Source: Anthoceros angustus
Lineage: Eukaryota > Plantae > Anthocerotophyta
Assembly (NCBI GenBank): GCA_010909165.1
Contig: VJWM01000019.1
Coordinates: 310,001 to 374,000, forward strand
Length of the DNA stretch: 64,000 bases
Direction: 5' to 3'
Under the pieces are notes generated by a model. That model searched no databases. It had not been told where the DNA came from and saw only the letters and a program-made list of their open reading frames with translations. Positions 1 through 64,000 of this stretch are shown here, piece by piece. The number at the start of each line of letters is the position of its first letter. Position 1 is the first letter of the stretch. The position numbers and the translations under genes are program-made.

Positions 1-739
1 CTAAGGGTTTTAGTTGGGGAATTTGGCTATGCAGCCAACACTTCTCTTGCTGCGGGTAGGTGCTGGGTCTTGTACAGACGAGCACGAGGAGTGAGTCGCT
101 GAACAGGCTGAGGATTCTCGCGTGTGAGTGAGGCATCGGTGAAAAAGCTTGAGGTCAGAGGGAGGATCCGAGTTGCGGCATTGGCGTGTTCGTGTTTGTG
201 TTTCACACGATTCGCAGCTAAGGTTTTCCTCTGCGGTGACAATTGATGCTGGCTTCCTTGACTCACAGCGTCTTGATTACATGGGGCATGCCACCGGTGA
301 AGAGGGAGATAGCCCAGTGCTGCGAGCGAGGGCGTGCGGCCGTGGTTTCGTGAGAAGGAGAAGGGCACCACGTCGGCATTTGTCCTTAGAGGACCTACCA
401 GCGTAAGGAGCCCGGACAAGGATCCTTTGCACCAGTTAGGGTTAGGTCCCCACTTACACCTTGTGCGGTGACTCGATAAGGAGGAGCAGGGGCCAGTCTT
501 GGGAGTGCACCGGAGGGCTGGGATTAGGCCTTTCCTCGTGGCTCGTCGGGTCCGCATTTATCATGTAAGACCCAGGCAAGAGGACCGTCTCGTGATTCGA
601 CACGATGGAAGGAGGGCCAAATGGCGGTGAGAAATTCTCGGCGGGCCAGAACACAATCGTTGAGGGATTTTAGGCTGCGAGTCAATGAGGCAATTAGTAG
701 GGTCAAGTTCAAACATGGGCCGCGATAACCACCTCTACA

Positions 740-1990
740 TGTTCGAACATATCAAGATACATGGTCGATGAGGCCTGGATTTGTATGAAGCCCACCAAGC
801 GGAGCCGACCTCAACTACGGCCGCCTCCAATCCATTATTCCAAGGGCACTGCAGATGGCCTACAATGCCAAGTCGGGTCAAGTGATGACCCACCAGCAGC
901 CATATCTGCAGTCGCCACCCACCGTGATGCCTCCTCTCACGGCCACAGAGAGGACAATACCACGCAGGGATTGATGAATTCATACACACCCCAAATATGC
1001 CAACCCTGTGGAAGAGTTCATGAAGATCCTCGAGAAGGCTTTTCCACTCAAGACTCCCGAGAAGATTGCGGAGCTGGCAAGCTTTGCACGCCGGAAAGGG
1101 GAGACAGTCCAGATGTGTTTCGGTAGGCTGCAAAAGCTGCGAGATGGGACTGGCATGCTCACAGACCAAGAAGCAGCGGAGAAATTCCTCACAGCCCTTG
1201 AGGGTGATCAGCTGTTTCATTTCCAGCTGTTGTCCTCACTTGTGGATAAGTATGGCGATGCCTATACTTTGCAGCAGGTACATGAGGAAGCGGAGAAGAA
1301 AGAGATTGCTTACTCCGTCTTCTCCTCCAAGCATTCCAAGGCCTTCCACCATTATCAAGGCATGTTTTCAAGCAAGGGTGCTGCTGCCTCGGGGGGAACT
1401 TCTTCAAGGACTACACCAGCTAAGCCAGCCAAGGCGGGAGCAACAGCAGAAGTGACTGCAGCCGCTGCTACAGCTGTCACCATGTGCAACCATTGTGGCA
1501 GTCCTGAGCACATCTCACCGAATTGCAAGTGCCCACCGGAAGGCCTCTTTTGCACTCATTGTCAAAAGAATGGTCATGTGAGCACCGTGTGCTTTCAACT
1601 TCACCCCGAGAGGAGATACCAGTCGGCATCGGTGGAGATGCTACACTAGCATCAAGACAAGCAGGAGCAACTCCGCTGGGACTCTAAGAGCAAGCAATGA
1701 GGAGAAAGCGAAAGCCAAGGTTGCAGAACGCGACAAGATGACGTCCGGAGGCCACGGTGGCGCCTTGGCGGCAACAGTGGCACGCTTACAACCAGCCTCG
1801 AAAGCTGGTGGAGCTAAGCTGCGGTGGGGACTCTAAGAGCAAGCAATGAGGAGAAAGCGAAAGCCAAGGTTGCAAAGAACGCGACAAGATGACGTCCGGA
1901 GGCCACGGTGGCGCCTTGGCAGTGGGCACGCTTACAACCAGCCTCGAAAGCTGGTGGAGCTAAGCTGCAGGGGCGGTTCTGATGAAGCGG
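740..1990 (+). pseudogene. Retrotransposon Gag with two zinc knuckles
   Basis: ORF 1008-1649 has a retrotransposon-gag-like core (FARRKGETVQMCFGRLQKL) and two CCHC knuckles, CNHCGSPEHISPNC and CTHCQKNGHVSTVC. Flanking parts are frameshifted. Confidence 0.8.
1678..1970 (+). repeat. Two near-identical ~150-bp tandem units at the end of gag
   Basis: The unit ggactctaagagcaagcaatgaggagaaagcgaaagccaagg...ggagctaagctgc starts at ~1678 and again at ~1828. The copies differ by small indels. Confidence 0.9.
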
Positions 1991-2639
1991 AGAAGATTAT
2001 GGACACCCACATGAGGTGTTGACAGCAGTTCTGTTGCCTCAGGACAAGCTAAGGGAAGATGTGCCAGCTACATGGGTTGGGCATGCCATTAATCTTGCTG
2101 GCTCGGACATCGTGTTAGCAAATGCAGGGCCCATCACCAGGCAGCGAGGAGCAAGGGCAGCAATGCCTCAATCCTTTATGCCCTTGCCACCTGGAACTGC
2201 CATCCCATTACGGGGGCAGGATACATCTTCACTCCGGGTGACAGCACAGGAGCCAATGCAGACAGAGATGAGGCAGGCCCCTGCTTTAGGGCAATTGTAC
2301 ATGATGCCCCCTTTGGTCACACATGAGCAGCTGGCAGCACGGTTGTTGCAGGCACCATTAATGTCCTTGCAGGACATGGGCATGACCAGGGAACGTCTCC
2401 AGCAATTGCTGCAGACACAGGAAGTCACAGCCGTTGCTCATGTGCCGGGAGATTTGGTAGTCAGGTCTGGGGGGGGACTTGTTCCTTTCCCCGGATCACC
2501 GTTAGTAAATTCAGCCGGAGCCCGTGGGCCTTCCATTGCAAATGACCGCATGGTGAATTTCCAGCAATTTCTGGAGCATCCACGCATCCACCTACCAACA
2601 GGCGAATGCGAGTGAGTAACGCATGGTAGACAACCGAGA

Positions 2640-2930
2640 GGACGGGTCACATCAGCGTGCACCTGTGGTGGTGTTGCCGGATACCGCTCGGCCTCATTAT
2701 ACAAAGGCGACGGCTTGGTTTGCAGGAGAAGCACGCAAATCCCCATGGAACATCCGCACCTCTCATGGAGCCTGTGTGGCGAGACTTGAACTGTGCACAT
2801 CACATTGAATCCAGCTCATCGGATGCCATGACCATGTCTGCCGTGCTTGGTGACCACGGCCACAAACTACGACCGCTAGATGTGAGTTTCTTTTCCCACC
2901 GCGTAGGAGTGGATAATTGACGAGCAGCCT
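2640..2930 (+). pseudogene. Retroviral-type aspartic protease, frameshifted
   Basis: VVLPDTARP resembles the LDTGA catalytic motif (~2670). ATNYD...F....G..ID at ~2860-2920 resembles the protease C-terminal motif. Confidence 0.55.
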
Positions 2931-3259
2931 TCTATCGGCCCGACCGGCAGCAGGAGGACGTTTGCACATATTCCCTTGACTTGCAGCGGTGTGGCCACAG
3001 AGATCACGTTAGTGGTGTGCCATGCTAGCAAGGAGCCCGTCCTGCAATGTGAAGCTAGTCCAAGATGCTAACCAGCAAGATGCACAATCTTGAAGCGATG
3101 ACGCCATTCCGGTCCATGGATCTCACAGCTTGCAACATGCCCTTGCACAACCCGATCATCCAGGCGAGCTCACGCTGGCATGCAAGAGACAGTGCGGCAG
3201 TGATGCACTTGTTGGATTCAGTGTTAACCACCCACTCAAGATCGAGTCGGATCACAATG

Positions 3260-4170
3260 TGATTACATGGGCGCCATCGTTCGGACTGGTGGTAGAACTC
3301 TTTGGCGGGATCTGATCGGGCCGGAGGCTCTCTTGATGATCGATCGTCCATCAATCGTGTATTGTGACAATGATGTCACAAAGACGCCGTATCGCAGAGT
3401 TCAGCCGCAAGGGCTGCATGAGCGTTTTCCACAAAGAATCGCCTTGGAGGCCTATCACGGTGCTTTCACTGCTCTACCGCAGGGTGTCCGTTACATTCAA
3501 GAAGGCCACATTCGTGCCTTGGGAAATGTGGATATGGTGATTCGGCCGGGAATGCTGTGGGTTCTCCCTGGGCATGGAGCTGGTCTACAAGATGCACGCT
3601 GTGGTCGTCAGGATCTACATCAGTCCTCACATGGGCTCAAGAATACAACCCGCGGTGTGCTTACCTCCTTGAGAATACACCGCAATTTGAGCAGAGCACA
3701 TGTGCAACAGACATGGCGTGGTTCAAGATTATCGGGCCTCCCATCCTGTTAGATGCGGCCTGTGGGCGCTTTGCTCACCGAGGAATTATCGACCAACTTG
3801 GTCCCTCGATTCAGACCGGCTTTGCGTGGCACACACAGGGACCCGTCCTTGCAGCTTCAACTGGTGCTAGAGGATCATCACCAGCCCAAGCTTGTTACCG
3901 CCAGTGAGCGTGCGCCTTGGTTCAAAACCAACACACTGCCGCCTCGGCACTACGCCGTTAGCTTTCCAGTTCATTCGCTTACGGTGAGGGGCCTGCTGTT
4001 GAACACCAACACGCAGCAGTGGGAGGAACCCACTGTGCTGGAGCGGGAACGCATTATGGGCTTTCACCCATTCTCTGCCAGCCCTACGGTTACACCACTC
4101 GGTAAGCGTGCTCTAGGCAGAGCCATGGATGTTCACGCACTCACGTGGTTAGTGAGTCTGTGCTTGGCTT
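3260..4170 (+). pseudogene. C5 cytosine DNA methyltransferase domain (DNMT3/DRM-like fold) within Pol
   Basis: Motif I VVELFGGI (3289-3312). Motif IV VDMVI..E-C-C-G-F-S-L..GHGAGLQDAR (3528-3600). Motif VI YLLEN (3662-3676). Motif VIII-like LLDAA...AHR...TNL (3745-3800). EEPTVLERERIMGF (~4023-4064). Motif X LGRAMD (4113-4130). All are in canonical order. Confidence 0.85.
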
Positions 4171-4399
4171 TTCAGCTCCACGCTCGCTTGGCGGCGGTCA
4201 TGGTACCGAGCCTCGCCAAGATGTGTCCAAAGCGCTTCATCTCCCTTTTCCGGATATGCATACATGCCTTTCGGCCGGATGCGGTGGAGCAGTCCGTGGC
4301 GTCCTGTGCTTTTCTCGCCCCGGGAGAGCGATTAGATGATCCAGTCCCGCAAAGCCTAAGCTAAATGCCGAGACTTTCCGTGGCGCATGGGGATGGGCG

Positions 4400-5100
4400 G
4401 ATGGGCGTAAGACACGCATCCACACTCTCGCTCAAGTATCGGGCGCTTTGCCTTTACCATGAAGGACCTCAAGCGCAATGTGATCAGATTTCGGATCAAC
4501 GACGGTGAGCCCATCTACCGCGCTACAGTTGAGCAAGACGGAGTGGGAGATGGTCGATGCTAGGTGTCGTGAGCTTCTTGAAGCGAGGCTTATCCGGCTA
4601 TCCAAAGCGATTATGCCGCAAAGAATCGTCATGCCGCTAAAGAAGGATGCCAAGGGCCGTGGACGGAGAACGGATGTGGGGACTATCGTCCCATCAATGC
4701 CGCAGCAGATCGGTACCCAATGCCGACCGGAGGAGATATTTGACATTGGGCGCCTGCCTTCTTCTCTACTTTGGACCTTCGGTGGTTTTAACGATTCCGT
4801 TGCGTAAGAGGACATCAAGAAGACCGCTTCACGGGTCCCAGCGTGGAATGGCTGGTGATGCCATTCGGTTCAAGAACGCACCCGTCACTTTTCGGGTGAT
4901 GGATCCGTTTTACCGGATGTGCCAACTTGTTGTGCTATATCGACGTCTGGTTCACAAGATCGCTTTGAGGATCACCGGCACACTTAGAGGAGCTGTTCCG
5001 TAGGCTAAGGAAGGCAGAGCTCACATGTCACCCGTCCAAATGTGAATTTGGAATGAACACGTGGCATATTTAGGTCACAGAATCGTGCCTAACGGGTGAT
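4400..5100 (+). pseudogene. Reverse transcriptase, frameshifted
   Basis: Fragments LSKTEWEMVDARCRELL, VMPLKKD..G...CGDYRPIN, EEIFD, EDIKKTA, VMPFG.KNAP, CYID(D)V at 4933-4947 and LTCHPSKCEF. Confidence 0.9.
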
Positions 5101-5329
5101 GCCCCACTCACCAAGGTACAGCTATCCTGCAGTGAAGGAGCCCACCAACGTGTCGGCCTTGCGTGCCTTTCTTGGGTTATGCAACTATTAGGTTTACATT
5201 CGAATTTCAGCGGTGCGAAACCCTTGAATGACATGTTGAGGAAAGACGTGGAATGGGCATGGACTGAGTTGGCGCAGCAAGCTTTTGACATGTTGAAGGA
5301 GCAATTGACCAGGTCACCAGTCATGGCTA

Positions 5330-5710
5330 GGCCAGATTTTAGCAAGCCATTTGTATTACACACCGATTGGAGCTGTCTGGGACTTGGGCGGTGCTTGCAC
5401 AAGAGGATGAGCAGGGCAAGGAGCGCGTGATCGCTTATGCCTCGAGGAGTAATAACCGAGCGGAGGCCAATTACAGCAGCTATGAGGGGGAGTGCCTCGC
5501 AGCTGTTTGGGCCGTTTGCCACTTCCGCCCATATTTGTATGGTCAGCAGTTTAAGCTAGTGACTGATCATCAGCCATTGAAATGGCTGATGACTAACACA
5601 AAATTGAGTGGGAAGCTGGCTCGCTGGGCCATGATACTTCAAGATTATGACTTCCTTGTGGAGCACAGGCCAGGAGTGACACACCAAAATGCAGACATGC
5701 TATCTAGAAA
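5330..5710 (+). pseudogene. Ty3/gypsy RNase H
   Basis: FVLHTDWS followed by AVLAQ...ERVIAYASRSNNRAEANYSSYEGECLAAVWAVCHFRPYLYG...TDHQPLKWL...LARW...NADMLSR. Confidence 0.93.
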
Positions 5711-5989
5711 TCCGGACAGCAGCTGCAGTGATGTCACCGAGGCTAGGAGGACCATGAGGAGGAGATTGGTGCGATGTCATGTGGCGATTTGTTGCCATGA
5801 CCGCCTTGGATGATTTGTGTTTTCATTCTAATGCAAAGGACATTTGGGAAGATGTGAATGCTCTTGATTTTGCACTGGAGTATGGACGAGGCCCGACCCA
5901 CCGAAAAGAACAGTGCGTGCGTCGACGATTTGGCGTGATGGCTACATGATTCGCAGTCGGGCAATGGTGTCGAGCGCTTGGTGCCACCA

Positions 5990-6960
5990 CCGTGATAGGG
6001 GTGACACGATCGTCGTGCACGACATGGTCACTTTGGTGTGAAGCGGACTTACTGCTCACACCTCATTTTTATTGGTATGGGATGCACAACGTGCGAGCAG
6101 GTGGCTGTGAGCCTTGTGACCGAGTCAAGGCCTCCTTTACTATGCAAAGACCCGGTTCTCCACCCTCCGCCCATCATGGGCTTGTTCTTTCAGTCCTGCG
6201 ACCTCATTGGAGAATTGACTAGGGGCCGAGAGGCAATGTCTACATACTTGTCATGATGGAGCATTTCTCCAAATGGGTGGAGGTTGTGGCTCTATCGATA
6301 AGTCCTCAAGCACGCCCTGCATTTTTGCACACGTGCTTAGCCGCTTTGGTAGTGCGAGTGCTGATTTGCGGGCTCGAGTTTAGAGGGAATTTCGTGACCT
6401 TTTAGATGTTGCGCTTATCGATCACAAAGTGACTAGCAGGACCATCCTCGGTGATGGCTGAAAGGATGGTCCGGACCATCAAAAAGTGAGAAAGTTATGC
6501 TTGCAGCGTGGAAAGGAGGATTGGGACCTCATGCCGCCTACATCGCTATGGGCTACCGCATGAGTAAACATGCGCCTTGGCACACTTCTCCCTTACTTGC
6601 TTTTGGTCGTGAGCCGGTCACGAGTACAATAGCTAAGAAGATGCAGGAGGTGGTGCAGCATGATCCCGCCACATGGGCTCGAGTGATTGGGGAGCGGGCA
6701 CGGCTATTTCGGCAGTTATGCCAATGGCTATGGCCAACCTCAACATAGCTCAAGACCGGATTCCTTCATGTATACCGCGGTGGTCATTCAGCCCAAGTCA
6801 AGAAATTCAGTTGGGATTTCGATACTTGCAAAGGCAAACTGTGGACACCTTGACTGCTAGCAGCAGACATGTGCCGAGGGTGCGAGAAGTTAGGCCCAAT
6901 GGAGTGCTGATTTTGCGGGCTCGGATGGTAGGACTATTGCGACCATACCAAGAACTGCGC
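5990..6960 (+). pseudogene. Integrase (HHCC zinc finger plus core), frameshifted
   Basis: HGHFGVKRT...HFYWYGM...GCEPCDRVK; DLIGEL; YILVMMEHFSKWVEV; RMSKHA....SP..L.FGREP; C-terminal VREVRPNGVLIL. Confidence 0.85.
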
Positions 6961-7019
6961 CCGCCACTTACCTAATTTGGACCCCACGGTGATAACAACA
7001 GCTGGATTCCACCGCACTA

Positions 7020-7175
7020 CCCGTGCGTTTGTGGGAGGATGATGATGAGGAGCTTATGCTTCTCGTGACGGATGCAATGGGGTTTTCATTTGTTTTGCCT
7101 TACCCTCCGCCGCAGTCGCTCGAGCAACTCGTATTGTGCAAAGTGTGCTGGAAATGCTCGTGGATGACTGCTTGA
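7020..7175 (+). pseudogene. PHD finger at the Pol C-terminus
   Basis: Across indels it reads C..C....DDEELML(LC)DGCN.GFHLFCL.P....V.....YCAKC, matching the Cys4-His-Cys3 PHD pattern. Confidence 0.75.
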
Positions 7176-7374
7176 TTTTACCATGTGATGTTGGTGGTGT
7201 GATGGAATTGTGTGGACCTTTTGTTTGCTAGACGCACCAGCTTTCCATTGTGAATGCGGCCGCAGGAGTTCTAGGATTCTTGCTGGCCTCATTCTTGGTT
7301 CCATGTGGCATTTGTTTCAAGACGCTGTATGCCTTGTTTCTTTCTTTTCGATTGTTTCTGCCGTCCATCACCGG

Positions 7375-8228
7375 GGTAGCATAGGTAGAATTTTAGCACT
7401 TTTCTTTTTGTTTGGCACAGACGGGCCCTCTTTTCCCTTGCAGCTGAAGGCCGGGTGAAAACCAGGAAGAAGTGTGAGCAAGCTGCTGGTTTTGCGTCAT
7501 ACCGACAAATGATGAAGACGCACGACACCGACGTGAAACGATGCTAGGAACTAACTCTTAGAAGCTAGGGCTTAGCAAGTAGGTTTTGTTAGCTTAGTTT
7601 AATCAGTTGGTACTGATAATTACTAAAATGCCCTTAAACAGGAAAGTCGGGAAATAACCCGCAAAAATGGCCAAGCTTGGGCCAGGTCTCCCTCTCACAC
7701 AGCTCGCGTGGGAGAAAGCAGACATGATCACTCCAATCCAGCAGGATGCCGGCACCAAGAGTGTGGTGCCTACTGGTACTGCTGACGCAAGGTGGTTGCA
7801 AGGCGGTTGCGGAGCACAAGACCTGAAGGCGGCGGCTGTGGAAGGCAGTTGTCGAAGTCCCTAGGAGGAACGCTAGCTGAACACACGCAATTTTGTTGTT
7901 GTCGAATTTCTAGGCTGTAATGCAAAGACCTGTTGTGTGTATGCGCTGCTCAGCATTGTGGCAATGTGTGTAATGTGCAGTGTTCGCGGGACTTATCAGC
8001 TCTAGGCAGCCCGTGTAGGGCAGCCCTTTCAATTTCTGAGCAAGTGAGCATCGGCACATGTGGTGCATGTCCGGTAGCATAGGTAGAATTTTAGCACTTT
8101 TCTTTTTGTTTGGCACAGACGGCGGGCCCTCTTTTCCCTTGCGGTGAAGGCGGGTGAAAACCAGGAAGAAGTGTGAGCAAGCTGCTGGTTTTGCGCTGCG
8201 CTGACAGCTCATGAAGACGCACGACACC
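7375..8228 (+). repeat. Direct repeat of ~155 bp (7375-7529 and 8073-8228), possibly an LTR 3' end
   Basis: ggtagcataggtagaattttagcacttttctttttgtttggcacagac...gaagacgcacgacacc appears twice, and each copy ends near ...CACGACA. Confidence 0.8.
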
Positions 8229-10410
8229 ACTGCCTTCCTCCATGCAGGACCTCGTACTCCACTACCGACCTGTTCAATAGCTTCTGACTTTTAACATAGG
8301 CTGAAGAATTATCCACTATCGGGAGTGTGACATCAACATCTGAAATTTGAGGTGCCTTGGCAATAGCATGCTGCACAAGCCTCTCTAACTTGGTGTTGTG
8401 AACCATATTCAGCAACTTGCACTGTGATTGGAATCAAAAATGCCGATTAACTTCATCCACAAGAACATGTAGCAACCAATCTAAACATCTACCTGTAAGT
8501 CGCTTCTTAGTTAGAAGACACCTGAATTTCAATGCTAATGGTAGGCTTCTATGCTACTGTTGCAGTCTTGGCCACCATGTAGGACTTGTCGAGCTGTTTT
8601 AATCCACATGGGCATGTTTTGCCCCCATTGCCGCTTAAAATTTATTACAAATCCAGGCTCCGTTATTGCATATGAGGAGTAGAATACATCAAGCTCTTCC
8701 CCAACTTTCTCCATAGCACAACCCTGCTCATCCATATACATGATTTTACCAAGTGTGCTCATCATGTCCCTTCTCCTCGCTCTATTTTTCACCTTCTTTA
8801 TGAGTTGTCTCAACTAGGCACGCCGCACATGCCACAAACAAAAGAACACCAGCATGTTAGAGCCGAATACTTGCCATATAGCATTGATCTCGGCTTGGCA
8901 ATCGTCCACCAAGAAGGCGTTGTTGGGCTTCCAAGCCTGATTAGCCTTCACCATGACCTGCAATAAAGCCCCCAACCATACACTAATACTCTCATAAGTG
9001 CCTTTGTCAGAAATGATCCATGCCGCCGGCAGCCCGTTCATGTGGTCATCGAAGATCAACAGTGTGAACAACTGAAATTTCCACTTATTAGTCCCGGAAG
9101 TGGCATCCATAGAAACAAATCGAGTTATGGCCCCACCTCAACATAGATGAGTGGTGAAATGTTGTTTGAATACCTACTGCAAAGTGACACACATGTGTAG
9201 ACTCACAGCTGAAAGAAGAAAAGAAAATCTCATGCTTGTGTAAGTTCATCCAAATTCTCACGCTTTCCTCGTCACTGTGATGAAATTTCTATATCCTGCA
9301 ATCCAGCTCTACCTGCATATTTCTTATGTCTTTGGGCAATAAGAAATCATCATGGACCAAGTGGCATCCTGGGTTGTCCTTCTGTCTGCGATACATATCT
9401 GCCTCATGATCAGACATAATTTGGTAATTGGTCAGCTTACGTAAAAGCTTGTGCTTAACCCATTCCCACTTTGCCATGGATAAAACAGGAGCAAGAGAAA
9501 CATTTGCAGGGGCATCACTAGTCAACAAACCATAGGAGAAATCACCATTCATGCCTATATGGTGCCACTCGTGAATTCGTATCTCTGCATTTGCCGGCCA
9601 TTGCAATAATCTGCTAATGAAAAACTGGAACTTACATCCTCGTTTCCTACTTTGGCCAAACTTAATGCGTGACATCCTGCTACCTTCTCCCATTGTTGGA
9701 CGGTTCGTAACCTGAATGAAAGGCTCAAAACTTGTTAGGCGGAAATCTTGTGGTCCGTAAGGGCTATTTTGACATGCGTAGTCATCTTTCTTGCACAGTG
9801 CTTAGAGGGTGACCATTGTAAATCTTCTTTACTAAAATGCCCAACAGCCGGATGCAATACAGGCAAAGGGCATGAATCCGTGCTCACAAAGTCCTGCGCC
9901 ATTTTAGACATCAGTGAAATTGCCAGTAGCGGGAAGAATGCAGAGTTATGAGATAAACGGGCACTTCAAGGAAATCCAGCATCCTCCCGAATTCGTCGGC
10001 GGGCATGCATCTGTCCTTGGTGAGCCCTGAGTAGACATAATTACACAAATAGTATGAACATTTGGACGCCGTTGCCTACAGAGTTAGAAAATGTGGCTCT
10101 CACATGAACATGGGCAGACATTCACACAAAGGACACAATACACATGCAGGAGGACTCTAAGGCTCAAATAAGGCATTATCACCGCTCTCACCTTGCCCAT
10201 CTGACAATCACCCACCTCCTTCAGCGGCTGATCTTCCAGCTTCATTGCGGACGTTCATCTAGCTCCTTCAGCGCCCAGTCATCGTCCTTCATTGAGACGC
10301 ATTCCCTGTCCTGTGAACATGTTGTTTGTGCAAACTTGTGATTATAGGGCACGCTTCGCTTCGAGTTTGAAATGGAACGTAAGCCGGCGTTGAAAAGGAT
10401 TCCATGGCGG
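8227..10410 (-). mobile_element. Decayed Mutator-like (MULE) transposase
   Basis: DATSGTNKWKFQLFTLLIFD...GLPAAWII...FLVDDCQAEINAI..VF....FCLWHVRRA (8814-9110). NSSIEAYH supplies a third acidic residue (8535-8813). SRKRGCKFQF..HEWH is a DNA-binding-domain-like segment (9289-9693). The ORF has in-frame stops and is cut off just before the expected SWIM finger. The 5' limit is approximate and no TIRs were identified. Confidence 0.85.
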
Positions 10411-11038
10411 TCTCCATGTTACACAACCCGGTGCCGGGAGCCACGGGTTGCCGCATACGATACAGGATGCGCTCATACGCAGATTCATACGTGCATGGTC
10501 CTATGGACATGGCATGGGGACGGTGGGGCCCACCACCTCGTGAGGAGTACGCCTTTACTTTGCTGGGAGGATTAGCCTGCGGCCACTTCCTTTATTCCCC
10601 CTCGCTCCTCCCCTATTATTTGGGAGATAGGGGATGGAGGAAGGACATGAGCTTGGAGCATGGGAAATAGGGAAATATGGGAACCGGAAGAGTGTAATTT
10701 AAAATATAAACATTTTAATCTATATTCTATAATATTAAATTAAATAAACAATTTGAAGTATCAAATTAATAAAATAAGTGACCAAATATTCACATGTTTT
10801 CAAATAATTATTTCGACAATACCCGGTTGAACCACCCACCATGGAATACGACATTGCATTTCTTGAAAATTTACAAAATGCTTAAAAAGATTAGGCAACT
10901 TATCGAAGTCACGCCAATGAAAATAGGAAGCATAACTCACTTTGCGACGCACGGAAGTAAGAGACGAGACTCTCACGACCGCACGGAAGTGCAGCGGAAA
11001 TACGAGACTCCTGTCATCGCAGTTGGCACGGATACAAC

Positions 11039-12070
11039 ATGGGGCCGGTGTCGTGGGCAGCACAGCTAATAGCCAGCGGTCGTGGACGGCTGGAGCAGGA
11101 GTTACTATGCCGGAAGGAAGTCATTCAGAGGAATGTGGAATTCCTCACCGCCAAGCCATCTGCTGAGGATGCAAGGCTTCACGGGGTAGCAAATGCACAT
11201 CTGCAGTCAACCAGTTCCAAGTCAGGTTACGACGGCGACGATCATGTGGTTCCAGGCGCCATCTCCGTGGAGCTGGGGGCCACTTCCACAGAGCCAGCTA
11301 ATCCCCAAGGTGTCAGAGTTTCCGCCCGGGAAAGGTTGGAGCTTCAGGTGATGCAGCTCCTTGCATCCCCACAAGCATTTTCGGAGGAGGACCGGAGAAG
11401 ATTGCTGCTGGAGGTGGTGGAGTTCCTGGGCTCTTCGTCTTCGGATGACAACCCCACACTCCATGCAACCCCTTCTCGAACCAGGTTCCACCCTGCGCAT
11501 CTTCCCCTCTCAGCGTCTCCCCTCAGCTCCTTGCCGCTGCACCCACCCCTTATGCATGCGCAACTGGAGCAACCTGATGCAGCCACTCATTCATCCTTTG
11601 AGGTTGGCTTGCTCTCAGAGCGTTCCATACTGGCACTCGAGGAGGAGGTGACAAGTGGGAGGAGGCGGGATTTGGTCACTGGCGAGTTTGTAGTACCTTC
11701 AATGCCGTCAACTCCCGCGTTAATTGCTGCAGAAGTTGATCCACCAGCTCGCAAACCTCTTCTGGACATTGAGGTTGTGAGGCGGCGTCTACGCAGAGTG
11801 ATGCAAGTTTTCGACAGGTTCCGCCGATTTGGGCTTCCGGAGACCTCTCTGGAAAACAAGCTGCCCTGGCATTATCCCCGGGCGCCATTCCTCGCCAGAG
11901 GACTGCAGTGGCCCCCGGAACACTTTGCTTCCGAGAAGGAAAGGATAGAATTTAACAGAAGAGCCCGGATGAAGAGAAAGTTCTTGCTCGGAACACCACC
12001 CACCTGGACCTTCGCGTTGGCCAACCTCGCATTGATCGCTGTCCTTGTCCATAACCCGACTGCATTGTGA
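11039..12070 (+). CDS. Hypothetical 343-aa protein, intronless
   Basis: An uninterrupted ATG-initiated 343-codon ORF with natural-looking composition, convergent with MLH1. No family recognised. Confidence 0.55.
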   Translation: MGPVSWAAQLIASGRGRLEQELLCRKEVIQRNVEFLTAKPSAEDARLHGVANAHLQSTSSKSGYDGDDHVVPGAISVELGATSTEPANPQGVRVSARERLELQVMQLLASPQAFSEEDRRRLLLEVVEFLGSSSSDDNPTLHATPSRTRFHPAHLPLSASPLSSLPLHPPLMHAQLEQPDAATHSSFEVGLLSERSILALEEEVTSGRRRDLVTGEFVVPSMPSTPALIAAEVDPPARKPLLDIEVVRRRLRRVMQVFDRFRRFGLPETSLENKLPWHYPRAPFLARGLQWPPEHFASEKERIEFNRRARMKRKFLLGTPPTWTFALANLALIAVLVHNPTAL

Positions 12071-12420
12071 GCATTTCAATGCTGTCAGCACTATCCACCG
12101 TCTCCGTGCTACATGGCCTAGTCCATACCGTTTATCGTCATGTTTTCCTCACTGACTACGTGAGCCTGCCTGTGGTTGACCTGCTTAAACCCTTCCTTCA
12201 TCATATGTCCTACACCATGTGTACAGAATACAGCTTTCAGTTTATCAATGAAGCCAGCAACCATTTATTCATCGAGATCAGATCTCTACTGTAAAGCTTC
12301 AGCCCTTGAGTTTTGAAAGTGCTGAACACCTTTTCTGTTGTACAGCGGACTTATGGGTTTATCCAGGGCGAGACTGGTTGCTTTAAACCCTTCTGTGCTG
12401 ATCTTTGCTCTTCACCAGCG

Positions 12421-15400
12421 CTAGCACCTCTCAAAAATCTTATAGAGATTTTCCAAACAAGCTACCTGTCAAACCCCAAAGGATCAGAAACGTTTCCAAG
12501 AAGAGAAGACAAGGTTGGTGACCCACAAAACTAACCTGCATAGCTGTTCCATCATCAGCCATGTGACCTGGTGGCTTCAGAAAGAGTTTCATGGCAGGAA
12601 ATAAAACATGTTGTATATTCCACTCTCGATGAGCCCACGCTTTCTCTGCTTCTTGCACCAGCTCCACCACTTCTTCTTCAAACTGGTCTGCGGCACCACA
12701 TACCCAATGCCATACAGCTGAAAACTCCCGACAATACCAGCTTTCTCGTTACGTTAGCATGTCAGTCCTACAAACTGATCCCAAACCAATGTTGGCAATG
12801 ACATTTTGCAAACGAGCTTGCCTGGTGCAAGTCGGTCCCCTTCATCTTTTGCATCATTCGAAATTCTGAAGGACTCCACCATGTTATTAAACTTCTCTTT
12901 GTGCTCAGACGGATGGGGTAGAAGAGGTGGATACATTGCATAGAAATGAGCAACTGCAGCTGCAAAAGACTCAAAGCACTCCTTCTCGCTCTCCCAGTCC
13001 ACCTGCCAGCATCAGTGCGTTGTCAGTGCTCCTCTCAACTGACAACATGCTGGACAAAATTGGCACAATATTCCATGCCTTGCCTAAAGCGACAGCTGTC
13101 AAGTTATGCCACAAGGATCTTACATTGTTACCAAGTTCCAAGATGAATTGAGGGAGACGGTCCATATCCGGAGCATATTGATCCAAGACGACAGGCAGGG
13201 ATAACAGGTTCCCATTGCCATCAATCTCAATTGCAAAATACTCCAGGAGCATTTCAGCCTTACACACAAGCAATTCTGCATTCAGCTGCGAGCAGGCACA
13301 CTTGATAAGACAACAGATGAGCAGGAGCAACAGTCTCCCTAGTTCTCCCAAAATATATGCCCACTTTGTGTAAACAAGAAGGACTAGACATACTTGTGCA
13401 ATCTGATCTTTTGGGCCATCACTTTCATGCCATCGGCCAGCATGCTCCTCTTCGTCCAGAGCAAGCATTAAGAGATTGACAAGAGGAGCCGGATTGCTGA
13501 GGCGCATTGCATTGAAATGGCTAAAGCGTCTCAGAACCTGTTGATACATCAGTTCCTTGCTGCAAGCACAAAAGTAGTCTGAGCAAAGGAATTGAACTTT
13601 CTACAAGTACGTTGACCAACATCGCAACCTCCTGTCGCCACCAGACAGGGTTTGAAAAGACTTCCCTCGAAATAATATCAGACTGTGCTACTGTGAGTAG
13701 TACAATACCTGAGACTTACAACATTAATGAGGTAAAGGCGCGTCTTATATTGGGTGAGAGCCAAAACTTCATCGGCCATTCCCACATATGTGCCGTGTTT
13801 AACAATATCCAAGAGACCTATAAGGACAGAGATTTATTTGAGGCATGTCATGCAAAATTTACTGATGGAACAGCAAAGCACATAAGGAACATGAAACTGC
13901 TAGAGCTCCACGTGAAGACAAGCTACAGCAGTATCGAACCTCCGTGTGTTTTTTTATCAATTGAGGCTAAAAGCTCTTGAATACTTGTCAATTCAGCACT
14001 CTCCTTCGGGTTACGCCTTTGCCTCACTGCCTTTCTGATTTCAGTTGATGACAGACGAATACTATAGATAATTCACAGTCTACCCAGTAATCACCAAGAC
14101 CGAGCTGAGTGCAAACGAAATCTCTTCATCACAAACCACTGCCAGGCGTACCTTATAGCTACCAGATCCCCTTCAGTGCCCCCAGCTACCGCAGGTTTCT
14201 TATGCAGAAAGGCATGCATTCTTCCTGCTGGATTCAGGGCATCTGTTCGAACAAGCTTGTTCACAGGTGCTTTCTGGCTCATCCCCTTCTGACTTGCCAG
14301 CCTTGATGATAGGGTTCCTAAACAGCCACCATACGCCCAATTTGTCGGCTGCTGTGAACAACTTCATGGCAAGCATCACCAGACAATGGTGGTACGTGGT
14401 AGGACTCACACGAGCAAGCAGAGTGGATAACATGTGCATTACAGTTACCTTGAACTGGTGGAACGCTCTTCTCTTCTTCCGAGGCGGGTACACTGGATGC
14501 TCCTGGAAGTATTGTCTGCAACAGAGTCCATGTCTTCATTGAACAGACCTTTTGAAGGGCTTGTAAAAGAGAAATTCAGCATGCTGAGTTGCTCACCTGT
14601 GTTAGAAAGGTTCTCGATGTGTTTGAATCCATCAGCCGTTCCTCCACTGCCTTCTGGATGCTCTCAATCAAGACCTCCTGATTCAGAAAGCTAACCTGGA
14701 ACCCAAACCCAAAGTAAGAATGGTGCTCATCCGAGAGTTTCACTTCCGATAGCTCAACACCATGATATTACCTCTCGCTTGGTAGGATGGACATTGACAT
14801 CTACGTGCTCACAAGGCAACGTGATTGCCATGTACACAAACGGTTTCGATGCCTTGGGAAGTATAGCTGTGTAGACAACTTCAATCGCTCTTTTCAAAGG
14901 TGCACATTCTACCAGACGATCTGGACAAAGACAGTGATTAGGTCTAACCCTAGTAATGAGTCACGTCAATAAGACATTCAATGGCGAGACTAATATACCA
15001 TTAATGAAAAGGACCATCACAGTTTTCTTGGCATTGTAATTGGCACTTGACACAAAGCCTTCCATCCCAAAAATCTTGCCACCTAACCCATTCTCTTCCG
15101 CAGATATGGGCATAAGCTCCCTGGCAACTGCTTGGCCGTAAACAGCACGAATTGCATCTGTTTGTGACCCGTTTCCACTAGTATTTACATCTCCTCTTTT
15201 CTCTCCAAACTGTATAACCAAGCAACGGGTCATGGCAGATGAGCTCCAGGTGATCAAACAAAACAGCTGGTGCTTTCAGAGACATAACACAGAGTGTGCT
15301 GGGCAAGCACTGACCTTCTTGCAAGTAAAGCTCACATTAGTCTTTTGAACCGCATAACGGCTTATGACATCGATAACTCGGCTGTACTCTTCGCTTGGAC

Positions 15401-16222
15401 TTTTGAAAGCTTTTTTTCGAGCAGCCACATTGTAGAACAAATCTTCGACCTTGAAGAACAACCAAAGATTCATCAGCTGACTATTTCGCCTGCATAAAGA
15501 AGCTCTGCTTGAAGCTCAAGCCAAAAATCTTGAAAATGGCATACAGTGATTTGCGTTCCTTTGACAGCTGCACAGGGTCGAGGCTCTCCCTCCATTTTCC
15601 CATCCTTGTATGCGATTCTGTTCACAGAGCGGCCATGAACCAATTCCAGCGGGCTTAAAAAAATGACTTGAGCCATTCTGGAAGCCAATCTCAGAAAGAG
15701 CCCAATCAAAAGCATCGGTAGGGCAGTTTGCACCTGTATCCATGAATTTGGCCCTCTGTCATGGTGGTTACGGACAAAAGTGCCACAAACGAAATGCTAG
15801 CTAAAGCCTCCCCTCTGAATCCAAGGGTACTGATGGTCTGCAAATCTTCAAACTCCTGTAACTTCGATGTGGTATGTCTCTCACAAAGTATAGGCAAATC
15901 TTCATACTGCAAAGGCCATTCAACATCACGTAACCAGGTCAGTACAACAATGATCTACAGCAGCTCCATGCTGCAGGACGAGGTCCAATACCCGAATGCC
16001 GTGGCCGTTGTCGGTGATCTGGATATACTTAAGGCCACCGTCCTTTACTACCACGCTTATGACGGTAGCACCAGCATCTAAGCTGTTCTCCAGGAGCTCC
16101 TTCAACGCAGACGACGGTCTCTGAATAACCTCCCCAGCTGCAATTCTGTTCACTACGTTTTCTGCAAGCCGCCTAATTGGCCTAGGAAGCGCCTCCTCCA
16201 TTTGCAAGTCTTCAACTTCCAT
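12421..16222 (-). CDS. MLH1: DNA mismatch repair protein MLH1 (multi-exon)
   Basis: N-terminal [36 protein letters not shown]...DNGHGIR; [13 protein letters not shown]; VEDLFYN; internal VRTD; C-terminal [15 protein letters not shown] with TAG at 12421-12423. Many short GT-AG introns. Confidence 0.97.
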
Positions 16223-16382
16223 TGCAGCGCCTCCAGGAGCACGCACCACGTGCCATCAAAGGCTCGGACGTTGCATGAGCGGGAAAGCGAAGTAACCGAA
16301 TGGTCATTTGCACAGACCGGCTGTTAAGGTAACCACCGTTAAGAGAAATAGGTGTGCCACGCCAATGACTTTTTATTACGTA

Positions 16383-18704
16383 TTATCCATTCTCCTCATC
16401 CTCATCGTCTCTCTGAACGGTGTCTCGTGCACCAGTTTTCCTACTGAGACGATCATTAGAGCCTTGAACTCTTGCTTGCTGCCTTCTTGCGAACGGATTA
16501 TTCAAGCTGTCTGGGCCAGGTTCTTCTGTGAAGCTATCTCGCCCATTACTCCCGGAGTACCTTCGGTTTGACATATACATGTCTGCAACTTCTTGAGCCC
16601 GGGAGAACTCTGCTCTGCTTAGCTGTTGCTTACCCATGTCTCTCTGAGAGGGCCTTCTCCTGACAGACTTCAGCACGAGCCTGTCATCGATCTTGCCTCC
16701 CTTTGACAGGGTTTTATCCCCTGAGAATTTGCCCCATAATCCCTGCACGCCGTGATTGAGCATTGGTAAGCAGGATATGAAAAGCAGGCATTCCGCTGCC
16801 GGCAAGATCCTCCAAAAACAGTTCCATATGTATGTCACCAACCTTAGTCAAGACCTGCATTCGTTTCTCTGCCCCTGTCCGTACAAGCAGGCATTCTTCT
16901 CCAACTTCAACAATTTCACCTATCGGAAGTGAGAACGTGCTAACCTGCAACAATGACCAGTTATAATCTTTTGGACTTAGGAGGGAAGCATGAGATGGAC
17001 CTGAATGGTATCCCCTCAAGTAAGTAATAACTCACCACACTTGCAGGGATAAGAGGAACACCAAAGCTGTCGAACTCCAAGGCCAGTACCCCACCGTTCT
17101 CGATGTTGAAGTCGAAGTCCCGAACCTGAAAGCCAGAAATCAGACGTCTTGCTAGACTGCTCAGAGGGGATCCTGATAGAGTGAGCAAGTAAATGCATCC
17201 CCTCACCTTCCCCAAATAAAGAGCACTCTCAGTGAAAATATCAAAGCCCACCTACAGCAAGAAGCAGATAATTAGATGTCGAAGGGGGAGCCAATCATCA
17301 TGAGATTTCTTTCTTCCTGCCTCATATAACAAGATACTTACAAGAGGCTCACAGCCTGTCCAGTCGAGCTCTCCTTCTAGTACATCCTCATTTGGCACCA
17401 AGATCACATCGCCAACCTGGTAACGTTCATGTGAGGCAAGAATGAATGACACAAACTGGCGATGCAGGGTACGCGAAAGGATAAAGACCAACCTGACTCA
17501 AGTTTTGAAGCAAGATAGCGTCTACCAGCCCGAAGAGCATGCTGGGTCTGACCTCAACTGCCACAACCTTCCACTGCAGCATCAAGTAGATGGTATCACG
17601 GTTCAATTCACAACAAGAAACCGAGTGACGATAACACCTCCTAAGAACATGAAGTAGCTTCAGACTTACCGTCTGCACGTCTGTCCACATTTGCACCACA
17701 AACCCCAAACTCATAGCAGAATCTTGGCTGATGACTTGCTTGGCAATCATACTAGACCTGGTCATGACAGGGCCATCGGGAAACCTTGCTAGACTGTTAT
17801 CGACTTTTCTGATGGCTTTCCAGCCACTCGGAGACACAACATCCCTATCCTTGGACCGAAAATTCATTCCCCCTTTTGCCTCCAAACTCTCTCTCTCTTT
17901 CTGCTCCTGCTCCATGGCTTGCAGTCGTCTCCTTATCAAATCCTCCTTATCTCGTCCAATTTCCCTGTCAGAACTCCTCCTGTCAGAAGTCCTCCGACCA
18001 GACGCTTCACCACCATCAACACCTTCTCTCACAGACACCTGCCTGCGATTCGAATTCACATTTCTACTCGCTATTTCATCACCCTCACGCCAAAAATCAT
18101 CCACCCAATTCCAGCTTGTGTCTTCAAACAACTCCTCCTCTTCATCCTTAAACTTCCTGCCTGCCCTCCGCTGCTGATCTCCTATACCTGCTCTCTCACC
18201 CCCCCTGCTGCCTTCTCTCTGGGGCATCTCCACATCCAAAAACCCACCCAGCTTCCCATTCTCAGACGATGCCACTCCCTCACGCCCATGCCCACCCATG
18301 TGGCTGTCCCCGCCATTCCCCTTCCCATTCTCCATAAAACTGGTAGACACATCTCCAGGACCCACGTCATTCCTCAAGTTCTGCTCCGGTGAACATTGTT
18401 GGAACAACGTATTGAACTTGTCCCAGTTCTTAACCTCATTTCCAATGTCTCCAGCAGCAGCAGCAGCAGAAGCAGGGAATTTGCCTCCAGAATCAACATC
18501 AAAAACCTCCGAAGACTGACTCCTGCTGCAGCTGCAGCTGCAGCTGCTGCCCCATCGCCTGCTCCTCCCGGGATTCCCCAACGAGACCCAGCTCTCCCCC
18601 AGCTCACCTTTCCGCCCAGAATTCACCTGGCTTCTATGATTCAACAAAACCAGTCCTCTGCCTTGCCCATCCGGCACAAACAAAACAGAGCTCAGAGCCC
18701 GCAT
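16383..18704 (-). CDS. PRC-barrel domain protein, probably plastid-targeted (multi-exon)
   Basis: Spliced exons give TRSSMIAKQVISQDSAMSLGFVVQMWTD|WKVVAVEVRPS..|VGDVILVPNEDVL..|VGFDIFTE..YLGK|VRDFDFNIENG...FDSFGVPLIPASVVSYY, the tandem PRC-barrel pattern of the plant/cyanobacterial family. The long N-terminus is Ser-rich. Start codon chosen by inference. Confidence 0.8.
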
Positions 18705-19044
18705 GCCTCCCGATTCACAGCACCACCGAAGTCCCAAAATGCCGGAATCCGAAATGCCGTTGCCGACCACCAGCCGATGGAGCTGATGCCTGAAGGGCGA
18801 AGGGAAGAGCCTGGGACCCACTCACGGACAAATATCATGCGCCATCCGGGGAGGCGAACCAGCTGCGGATTCGAGCAGCATTTCACGACTGCAACTTCTG
18901 TTGCCTTGTGTTCCAGTTACTGCACCGGAACCCCTGTAGTTGGTGGATCGCTAACAGAGGAGTATTAGCGAGGGAGGTGGGTTTGCGTGCGGTTTGCGGT
19001 GGTGGCCTTGGGTTCACGGATCTGAGCAGCAGCAGCAGGCAGCC

Positions 19045-19543
19045 ATGTTTTTGAGGCGGCTGGCTGGGCCGCTGCGGGCGAGCGTGAAGGAGTCGACGGG
19101 TCTGGTGGGCTTGGCAGTGGTGCCCAACGCCCGGGAGGTGCTCATCGGCTTGTACAAGCAAACGCTGGACGCGGTGAAGACCATCCCGGAGTCGGCGCAG
19201 TACAGGAAGACCGTGGAGGAGTTCACCAGGTCCCGCCTGCGGGTGTGCGAGGAGGAGGAGGACTGGCAGAAGATCGAAGCCCGCATCCGCGACGGCCAGG
19301 TGGAGGAGCTCATCGAGGCCGCCAAGGACGAGCTCGACCTCATTCCCAGGATGGCCGGTACGTGATGCTAGCCTAGGGTTACTGCCTTGTAATCAAAGCG
19401 GATGTGCCGGGCGCCTTGTGATCATGTCGCTGGATCGGTGTGCAGAGTGGAAGCCGTGGGATGTTCCAGCGGATTACAAGGTGGAGATCATCGAGAACAA
19501 GGATGAGATTCCCGCACATGTGCCAACTCACCGATCCTCGTGA
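19045..19543 (+). CDS. NDUFA5: Mitochondrial complex I subunit B13/NDUFA5 (2 exons)
   Basis: STGLVGLAVVPNAREVLIGLY...GQVEELIEAAKDEL.LIPRM, then an intron (~19358-19445), then EWKPWDVP...; stop at 19541-19543. Confidence 0.95.
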
Positions 19544-20989
19544 GGCAGAAGAGACACCTTGTGTTCTGCATCAACCTGCATTTCCTTGCTCCATCCTTGA
19601 CGCGCTACTGTGCAGCAAGACAGCCTGGTGGAAGAAGCAACATCCTTTGAAGCATCTTGCAGTCGATCCGTAGCTTTGAAGTGCAGGGTAAAGACGTGTA
19701 TGTGCTGGATTAGGAGGTGTCCGGGATTACCGTCTGTATACCGAGCAAGCTGCTTCAGGGCTCAATTTCTGAGCTTGTTCATGTTTGACAGACTAGAGAT
19801 GCTGCTTTTTTCTTCGTGAGACTAGAATTGCCCGTGGAAGGAAACATGCAGAAGAAAGCACCTGATCCTCCAGCTCGCTCTGCTGCTGTGGTGAAGTTGC
19901 CATCTGGCAGGCGTTTTGAAGAAAGAAAGTCCTCAGCAGGGGTCCCTTAAAACACTAGAAGAATTTGTTACAGTCTTCAATCCTGCCACCAGTGGCCTAG
20001 TGGTAGGAGAACTACACCTGTTACCATGCACACCCGAGTTCGATTCCCGACCGGCGAAGCGATTATGGGAGCTTTCCGCTCCGCTCATCCCTCCCCTCCC
20101 TGGTGCCGGGGCGTTTGGAGAATGCGATGTGCGCATGGAAGTACGACAGCAGGTCGAGAAAGAGGACCTCTGAACGGAATCATAAGACTTGACATTACTG
20201 GAACACAACCTGGATCAAATGCTACCTGACCCGGCACGACTACATGTGTTGACTGTTGCCCTAGAGGGAGGCACGTCCTGAGATGTAGTCCGTCCACTTT
20301 CGTCCGCTCGCCTCCCATCCTCCCGGTGAACGTATGATGAGTCCCGAGGGTGAAGATATCGAAGAGGCATGGGCAATTGTGCAGCCCAAGAGAGTTTGAT
20401 GTCCCAAACAACTTGTCGAGTGCGCTGCAGGTGTCACAAGCATGCAGTTCTGCATGGTGCTTGAGTACATCGAACCGTATTGGTGTACTACAAAGCCCGT
20501 GTGAACAGGATGCGGAATGTCATATCCTTTGTGCTCTAGCAGTGGAGTTCCAGGCCCCTGCCTTCTCTAGCTCAGCTGCTGAGTTGGAGTGGGTATGCTT
20601 GCACGCTCCTCTGTATTACAATCTGTTGGTGTCTTTGATGCTATTGGTGCCTTCAAGACAGAATTTGTGTGTTGGGTGGTTCTGCTCTGGGGCATCACGT
20701 CTGTAGTCTTGGAAAGCTCGTTTGGTTTTGTCGTTCTGGTATTCAGCCATATGTGCTTCCGGCCGTTTTTCAAAATGGTGGAGAGAGAACACGATTAGAA
20801 GGAACGCTTTTCAAGTTCTAGCGAGGATCCTCCACGCTGCCAGAGCTCGCTTGTAAACTGCTGGGTACGAAATCATCATCTTGAAGTCCTCGTTCGTTGT
20901 TCTTAACTTGTGAAAGTGCTGAGTGAGGTTGCCCAGGGATCTTGTTTAGTAGTTTTTGTTTCCAACTGTGGCCTCTTGGCCCTTCTTGG

Positions 20990-21330
20990 CGTCATCCCTG
21001 GTTGATGGAGAGCGGAACGTGTTGGGAACACATTGGGGAGCAGTCCCCTTCGCAAATTGGTTCATGTAAGTCTTGCGAGCGTCCTCCATGCTGCCCACCT
21101 CTTCGCTGGTAAGCTGCTGGCCAGTCAGAGACATCCACTTTCAAATCTTTCTTGGTTTTGCAATTTATGCACGAGCCTGCTTCCTTTTCTGCGAAATCGG
21201 GGTGCGGTGTCCACACATGCCTGAAGGAGGCACACAAATGATACAGAATTGGGTAGAGCGATGCCTTCTTCTTGCATAGCACTGGACAGACGGAAGGCGT
21301 CATGACCCCTTCTTTTTTTGACCAAATCCG
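20990..21330 (-). pseudogene. Degenerate PLS-type PPR fragment
   Basis: AFRLSSAMQEEGIALPNSVSFVCLLQAC followed, across a frameshift, by FES...SSL....GSMEDARK. These are characteristic PLS PPR motif remnants. Confidence 0.6.
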
Positions 21331-22911
21331 CAAACAGTCTCTAAGCAGAGAGACCCATCCCCTTCCCCATCCCCCTCTCCGATCCCAGACTTTGAATTCA
21401 GGTTCAAATTTTCAGGTGTGGTCAATTGCCATTGAGTGTAACTTGTATGCTCTGCTCGTGTTGCTAACACTGAGCAACTTCATTGTTGTTGCATGAGATG
21501 TCCTGCCGCTAGCAGGTAGCTCAAACTTTCACATGCGTGAAGGAAGCACACAAATGTCAGACAATCGGGTGCAACGATGCCACCTTCGTTATCACAGCAT
21601 GGCAGTGTAAAGATTATGGGCTTCCTGACCCATCCCCAGCCAGCAATGCCTTGACTAAGCTTATCACAGAGCGAGTATCGTCTGCAGCATGCTGTTTGCA
21701 GACAGTCAGGTTCGTATTCTCCTCCCGCTGTGACCGATGCGGAGGGATTATGCGTGCGTCTTTGGTTTGCTAAACAGCTGCTTTATTCTGTGCAAGGGAT
21801 TGATGTCTGCTATTGGGAGCCTGGAAAGCGCCGGTCGAAGCTAGAGGTAGCAGGCCCTACATCAGTAATCTTTAGAGTACCCCTAAATGGGTCTCCAAAG
21901 GCGCATGAGAGAGAAACTCAACGTATGGATGTCCTTGGCATGTGAACTACAGCTCAACCTGTGAATATCCAGTAGGACAAACATGGATGTTCATAGGTTG
22001 AGCTTTACGTCATATGCCCAGTATGCGTCCACGGCCATCATCTCATTGAATGACCCTGCCACTGGTGGAAGTCTGGCTTATTCGAGCAGCAACTGGTACA
22101 ATGACATCTGATTTCAGGTTTTCTCACTGGACGATGTGCATGCAAGTCCACTCTAGCTGGCCTGTACGATTATCAAATCACATAGCCCTCCTGGGCCTGC
22201 AGGCTTGCACGCACCTGTTGCCCGGTTTGCAAGTTTCTGGTGCAAACCTCGAAAGCTGCCCATCACATAGCTTCGCACTTGATCTGCGTATCCCATTATC
22301 ACAGTTCGTATGGCGTGCTGTAGTTCCCCGTTCCCCATAAATATAGTTTCCGGCAATATCTTCTGGTCCTGATGAGGGATCGGTTGTGATGGCAAACCAC
22401 GACCGGGAGCCCTAAAGGGAAACTGGGAGCACATCGGAGTGCACAACGGGGCCCCAGAACCATGGTTAAAATCAGGCAATCAGGCAAAACCAGATTCCCA
22501 AACTTTTCAGTTATGTTTCGAGAATGCGGAGCATCCCATCCTGTGTGGAGGCAAGGGTATGAGAGAAGGGAAGCAGAGGTGTCAGGAGCAGACAGGACTA
22601 CGCTTGGCAAGTCCTAATCTGTGGAGATGGCCACCATTGCAGCAGGCTCGTCAGCCAACACCTACTGCTTCCTGGTAAGCTCATGGATTCAATGCAGCCA
22701 GAGTCTTGAGTGCATTCCAGAACCGTTTGTAATGTGCAGAATCCTCGTGGAATGTGATTTACCCAATCCCTGTTGTGGTGTGGTACTGCGAGCATGTGGG
22801 GGCTTTGGTGGGTTTCCAAATGTGGAGGTTCTGGCTGCTTGTCAGTGCTGGAATTTTTGGTTCGCCTTGTGGGGTTGCTTTTCATGTTACAGTGCATCCT
22901 TGAGATGTTGA

Positions 22912-24963
22912 ATGCGGCAGTCTCTGCGCCGCCACGACTTTGCAAGAATGGATCCTAACCGGGTCGACATTTGTACGCAGCCGGAGCTGCCATGCTGCTC
23001 TTTCCAAGTGAGGGAGTTCCCGAGATCCATCTCTATCAGCTCATGCGTTGTTGCAGGCAGGACCAGGCCGTTGAGAACCGGAATGGATAAGCAACAGGTG
23101 GGTTTCCCCAGGGGACTGTCAAGGTCCCAGAGCGCCATATGCATTCGGGCAGCAGGTCCGTCTGATTCATCTTACTCGGAACGGGAGGAGGTGCGCTGGA
23201 TGCGAGAGGAGCAAAGGTGGTTGCGGGAGGAGCAGAGATGGCTGCGAGAGCAGGCTCGTTGGGACGCAGAACGCAAGGCCTGGGCGGACCAGTCCGCTGC
23301 CCTGAACGACGAGATCACTGCCTTGAAGCAGGAAATACAGTCTTTGCAAGCGGCAGCCAAGGACACATCCCCAAGCAGCTCCACCCTGTCGGATCTCATG
23401 ACGGGCCTGAATAGCCTGCTCAGGTCCCTGCGTGATGCAGAGACAGTGGAAACCCGAAGCTCCTCCACCCAACCCCAGATCTCAAGCAGCTCCTCATCCT
23501 CCAGGAAGCTGGAGTCCATCAGCTTCTCAAAGGCAGTGCCAGTGCCCGTTGTTGCTTCCTACATTACGCCACTGGAAGTGGTGCAGACTGTCCCCCTTCC
23601 AGATGTGGCCGTGTCCTTGCAGTCCGAGTATGTGAAACCGAAGCAGGAGCCGGTGGTGGTCATCAAGAGCAGGGTCCAGGAACCCCCAACTCCCTCTGAA
23701 GCATCCAGCTCCACCAGGCCTGGTCCTTCAGCATCTGTGAAGAAAAGACGCACTCTGAAAGTGGGAACGGAGGGGGATGACGTGAAGGCATTGCAGGTGT
23801 GGCTGGAGCGCCGGGCTCTTTTCTAAGCATGTCCTTGGGTGCGTGCCATTTCGTCTTGGTGTATGTTGGGGTAGTGCGTCCATGTGGAAGCAGGGTTGAG
23901 GCTTGTCTTCATCTCTGCATGAGGGATCAGATTAGACCTGTTTGACGTAAGGAACTTGGTAGTCATGCTCCGCGGCCATTTCATCTGAAGGAATGCACGC
24001 AATTTGCTTCTTCCCAGGAGGCTCTGGCAGCTTTGGGGTTCTACTCAGGAGAGGATGAAATGGAGTACTCAAGTTTTGACAGCGGAACGGAGAGTGCTGT
24101 GAAGACCTGGCAGGTGCGCGGATTACTGGTGTTAAGCTCTTCTCTTCTTGTGACCTTTTGTTTTGCGAGCGTGCGAATCCGTTTGTGATTTCTGGTAGAT
24201 GCAGTCAAGTGTAGGGGCCGCAGAGGACGGAGTGTTGACCCAAGAATTACTGGCACGCTTGTTTGGAGAGAAGCCATCAGCATCAGGATCCACCAAAGCA
24301 GCCGAGAAGAGAGCTGCCGTGCCTAGTGTCCATCGTCAATCTCCTCCGCAGTCACCACCTAAAGTAAAGTCCGTGTAGTTGAAGACAGGAGTTGCTTCAG
24401 GCCATTATTTGGAAGGCGTAACACGGAGGTTTTGTTGGGGTTTCTGCAGGGAACTGCGATCAAGAGCAAGCCAAAAGACGAACCTGCTGCAGGTCCCGAT
24501 CCCAAGATCGACAGATACCCCAGGGAGGAGCGGCGCGTTTATCTGTTGGGAGAGAACAGGTGGGAGGAACCCAGCAGACTTGTGAACAGGAATGGGCGTG
24601 GTTCAGCAGCTGCTGTCAAAGTGGACAGATGCTTTTCCTGCAAGGGAGCGGGTAGCATGATGTGTACCGGTATTGAACATGGCCAACCTTTCCTCAATTC
24701 ATCCTTCCTGTGTCCATGCAAAGACTTTGAGCCTAACCGGGAAGTATCGATTCTTATGCAGAATGCGAGGGCACAGGAGAATTGAATGTGGAGGAGCAGG
24801 TGAGTTTGCACGACAGATATTAGGTGAAGCATCTTGTCGTGGACAATTTTTTGAATGAACTCGCTGCGTTTCTCTTTCGCAGTTTCTGGATTGGGTCGAG
24901 GAAGGTGCCAAGTGCCCCTACTGTGAAGGAAGTGGAACAGTCAAGTGTGACGTTTGTGCCTAA
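22912..24963 (+). CDS. PTAC5: Plastid transcriptionally active 5 (peptidoglycan-binding-like domain plus DnaJ-type zinc finger), multi-exon
   Basis: REEQRWLREEQRWLRE coiled-coil; RRTLKVGTEGDDVKALQ|EAL..LGFYSGEDEMEYSSFDSGTESAVKTWQ; RVYLLGENRWEEPSRL; CFSCKG...C|ECEG.GE..|FLDWVEEGAKCPYCEGSG..KCDVCA*. The start codon is uncertain. Confidence 0.92.
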
Positions 24964-25374
24964 ATCGCAACTTCCACAGGCAGGCTCAACCTGTACAGTA
25001 GATTGGAACCTTCAAACTGACTTGTCTTTCACGAAGAAGAGGGGGGAAGCTTACCATGTGCTCCAGCCTCAAAGACAGGCAAGATTACAACGTAAAGCCG
25101 CATCCATTTTGATTGCAAACGGTCTCCACTGGACACACTGGACCTCACGATCACTTGCACATGTCCCCGATTCCTCCAAATACTGGGATCAAGCTGTGGC
25201 ACACGCAGTGCTCTTACAAGATTTGTCTGCCGTGAGAAAAGGGCCCAAACTCTACAACTGCACAATACATGCTCGCAGTGCACCTGGTAAGGTATTCTTA
25301 AAACCTTCACGCCGGTCGATCGGCATGGCAACCCAAAAGTGCTTGTTCCATGTCCAATACTTGAATGTCTGAAG

Positions 25375-26221
25375 CTATTTGGCCCGAGGGTGAGACGCAA
25401 TGTAGTCGATGGCCTCCCCGACCGACGTGATGTTATCCGCATCGCTGTCGGGGATTTCCAAGGCAAACTCCTCCTCGAATGCCATAACGATCTCGACTGT
25501 GTCTAAGCTATCCAGTCCAAGGTCCTTCTGGAAATTAGACGTTGGAGTCACCTGCACAACAATTAACCACGTTTCTTAATTCACCACACAGAGCCTCAAC
25601 CAACTCTACAATTAACCACATTTCTTAATCCACCACACAGTGCCTCAACCAACTCTACCAGCTAGCTGGAATCAGCTCAAGTGGCACCGAAACTCGGAAG
25701 CACCATACCACAGGACAACCACCAAAACAAACCGCTTGCTCCTACGAACAATGAGTCAACAAACCAAGCCTACCACAACACAATGCACAGACAAATCATC
25801 AAGAAGAGCAAGAACTACGAACACCACGTCAGCGAAGAAATGCAGCTAAGCAGGCAAACGGCGCAATGAGCAAACGATCAAGGGGATTAATCCGCTTACA
25901 ATCCAAAACCTCAATTTCGCTCAGGATAAGATTACCCGATCGACCCGAAGGCCAGACCCGAGGCAGCGGAGGCAGGAGTCAATCCATCCGGCACAGGCAG
26001 GGTGCAGCGGAACAAACCTTGGAAGGATCGACCTTTTGAAAGGTCTTGACGACGTTGAGGATGCGGTCTGTGACTTGGCCCCTGTCCAAGTAGGTAGATC
26101 GGGCATGCGCTTCCTCCGAGAAGTTTCGAAGCCAGCTGGATCCCAGCAGCGTGGGCCTCAGGCTGCTGGCCGTTACCGGCACCCGCAGCCGCCGCACCAA
26201 AGCCCCTCGCAGCGCCTGCAT
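25375..26221 (-). CDS. mtACP: Mitochondrial acyl carrier protein (complex I SDAP/NDUFAB1 type), 2 exons
   Basis: Arg-rich presequence [13 protein letters not shown]...; [22 protein letters not shown]|VTP...[21 protein letters not shown] with the phosphopantetheine-site DSL; ends ..IASHPRAK*. Confidence 0.95.
25559..25657 (+). repeat. Two ~49-bp tandem units in the mtACP intron
   Basis: caattaaccac(g/a)tttcttaat(t/c)caccacacag(a/t)gcctcaaccaactcta occurs twice. Confidence 0.85.
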
Positions 26222-26748
26222 CCTGACAATCCGCGGACTCTGCGACTGCTCCCGCTGCGTCCGCTGATCGAGCACGCAAACCCTCACAGTCCCGCTCCCT
26301 TCCAGTCAAGTACCTTGAACGTGGTTTAGGGCAACCTTTGAATGAAAGCACACCTACATAGATGGATGCACCCTAAAGCCAGCTCCAGTTGAATCGGGCT
26401 TGACGCCTGAAAATACGGTGGATCTGCATCTTGCGCGGAATCTCTCGGCACCTGCGTCGGTTGCTTGTTCAGCGCTCGATCGGGATCTCGCCGGTCTGCG
26501 CTCAGCTGCCTTTAAAATCCTTGCTTCAGGTCGGCAGTCGTGAACATCCACCACTGCGGAGGATTTTCGACAGTGCGCGAGTTTTGCTGCCTGTTGTTGT
26601 GGAAGCCCATGTTCATTTGCAAACAAATTAGATCTCTTTTTCTTTGGTTCGCTTTGTTTCAATGATCCTGCTTTCATGGGTGTAGATGGTGACCGGCATG
26701 TCGTGTGCTCACAGATGCCGTTTCTTTGGTGGTGTCCAGGCCTGAGGG

Positions 26749-28463
26749 ATGGAGATTGACGGTGACGAGCCCCTGGAGTCGGTGGTTTCCGAGCTTCAGA
26801 GGAAGATGAACAAGAAGGACTCTTTTGCAGAAGCTGTCGCTGCCCTTACAGCGATTGTGCGGGACAAGTACCCTTCAGCTTCCACATTCGAAAGGATTAC
26901 TGTGGGTATCGATCGTTCCTGCATACCGGGATTCGTCTAGTTAGGGTTTGGAGAGTTTTTTGATTCTCGTCCTGCTGGGTGTGATACCTCGCTCTAACGT
27001 GGTAGAGGACTGCATTTCGGCTTGGTGTTCGTTTGTGGTTGGCCTGACTGAAGATGGAACCGCTGGCAGATATATTCAGCTGTATGCCGAGCCGGAAAAC
27101 TGCTCCAGACGCGGTACACTGCTCGAGGGTTGTGGGTTTTGGGACTGGAGCTGTTCAATGAAGCTCTTCAGGTGGTTGTCCGGCCTGACGAGAAGAAAGA
27201 GATCCGTGCGTTCATAACGAAGACCCAAAATTTCCTTGGGGAGGAAGAAACGAGGCAGGAGGTACCCGCCCAGCAGCGGGCCGGAACAAGTGTGTTGCAG
27301 AGTCCACTTTCCTTATTTCCGCTGAAATATTGTTGCCTGATTTAAAGTATTGCTCCTGCTGCGTCTTACAATGGTATGTTGATATTGCAGGTGGTGGGTT
27401 TCTTTTTAGTGGTCAGTTGACTTCGGAGTTGCCTCCTCCTCCCCGCTGGCTTATGGCTCAGAATGAATTTGTACGCCTTGTGAGTGAAAGAGCACAAAGT
27501 GAAGCTGATAGAGCAGGTGAAGGGGCAGAGGCAGGGTCAGGGGCAGGGGCAGGGGCTGGGGCAGAGCAGATTCCTTTGGACGAGCTCAGAGAGTTGCTTC
27601 ACAGAGTGGAAGATCACCTTGGAGACGAGCAGTTAGAAGCAGCCATTGCAGCCACGCTGCAGGTGAGTTTTTACTTGGAAGCTCAGTGATTCACAGTGAT
27701 CTGCTTGCTGCTGGCCAAACTGCGTGTGCTCCAACTTGTGATCATCCTGAGACAGCCATGAAAGTTTGCGGTGGAGCTCCTCTGCGTCTTGTTTTTCTAT
27801 CAGATTGTCCCGGCCCTGAGGATTAAAACCTTTTTTCTTTAGAGGCTACACAGCCATGAAAGTTAAAATTCAGAAATTTGAAATGAAGGGCCAGGTCACT
27901 TGTAGGAATTCTCTCTACTCTAAAATCTGACACATGGAAGCCCATGAAGCTCGTCTCACGCAGTTCCCTCGTCCGGTCGGTGTGCAGGAAGCAGGAAACG
28001 CACCCCGGGGGCCACCCCCAGCGTCAAAGGAGGAAGTAGCAAAGCTGCCCGTTGTCCCAGTCACAGAAGAACTCTTGAACCAGCTGGGAGACGGAACCGT
28101 GTGCGCAGTCTGCAGGGATCTGCTGGCAAGCGGGGACTCAATGCAGGAGATGCCCTGCAAGCATGTTTTCCATCCTCCCTGCCTCAAGCCGTGGCTGGTA
28201 AGGCTTGTCAGACCCTGCCAAGGACGTCCGGCCTGGCCTGCCGTCGTACTATTTTCTGACTGTCCCCGAAAGGAATTCCGTTCACCGTTCCTCCATCTGG
28301 ACTGTCTTTGCAGGACGAACACAACTCATGCCCCGTATGCAGATTCGAACTGCGGACTGACGACTACGAATACGAGACCAAGAAAGAGAGGGAGAGGGAA
28401 GAGGCGATAGAGCGGAAAGGGGTGGAAAACGCCCTCCGCGGAGGAGAGTTCATGTATATATAA
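26749..28463 (+). CDS. AIP2: RING-H2 E3 ligase, AIP2-like, copy 1
   Basis: ELQRKMNKK..F..AV...RDKYPSAS; LLQTRYTARGLW..GLELF; FLFSGQLT..PPPPRWL; RGPPPASKEEVAKLPV; CAVCRDLL...MPCKHVFHPPCLKPWL|DEHNSCPVCRFELRTDD; ends GGEFMYI*. Confidence 0.9.
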
Positions 28464-28944
28464 TTCATTTGTCACTCCACCTCTCACCCCATTGTACATA
28501 CACAGCGGGTTGGTGTGCTTCATGCCTCTTGCGGTTCTTCCTCCAGTGCAAGAACGGCAAGGAAGGAAGAAGGATTAAAGGAAGCCAGCACGCTGTCCAC
28601 GGCCAACGCCAAGCAAGGTGGCTCTCCTGCCGCGTGCCTCGTGCCATGCCCTATGGCTGATTCCCGTCTTATTAACTCCCTACGTGATTTGTATACGCAC
28701 ATTGGTGTCTGTTATGACCATGTTTCCTCTACCGGTAGCGACCATGTCGGCTCCTGACAGGTGCAGTACCTCATCAACGTGGTACAACCTGGTGAAGATG
28801 GCCCCGGCCCCCATTGGCCAACCTCAGGGTCCGGCTGTTACCAATGTCATACGATAATTTACAGCATAGTTATAATTATATTGTGAAGTTTACATCCATA
28901 ATTTGTTAATATTTTTAACTTTATTAAATTATATATATTATAAA

Positions 28945-29045
28945 AAACCCCTATATTATTAAAACCTAAATTTACAGTGAAAACACCTTAATTATTAAAC
29001 CCTAAATTTATAGTGAAAATTTATTAAACCCTGAATTTATAATGA
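28945..29045 (+). repeat. AT-rich degenerate repeat containing aaaccct units, in the spacer between the AIP2 copies
   Basis: About three copies of attaaa(c)cct(a/g)aattta(c/t)agtgaaaa. Confidence 0.55.
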
Positions 29046-29756
29046 TAATAATAAAAATTAGATAAGTTTTAAGCTAGGTTTTTCTCTCCTATGCATTTAT
29101 AGCTGATGCTCACTAGTTATAGAGTATGTGGTAAGCCAACTAGAATCTTGATTAAAAATATTCGAGTTGAACAAAGACTTATACCAATAGTACTCATCTT
29201 ACATCTTATAAGTTCATTAGAATTGTACAGCTAAGTGTCCTTTGGATGTATCCCTAAGGTGTCACCCATCTTCTTCTCCATAGCCCTACGAAGACCTTAT
29301 CATAAAAGCCCTATGGTAGCTGTGAGGGTCTGCATCCTTCGCCCTTCTGCCATGTTAGGCTCCTATATGCACTACCTATATACAAATGCACTAAAACTAC
29401 TAACGTCTAGAGGAAATGGATGCCTAAGGCACACCATGGTGCAAGTTGTTAAGTACCAAGTCCCACGATAGGGTAATTCCACCGAAGTGGACCATAATAG
29501 GGTTCCACCCCACAATGATCGTTCATTCTGGGGTTAACGACGGCCCTGAAAGTGTGGGTCTGACAACCCTACAGTGCGTGCTTACATGGTGCCGGCACAT
29601 CTCACCTGAGCGCGGGCGGCGGGGTACTCGCAAGTTTTACTGCCTGGTGTTGTGAAAGCTCATGGCCCATGCGCTAGACATTAGATCCCTTTCTCCTGTG
29701 GTTCACTTGATTGAGTACACAGATGCCATGTCTTTAGTGATGTCCAGGCCTGAGGG

Positions 29757-31508
29757 ATGGAGATTGATAGTGATGAGCCCCTGGAGTGTGTGGTTTCGGA
29801 GCTTCAGGGGAAGATGAACGAGGAGGACTCCTTTGCAGAAGCTGTCGCTGCCCTTACAGCGATTGTGCGGGACAAGTACCCTTCGGCTTCCACATTTGAA
29901 CAGATCACTGTGCGTATCGTTCGTTCCTGCATTCCGGGATTTGACTAGTTGGGGTTTGGAGAGACTTGTGTTTTTCATCATGCTACATGTGATACCTTTC
30001 TCCAACGGGGTAGTGGACGGCTTGGTGTTCTGTTTGTGGTTGGCCTGACTGAACGAAGGTGGGATTGTTGGCAGATATATTCTGCTGTATGCAAAGCCGC
30101 AGAACTGCTCCAGACGCAGTACAGTGCCCGAGGGTTGTGGGCTTTGGGACTAGAGCTGTTCAATGAAGCACTTCAGGTGGTTGTCCGGCCGGACGAGAAG
30201 AATGAGATCGGCGCGTTCATAACGAAGACCCAAGATTTCCTTGGAGAGGAAGAAAGCAGGCAGGATGTACCTGCGGAGGAGCAGGCCGGAACAAGTGTGT
30301 TGCACTGTGCACTATCCTTATTTCCGCTGAGTTTTTCTGATCTGGAGTATTTGTCGCTGCTGGGTCTCACACTACCTATGCTGGGTCTCACACTACCTAT
30401 GCCGATAGTGCAGGTAGGGTGTTTCTCTACAGAGGCCAGTTGACTCCTGAGGAGCTGCCAACTCCTCCCCCCTGGTTGTGGACTCACATTGCCGACCTCA
30501 GGGAGGCATTTCGGAGAGTGGAAGAGCAGACTGGACAGACTCACCTGGAAGCAGCCATCACAGGCGCATGGGAGGTGAGTTTCTTCTTGGGATCATAGTG
30601 ATGCAGAGTGATATGCTTGCTGCTGGTCAAGCTGAGGGAGCAGGTGAAGGGTCCGGGGCAGCGCAGATTGACGAGCTCAGAGTGTCATTGCAGAGAATGG
30701 AAGAGCAGCTTGGAGCAGCTATTGCAGCAACGTTACAGGTGAGTCCTTACTTGGGAATACTACGACTCACAGTGATGTGCTTGCTGCTGGTCAATATACA
30801 TGTGCACGATTATGTGACTTTCTTAGGACAGCGCTAAAGTCTGTGGTGGAGTGCCTCTGCGTCTGGTCTTTTATCAGATTGTCACAGCCCTGAGGACTAG
30901 AACTTTTTTCTTCACAGGCTACAAAGCCATGGAAGTTAAAATGCAGAAATGTGAAATGAATGGTCCGGTCACTTCGTTTGCTCATCGACTCCAGGGTCTC
31001 ACACACGAAAGACCGTCGCAGCTCGTCTAACGCAGTTCCCTCGTCCGGTGGATGTGCAGGAAGCAGATAACGCACCCCATGGACCACCTCCAGCTTCAGT
31101 GGAGGAGGTATCAAAGCTGCCTGTGGTTCCAGTCACAGAAGAACTCTTGAGACAGCTGGGAGACAGCCCCGTGTGCGCAGTCTGCAGGGAGGTGCTGGCG
31201 AGCGGGGACTCAATGCAGGAGATGCCCTGCAAGCATATTTTCCATCCTCCCTGCCTCAAGCTGTGGCTGGTGAGACTTGTCAGCCGATGCTCCATACTTT
31301 CGGCCTGCCCTGCCATGCTCTGCGTCGTACCCGTTCTCTGACTGTCCCAAACGAAATTACGTTCACCCTCTCCCCATCTGGACTGTCTGTGCAGGACCAA
31401 CACAACTCATGCCCCGTATGCAGATACGAACTGCGGACTGACGACCCTGAATACGAGACCAAGAAAGAGAGGGAGAGGCAAGAGGCGATAGACCGGAGTG
31501 GGGTGTGA
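29757..31508 (+). CDS. AIP2: RING-H2 E3 ligase, AIP2-like, copy 2 (diverged tandem paralog)
   Basis: Same exon series as copy 1 with an intact RING-H2 (CAVC..CKH.FH..C..W|..CPVC). An in-frame TGA at 31506-31508 removes the ENALRGGEFMYI tail. Confidence 0.8.
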
Positions 31509-33047
31509 AACGCTCTCCGCGGAGTAGAGTTCATGTACATATAATCCGTCAAGTCAGTCCAACGCCCACCACATTGTCCATACACTGCCGGTTGGTGTGC
31601 TTCGTGCTTCTTGCGGTTCTTCCTCCGCGCAAGAACGGCAGGGAGAGAAGAACTCCCAACGGAAGCTTGTAGATATTCTAGGGTTGCAAAGCAAAGCAAA
31701 GCAGGGCTCTCCAATCACGTGCCCCTGGCTGTACCCCTGAGATGCTTGCATTGGCCGTCTTACGCCCTACGTGACGGACATATGTCGTGACATGTTTCCC
31801 CTTGCTGGTAACGACCATGTAGGCCCCTGGCAGGTGCGGTAGTACCTCATAAGCGGGGTGCCAACGGGGTGGAGGTGGCCCCGGCCTCCATCGCCCCAAG
31901 CTCCCTACCCGTGAAAGGCGCCTCCAGCACGGTGGCCGCAAGGGTAACATAATGCGCCTGCCTTTACCCCCGGCCTGCGCCAGTACCGATGCCGACGCTC
32001 CCATCCTTGCTGTTGACTGCTTTTACAGCCACCGCTGGCCGGTCAGTTGGACACGAAGGAGATAGGCTCCAGCCTCCGCTTCAGGACACGCAACGGCCAA
32101 TGGACTGGTCGCTCCCTGGCCCTCGCCGAGGTCGGGCCTGGCCTGGCCTGGCCTGGCCTGCGATTCATCGGGCGCGTTTGAATCCATGTCGCCTGCCTCG
32201 GACTCCGATCATGCGACTATCTACCATGTTCTGACACCCTCCTCGGCTCATCCACACGCAAGCGGGCAGCAACCAGCAACCCTGGCCCGGCAGCGGCACC
32301 GGCGGAGGACAGGCTGCTGCGTCGAACCCTAATCTCCTGATCCAGGAGGGAGGGAGGGAGCGAGGGAGCGGGCCGCTGGAGCTCGGAGGACGCGCCACGC
32401 ATCTCGATGAGCCTGCAGGCGCGATTCGCCCGCCGCTGCAGCGAATGGGACCGACGCGTGAGGTCCACACGACCTCCCGGCTCCATGTATGGTGATGGAG
32501 GCCGTGAAGCAACGGAGCTGGCTTGGGCTTGGGGTTACAACGTGCATATGGAATGTATGTACATACATACATCGAGTGCCTCCGGGAAGCGTGGGCCCCA
32601 CCCTAAAATTCCGACATGCGCCGTCGCCGTTCACACTTGCTATCTGCCGGGAGGTGAGCCTACTGTATGTATGTATGCACAAGTGTGTGGCCACGTGATT
32701 CGCATCGCGGGCTCGCCTCGCCCCCGGATTGCATGCAGCATAAACCAGTGTCCATCATCGTTTCGTTAAACTTACGACGTTGGTACCGAAGTTGTCATCA
32801 TAGATCGGGTCTGTCCACCGCCCCCCCTTGATTTCTGCACCATCGTCCATGTTCAATCTGCGCATCCTCATATACCAACATGATTTCACATAACTTTACT
32901 GCATCCCAATTCGTAATAAGTTTTGTTACATCCCTCGTATAGCAGAAGCCATTCGGGCCCGGAGGTCGTGGCTCTTGGCTTCCACCCAAGTTGTGAAGGA
33001 TAATTTGTTTTTTTTGAGGGCGAGTGCGAGTGCCCTGTATGACCTAA

Positions 33048-33128
33048 TGTCAAGAAAGGGGTTTGAACCCACATCAACTTTTGAAAGAGCACGTAAAAGG
33101 TGCCTTACACCAACTCGGCCATCTTGAC
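33048..33128 (-). pseudogene. tRNA-Leu-derived pseudogene or short SINE-like element
   Basis: The minus strand reads GTCAAGATGGCCGAGTTGGTGTAAGGCACC...GTGGGTTCAAACCCCTTTCTTGACA. The acceptor-stem ends and A/B boxes match plant tRNA-Leu, but the anticodon and variable arms are degenerate. Confidence 0.75.
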
Positions 33129-33178
33129 TTACAACATACTTGTGACAAAGAGTGTGGTTCTTTTGACAGAAAGAGCCT

Positions 33179-33289
33179 AATTCTCTTAAAATTATATATT
33201 ATGAAATTATAAATTAAGCTATTTTAACGGGGAACTCTCTTAAAATTATATATTATGAAATTATGAATCAAGCTAGTTTAACGGGGAAC
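33179..33289 (+). repeat. Two ~53-bp AT-rich tandem units
   Basis: tctcttaaaattatatattatgaaattat..at.aagcta.tttaacggggaac occurs twice. Confidence 0.85.
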
Positions 33290-34359
33290 GAAGACTTCAT
33301 AATTATGCAAAGATGGGAAGTCTGGTCTGCACGGGACAATGGGGAAGGAGATTTGATTTCCAAGTTTTGATTTCTATGTGCGTAATTTGATGGGTTGATT
33401 TCATGTTACCGATCCTATTTTTATCATCTAATATAATTTATAGAGAACTTATTAAGGTGATTAATTTTTGTTCTTGGCTTACTATTCTAGATAATAGTAC
33501 TTTAAAATAATGAAGTATGAATATTATATGGTCTGCCATCTTCGGAGCTACCTTTGGCAAGAGCTAGAATTATTGATTATTGTGGAGGAGAATAATGGGG
33601 GATATGTGGCTTGTCGGGCAAGACATGGTCGTGGATTCGGGCATGTAAGGTAGGGAATGGGGGTGCGAGTGGAGTGTAACTAACTGGTAGAGCTTTGCGG
33701 GAGCAGCAGAAGCGGCGCTTGAAGCCGGCAGCGTCCATTGGTTCCACATGACGTTAGGTAGGGGCCGAGCGTGCAGAGCGCAGACGCGGTGGCGGGCGGC
33801 GAGCGGCGAGCGGTGAGCGGTGGCCGGTCGATCGCGCGGCTTTGCGTGGGGCCCACGGCGTCACCCCTGGCCGGGCCGGGCCGGGCCGGGGGCTGGGGGC
33901 CACGGGACCAGAGCTCGGCGGCCGGGTCGTGCCGTGGGTCCCCGGGGCAGCGCGTCGCATCTCACACTCGGGGCCGGATAGACAAGGATATCCCTGGCCA
34001 CGTGGGGCCACGGAAACTGGCGCGCCCGGGCCCCGGGGCCCTGGGCCCTGGGCCCTGGACCCCCGGTTTCACTCGCGCCATTAGCCGTAACTGTATCTCG
34101 TAACTGTATTTACTCTCCCAGGCTCCCAGGCTGAAAGGCAGCCCTGACCGGGTGGGTTCGACTTGGACCTCACCTCGCCTTGTGACCTGACGTGACCCGA
34201 CTCGCTCCCTCGCTCACATAGCATTGATGAGGCCTCGGGGCATGATGACGCATCATGGCCCAAAGCGACCCATCCACGCGTGTTAGCGACGTGTCAGGGG
34301 GGCTTGCCATTTTTCCTGCTTTTAGGGCGCCGCTAATACGACACATGGGGTGGCATGCC

Positions 34360-34361
34360 CG

Positions 34362-34397
<36 letters not shown>

Positions 34398-35585
34398 CCC
34401 CGGGTGGTGGGTGAAGCAGAAAGAAAGGGTACTGGCTGGTAGTAGGGTTGCCCCCGCCCGGCACCCCAAGTACGCCAGGTCCCTCCAGACCGGACGACGA
34501 CGGACGGGCCGGCCCGGGCCGAGAGAGCCCCAGGCCCAGGCCCAGGCCCAGGCCCAGGCCAGGCCGGTCATGAGAAGGCTGCAGGCCGCGTGTGTGTTGC
34601 GAGTAGCGACTGCCGCGCCGGCGCTGCCCTAAGCTAAGGGGTTCTAGGCTAGGCGCCAGCCTCGGGGGTCCGGCCCGGCCTAACCTTTTGGAGGCATTCG
34701 GCCACGCACACACACACACACACACACATACACTCGCACACATACAGAGGCACATACTCTCCTCCTCTTCCTCTCTTCCCTTGCCTTCCCTTCCCTGCCT
34801 CCTCTTCCCTTCCCTCCCTTTCCCCTCCGCCTGCCTTTCCCTTCCCGGTCCGCACGACGCTCGCGCTGCCGGAGGGAGAGAGGGCGCCGGATTGCGTCCC
34901 CGCGTGCCCGCTGGGGCCGGCCTCGAGCAATTGCGGAACCGGAAGCAGGCGAGCCATTGGCGAGCGCAAGCGTGGGCCGCACGCGGAAGCGGGAAGAAGC
35001 AGAAGCAGAAGCGGGAAGCGGGAAGCGGGAAGAAGAGGAGGTGAGGTAGCTGGCGTCCATGATCGCTGCCGGGGCGGGGACCGCGCTGCCATGGTGCTGG
35101 CCGGGCTGCGGGCCGGGGCGGTGGATGACCGCCGCGCCATCGCTGCCGCCACAGCGCACGCAGCACCGGCACCAGCGGCAGCGGCAGCGGGAGGCGCAGA
35201 CGGCGCTGCCGTTCCGTGCCGGATTCCTTGCAATTTGCGCCGCCGAGGTACGCCGATTGCCGCGCCCGAGCTCCGCCCCCTCTGCAATTGCCCGCAGGGG
35301 GAACAGCTGCCGATTACGCATTCCTTCCCTGCCTTTTTCCTGGCCCGTCTTTTGCGCTCTAGGTAAATTTGTTTCTTTGCTCTTGCGCTGGCTGTGCAGA
35401 GTGTTTGGAGTAGAGCGGGGAGTGGAGTGGAGTGAGTGCAGGGGAGAGGAGAGGAAAGGAGTGGAGTAAAGAGGAGTGGAGTGGAGTGGAGTAGAGCGGA
35501 GCGGAGCGGCGAGGAGAGGAGAGGAGAGAGGAGGAGAGAGGAGAGGAGAGGAGAGGAGAGGAGGAGAGAGGAGGAGGGGAGGGGA
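34360..35585. repeat. Microsatellite-rich GC island upstream of the next gene
   Basis: (GCCCAT)n at ~34361-34396; (GCCCAG)n at ~34527-34563; (CA)n at ~34706-34730; (GAAGCR)n at ~34985-35030; (GGAGT/GGAGA)n at ~35420-35585. Confidence 0.9.
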
Positions 35586-36004
35586 GTGGTTTAGAATTGG
35601 AGAAGGAGGCGCGGGATCGCTTCCCGGAGCCTTGTTCATGGCCGCCGCCTTTCGGACGCGGGAATTGGTGTCTTGGAATCGGAGGGGAGGAATTGCGGGA
35701 GGCGGCACCGTCTTAGATCCCTGGCCTGCGGTCTGCGCTAATTCCAGCTCCGGCCGGCTTGCGGAGGTTGCTGCCTTTTCAGTGGGGAAGGGAGCATTGC
35801 CTGTTCCGGCTGTGGGACCTCCACGAGCCTGCCGCGTTGCTGTGCTATGCTGGCCGTGGATGTTAGGTTACCGCATCCGGCCGGGCTCACGGGATGCGGC
35901 TCTGCTGCGCTTTCCTCATCCAGCTCTGGAGTAGGTAGAGGATTAGATTAGATTAGCAGTTGGCTTCGGAATTTGGTAAGTCTGCCCCGGGGACGGGGTG
36001 TAAG

Positions 36005-39000
36005 ATGGATTATGTGGAGATGCAGCAGCCGCTTCGGAAGCCGGTGCTGGATACGCTCTTGTCTTCCGAGGCCCTGTCCAGAGGAGTGCCGTATACCGGT
36101 GTGAATGGAGGTTTCAGAGCCATGAACATTCCCATGTTCCCTCACGCCAAGCCTGCGTCCGTGCCTCTCGGGTCGCCTCACCCTGGTATGCAATCTCTCC
36201 TTCTCTCTCTCCCGCGCCTCTTTGCTGGTGTGACGCAACTCTTTTTTTGGCTTCGCAGCCCGCTCACTTGTCCGTGCTTGTGGTGCAGGAACCAGCACTG
36301 CTGGCGGTGCTTTGCCTGAGATTGCAAGAAGGGCCGCGTTGCAGGCGTATTTGCCTCCGCAGCCGCTCAACGGCGCTCACTTCCACCAAGTCGTCAAGGC
36401 TTCCCCTGCCGCTATCAACGTGCCTCAATTGGCCAAGCCCGGAGATCTGGCCGCACCCCTGCCTGTGGATGCTGCACCTGACAAGGGGAAGAAGACGAGA
36501 GACGGTGGAGGCAGGGGCAGTAGGGGGGGTGGTGGGAGCAGGAAGAGGAGCAGAACAGCTCAGCCAGCGGTGGACGAAAAATTGCCCGCAGGCTTGGTGG
36601 ACTGTATCACACCACCAGCAAGAGCAGGCGGTGGAGGCCGCCAGCGTGCCAACAGCGGTGGTGAGTGTTCTTTGTCCGTGCCTTTCCCTTGTCTGTCTGC
36701 CTCTTGTGCTCTTAAGGTTGACTTACATCGTGTGAGCATCCTCCTTGTAATCAAGCAGACAGAGTAGACAAGGGGTCTGCCAGAAAGCTGAGCGGCCAAG
36801 CGTCCCGACGTGGTGAGAAGCGGGCATCTCAACTTGCCGCAACCACTGCAGCTGACGCCCTGCCTAACATCAGTGCTGTAAATTGCGGCACAAATGCACC
36901 TCGGTCGGGTGCCTTCGGTATAACCCTCATCCTCATCCACATGTGCACACCATGTGACAGACATATGTTCTTAAGTGGAGACCTCTGATTTCGGTTCCTT
37001 TTTTCCAGATATATATGGACTCAAGACTAAGCCAGTTGATATCTCCCACTATATTGCGGACATACCTCTGGCTGAGCTGATTGCCCGGAGCTCACAGCCA
37101 AACGTGAGCTCTTCAGCAGTCTCTGGTGGGATGACGAAGAGAAGTGATAGCGAGCTCCATCTGGACCAGCACATCAGCAGCATTTTGGCCTTTCTCCCAC
37201 CTTTCCACAGGCAATCAGCAACTGTTGTCGGAAGATCATCACTGGAGGCAACCGCGTCAAAGCCAGGGGACTCATCAATCACGGCCACCAAACCGACTGG
37301 GAAAATTCGGCCGCAAAGGATGTTGTTCGACCTTGAATCACCTGTACAAGCAGATGAAAACGACCCTATTGGGCGAAGTGTAGATGCAAGCTCAGAACGA
37401 GATACTCAGGGTGGTCAGGATATGGCTCCTGCGTCTGAGGTACACCTTATCCGCTTTGCGTTCTGTTTTGTGGTTTTGCAGAACTGTTTTCTTTTTCTCT
37501 TTTCGGTGTGAAGTGGCAGCATGTGCCAAGCCAGACAAACATGATGAACTTATCCTTGGTTTTTTTGTTTCAGGTTAGCACCGATCTTTCTTCACAGAAG
37601 GCACCAGCACGGTCGGGCCTGGGCTTTGACATCAGTCACCTGCGCCTGTCATCCGTTGAGGAGTTTCAGGCGAGACTGAAGCTTTCTCCCGCTCAGTCTC
37701 TAGAGTCTCTTACGACTCAGGTTTTATGCGATAGAGAGGGTGGACTGCCTGCTATTTCGACTTTTGCCTCAAGTTACAGTAGGATTTCCCTCCAGCCTTT
37801 TTCACTGCCCCCTATGGGCTCCTTCAAATCAGAAGCAGATATCGAGAAATCTCCTCAGAAGCTGGGGAAGATTGGTCACCGTCCATGGATCCGGTGTGAT
37901 CCTGCAGGAAGTGATTGTTGGCTGCAGAGTGGATTGTGTGCATCTGGTCATCTGGACTTGCAGGAACTTGGGATAGGTGATTCATTAGATAAGGATCCAG
38001 GGTCTAAGGGAAGAGCAACCCCGCCTGTTCTGGATAGCACGCAGGGCCATTCAGCAGATGATGAGACTTCCATGGCCCATGCTTTTGGGGGGCCGCAGGG
38101 AGTTGGTAGGCTTGCTGACAGTGCTTCTCCCATGGAAGTAGAAGCAAGGCCAAGCCTTGCAGCTTCGCCTACTGAGGGTGAAAAGGTCCTTGCTGGTCCG
38201 ATGGGGGCTGAAATAGCGACCAACGGTCATATTGACAGATTAATAACTGATGGTGACAGTAAATTGCTGTCAAGTACTCCCTCAGGAGTATCAGACTGTG
38301 TAGCAGGAGCGAACCTACGGAACAAGCCGCAAGATGTGGATGTCAGTGTGGCAGAGCACAAACTAGGAGCGGAGCAAGCTGCTGTTGCTGATTCCCCCTT
38401 GGTAGATGCAGAGCTAAATCTCAAAGCTCAAGCCGAGCCAGAGGAAGGTATGCATCTGGCACGGGTTTTGGAGTTTGCATTTGCTCTTGAAACGATCGAT
38501 ACTTGTTACTGATTGCTGTTTCTCGTTGCTGCAGCACCTTGGTCTCCTTCAGCTGTCGAAGCAGCTTGGGCCCTAGTGCAAATGTCGGCATCAACTGAGC
38601 CTTACGAAATTCCAGCTTCTGTATCAAATAAGCGGCGAGTATTTGAACCGTACCCTGGAGCCCCAACTCAGAGGGCTGCAAAAAGTATGAAGATTGGTAA
38701 CTTGGGAGGAGGGATTGCTGGGGCCTCTGCCCTCAGTCAAGGTGAAGGCAGGGACAGTTTGGACGGTGGCAACGTGCCTCCCAACAAAGCTCTTGTGAGT
38801 GAGAAGAGAAAAAGCTTGAGCCAAGTGAACGAGGCATCTCCAAGTGTGGGAAAATCAGTACCTTCTCGAGGAAATGCATGTGGGTTGCGAGGGTCTGTGG
38901 GTTCTGCCGGTCGTGTGAATGGCTGGGCTAAGCCAGACAAGAGTGGTAGTACCGTCAACAAAGAAAGTGGCAGGGCTCTGGGTTCATCAAGAGCTGTGAA

Positions 39001-39244
39001 GGGAGCTCCGAGGAGTGCCTTGTGCTCCTCACAGCAGAAAGGTGCAGCAGCTGCCAAGGCCCCAGGTGCTGGACAAAGAGTTGGAAGCTCCAAGAGCAGT
39101 CGAACTCCCCTGTCGGCAACGTCTCCACATTCATTAGCCGCTGTTAGTGGGGCTCAACCCAACCCTGTAAAGTCCAACAGGCAGAGTGTGCCGTTCTCTT
39201 CAGAGGGAAAGCCGAAGACCAAGGGTAGAGCAACTAAAGACTAA
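36005..39244 (+). CDS. Uncharacterised plant protein (At1g64050-like, from recalled motifs), multi-exon
   Basis: Long in-frame exons with GT-AG junctions. Motifs DIYGLKTKPVDISHYIADIPLAEL, LQPFSLPPMGSFKS and SPSAVEAAWALVQMS resemble a conserved plant family of unknown function. Low-complexity Ser/Lys C-terminus. Confidence 0.65.
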
Positions 39245-39640
39245 GTAGAGCTGCACGTCCTTGGCAGCGATGTAGTGTGTATTCTTTTCTCAGCTCTTTG
39301 CCCGTTGTAGACTTTGGCAAAGGTATTCTGAGTTACAGCAGGCGGAACGCTCACCCCAAACCAGCTTGACTGCATTTTATGTATTTCCAGGTTTTTAGTG
39401 AGACGAGAGCAGTCTGGTGCAGATCCCTCGTGGCGGAACAACCCATAATTTTAGTGAATGATCGGGTATTTACAACCCATAATTTTGAGGGCGATTTGAA
39501 GGCCTTGAGTTAGTCATAAGAAATACTCGACTTATGGGCATTTCTTTACGAACTTATCTTATAGGAATTGGGCTTCCACACAAACCATTCTCATCGTTTA
39601 TCAAAGAGACTGGCGTTCTTGCTATATCTATTTGTGTACC

Positions 39641-39990
39641 CAATTCAACCCTGACCTTGTATTCTGAAAACCTAGAATATGAGTATAGATTAATATATTA
39701 AGATAACAAAAAAATGATAGGTACCAAAGAAATCCAATCCTGACCTTGCGTTTTGAGAACCAAGAACATGAGTATAAATTAATATATCAAGGTAACAAAA
39801 AAAATGATTTAGAACCAAGAACATGAGTATAAATCAATATATCAAGGTAACAAAAAAATGATAGGCACCAAAAAAATCCTCGAGGATGTTTGTGTGTGTC
39901 CCAAATTGGGCCCTAACCTGAAGAACATGAATACAAATTGCCATATCTAGGTAACAGAAAAATGAAGAAAAATGATAGGCACTAAAGAAA
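39641..39990 (+). repeat. Degenerate tandem array of about four AT-rich units
   Basis: The core gaa(c/t)atgagtataaattaatatatcaaggtaacaaaaaaatgat recurs at about 39675, 39765, 39820 and 39925. Confidence 0.75.
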
Positions 39991-41423
39991 AGTCAGTACC
40001 ACTGAATCACTCGTGCTAACGTACTATCTCCGCTGTTTATAGGATTGTAAATGGAACGGGATAAAACACTATGAAGCAACCCCCGGCAAGCAATGTAGCC
40101 ACCTGGGGCTTGGGTAATATTATTCCCGTTGATATCCTTTCATATCCCACCTTGGATGGATATTAGTAGGAATAATATCATCGCATAGCAAAGCAACTTG
40201 GTTTCACCAAAGGGTTTCGCCAAAGATATATCGTTGCATCGCCAAAGATATATCGTTGCATCGCCAAAGATATACCTTTGCATCACATTTTAGATCGCTA
40301 AAAACATACCTTTAAATACATACCTTTTTATTTAAAGGTGGGATGTGGAGACATATCGGTAGGATAAACGCATCTGGAGGCACGATACTACATTGTTACA
40401 CCGCTCTTACGACGGGCTACATTATAACAAATATAGAACAATAACTACCTAATCAAACAATACAGCAAGAATGTTAAAATGTTGAATCAAGCATGTCATA
40501 GGTCGTTGGATAGAGATTGGGCCGTGGAACTGGTCACAATTTGCGGAATTTTAAAAACTAAAAATTCAATCTAAGTCTTTTTATTAAGTTTTCATCTAAC
40601 CCAATGGCCGTCGTCATGGGGTTATCCCATAAATCTTTGCAACTACTTGTGTCTGTCTGGTTCAGCCATCCCAAGGCCAGTGTGGGTAACGCCACTTTCC
40701 ACTCGCCTACAAACTTTCTAGGCGTCTGACATCCTGATCCTCATGATGTACATCGTCTGGTGAGCTTGGCAGGTCACTGCTTCTTGCAGGGGAGCTGCTT
40801 CTCCTTTAGTCTTCTACGGATCTCGCTACTGTCCAGACTTCAGAATCATGCACCCCGGGAGACTGGTGGTGTTCTGTACTTCTGACGGATCTGGCTTTTC
40901 GACACCATATCGCCGCCTCCTAGTCTAGCCCAACTGCCGAATCCGTGCACTACGAACTTGTGGCCCAAATAAAATACGATAGTGATGTGCCAGTTAAGTA
41001 CATGCAAATTTTTCTTCCATGTTTGAACATTTGCTACACCTCAAAAGTCTTCTAGGAAAAACCTGTGGTGGAAGAACACCCATTACCCTACACCTCAGTG
41101 CTTGCACTTCAAGAACTCCAGCTTGTCATCCATGGTGAACCTGTGCAGCACTGTTCAGTTACCACTGTGACGTGGCCACATGATGTGATACCCACCCTAC
41201 AATAAACCAAGCCGCTATTGCTAGCTTCAGCACTCATTTCCCGCGAGGCAAAGCGCGTCTGATGGTGTTCCTTTTTGCGTTCCTGCTCCAATTAGCAAGA
41301 CAAGGTCTCAGCAAGTTAACATTGCAGATGCTCACTCCTTCAGCGGGGAGTGGTAGGTAGCCTCACCCTTTACATGTCAGTAGGCCTCAGGCAGTGAGGA
41401 TGCTTTGAACGGATGTCATCAAC

Positions 41424-41887
41424 TCATGCCACAGAGATGGGTTGAGTTACTGTTTCCGTCGGAACCGAATCTAGGAACTCCACTTCAAAGTCCTCCTGCC
41501 ACACCAACAAATTGGAAGGTGTATAATACATTCAGTTCAAAAGCCTAGGGTTTAAACAAAGTTCAAAAGCCTAGATGACATGCTGAAGGAGACGAACACC
41601 AAACAGTTCCAGCCAACCTACCGGACTGTAAATAACAGTGATGTAAAGCGAACAGCTTGGACACCGAGCTATCTCCTCACCGGCACTCAATTCTGCCTGC
41701 AAACACGAAATTGAAGCTCATCGACGTGGGAGCAAACGAGCAGCCATAGCTCAAATTAGGGTTACGGTAGGAACTAGGAGATTACCTTCGTGATCTGAAA
41801 GAGGTCGCCGCAGGGGCAGGGGTACGTGAAGGCTTTGAGATCCTCCCGCCACTCCATGTCCTCGATCTCCACCTCGTCGTACGACAT
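41424..41887 (-). CDS. DPH3: Diphthamide biosynthesis protein 3 (CSL zinc finger), 3 exons, 82 aa; absent from the ORF track
   Basis: Exons 41887-41786, 41696-41622 and ~41495-41424 splice to [34 protein letters not shown]|[25 protein letters not shown]|[23 protein letters not shown], with GT-AG junctions in phase 0. Confidence 0.95.
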
Positions 41888-42073
41888 GGCTGCAGGAATG
41901 AGAACCGCTGTTCTCGACTCCAAACGTTAGTGTAAAGGCCAATCAACTTCAAGAAGACGAAAGGAGAGTTCCTGCTAGTATAGTCACTCTTGAACCATAT
42001 ATATAGACTATATCTTGCTAGGGTTTCGATTTGGCAAGTACCGACGGGTTGAGCAGCTGAGCGTGTAGCGCGA
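41888..42073. promoter_or_regulatory. Putative bidirectional promoter for DPH3/IWR1 with a telo-box
   Basis: Only 186 bp separate the divergent ATGs. TAGGGTTT (telo-box, AAACCCTA on the minus strand) lies at 42019-42026. Confidence 0.6.
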
Positions 42074-43198
42074 ATGGCGTTCCATGGAGGAGGTGCAAGG
42101 GCGGTTGCAGCAGAAGGCGACAGGAATGGCCAGCACGACTTGGGAGGCTGCGATCCGCAGAACGATCCTGTGGTCGTTCATAAACCTTTAAAACCTGTAG
42201 TAATACGTGTCAAGAGGCAGCGGGAGGTGGCTCCCATTGAGGCTCTGTGGCTGGAGGTTCATGATAGGCCGCTCAAGAGGAGGTCGGGCTTAAAGAGGTT
42301 GAGTCTGGCAGAATCTGAAGCTGATGCGGGTGAAGAGAGGGGAACAAAACATCTGTTCTCCCTACTCGAGACTGTGACCTCGTCTGCCCTGAGGGATGCA
42401 GGTTTGTTGGAATCGCTCGAGGAGCTGAAGGTAGAGAAAAGGAACAGGCGGAAGGAGCAGCGTAAGCCGAACATCCGTCCTCGGTCACCTACTGGAGGAC
42501 GGAAAGCACAGCATGATGCACTGGCCAAGGCGGCCAGGTTCCAGCAGGTCTGGCACAGCAGACGAGGGGTTGCCCAGGGGGAAGAGGAGGAGGATGCGGC
42601 CGCGGAGCTTTTCCAGCTGTATGATGTTGTCCGGGTCGACGTGGAAGCAAAAGCAGCTGCCAAGGCCGTCAAACGCGAGAAAGCCAAGCAAGCAGCTGAA
42701 GGAGATTCGTGGTTGCGTAATTATCTACCGCTGTTACGGGAACACTTGCCAGCTGCGCTTTCCGAGGTGGACTCTACTAATGCTGCAGCACAAACCAAGT
42801 CAGCAGTGCAGGATGTAGGGCAGGCCGATGATGGAAGTGAGGCCGACGATTTTGTTTATGATGTTTACATTATGGAGGATGACGCAGACGAGGAAGACGA
42901 CTATGCTGCCTACCCCACTGTGGAAGTTCAGGAGGAGGAGTTCTTTGTCTTCGATTCGGTCCATTCCGACCATGACAGTGAGGACTCGAATGCTGAAGAC
43001 AACCCTAAGAATGACTATCCTGAAGAGGAGGAGGATCCTTGTGACCGCAGCAGCAACAGTGAGGACGGTTCTGACGATCGGTGGAAAGGATCTGAAGAGG
43101 AATATGACACTGTTGCATACGACGAAGAGGAAGACATGAGGTACGGAAGTCAAGCATATGGTGACACAGAGGAAGTGAGGTGGGCACGTCGAAGATGA
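42074..43198 (+). CDS. IWR1: IWR1/SLC7A6OS-family RNA polymerase import and assembly factor (RDM4/DMS4-like), intronless
   Basis: KPVVIRVKRQRE.APIEALWLEV..RPLKR; DDFVYDVY; DSEDSNAEDNPKNDYPEEE; acidic tail. Confidence 0.88.
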   Translation: MAFHGGGARAVAAEGDRNGQHDLGGCDPQNDPVVVHKPLKPVVIRVKRQREVAPIEALWLEVHDRPLKRRSGLKRLSLAESEADAGEERGTKHLFSLLETVTSSALRDAGLLESLEELKVEKRNRRKEQRKPNIRPRSPTGGRKAQHDALAKAARFQQVWHSRRGVAQGEEEEDAAAELFQLYDVVRVDVEAKAAAKAVKREKAKQAAEGDSWLRNYLPLLREHLPAALSEVDSTNAAAQTKSAVQDVGQADDGSEADDFVYDVYIMEDDADEEDDYAAYPTVEVQEEEFFVFDSVHSDHDSEDSNAEDNPKNDYPEEEEDPCDRSSNSEDGSDDRWKGSEEEYDTVAYDEEEDMRYGSQAYGDTEEVRWARRR

Positions 43199-43447
43199 GC
43201 CTCACTACATTCAACCATTATAATTCCATTACAGTCACCTGGTCAGCTCAGCGAGCTAGCTTCCATCCTTTGGAAAAAAATCCAGCGTTGTCTCCGCCCT
43301 GCTTGTTCCAGTGGCGAGTGAATTATTTGCGATTCAAACTGGGCCTTACTGCCTGGACCAGAAACAAACATCATTTGTGTAGTATCCTGGGTCCTGCCTT
43401 CCCGGCTGGACTCAAATTGTCGGAACAAAATTGCCAACACCTCTGCA

Positions 43448-44561
43448 TCACTTGAAGAAGAGCTGCTCAGCGGTGTCGGGGAATAATGTCAAAAACAGCC
43501 AGGCCGCTGCAGAACACGACAGGAGTGAGAGTCACCAAACTTGCACAGCACTAAGAATGCTCCAACGTCAAGGGCCAGGGCATTGCACTCACCAATAAGA
43601 ACTGATCCGAGGACAATGGAAATCTGCTGCTGGACGCTCACCAGCCCGGCCTTGCCTGCATCCTTCAGTTCCTTGGGACCCTCCTTGGGGAAAGTGCCTG
43701 TTCCAAGTGCTGCCATGAGAACCTGCACCACGCTTCTCACAAGCAGAGCGGGAGAGAAAGCACAAATACCTGGAGGTACTGATGCCAGACCGCTGGAGAG
43801 GTAGGCCACATTTTGAAAACCCGCGTCATCCAGAATGTTTGCAGCTGTGTTGGACCTACAGATGCATTTAGTTTAATAAAGCTCACACCCTGACACAAAG
43901 TTTCCAAGTTTGCACACCATAGTGCAGCATACCTTAGACCTTCCTGGCACACCAGGAGCAACTTGCTGTCCTTGGAGAACTGCTTCTCCAAAGTGGGAAC
44001 GAAGTCGGCGTTCACCTTGGTGAACGCAATCCCATACAAGGCACCGGCAAATCCATTGTGCATGATCCGCTGGGCTTGTGTCGCTGCACCACACTTTCGT
44101 CAAGACATTGCTCTTCCAGTCCAGGCCAACAGATTTTTCATTCCCACCCAAATCCTACCAAGGTCCGAGTCATTGTTCTCGATGAAGTACGGGACGTGCA
44201 CGCTGGGCACGACGTGAGCCCTCTGGTACTGCGACGAGTCTCTGACGTCCACCAAAGTGTAGCCATCGTCCACCAGCTGCTTGGCCTCCTCCGGAAGAAC
44301 GAACTTCACCTCCGCCCTTGCTCCAGGCAGTGCTGCAACTCTCCGTAGGCGAGCGACAGGCCTAGCGCTACGCACGCTCCAGCACCTGCATCACCCGTTG
44401 CTGCCCCATGAATCGCATTACTCCCACACCCAGCTGCCACACCGACAGCAGCAAGCGGCAACCGGAAACAGCAGGGAGCGATGGAAGCACTTCTGTGTGT
44501 ACCCAGCAGAGCTCTGAGGCAACGGGCTCCAGGCCAGCGAGGAAGGCGACGCCATAGCCAT
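43448..44561 (-). CDS. STR11: Chloroplast rhodanese-like protein (STR11-type), multi-exon
   Basis: Transit-like MAMASPSS; AEVKFVLPEEAKQLV..GYTLVDVRD..QY.RAH; HNGFAGALYGIAFTK.N.DF; LLLVCQEGLR|S; GTFPKEGPKELKDAGKAGLV; ends LFPDTAEQLFFK*. Confidence 0.85.
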
Positions 44562-44829
44562 CGCCGCCGAGCTGTCGCGCAGCAACGCAGATTCTGGTGC
44601 TCGCACTCGCAGCTGGTCCTGCTACTGGCGGTTTGGATCAGGGGGCCATTTCGGGCAAGTACAGAGAAGATACAGGCCCGCGATTAGCGGGGCTTATATG
44701 AGTTAATTTTTGCACCGAGGGTTGGTTTACATTTCCACCAGGGTTAGAGCGACGGCGCCTCGTGCTCGATGAACGAGTCGTGTGATTCGTGAGGCGAAGG
44801 GGAAGGCAGGCAGGACTGAAGCCGCAACA

Positions 44830-47283
44830 ATGGTGAAGCGCAGCAAGAGTGAGCTGCAAGATTGGTGTGAGTTGGACGGTGGGGCGCCAGATGGTGACGT
44901 TCTGATGTGAGTGGGATTTGCAGAGAGCAAGAGCAAGCGCATGCCCTTGCGGAAAAAGTACAAGATTCTGAAGAAGGTGAAGGAGCACCATAAGAAGAAG
45001 GCCAAGGAGGCCAAGAAGATTGGCACCAAAAAGGCCAAGGTCGAGAAGGATCCCGGAATCCCGAATGCCTGGCCTTTCAGGGAGCAGGAGCTGCAGGCTC
45101 TTGAGGCCCGCCGGGCTCGTGCGGTGGAGGAATTGGAGCGGAAAAAAGAGGAGAAGAAGGAGCGGGTGAGTGCAAGGAGGGTTTCGCGGTTGTCAGAGCG
45201 TGAGTGAGTGAGTTTGTCGGGGTTGTGATTCGGGTGGGTTTTGTGGCTTGGCACCTGCAGGCCAGAAAGAGGAAAGCCGGTGAGTTTGATGGAGAGCAAG
45301 ACCTTGAGAAGCTTGCCTCTGATGCGGCACGAAAGGACTCGGAGTTTGAGAAGAGAAGGAAGACGGAGGTTGCTGCTGGGACTTCCGCCGCGAAAGGTTG
45401 GATGGTTAGGGTTTTGGGTTTTGGGGCAGTGATCGTGGTGATTTGGCAGGTGAAGTGATTCGGATTGTTGTGCTGGGTGGATAGGTGCAGATGGTTCTCG
45501 CAGGGCCTTTTACAAGGAGTTCATGAAAGTTGTGGAGGCTTCCGACGTCGTCATACAGGTTTTAGATGCCCGTGATCCTCTTGGCAGCCGCTGCAAGGAT
45601 GTTGAACGGCTGGTTCACAAATCTGGGCCTGCCAAGCGGGTGGTGCTACTGCTGAACAAGATTGGTAAGTGGCAATGCCTTCATTCTTGGTTTGGATCTG
45701 AGGTGCACGCCATGTATCTCACTGGGATTTTGTTATGTGACCGTGGGGTGCACTGGTTGTGATTTTGTCAGATCTTGTCCCCAAAGAGGTGGCAGAGAAG
45801 TGGCTCAAGTATCTGAGGGAAGAATTGCCAACTGTGGCTTTCAAGTGCAGTACTCAGCAGCAAAAAACGAATCTTGGACAGAAGGACCGGCGCAGCAAGA
45901 AGCCGATAACAGAAGTGCCTGACTTGCTGCAATCAAATGATTCTTTAGGTGCAGAAACTTTGCTGCAGCTTCTGAAGAACTATGCAAGAAACCAGCAGGT
46001 GAGAACTGTTTGTTTTCCTGGGCCCTAATTCTTTTGCTAACCTCTGTTCTGTAGTTACCTGAAGTTTCCTTGGCTATGCAGCTGAAGACATCCATCACTG
46101 TGGGAATAGTGGGCTTCCCCAACGTTGGGAAGAGCAGTCTCATCAACAGTCTAAAACGAACACGAGCAGTGAGTGTTGGTGCCACACCTGGGGTGACCAA
46201 GGTGACTCAGGAGGTGCATCTGGATAAGCATGTGAAGCTGCTTGACAGTCCTGGAATTGTATTCGCCTCAGCTGGCGAGAACAATGCAGCAGTTGCTCTG
46301 CGCAATTGCATCAAGATAGAGAAACTGGAGGATCCTATCGCCCCAGGTACTACACCTGTTTCTGCATGTTGAGCAAGATTCCAGCAATTCTTGTCTGGCT
46401 GCTCACCGTGGCTTGAATTCTGCAGTGAAGGAAATCCTAAGACTCTGTCCAGCTGAAAGGCTGATGTCTATCTATAAGCTCCAAAGGTTCAGCACTGTAG
46501 ACGAGTTTTTGCAACTTGTAGCTGCAGCCCGAGGGAAGTTAAAAAAAGGAGGTGTAGCTGACACTGTTGCAGCTGCACGAATGGTTCTACAAGACTGGAA
46601 CACAGGTTGGACTAGTGTAATGTTGTAGGGGTGTTACGTGACGAGATGGAGTTTACTAGTTGTAACTACTAACCTTGAGAACCCTCGTTTCTTTCAGGAA
46701 AGATTCCTTATTTCACCATGCCTCCAAAACGGGACTCCGGTGACCAATTGGAGTCTGCCATTGTGTCTGAGTGGGGTAAAGAATTTAACGTAGATGAAGT
46801 CTTCGAGCGGGAGCGCTCAGCAGTTATATCAGGGCTGCCATCACTTGGAAGCACTCTTCATGTTGAGATGCCTGGTGGTGACCCCTTTGCTATGGATATG
46901 GATGTGGACATGCAGGAGGTTAGTGTCTCCTACTCTCCCACGTTCGAGTATTTTCTGCAAGTTTTGTCTCTGACTTTTCTTGATGAATTTCACAGGATGA
47001 TGACGATGATGAGAACGAAAGTGATGAGGATTCTGAAGACGATGCTACCCAACCTGCGGAAAAGGAAGAGGAAGAACCTGAACCTCTCTCTATGGACACC
47101 AGCGAAGCTGTAGCTGTATTGTCCAGGGGTAGTGCCTTCCTTAGACAGAATGACAAGCTGTACGATGTGGATGGCATACTAAATCCACATGCGAAGCGGG
47201 CTGAGAAGAAGCTGCGGAAGAAAGCAGCAAAGGTCAGCCGGCCTAGCGTAGGGGATAAGGAGAATGACTCCATGCAGACGTGA
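44830..47283 (+). CDS. NSN1: Nucleostemin/GNL3-like circularly permuted GTPase, copy 1
   Basis: MVKRSK|[25 protein letters not shown]; [11 protein letters not shown]; [20 protein letters not shown]; LLLNKI|DL; [19 protein letters not shown]; LLDSPG. Confidence 0.95.
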
Positions 47284-47685
47284 TCTATTTGCCAGGACAG
47301 ATGAGGTTGCTGGTAGTGGATTTATCTGAGCTTTTCGATTGGCCAGGTATTCCGCTTCTTGCAGCACGAACGGATTTCCCACTATTGTTGTATTTCTGAA
47401 GTAGAAATTTTTCTCACTGACAGCCCCACATGGGGTCGCAGAGATTTGATTAAAAACATCAAGAAGGCTGGTGCCATTTGTCGTCCTTCCATTCCACAGT
47501 TCAGCCGCGTTCACAGATATTACCGAGGCCTCTTGCGGAATTCGTTAACGCCAAAACTTTATTCACGTATTTCTCACCTGCGTACCTAGAATACCTAGTT
47601 ACTATTACTTTTACATAAATGAGCCCCATAATTGGGGGCGAGTGGTGAGGCGAAGGGGAAGGCAGGCAGGACTGAAGCCGCAACA

Positions 47686-50139
47686 ATGGTGAAGCGCAGC
47701 AAGAGTGAGCTGCAAGATTGGTGTGAGTTGGACGGTGGGGCGCCAGATGGTGACGTTCTGATGTGAGTGGGATTTGCAGAGAGCAAGAGCAAGCGCATGC
47801 CCTTGCGGAAAAAGTACAAGATTCTGAAGAAGGTGAAGGAGCACCATAAGAAGAAGGCCAAGGAGGCCAAGAAGATTGGCACCAAAAAGGCCAAGGTCGA
47901 GAAGGATCCCGGAATCCCGAATGCCTGGCCTTTCAGGGAGCAGGAGCTGCAGGCTCTTGAGGCCCGCCGGGCTCGTGCGGTGGAGGAATTGGAGCGGAAA
48001 AAAGAGGAGAAGAAGGAGCGGGTGAGTGCAAGGAGGGTTTCGCGGTTGTCAGAGCGTGAGTGAGTGAGTTTGTCGGGGTTGTGATTCGGGTGGGTTTTGT
48101 GGCTTGGCACCTGCAGGCCAGAAAGAGGAAAGCCGGTGAGTTTGATGGAGAGCAAGACCTTGAGAAGCTTGCCTCTGATGCGGCACGAAAGGACTCGGAG
48201 TTTGAGAAGAGAAGGAAGACGGAGGTTGCTGCTGGGACTTCCGCCGCGAAAGGTTGGATGGTTAGGGTTTTGGGTTTTGGGGCAGTGATCGTGGTGATTT
48301 GGCAGGTGAAGTGATTCGGATTGTTGTGCTGGGTGGATAGGTGCAGATGGTTCTCGCAGGGCCTTTTACAAGGAGTTCATGAAAGTTGTGGAGGCTTCCG
48401 ACGTCGTCATACAGGTTTTAGATGCCCGTGATCCTCTTGGCAGCCGCTGCAAGGATGTTGAACGGCTGGTTCACAAATCTGGGCCTGCCAAGCGGGTGGT
48501 GCTACTGCTGAACAAGATTGGTAAGTGGCAATGCCTTCATTCTTGGTTTGGATCTGAGGTGCACGCCATGTATCTCACTGGGATTTTGTTATGTGACCGT
48601 GGGGTGCACTGGTTGTGATTTTGTCAGATCTTGTCCCCAAAGAGGTGGCAGAGAAGTGGCTCAAGTATCTGAGGGAAGAATTGCCAACTGTGGCTTTCAA
48701 GTGCAGTACTCAGCAGCAAAAAACGAATCTTGGACAGAAGGACCGGCGCAGCAAGAAGCCGATAACAGAAGTGCCTGACTTGCTGCAATCAAATGATTCT
48801 TTAGGTGCAGAAACTTTGCTGCAGCTTCTGAAGAACTATGCAAGAAACCAGCAGGTGAGAACTGTTTGTTTTCCTGGGCCCTAATTCTTTTGCTAACCTC
48901 TGTTCTGTAGTTACCTGAAGTTTCCTTGGCTATGCAGCTGAAGACATCCATCACTGTGGGAATAGTGGGCTTCCCCAACGTTGGGAAGAGCAGTCTCATC
49001 AACAGTCTAAAACGAACACGAGCAGTGAGTGTTGGTGCCACACCTGGGGTGACCAAGGTGACTCAGGAGGTGCATCTGGATAAGCATGTGAAGCTGCTTG
49101 ACAGTCCTGGAATTGTATTCGCCTCAGCTGGCGAGAACAATGCAGCAGTTGCTCTGCGCAATTGCATCAAGATAGAGAAACTGGAGGATCCTATCGCCCC
49201 AGGTACTACACCTGTTTCTGCATGTTGAGCAAGATTCCAGCAATTCTTGTCTGGCTGCTCACCGTGGCTTGAATTCTGCAGTGAAGGAAATCCTAAGACT
49301 CTGTCCAGCTGAAAGGCTGATGTCTATCTATAAGCTCCAAAGGTTCAGCACTGTAGACGAGTTTTTGCAACTTGTAGCTGCAGCCCGAGGGAAGTTAAAA
49401 AAAGGAGGTGTAGCTGACACTGTTGCAGCTGCACGAATGGTTCTACAAGACTGGAACACAGGTTGGACTAGTGTAATGTTGTAGGGGTGTTACGTGACGA
49501 GATGGAGTTTACTAGTTGTAACTACTAACCTTGAGAACCCTCGTTTCTTTCAGGAAAGATTCCTTATTTCACCATGCCTCCAAAACGGGACTCCGGTGAC
49601 CAATTGGAGTCTGCCATTGTGTCTGAGTGGGGTAAAGAATTTAACGTAGATGAAGTCTTCGAGCGGGAGCGCTCAGCAGTTATATCAGGGCTGCCATCAC
49701 TTGGAAGCACTCTTCATGTTGAGATGCCTGGTGGTGACCCCTTTGCTATGGATATGGATGTGGACATGCAGGAGGTTAGTGTCTCCTACTCTCCCACGTT
49801 CGAGTATTTTCTGCAAGTTTTGTCTCTGACTTTTCTTGATGAATTTCACAGGATGATGACGATGATGAGAACGAAAGTGATGAGGATTCTGAAGACGATG
49901 CTACCCAACCTGCGGAAAAGGAAGAGGAAGAACCTGAACCTCTCTCTATGGACACCAGCGAAGCTGTAGCTGTATTGTCCAGGGGTAGTGCCTTCCTTAG
50001 ACAGAATGACAAGCTGTACGATGTGGATGGCATACTAAATCCACATGCGAAGCGGGCTGAGAAGAAGCTGCGGAAGAAAGCAGCAAAGGTCAGCCGGCCT
50101 AGCGTAGGGGATAAGGAGAATGACTCCATGCAGACGTGA
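47686..50139 (+). CDS. NSN1: Nucleostemin/GNL3-like GTPase, copy 2 (apparently identical)
   Basis: Same exons at +2856. Only 41 bp of native upstream sequence is retained. It may be an assembly duplicate. Confidence 0.75.
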
Positions 50140-50500
50140 TCTATTTGCCAGGACAGATGAGGTTGCTGGTAGTGGATTTATCTGAGCTTTTCGATTGGCC
50201 AGGTATTCCGCTTCTTGCAGCACGAACGGATTTCCCACTATTGTTGTATTTCTGAAGTAGAAATTTTTCTCACTGACAGCCCCACATGGGGTCGCAGAGA
50301 TTTGATTAAAAACATCAAGAAGGCTGGTGCCATTTGTCGTCCTTCCATTCCACAGTTCAGCCGCGTTCACAGATATTACCGAGGCCTCTTGCGGAATTCG
50401 TTAACGCCAAAACTTTATTCACGTATTTCTCACCTGCGTACCTAGAATACCTAGTTACTATTACTTTTACATAAATGAGCCCCATAATTGGGGGCGAGTG

Positions 50501-52468
50501 CTATCCTGATGTACCAACTTTCCTACTTAGCTCCATTTCTTCACCCTCCTCATCTGCTTCATCTTCGTTGGTGCCATTCTCTCCTTTCCAACTGGTGCTA
50601 TCCGACTTGCCTTCTTCTCCAGCACTATCGCCTGCGTAGCTATGATTACTGTGTCCAGGAGACAGCCCCACCTTGGGCACTTGCGGAGAGCTCTGCGTTT
50701 GAGACGCAGCCTGCTGCTGTTCATAGTAGGGAGAGTGACCCAGCTGCATTTGGGGAGACTGAGACAGGTGTGAGTAATACTCCGGCGTCGATAATGCAGG
50801 TTGGCAGAAAGGTGGAACTGATGTTATCCCCTGGGAAGACGACTGCTGTACCGCTGCTGCTGCTGCCGCATACTCTGGAGGCATCCAAATCCCTCCCAGT
50901 ACCACCAAGTGAGGTGCCTGATGAGGGGTTGCCTGCTGGGGCGCAGGGCCTGGCCTTCTTGTGTGCAGCCTGTACTTCTGCAAAAAATGAACCGAGTGCA
51001 TTCGTGTGACGTGACGGCCTTGGCCTTGCAAATAATCAGCTGCAACCACCAAACGGGTGCAGTCTCACCTGCAAGTGGCTCTTCACTTCGTCGTTGGTGA
51101 GTCCATCCACCTTCATAAGCTCCCGGATTTGCTTGGGCGTAGCAACTGTTCACAGATCCGGCACACAACGAATGAGGTCCTCGAACAGGAAGCAAAGCAG
51201 ACAAAGGGAAACTCCATCTCTACAACGTTCTGACCTTGAGAGCCACCGAGTTGTTGCAACGCGCTCACAAACCGACGATGCAGCTCCGGGGACCAACACC
51301 TCCTGGCCTTCCTGTTGGCCCCCCCAGTACTGCTGGTGGTGGTAGTGGAGCCGGCAGCGCCCCCCTCAAGCTCGCCAGTGGCTCTGGAATGGATCGCCGT
51401 GACCTGGAGCTGCGGCCCATGCTTAGGCCCACGCGCCACACCCACATCCGCGCTCCCCACCTCCTCCAACCCGCCAGCCAAGCCGGACACGCTGGGGCTC
51501 CGCGCACTCGTCAGCTCCCCGTCGCCGGGCGGGGGCGAGGAGCTCAGCGTCAAATCCGTGCCGTTGCAAGCCGCCGCATCCGAGCGGGTAGATACAGGCC
51601 GCGTCGCCGTCACCTGCTTATCTCTGATGAAGGGCAGGAACGCTCCCGCCGGCCGTTGCCTTGAGCTCAGCACCAGTCTTGGGCTGCACGAAGTCACCTG
51701 CTGCTCTGCGTCCCCATCCCCGGATCGCAACCCGATCTCCTCCGTCACCGCCGACTCCTTCTAAACAAAAAACCAAGCACCCGCGTCAGCCACCTTCCAC
51801 CATCTCGCTCACTGACCACGCTGCAACACATCAAGAAAACCTTCCTTCACTCACGCACCTCTTGCCGCCGGCTGGCGCCACTGGACGGCCTGTCCCAGAG
51901 CTGCGCCTCCGCCATCCAAGAAGGCTTGTCCGACCCGCCTCCCTTGCCCTGCTCCGTCTCCTTCCCCTCCTGCCTCAGCTTATCCCACTTGGCCCGCACC
52001 GGCGGGCCGCCATCCGCGTCCCCGCCCTGGGAGCCCTGCACCACTGAGGACTCCCTCCCCTCGCAGGACTCCGCCCCCTTCCCCGCCCTCCCGCTCGCCA
52101 GCTGCTCCTTAGACGTCTCTATCTCTGAAGCCAGACAAGAAAGCACTCATCAATCACCACACCACCTCACCCACCGGCACGCAAGAATGCGACTCCATCA
52201 AACCGACCAAGAACTCGCGCATCCTGCAACTCACCGTGATCCAGGAGCTGCAAGCAGAGCGGGAGCTCCCGCTTGAAGGCCTCCACTTTCCTCCTCTCAT
52301 CCTGCAGCGCCACAAGATACTCCTCCAATTTGCGCACCATTTCCGCGCCCCCTGCAGAGCAGCAAACATGACGGTCAGCCCTCGTCCCGTCCCGTCCCGT
52401 CCCGTCCTCTCCTCTCCTCGCAAACAAACCTGCGATCACAGCCTCCAAGTGCCCTGCTCACCTGGCAT
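50501..52468 (-). CDS. GARP/G2-like MYB transcription factor, NIGT1/HRS1/HHO family
   Basis: [30 protein letters not shown]; [11 protein letters not shown]; [26 protein letters not shown]|[26 protein letters not shown]|KYRLHTRRP. The start is either the ATG at 52468 (7-nt first exon) or at 52340. Stop at 50501-50503. Confidence 0.92.
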
Positions 52469-53589
52469 TGCGCTTGTCGGGCCAGGACCAGCTCCGTCGT
52501 CTCCGCAACACGACCCCGCCTCCTCCCCAATTGCATTGCCCGCGGGCCAGCGACCGGGCCGCAGATCAGAGCTCGAGCAAGGGCGGATTATCAGCGCGGC
52601 GGGAGGGACACGCGGGCACTACATGGCAGCACCAGCGGCATCAGAAGCATCAGGGGAGCATAACATCGGGCACGGGAACGGACTGCGCAGCCCAGGTCAC
52701 AACAGGCGGCCGAGCCCCGGCCCCGGCCCCGCCCGGGCCCCGGCCCGGCCAAGGCAGCAGGCATGGCTTGGAATATTCTGGGGAGATAAGGATGTGCAAA
52801 AAATGGCGACAGATGCCCTACACCGATGCGCATATGCGGCGAATGGACTTGGGAAATTCCGGTCGGGAGATCTGGCAGTGTAGCAGGTGCAGTGAACTCG
52901 GAGGCTCGGGCCGAGCCTGCAGCCTCGGGTCACTGCCGCCGCCCCATTCGTCGCCTGCTCAGATTCCCTTCCTCTGGCCCACTTCTGGTGACTGCCAGAA
53001 TATGCGACACGATTCCAGGATGGAATCCCTGGGTCCCGGTATATCCAACTCCTCTCCTCTGCCGATTCCAGCCCAACGGGCTGCTGTGCTGTCGACTGTC
53101 CAGCAAGTTCCCGTTCTGTGTGGTTGTATATCCGTCCCTGAGTGCCTCCAGGATCTGGGGTCGGCACTGCCACTGGCCAACTCCAGCCTCTTTCATAAAA
53201 TTAGCAGGACGCTGGCACGGCGGCGTCGCTGACCGCCTGGAGAGAAGAGTGTGTGCACAGTAGATTGTAGGGTGCATTCATGGGCACAGCACCCGGACGG
53301 TGAAGGAATTCACGGACGCATCATGCACAGACTAGTAACAAAAAGGGCTGAGGAAAAATGGACCAGGCAACATTCCCAGCATCTACCTTCGAAGATACAG
53401 TATGTACTCTGCTGGTGCTGCTGCTCCTGCCGGTCGGGGTGGTCCAGCACCTAAGCCGTACCTTTGGTATATCCCCCATGCCAGAATAGTTCCTCCCTTG
53501 GATGCCTGTACCTCGAGGGGGAACAAGAGGAGGATGATGCCACCAGATGCTATTGCTCCATCTCCTCGAGTTAGTCTTCATCATAGCCA

Positions 53590-55050
53590 ACAAAGCTGCG
53601 TTCCTCCAGTCGCAGGTCGGCTGATAGCTCTTCCAGAGGCACAGAAGGGGCATCATCACCGTCTGTCATGGACCCTGCCTCCGTTGGAGTGCGGTATGTC
53701 GGGTCTCGGTAGATGGCGATTTTAGATCGCATGTCCGGGTCCTCCTCGATCTCCTCTAAGAACTTCTCATAGTCTCCGGCATTCCGGGCCTGGTCATGTC
53801 TGCCTGTCTCTTCTACTTCTATGGCTAACGCCGAGGCTTGCCTCTCCTCTTCTGCCGATTCTCCTCATAGCTTTTCTTCACATGCACTCCGTCTGGGAGC
53901 TGGAGGCCTTTGTACTTGTCAAGCTCCAGATCGTTCGTGTTTGCGCCGTAGAGGTCGTGGCCTGGAGCGTAGTCTCCCGGGTTCAACAGATGGCCTAGAT
54001 GAGTCCTCACTGTGAAGATGGTAACGTTCTTGCCAAAATCACTGCTGCGAGCAACCTGTGCTACCGCTAAGCAGTATTTCCCATTGCTCTCCACAACCTC
54101 CCGCTCCTTGTCGATGTCAAGGACAATGTACTCCACGAGCTGCTTGCTGGACAGCAGTGCCCTGTATGGAGCTTTCCAGTACTGCGAAGCATCAACGTAT
54201 GCAGGCCTCAGAGTCAGGGGTCCAGCAACATGAGGCTGTTGGTCACCCGTGTGCATAATACCAGAGGCCCAATGTTGCCCAGACTTGACGCCACCTATTG
54301 AGGCAAACAAATCAAATCATCCTTGCAAATAGGACTCATCTCCACAGAGAAAGTGAATTTATAATTGTACGAGTTGCTCTTGGTATCATGAGACACAAGC
54401 TGCTTGTCACTCCGACTCTTGACGGGCACCACATTGTTAAGGAAGTCTACGAACTTCAGGGCATGACTTCTGTTTCCGAAAAAGAAATCAACCCCCTCGT
54501 GTATCTGTTTGATGTTGATGGCTTGATATGCTGCACTGTGCTTCACTATCAGCTGTTCCAAGTACAAAAATGTGCATTTATGATCCACCTTCTGCTTCAC
54601 TTGCACCACCGCAATCCACTGGTCAGGGTTTCCCGCAGCCCTGGAGCAGGCATCACACATGCGATCCTCCACCACATACTGCTGCTCCAGAATTGCCCCA
54701 TGCACCACCTCCTTCTGAATCTTAAGCTTCACCTTCAACCTCTTAGGATGCGGCTCTGTCCAAATGAATCCCGCATCGGTCAACCTGACCTTGTTCAGAT
54801 TCTTCAGCCGCTTGATGCAGAAGGTGAGCAACACCTTGGACTCCTGCTGCGCCTTCACCCAGGAGCGTGGCGGCTGCAGATAGCGCTCACTCTCGGGGCA
54901 GTAGAGCACAGTCACGTTCTTCTGCAATCCCTCCGTGATGTCCACCTGCGCCGTCAGGCAGACCCACACCCATGTTCGCAGCATTCGGGGCCATGGACAC
55001 ACCGCACATGCAGCACAGCACCCGCCCCATCGTATGCTGCACGGTCAACA
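53590..55050 (-). pseudogene. NMD3: NMD3 (60S export adaptor) pseudogene, copy 1, intronless
   Basis: LCCMCGVSMAPNAANM; QVDITEG; WTEPHPKRLKVKL; TFLYLEQLI; GVDFFF; VRTHLGHLLNPGDY. Lesions include a frameshift near 54965, a premature TAG at 54295-54297 and a frameshift near 54215. Confidence 0.9.
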
Positions 55051-55748
55051 TGCCCCATGGCAACGGACCATCCAGCCCCATTCCTCCTCCAAGGCTCAAT
55101 CCCCTCTCAGGTTCAATCCTCCAAGCTTCAATCCCCCAAGCTCCCGAGATCCTAACCAACCTCTACCTCCAAGCGGCCCTTGGAGGGGTTAAGTCGGGTC
55201 AGTCCAGTTTAGGGGAACGTCTACCTATCAGGTGACTAAACCCTGACTTCAGAATGTACTGACCTAATAAGTTGGGGAAAAGGCAAGTTGGAGAAGCACC
55301 TTTCAGAGGCGTGTGCCTACTGACGAGGCGTTCGTCTTCCAACCCTTGCCCTCCAACCGCAAGCAGCAGTCGTTTCAAAGCCCTGTGCCGCAGTGGTGAT
55401 CATCGCAGGCCCAAGGCTGGAACAAGTGCTGTGCAACCTGAGCCATGAAATTCTGCTGTTACTGGATCAAACTCATGCATTGCAGCTCTGGCATTCTGGC
55501 GGTGGGATCATCCAGATCATGCAAATCAACTTCAGCCATCAACTTGTTACCACAACATGAGTTTGGCCGGGCTTTAGCTGGCGGCATTCAATGCTCTCAA
55601 ACAGACATGTGTCGTGCATGCGAGCAAGAAAAGCAGCAGAAGCATCCCGCATCCATCACTTTCTTGAGCAGGCTCTTACTTCGGCATGGATGCTTGTAGG
55701 AAGGGTGTCACTTAGGCCAATTTCGCGTCCGCCTGGCCGCTTCACACC

Positions 55749-56384
55749 ATGGGGGGTTCTTCGAAGCTAGCGCCGATCGAGAACACAGCCCTGATCAAAG
55801 AAAACTATCGCCGCGAGTCGAGATTGGCCACATTGTTCATGAACAACATTCCGAACAAGATGCCTAAAGATCACGTCTCTCAACCGGGCAGTGCACATTC
55901 CACCGCAAGTTCGGGTGCCAAGCCTGCGGCGACGGCTGCACTTTCCAAGCCTGCTCCTGCACCTGCACCGCCTGCAGTGGATCCCATGCGGTATCCAACT
56001 GATGTTGAAACCAGGAGAATGAATGATCTCTCCATGAAGCTGTGGAAAAGGGTGAATTCTGGCTACCTCATTCCTACAAGAAGAGTTGAGAGCCTGGCAT
56101 CGTCAGACTTCAAGTACAACGAACGGCTGATAGAGAAGACGGACCGCACATTCATGCACAAGCGGGATCTGTTCTCTGAGTATGTCGAGGCTGCGGCCAG
56201 AATGGGAGGCATGTTGATGAACAAGAAACCCTTGGCTGACAGACCAGTTTCTCGAGGCAAAAACAAGGGAGCGGCACCAAAGGCCGCTCCCGGTGCGGCT
56301 CCGGCTGCTGCTCCCGCTGCGGCCCCGGCTGCTGCTCCCGCTGCGGCGCCGGCAGCTGCTCCATCGCCAGCTGCCCCAGCTTGA
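55749..56384 (+). CDS. Hypothetical 211-aa protein with a (PAAA)n tail, copy 1
   Basis: An uninterrupted ATG ORF (caccATGg context) with an ordered N-terminal and central part and an Ala/Pro repeat tail. Family not confidently recognised. Confidence 0.7.
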   Translation: MGGSSKLAPIENTALIKENYRRESRLATLFMNNIPNKMPKDHVSQPGSAHSTASSGAKPAATAALSKPAPAPAPPAVDPMRYPTDVETRRMNDLSMKLWKRVNSGYLIPTRRVESLASSDFKYNERLIEKTDRTFMHKRDLFSEYVEAAARMGGMLMNKKPLADRPVSRGKNKGAAPKAAPGAAPAAAPAAAPAAAPAAAPAAAPSPAAPA

Positions 56385-57738
56385 CAAGCTCCAGTTTTGA
56401 TCGAGCACCTTGACGGTTTTGAACATTAGAAGAGCATCAAAGCTATGCGACAAGGCATCATCTCAAACTTTGGTTCGACCCCCAGCGCAGCGAGAGCAAA
56501 AACCAGAGCAGCAAACATGACGGTCAGCCCTCGTCCCGTCCCGTCCCGTCCCGTCCTCTCCTCTCCTCGCAAACAAACCTGCGATCACAGCCTCCAAGTG
56601 CCCTGCTCACCTGGCATTGCGCTTGTCGGGCCAGGACCAGCTCCGTCGTCTCCGCAACACGACCCCGCCTCCTCCCCAATTGCATTGCCCGCGGGCCAGC
56701 GACCGGGCCGCAGATCAGAGCTCGAGCAAGGGCGGATTATCAGCGCGGCGGGAGGGACACGCGGGCACTACATGGCAGCACCAGCGGCATCAGAAGCATC
56801 AGGGGAGCATAACATCGGGCACGGGAACGGACTGCGCAGCCCAGGTCACAACAGGCGGCCGAGCCCCGGCCCCGGCCCCGCCCGGGCCCCGGCCCGGCCA
56901 AGGCAGCAGGCATGGCTTGGAATATTCTGGGGAGATAAGGATGTGCAAAAAATGGCGACAGATGCCCTACACCGATGCGCATATGCGGCGAATGGACTTG
57001 GGAAATTCCGGTCGGGAGATCTGGCAGTGTAGCAGGTGCAGTGAACTCGGAGGCTCGGGCCGAGCCTGCAGCCTCGGGTCACTGCCGCCGCCCCATTCGT
57101 CGCCTGCTCAGATTCCCTTCCTCTGGCCCACTTCTGGTGACTGCCAGAATATGCGACACGATTCCAGGATGGAATCCCTGGGTCCCGGTATATCCAACTC
57201 CTCTCCTCTGCCGATTCCAGCCCAACGGGCTGCTGTGCTGTCGACTGTCCAGCAAGTTCCCGTTCTGTGTGGTTGTATATCCGTCCCTGAGTGCCTCCAG
57301 GATCTGGGGTCGGCACTGCCACTGGCCAACTCCAGCCTCTTTCATAAAATTAGCAGGACGCTGGCACGGCGGCGTCGCTGACCGCCTGGAGAGAAGAGTG
57401 TGTGCACAGTAGATTGTAGGGTGCATTCATGGGCACAGCACCCGGACGGTGAAGGAATTCACGGACGCATCATGCACAGACTAGTAACAAAAAGGGCTGA
57501 GGAAAAATGGACCAGGCAACATTCCCAGCATCTACCTTCGAAGATACAGTATGTACTCTGCTGGTGCTGCTGCTCCTGCCGGTCGGGGTGGTCCAGCACC
57601 TAAGCCGTACCTTTGGTATATCCCCCATGCCAGAATAGTTCCTCCCTTGGATGCCTGTACCTCGAGGGGGAACAAGAGGAGGATGATGCCACCAGATGCT
57701 ATTGCTCCATCTCCTCGAGTTAGTCTTCATCATAGCCA

Positions 57739-59199
57739 ACAAAGCTGCGTTCCTCCAGTCGCAGGTCGGCTGATAGCTCTTCCAGAGGCACAGAAGGGGC
57801 ATCATCACCGTCTGTCATGGACCCTGCCTCCGTTGGAGTGCGGTATGTCGGGTCTCGGTAGATGGCGATTTTAGATCGCATGTCCGGGTCCTCCTCGATC
57901 TCCTCTAAGAACTTCTCATAGTCTCCGGCATTCCGGGCCTGGTCATGTCTGCCTGTCTCTTCTACTTCTATGGCTAACGCCGAGGCTTGCCTCTCCTCTT
58001 CTGCCGATTCTCCTCATAGCTTTTCTTCACATGCACTCCGTCTGGGAGCTGGAGGCCTTTGTACTTGTCAAGCTCCAGATCGTTCGTGTTTGCGCCGTAG
58101 AGGTCGTGGCCTGGAGCGTAGTCTCCCGGGTTCAACAGATGGCCTAGATGAGTCCTCACTGTGAAGATGGTAACGTTCTTGCCAAAATCACTGCTGCGAG
58201 CAACCTGTGCTACCGCTAAGCAGTATTTCCCATTGCTCTCCACAACCTCCCGCTCCTTGTCGATGTCAAGGACAATGTACTCCACGAGCTGCTTGCTGGA
58301 CAGCAGTGCCCTGTATGGAGCTTTCCAGTACTGCGAAGCATCAACGTATGCAGGCCTCAGAGTCAGGGGTCCAGCAACATGAGGCTGTTGGTCACCCGTG
58401 TGCATAATACCAGAGGCCCAATGTTGCCCAGACTTGACGCCACCTATTGAGGCAAACAAATCAAATCATCCTTGCAAATAGGACTCATCTCCACAGAGAA
58501 AGTGAATTTATAATTGTACGAGTTGCTCTTGGTATCATGAGACACAAGCTGCTTGTCACTCCGACTCTTGACGGGCACCACATTGTTAAGGAAGTCTACG
58601 AACTTCAGGGCATGACTTCTGTTTCCGAAAAAGAAATCAACCCCCTCGTGTATCTGTTTGATGTTGATGGCTTGATATGCTGCACTGTGCTTCACTATCA
58701 GCTGTTCCAAGTACAAAAATGTGCATTTATGATCCACCTTCTGCTTCACTTGCACCACCGCAATCCACTGGTCAGGGTTTCCCGCAGCCCTGGAGCAGGC
58801 ATCACACATGCGATCCTCCACCACATACTGCTGCTCCAGAATTGCCCCATGCACCACCTCCTTCTGAATCTTAAGCTTCACCTTCAACCTCTTAGGATGC
58901 GGCTCTGTCCAAATGAATCCCGCATCGGTCAACCTGACCTTGTTCAGATTCTTCAGCCGCTTGATGCAGAAGGTGAGCAACACCTTGGACTCCTGCTGCG
59001 CCTTCACCCAGGAGCGTGGCGGCTGCAGATAGCGCTCACTCTCGGGGCAGTAGAGCACAGTCACGTTCTTCTGCAATCCCTCCGTGATGTCCACCTGCGC
59101 CGTCAGGCAGACCCACACCCATGTTCGCAGCATTCGGGGCCATGGACACACCGCACATGCAGCACAGCACCCGCCCCATCGTATGCTGCACGGTCAACA
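57739..59199 (-). pseudogene. NMD3: NMD3 pseudogene, copy 2
   Basis: Matches copy 1 at +4149, including the lesions. Confidence 0.8.
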
Positions 59200-59897
59200 T
59201 GCCCCATGGCAACGGACCATCCAGCCCCATTCCTCCTCCAAGGCTCAATCCCCTCTCAGGTTCAATCCTCCAAGCTTCAATCCCCCAAGCTCCCGAGATC
59301 CTAACCAACCTCTACCTCCAAGCGGCCCTTGGAGGGGTTAAGTCGGGTCAGTCCAGTTTAGGGGAACGTCTACCTATCAGGTGACTAAACCCTGACTTCA
59401 GAATGTACTGACCTAATAAGTTGGGGAAAAGGCAAGTTGGAGAAGCACCTTTCAGAGGCGTGTGCCTACTGACGAGGCGTTCGTCTTCCAACCCTTGCCC
59501 TCCAACCGCAAGCAGCAGTCGTTTCAAAGCCCTGTGCCGCAGTGGTGATCATCGCAGGCCCAAGGCTGGAACAAGTGCTGTGCAACCTGAGCCATGAAAT
59601 TCTGCTGTTACTGGATCAAACTCATGCATTGCAGCTCTGGCATTCTGGCGGTGGGATCATCCAGATCATGCAAATCAACTTCAGCCATCAACTTGTTACC
59701 ACAACATGAGTTTGGCCGGGCTTTAGCTGGCGGCATTCAATGCTCTCAAACAGACATGTGTCGTGCATGCGAGCAAGAAAAGCAGCAGAAGCATCCCGCA
59801 TCCATCACTTTCTTGAGCAGGCTCTTACTTCGGCATGGATGCTTGTAGGAAGGGTGTCACTTAGGCCAATTTCGCGTCCGCCTGGCCGCTTCACACC

Positions 59898-60533
59898 ATG
59901 GGGGGTTCTTCGAAGCTAGCGCCGATCGAGAACACAGCCCTGATCAAAGAAAACTATCGCCGCGAGTCGAGATTGGCCACATTGTTCATGAACAACATTC
60001 CGAACAAGATGCCTAAAGATCACGTCTCTCAACCGGGCAGTGCACATTCCACCGCAAGTTCGGGTGCCAAGCCTGCGGCGACGGCTGCACTTTCCAAGCC
60101 TGCTCCTGCACCTGCACCGCCTGCAGTGGATCCCATGCGGTATCCAACTGATGTTGAAACCAGGAGAATGAATGATCTCTCCATGAAGCTGTGGAAAAGG
60201 GTGAATTCTGGCTACCTCATTCCTACAAGAAGAGTTGAGAGCCTGGCATCGTCAGACTTCAAGTACAACGAACGGCTGATAGAGAAGACGGACCGCACAT
60301 TCATGCACAAGCGGGATCTGTTCTCTGAGTATGTCGAGGCTGCGGCCAGAATGGGAGGCATGTTGATGAACAAGAAACCCTTGGCTGACAGACCAGTTTC
60401 TCGAGGCAAAAACAAGGGAGCGGCACCAAAGGCCGCTCCCGGTGCGGCTCCGGCTGCTGCTCCCGCTGCGGCCCCGGCTGCTGCTCCCGCTGCGGCGCCG
60501 GCAGCTGCTCCATCGCCAGCTGCCCCAGCTTGA
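59898..60533 (+). CDS. Hypothetical 211-aa protein, copy 2
   Basis: Translation identical to 55749-56384. Confidence 0.6.
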   Translation: MGGSSKLAPIENTALIKENYRRESRLATLFMNNIPNKMPKDHVSQPGSAHSTASSGAKPAATAALSKPAPAPAPPAVDPMRYPTDVETRRMNDLSMKLWKRVNSGYLIPTRRVESLASSDFKYNERLIEKTDRTFMHKRDLFSEYVEAAARMGGMLMNKKPLADRPVSRGKNKGAAPKAAPGAAPAAAPAAAPAAAPAAAPAAAPSPAAPA

Positions 60534-60756
60534 CAAGCTCCAGTTTTGATCGAGCACCTTGACGGTTTTGAACATTAGAAGAGCATCAAAGCTATGCGAC
60601 AAGGCATCATCTCAAACTTTGGTTCGACCCCCAGCGCAGCGAGAGCAAAAACCCACACCGAGGAGGAGAACGTTGTTCAAATTATTGTGGATCATTCCAC
60701 TTACATTGCCTTTATTTATCACCGCTAATTGAAAATAGAGGCTAGGTAATGCCCTA

Positions 60757-62274
60757 TTACATCAAGGCTTCTTTCAAACAAAATGGGCTATTTTGTCTTG
60801 TGTAAACAAACCTATCTTCACACTCGAAGTCGAAGCCATAACCTTTTGCCAAAGTAAGAAAATCAGTCACAACAGCTTGAGATAGTGTTGGTTTTCTAGA
60901 TAACACAAACAACGACTTGACCACGTTTCCTCGAACTTCAGTGCATGAATATACTAAAGCTGCATCATATCCATTGTTTGCTGATCCTGTGACGACCAAT
61001 ATCCAATATGGTGCTTTAAAAGTAAGAGGAGAGTTTGGTATGGGTGTATACACATCAAACTTTCCATGAGAGGCTGGGTTTTGGACACCAGTTGCTTGAA
61101 TTCGGATCCTTGTGAATGTAGTGTTCTCCTCTTTGATTTTAAAACGGATCGGATTGATTATTGATAAAATCTCTTTCTTAATATCATGAAAGGTAACGTT
61201 GATTTTTGTGTTTTCTTTTAGAAGTAGTTTTGTAGCATCTTGAAGCTGCAATGCTAGATTTGATTTCTTCGTTGATTTCTTTTTCTGGGATATCCCAAGC
61301 TACATGCAAACATGAAGTTAGCACGACAAACACTCTTAGACATGAACTTTGAAAAAACCAAATATAAGATATACCTGTGCGATCTTATTTCTTTCACTTT
61401 CAATGGTCCAAATGCGTGCTGCAATTTTTTTGAATTCGAGCTCACATGCTTTTATGAGACCATTGAGTGATGCTAAAGTGATTTGATTCTTCTTAATTTG
61501 TTGAATTAAGTCCGTGGTCCTTTGTTGGATTAACTCCAAAATCCCAGCTAATAAATCCATGCTTGCTTCAATATCCTTAAATGAATTTTGAATATTGGTG
61601 CTTGCCTGCAATATTTTGGTTATATCTGCTCCCTCCAAATATTTTATTGCACCATTTACCTGCAAGTTGGTAGTATTAAGTTATGTATATAAAAATCAGT
61701 ACATAAATTCTTACAAAATCACATTAAAAGTAGGAGATTACCTTTGATATTGCCAACGAAATGGTATTTGTAGGAGCAAGTTGTTGACATAAAGACCGAA
61801 CTGAATTACAAGCTTTTGGTATGGCTTGCCCAATTTGAGTTGAAATGGTTGACGAAGCTAAGGGTCCCAAAAGCTATTTCAACACACCTACATATTAGAA
61901 TTGTTTTTGAAGTTATTATAAATATATTATTGATTGAAATACAAGTTCAATACCTGGATCCCTGCATTCGTTATGGTCAAGTTAATGCCATTTTTGGTCT
62001 GTGTAGCTTGATCTAGCTTGTAGTTAGCAGTAACACAACTCACACTTTCTCTTTGTATAAAGGTACGAGCTGTGCTTCCTATTTGATACCAAGTACCCTG
62101 ATATGCCTTCAAATCAACAAAGTCCGCAGTAGGAGGATTGGCACATTTTGATGGAGCGAAGGACCTAGAACAAAAACCTTCATTTGCCTCAATGAGCGGC
62201 TCTAAAAAGGCCACTATGAAAAGTAAAGAGAGGAAAAATAAAACACACATTCTTCCACTTCTTGATGACGCCAT
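60757..62274 (-). CDS. Secreted lipocalin-like protein with a large helical insertion (4 exons, 426 aa)
   Basis: Exons 62274-61954, 61873-61742, 61659-61375 and 61299-60757 join through phase-0 GT-AG introns of 80, 82 and 75 nt with no stops. There is a signal peptide, SCR1 DLKAYQGTWYQI, C-terminal YWILVV...YDAALVYSC and SCR3 FVLSRKPTL. Confidence 0.8.
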
Positions 62275-62699
62275 GTTTTATAATCACACCTCAAGTTTCA
62301 TACAACCAAAGGCTATTTATAGCTTATACTACTTATACAAGCTATTTATGCATAATATTTATACATGGTGTCTTTGATATTATATATATTTTTCTTGATT
62401 AAATTAATATTTATTATTTTTGAGCAAAATAACCCATCGTCCCTATTTCAAAGTCAATTTATAATAATCATAAAAATTCTTTGATCTTTATTCCAATCTA
62501 GTTTTTAATTCAAAAGTATGCATATATATATCTATACCAGCCAACAACTTTCTCGTGTTGGACCATAATTCTAATATAATATTGTGCATATTTATTATAA
62601 TAGAGTGAATGTGAATAATAAAAATTAATATGAATAATCATTCAATTTTAAAATAATACAAATAATTTGTCTTCACTAATTATTTTTCTCATTATAATT

Positions 62700-62775
62700 T
62701 GCAACTATCGCTTAAGTTGCAAGTCGCAGTAATCGCTAGTTGCAAGTCGCAATAATCGCTAAAGTTGCAAGTCCG
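62700..62775 (+). repeat. Short tandem repeat (agttgcaagtcgca(g/a)taatcgct), about three units
   Basis: Visible units at ~62714, 62740 and 62762. Confidence 0.7.
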
Positions 62776-62879
62776 GACATGTAGACATTAGCCTACTGAT
62801 ATTAATAAAATAGTTATAAGCCTAAACACGAGTTCATTGGAACTCCATAGTTAAGGGTCTCTAAGTACTTGAATGGGAT

Positions 62880-63270
62880 GTCACTCATCTCATGTTATTA
62901 TGCCTGGTTGTTATTGTTCTACGGGTTATTCCTGACAAGAGCTCTCTAAACGGATCAATTCTTGGATGGGTGCCACACATTCCATGTTACTACGCTTTGT
63001 TGTTAATGCCCTACGGAGTTAATCCTATCTTCCTCCAGACCAATCATAACTTGGATGTGGTGCCAGCCATCCCTTATGATTACTCCTTGTTAGTAGTGGC
63101 TCTATGGGATTATTTCTGCTATCCTCCGGACCCATCGGTTCTTGGATAGGTGCCACTCATCCCTATTATTAAGCTTTGTTGTTAGTGCTCTACGAGGTTA
63201 TTCCTGCCCTCATCCCACGCAACGTTACACTTTGTTGTTAGTGCCCTAAGGGGTTACTCCTCCCTTCGTC
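62880..63270 (+). repeat. Degenerate array of about five units (..ctttgttgttagtgccctacggggttattcct..)
   Basis: A related core recurs at about 62900, 62995, 63085, 63175 and 63230. Confidence 0.6.
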
Positions 63271-64000
63271 CCCATTGCGTGGGACCGCATGTTGCAAGAG
63301 TCGTGAGGGGCTCCTTCCGAATGAAACCCTTGTCTAGGGCTTTGATGTACACTTTGATATACCACTAAAGTCTCTGAAATCAATAAGCAATTGTTTAGAT
63401 AAAACTCATGATATCCTTTTATGAAGCAACTTGTGGTTAATAATATTATAAAAACAAGATACACAAGAAAGAAGAAGTGAGAATTCTACTCAATCTATTC
63501 TTTCGAATTCTACTACGTACATTGAGGAATCTTAGTTCTCCCAAAAGCTTTGCTGGCATGGAAAATAGGAAACGCACTTTATTGAATAAGTAAAATTTAA
63601 AGAGTTAAAGAATTGTTTGAATAAAGTAGGTAGTAAAGTATGCGTTGAAGGCTAGTGACGAGGTTTCCCAAAAATCAACTACTATACCTAATATGTATAG
63701 GGGGTAGAGAAAGTGATCAACCCGATGGACCATGACTTCTCATAGCAACGTAATACTAATGTGCTCAATAATTGTACCCTACACTCTTCCTAAGAATGAG
63801 CATCCATATAAAATGCTATATAATATTTTACTCAAATATTCTAGATATTTTCACATATTATTTATAATATATATTCTATAGAATAATATATTGTCATTAA
63901 ATAATTCATTAATTTTAAAATAAAGTAAAGCAAAGTTTTAGATACAATCTATTTTCTATGGTCCATATGTACGTGTCTTTTGTCTCAACTCTAAAATGAG

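Follow-up and report, generated by a model that had tools for sequence, protein, structure and literature searches.

Did a retrotransposon in a land plant once carry its own DNA methyltransferase? DNA methylation ordinarily serves the host as a defence against retrotransposons, and a broken Pol region in the window analyzed here (the whole stretch of 64,000 nt) was described in an earlier note as part of an LTR retrotransposon with a C5 DNA methyltransferase (DNMT) between protease and reverse transcriptase (RT). We conclude, with a probability of about 0.92, that positions 3289–4181 are what remains of the methyltransferase domain of a Ty3/gypsy retrotransposon, now dead, of the Gypsy-DNMT3 kind.

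Reading 2800–4600 in three frames recovered every C5-methyltransferase motif that the earlier note had listed, each in the same place. The relic lies on the plus strand (3289–4181) and is spread over three frames, with seven frame changes over 893 nt; frames are given as start position modulo 3. Motif I, the AdoMet-binding loop, reads VVELFGGI (3289–3312, frame 1) and pairs in the profile alignment with the family's 'elfgGl', in the position of the F-x-G-x-G motif. A TGA follows at 3313–3315, at the first frame junction. Downstream in frame 0 are IVYCDND (3354–3374), AFTALPQGV (3462–3488) and VDMVI (3528–3542). Motif IV reads GRECCGFS (3544–3567, frame 1), with the catalytic Cys codon at 3553–3555 preceded by Glu, not Pro, and is followed by GHGAGLQDAR (3570–3599, frame 0). 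Motif VI reads AYLLENT (3659–3679, frame 2), in which LLENT occupies 3665–3679 and the Glu is kept. The motif VIII region (3743–3806) consists of two parts, ILLDAACGRFAHR (3743–3781, frame 2) and TNLVP (3792–3806, frame 0), which together represent a frameshift-broken DNMT3-like 'DA..AHR.R.FW.NL' block that aligns to DNMT3A through the family profile. The last block (4041–4130, frame 0), with ERERIMGF (4041–4064) and motif X LGRAMD (4113–4130), aligns through the same profile to DNMT3A 'ERVFGFP...LLGRSWSV'. Motifs VI (the ENV Glu), VIII, IX and X were thus present in canonical order. The broken gene was read through with X at the breaks and was neither repaired nor replaced by a consensus.

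The region had not been flagged in the track of open reading frames (ORFs) because its single ORF pieces had no Pfam or PDB methyltransferase match. Pfam returned nothing even at E ≤ 1 for the four single ORF pieces spanning 3130–4364. A phmmer search of the PDB with a 203-aa piece found no methyltransferase and a single match, to a chlorophyll-binding protein, that is attributable to chance (E = 0.34), and a word-indexed protein search with this piece, in which a length filter excludes polyproteins, found no match. The same piece (3753–4364), compared exhaustively by phmmer with 1.84 billion representatives, matched 52 proteins at E ≤ 1e-3; the best match had E = 3e-15 and 49% identity. In the longer matches, PF00145 (DNA_methylase) directly preceded the matched stretch, and RT, RNase H, integrase and PHD domains were present in the same proteins.

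Eight full-length domains from these matches (alignment A1) were used to build a retro-DNMT profile HMM. Among the 3092 ORF pieces of the window, the profile matched exactly three, all on the plus strand, collinear and correctly spaced: 3354–3536 (profile positions 32–89, E = 5e-8), 3653–3781 (141–188, E = 0.03) and 3813–4175 (203–332, E = 1e-22). A frameshift-aware Viterbi alignment, which moves in codon steps and charges a 7-bit penalty for each step of 1, 2, 4 or 5 nt, placed profile columns 8–334 on nucleotides 3289–4181 with 169 bits and seven frame changes. For comparison, 40 base-shuffled sequences, 40 triplet-shuffled sequences and 48 further segments of the window, both strands included (n = 128), were aligned with the same frame freedom; they scored 15–17 bits on average (standard deviation about 2), with a maximum of 22.8, and the reverse strand of the DNMT region scored 15.7 bits by the same procedure. 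That the motifs are a chance product of three-frame reading, as the repeated frame switching needed to join them and the lack of a Pfam match for every single ORF piece might suggest, is refuted by these control scores and by the matches at E values of 1e-22 and 3e-15 reached with no frame switching, and its probability is negligible. The relic at 3289–4181 is confirmed as real homology. It was the only copy that tblastn found inside the 64-kb window.

To which methyltransferases does the domain belong? Seven of the eight profile members matched PF00145 on their own (best E = 1.1e-10). Compared with all PDB sequences, the retro-DNMT profile gave DNMT3A as its best match (E = 3.5e-20), with DNMT3C and DNMT3B next, followed by plant DRM2 (3e-10), M.HhaI (4e-9) and DNMT2. 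Three aligned stretches spanned the whole catalytic domain of DNMT3A in canonical order. An AlphaFold2 model of one family member, built from a 40-sequence alignment (A2), had a mean pLDDT of 95.9, and its top 50 Foldseek matches in the PDB were all DNMT3A, DNMT3B or DNMT3C (E down to 3e-19); the TM-score was 0.70 when normalized by the length of the query and 0.81 by that of the target. In a protein-atlas search, PF00145 clusters made up 99 of 100 neighbours. These comparisons support the assignment of the window domain to the DNMT3-type, non-permuted C5 methyltransferases, a link that runs through the family profile. DNMT3 is likewise supported as the nearest subfamily by sequence and by predicted fold, both assessed at the level of the family. 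The claim of a C5 DNA methyltransferase in Pol is thereby borne out, by the 169-bit profile alignment and by the family's matches to PF00145 and DNMT3A.

The catalytic loop of the window copy had been described as E-C instead of the usual P-C, and this proved to be both real and family-wide. The residue before the catalytic Cys was Glu in 32 of 47 family sequences, Pro in 13, and Asp and Ser in one each. The catalytic Cys itself and the motif VI Glu were each kept in 47 of the 47 sequences with data. Judged by this comparison of sequences, the Glu-Cys loop characterizes the family and does not reflect damage to the window copy.

The surroundings of the relic are those of a Ty3/gypsy element. 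Gag, DNMT, RT-RNase H and integrase all lie on one strand (plus) in that order, and both the RT-RNase H-integrase succession and a gag with a CCHC knuckle were found. The gag with its zinc knuckle extends over 996–1649 (open ORF 1008–1649), and its frameshift-aware alignment to a profile of the Klebsormidium nitens type scored 40.8 bits without a frameshift (null maximum 17.7). It matched the gag of K. nitens P0090 by tblastn (E = 8.5e-9) and that of L007, a contig of sequencing run SRR33208241 (E = 7e-43, 38% identity); the Pfam zf-CCHC match was weak (E = 0.004). Between gag and the protease trace lies a tandem duplication of about 150 nt (1678–1968), whose units 1678–1822 and 1827–1968 are 94% identical by blastn.

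A weak, probable relic of an aspartyl protease occupies 2640–2945, of which profile alignment recovered just 2816–2873. This trace was marginal with a 5-sequence profile (22.3 bits, null maximum 16.3) and scored at the null level with a 3-sequence profile, and Pfam found no match in the protease region. Weak collinear tblastn HSPs to the L007 protease ORF were seen (VVVLPDTAR/VVLVDSGSE, CLVTTATNYD/CLLTEATTYD and AFYRPD).

Downstream of the DNMT relic, RT and RNase H extend over 4603–5813, with the RT part heavily broken and the RNase H part open (ORF 5367–5813; Pfam RT_RNaseH E = 7.6e-34, RT_RNaseH_2 E = 1.1e-13); profile alignment of 4603–5729 gave 343 bits with 16 frame changes and two stops. 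The broken integrase, with an H2C2 zinc domain and the core, lies at 6017–6924, as found by profile alignment (6017–6574, 131 bits, 11 frame changes) and by tblastn with the protein P0067, which covered 6016–6924 (E = 1.4e-10). A relic of a PHD finger, with several Cys lost, follows C-terminal of the integrase (7012–7155; 31.3 bits, null maximum 17.7, three frame changes), and relatives of the element have a Pfam PHD domain after the integrase as well. All of these features are on the plus strand.

A blastn self-comparison found no LTR pair within the window, and no repeat joined 1–996 to anything downstream of 7156; the 5' LTR may precede the first position of the window. The sole repeat pair downstream was one of 158 nt (7375–7529 and 8073–8228). 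The description of an LTR retrotransposon with a DNMT between protease and RT therefore holds for the gypsy Pol and for the DNMT upstream of RT; of the protease there is a weak trace, and of the LTRs no pair was found in the window.

The same arrangement was found at other loci. In an ENA metagenome contig (L002), protease, DNA_methylase, RVT_1, RNase H, integrase and PHD follow one another, and the DNMT-gypsy order was also found in three contigs of run SRR33208241 (L003, L006 and L007). L007 carries gag, protease, a nearly intact DNMT (367 bits, two frame changes and one stop) and then RT. In Closterium sp. NIES-53 (L009), gag and a DNMT with one stop are followed by RT-RNase H beyond a 6-kb gap. 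In K. nitens, a single protein (KFL_013780020) has zf-CCHC at 297, an aspartyl protease at 598–691 and DNA_methylase from 833. The K. nitens protein P0090, which shows this order, is a member of the retro-DNMT family (E = 6.5e-43), and its DNMT matched pieces of the window by tblastn (E = 8e-4 and 3.5e-8). The DNMT thus has its place between protease and RT in kin of the window element, as in L002 and L007, and follows the protease in K. nitens. The copies compared were 38–64% identical in protein, a distance at which synonymous sites would be saturated, and the DNMT domain of the window was 38–43% identical to its nearest kin and 32% identical to that of K. nitens. Marchantia polymorpha has a gene (OAE24016.1) with an open C-terminal half of the DNMT domain (L008, 8148–8657; 205 bits, no frameshift), and neither RT nor integrase was found within 14 kb of it. 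Haematococcus showed a second architecture, RT-RNase H-DNMT-integrase-PHD.

An unrooted maximum-likelihood tree of the DNMT domain was built from 33 rows with a careful search. A split with 98/88 support separated ten A-type or streptophyte rows (the window, two SRR33208241 copies, Closterium, K. nitens with two kin, P0034, L002 and Marchantia) from 23 B-type rows, in which the DNMT domain lies between RNase H and integrase. The two SRR33208241 copies formed a group with the window (95/87), Closterium fell with the K. nitens clade (96/90), and the Marchantia fragment paired with L002 (98/97). The gag and DNMT matches and the 98/88 split in the unrooted tree support shared descent of the window element and the K. 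nitens element.

These relatives bear on a different reading of the locus, in which a fragment of a host DNMT3 gene came to lie beside a gypsy element through nested insertions or rearrangement, a one-off juxtaposition. The methylase of the window is invisible to Pfam alone and heavy decay obscures where the element begins and ends, both of which would fit such an accident. Against it stand the gag-protease-DNMT-RT order at independent loci from four or more further sources, the union of gag, protease and DNMT in one K. nitens protein, the position of the window within the retroelement clade of the DNMT tree, and the E-C loop common to the window and those elements. An origin of this kind is very improbable. 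Because the same order recurs in L002, in L003, L006 and L007, in L009 and in K. nitens, and because the gags match too, the sequence comparison excludes a one-off juxtaposition and indicates that the DNMT is part of the retroelement, not a neighbour.

The state of the window copy is a separate matter. Across about 3.6 kb of Pol we counted about 37 frame changes, of which 7 were in DNMT, 16 in RT-RNase H, 11 in integrase and 3 in the PHD finger. There are also two stops in RT-RNase H, the TGA at 3313, deletions in RT and lost Cys residues in the PHD finger. The terminal branch of the window copy in the DNMT tree was long, at 1.3–1.6 changes per site. As assembled, the copy has no open reading frame for the enzyme (seven frame changes and the TGA at 3313).

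It could be argued that the copy is in fact intact or was recently active, and that most of the frame breaks stem from indels introduced by the assembly, given that gag (996–1538) and the RNase H part (5367–5813) read open without a frameshift. However, about 37 frame changes and at least two stops fall within the 3.6 kb of Pol, and the internal deletions of RT, the missing PHD cysteines, the long terminal branch, a nearest relative that is just 38–43% identical and the failure to find an LTR pair in the window all speak against this. We regard an intact or recently active copy as unlikely, with a small probability that part of the damage is an artefact. The frame changes, stops, lost PHD cysteines, RT deletions, long branch and lack of an LTR pair in the window therefore identify the copy, as assembled, as an old dead fossil for which, judging from its sequence, no function can be claimed. 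The earlier suggestion that the element could pre-methylate its own cDNA cannot apply to the window copy, because this copy is dead.

The host of the element was placed by a gene in the same window. An intronless ORF at 42074–43198 was identified by domain search as RDM4/IWR1-like, with an Iwr1 domain; its nearest atlas clusters were RNA-directed DNA methylation 4 / Iwr1, with Streptophyta as the commonest phylum. The protein was 44% identical to that of Ceratodon, 40% to those of Sphagnum and Marchantia, 39% to Ginkgo, 36% to Riccia, about 35% to angiosperms and 29% to Chlorokybus. In a tree rooted on Chlorokybus, it formed a clade with a protein from run SRR33208241 (support 98), as an embryophyte lineage distinct from those of mosses, liverworts and vascular plants, which by elimination is the position expected of a hornwort. 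A contig of that run aligned to the window around this gene with 65–70% DNA identity, and the three closest DNMT relatives of the window all came from the same run. The copies in this plant, which is related to the host, are younger than the window copy. The earlier view that the host is a land plant and that the phenomenon extends to embryophytes is supported by the grouping of the RDM4/IWR1-like gene among embryophytes, and M. polymorpha OAE24016.1 gives independent support for the extension.

Retrotransposons with captured methyltransferases have been described before. De Mendoza et al. 2018 (PMC5890265) describe KnitGypsy-Dnmt3, in which non-rearranged Dnmt3 domains lie inside a gypsy Pol of K. 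nitens and are under purifying selection, and report DIRS-like repeats for this element. They also report that retrotransposons of Symbiodinium acquired DNMTs independently and that these enzymes carry out de novo methylation of CG. In the part of their species table considered here, the land plants are angiosperms, Selaginella and Physcomitrella, and a hornwort is not named there. A 2026 preprint from the same group (bioRxiv 10.64898/2026.05.21.726589) still cites just 'streptophytes (Gypsy-DNMT3)' for the Gypsy-DNMT3 kind, and describes EpiLTRs of Cymbomonas and Euglena, with the captures called independent acquisitions. Our full-text literature search found no paper that joins DNMT-bearing retrotransposons to hornworts, Anthoceros, bryophytes or Haematococcus. 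The Gypsy-DNMT3 kind is thus already known, as published for the streptophyte alga K. nitens; new are a land-plant host that resembles a hornwort, with younger copies in a related plant, the Closterium relatives, the Marchantia half-domain and the Haematococcus architecture.

Among known systems, KnitGypsy-Dnmt3 is the closest in kind. It shares with the window element the Ty3/gypsy class, a non-rearranged DNMT3-type domain in Pol, homologous gag and DNMT, and the same side of the 98/88 split; its own order is zf-CCHC-protease-DNMT (KFL_013780020). The two differ in that the K. nitens loop is Pro-Cys while those of the window and its nearest kin are Glu-Cys, in that the DNMT domains are just 32% identical, and in their hosts, a charophyte alga and a land plant. 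The window element has a PHD finger after the integrase; the K. nitens protein compared is partial.

DNMT3A, DNMT3B and DNMT3C gave the family its best sequence match (E = 3.5e-20) and fold match (TM-score 0.81 by target length), and have in common with it the canonical I–X order and the 'DA..AHR.R.FW.NL' and 'ER..GFP...LLGR' blocks. However, identity is about 20–24%, the PDB and Pfam matches are limited to the methyltransferase domain, and the retro-DNMT sits in a retrotransposon polyprotein, with Glu in place of the Pro of PC in most members. Host DNMT3s occur in animals and mosses. DRM1 and DRM2 are DNMT3-related plant C5 methyltransferases and were the second-best PDB group (E = 3e-10), but the DRM motifs are circularly permuted, whereas the retro-DNMT order is canonical from I through X. 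SymbioDIRS-Dnmt3, SymbioLINE-Dnmt and the EpiLTRs are likewise retrotransposons with a captured cytosine methyltransferase, but they belong to other classes (DIRS, LINE) or have a DNMT that is sister to DNMT4 and appended elsewhere. Chromoviruses, also Ty3/gypsy, resemble the window element in having a chromatin-reader module fused to the C-terminus of the integrase; in them the module is a chromodomain, while the window's kind has a PHD finger plus a writer of DNA methylation.

What such an element may do can be outlined from its intact relatives, in which a single Gag-Pol polyprotein runs from gag and protease through a C5 methyltransferase of DNMT3 type to RT-RNase H, integrase and, at the C-terminus, a PHD finger. 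The best-supported mechanism is that this polyprotein brings a de novo DNMT3-type methyltransferase along with RT and integrase. The retrotransposon DNMTs assayed by de Mendoza et al. (PMC5890265) suggest by analogy that an intact domain would carry out de novo cytosine methylation, for which the likeliest targets would be the element's own new cDNA or the insertion site. The PHD finger after the integrase may read histone tails and so guide integration or methylation. The window element belongs to a streptophyte lineage that includes the published K. nitens family and has further members in Closterium, in a liverwort and in a plant lineage resembling hornworts.

A wider proposal is more doubtful, and we offer it tentatively as one that may well turn out otherwise. 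Gypsy elements with a DNMT3-type writer, mostly Glu-Cys, and a PHD reader might be an old green-plant lineage, with the protease-DNMT-RT order running through streptophytes (Klebsormidium, Closterium, liverworts and hornworts) and the RNase H-DNMT-integrase order in chlorophytes. Some hornwort copies might then be active and add de novo methylation to the methylome of their host.

Retrotransposons that carry their own cytosine methyltransferase invert the usual picture of host defence, and in the green lineage such elements have so far been reported just from K. nitens, in the 2018 survey (PMC5890265). The features of note in the family are the predominant Glu-Cys loop and the combination of writer and PHD finger in two domain orders across green plants. 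The window copy is just a fossil of that history. The series of hosts, which comprises the hornwort-like land plant, the related plant, Closterium, Marchantia and Haematococcus, allows the activity of the Glu-Cys loop, the targets of methylation and the steering of integration by the PHD finger to be asked about.

The DNMT3-type domain of this family also occurs in a second (B-type) polyprotein architecture, in which the order is RT, RNase H, DNMT, integrase and PHD; this differs from the element of the window, where the domain lies between a weak protease trace and RT (A-type). The B-type polyproteins were 1100–2750 aa long and frequent in metagenomes, with examples including P0041 (L001:10001-16657), P0054 and P0058–P0089. 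One of them, P0071 (QJQ45_013313), was encoded by the chlorophyte Haematococcus lacustris, and the transcriptome entry GHUV01001039 contained a B-type polyprotein as a complete ORF. In the unrooted DNMT tree, the B-type rows formed one side of a split with support of 98/88. A literature search found no published description of the B-type order. On the JGI metagenome contig L001, a called gene of 3466 aa (L001:1-9871) was located immediately 5' of P0041, and it had no Pfam match on record.

In the window, the gypsy element is followed just 3' of its PHD relic by a pair of 158-nt direct repeats (7375-7529 and 8073-8228; 90.5% identity, 699 nt apart), which had no counterpart anywhere 5' of gag in the window. 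A MULE transposase relic on the minus strand (8814-9693; Pfam MULE, E = 1.8e-10) also adjoins the element on its 3' side. Other duplications were found in the window. Direct repeats with 100% identity, 4149 nt apart, occupied 52355-60543 (e.g., 52355-52654 is identical to 56504-56803), and a 12-nt tandem array closed each unit (56244-56394 and 60393-60543); either the tandem duplication arose very recently or it was introduced by the assembly. A further tandem duplication, ~3 kb in size (26710-28464 and 29718-31545), is older, with 85–89% identity retained, and a 300-nt pair with 99% identity and 2856 nt spacing (44784-45083 and 47640-47939) might represent the two LTRs of some small element.

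An intronless ORF of 374 aa with an Iwr1 domain (42074-43198, plus strand) was closest to plant RDM4/IWR1 proteins, and 35 kb separated it from the DNMT-bearing element. RDM4/IWR1 is a factor of RNA-directed DNA methylation. The plant of Logan run SRR33208241, which is related to the window's host, had an RDM4-like gene with 49% identity to that of the host, with 65–70% identity in the surrounding DNA. This plant carried at least three A-type copies (L007:4241-9679, L003, and L006) that had diverged from each other (45–64% identity), one of them with a nearly intact DNMT.

Zygnematophytes also carried A-type copies, namely P0017 of Closterium sp. Naga37s-1 and an element of Closterium sp. NIES-53 (L009:7245-17499). 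The latter contained gag, then a DNMT with Glu before the catalytic Cys and one stop, and then an intact RT–RNase H. Because ~6 kb separates this DNMT from the RT–RNase H, a nested insertion is suggested.

In Marchantia polymorpha, the C-terminal half of a retro-DNMT was found at L008:8148-8657 (LVLJ01002688.1; 205 bits), sister to the element of metagenome contig L002 in the DNMT tree (support 98/97). No RT or integrase was present within 14 kb. The half-domain had an open reading frame without breaks, contained in an annotated spliced gene model (AXG93_4079s1050, protein OAE24016.1); it is possibly a relic, or else a fragment that has been domesticated.
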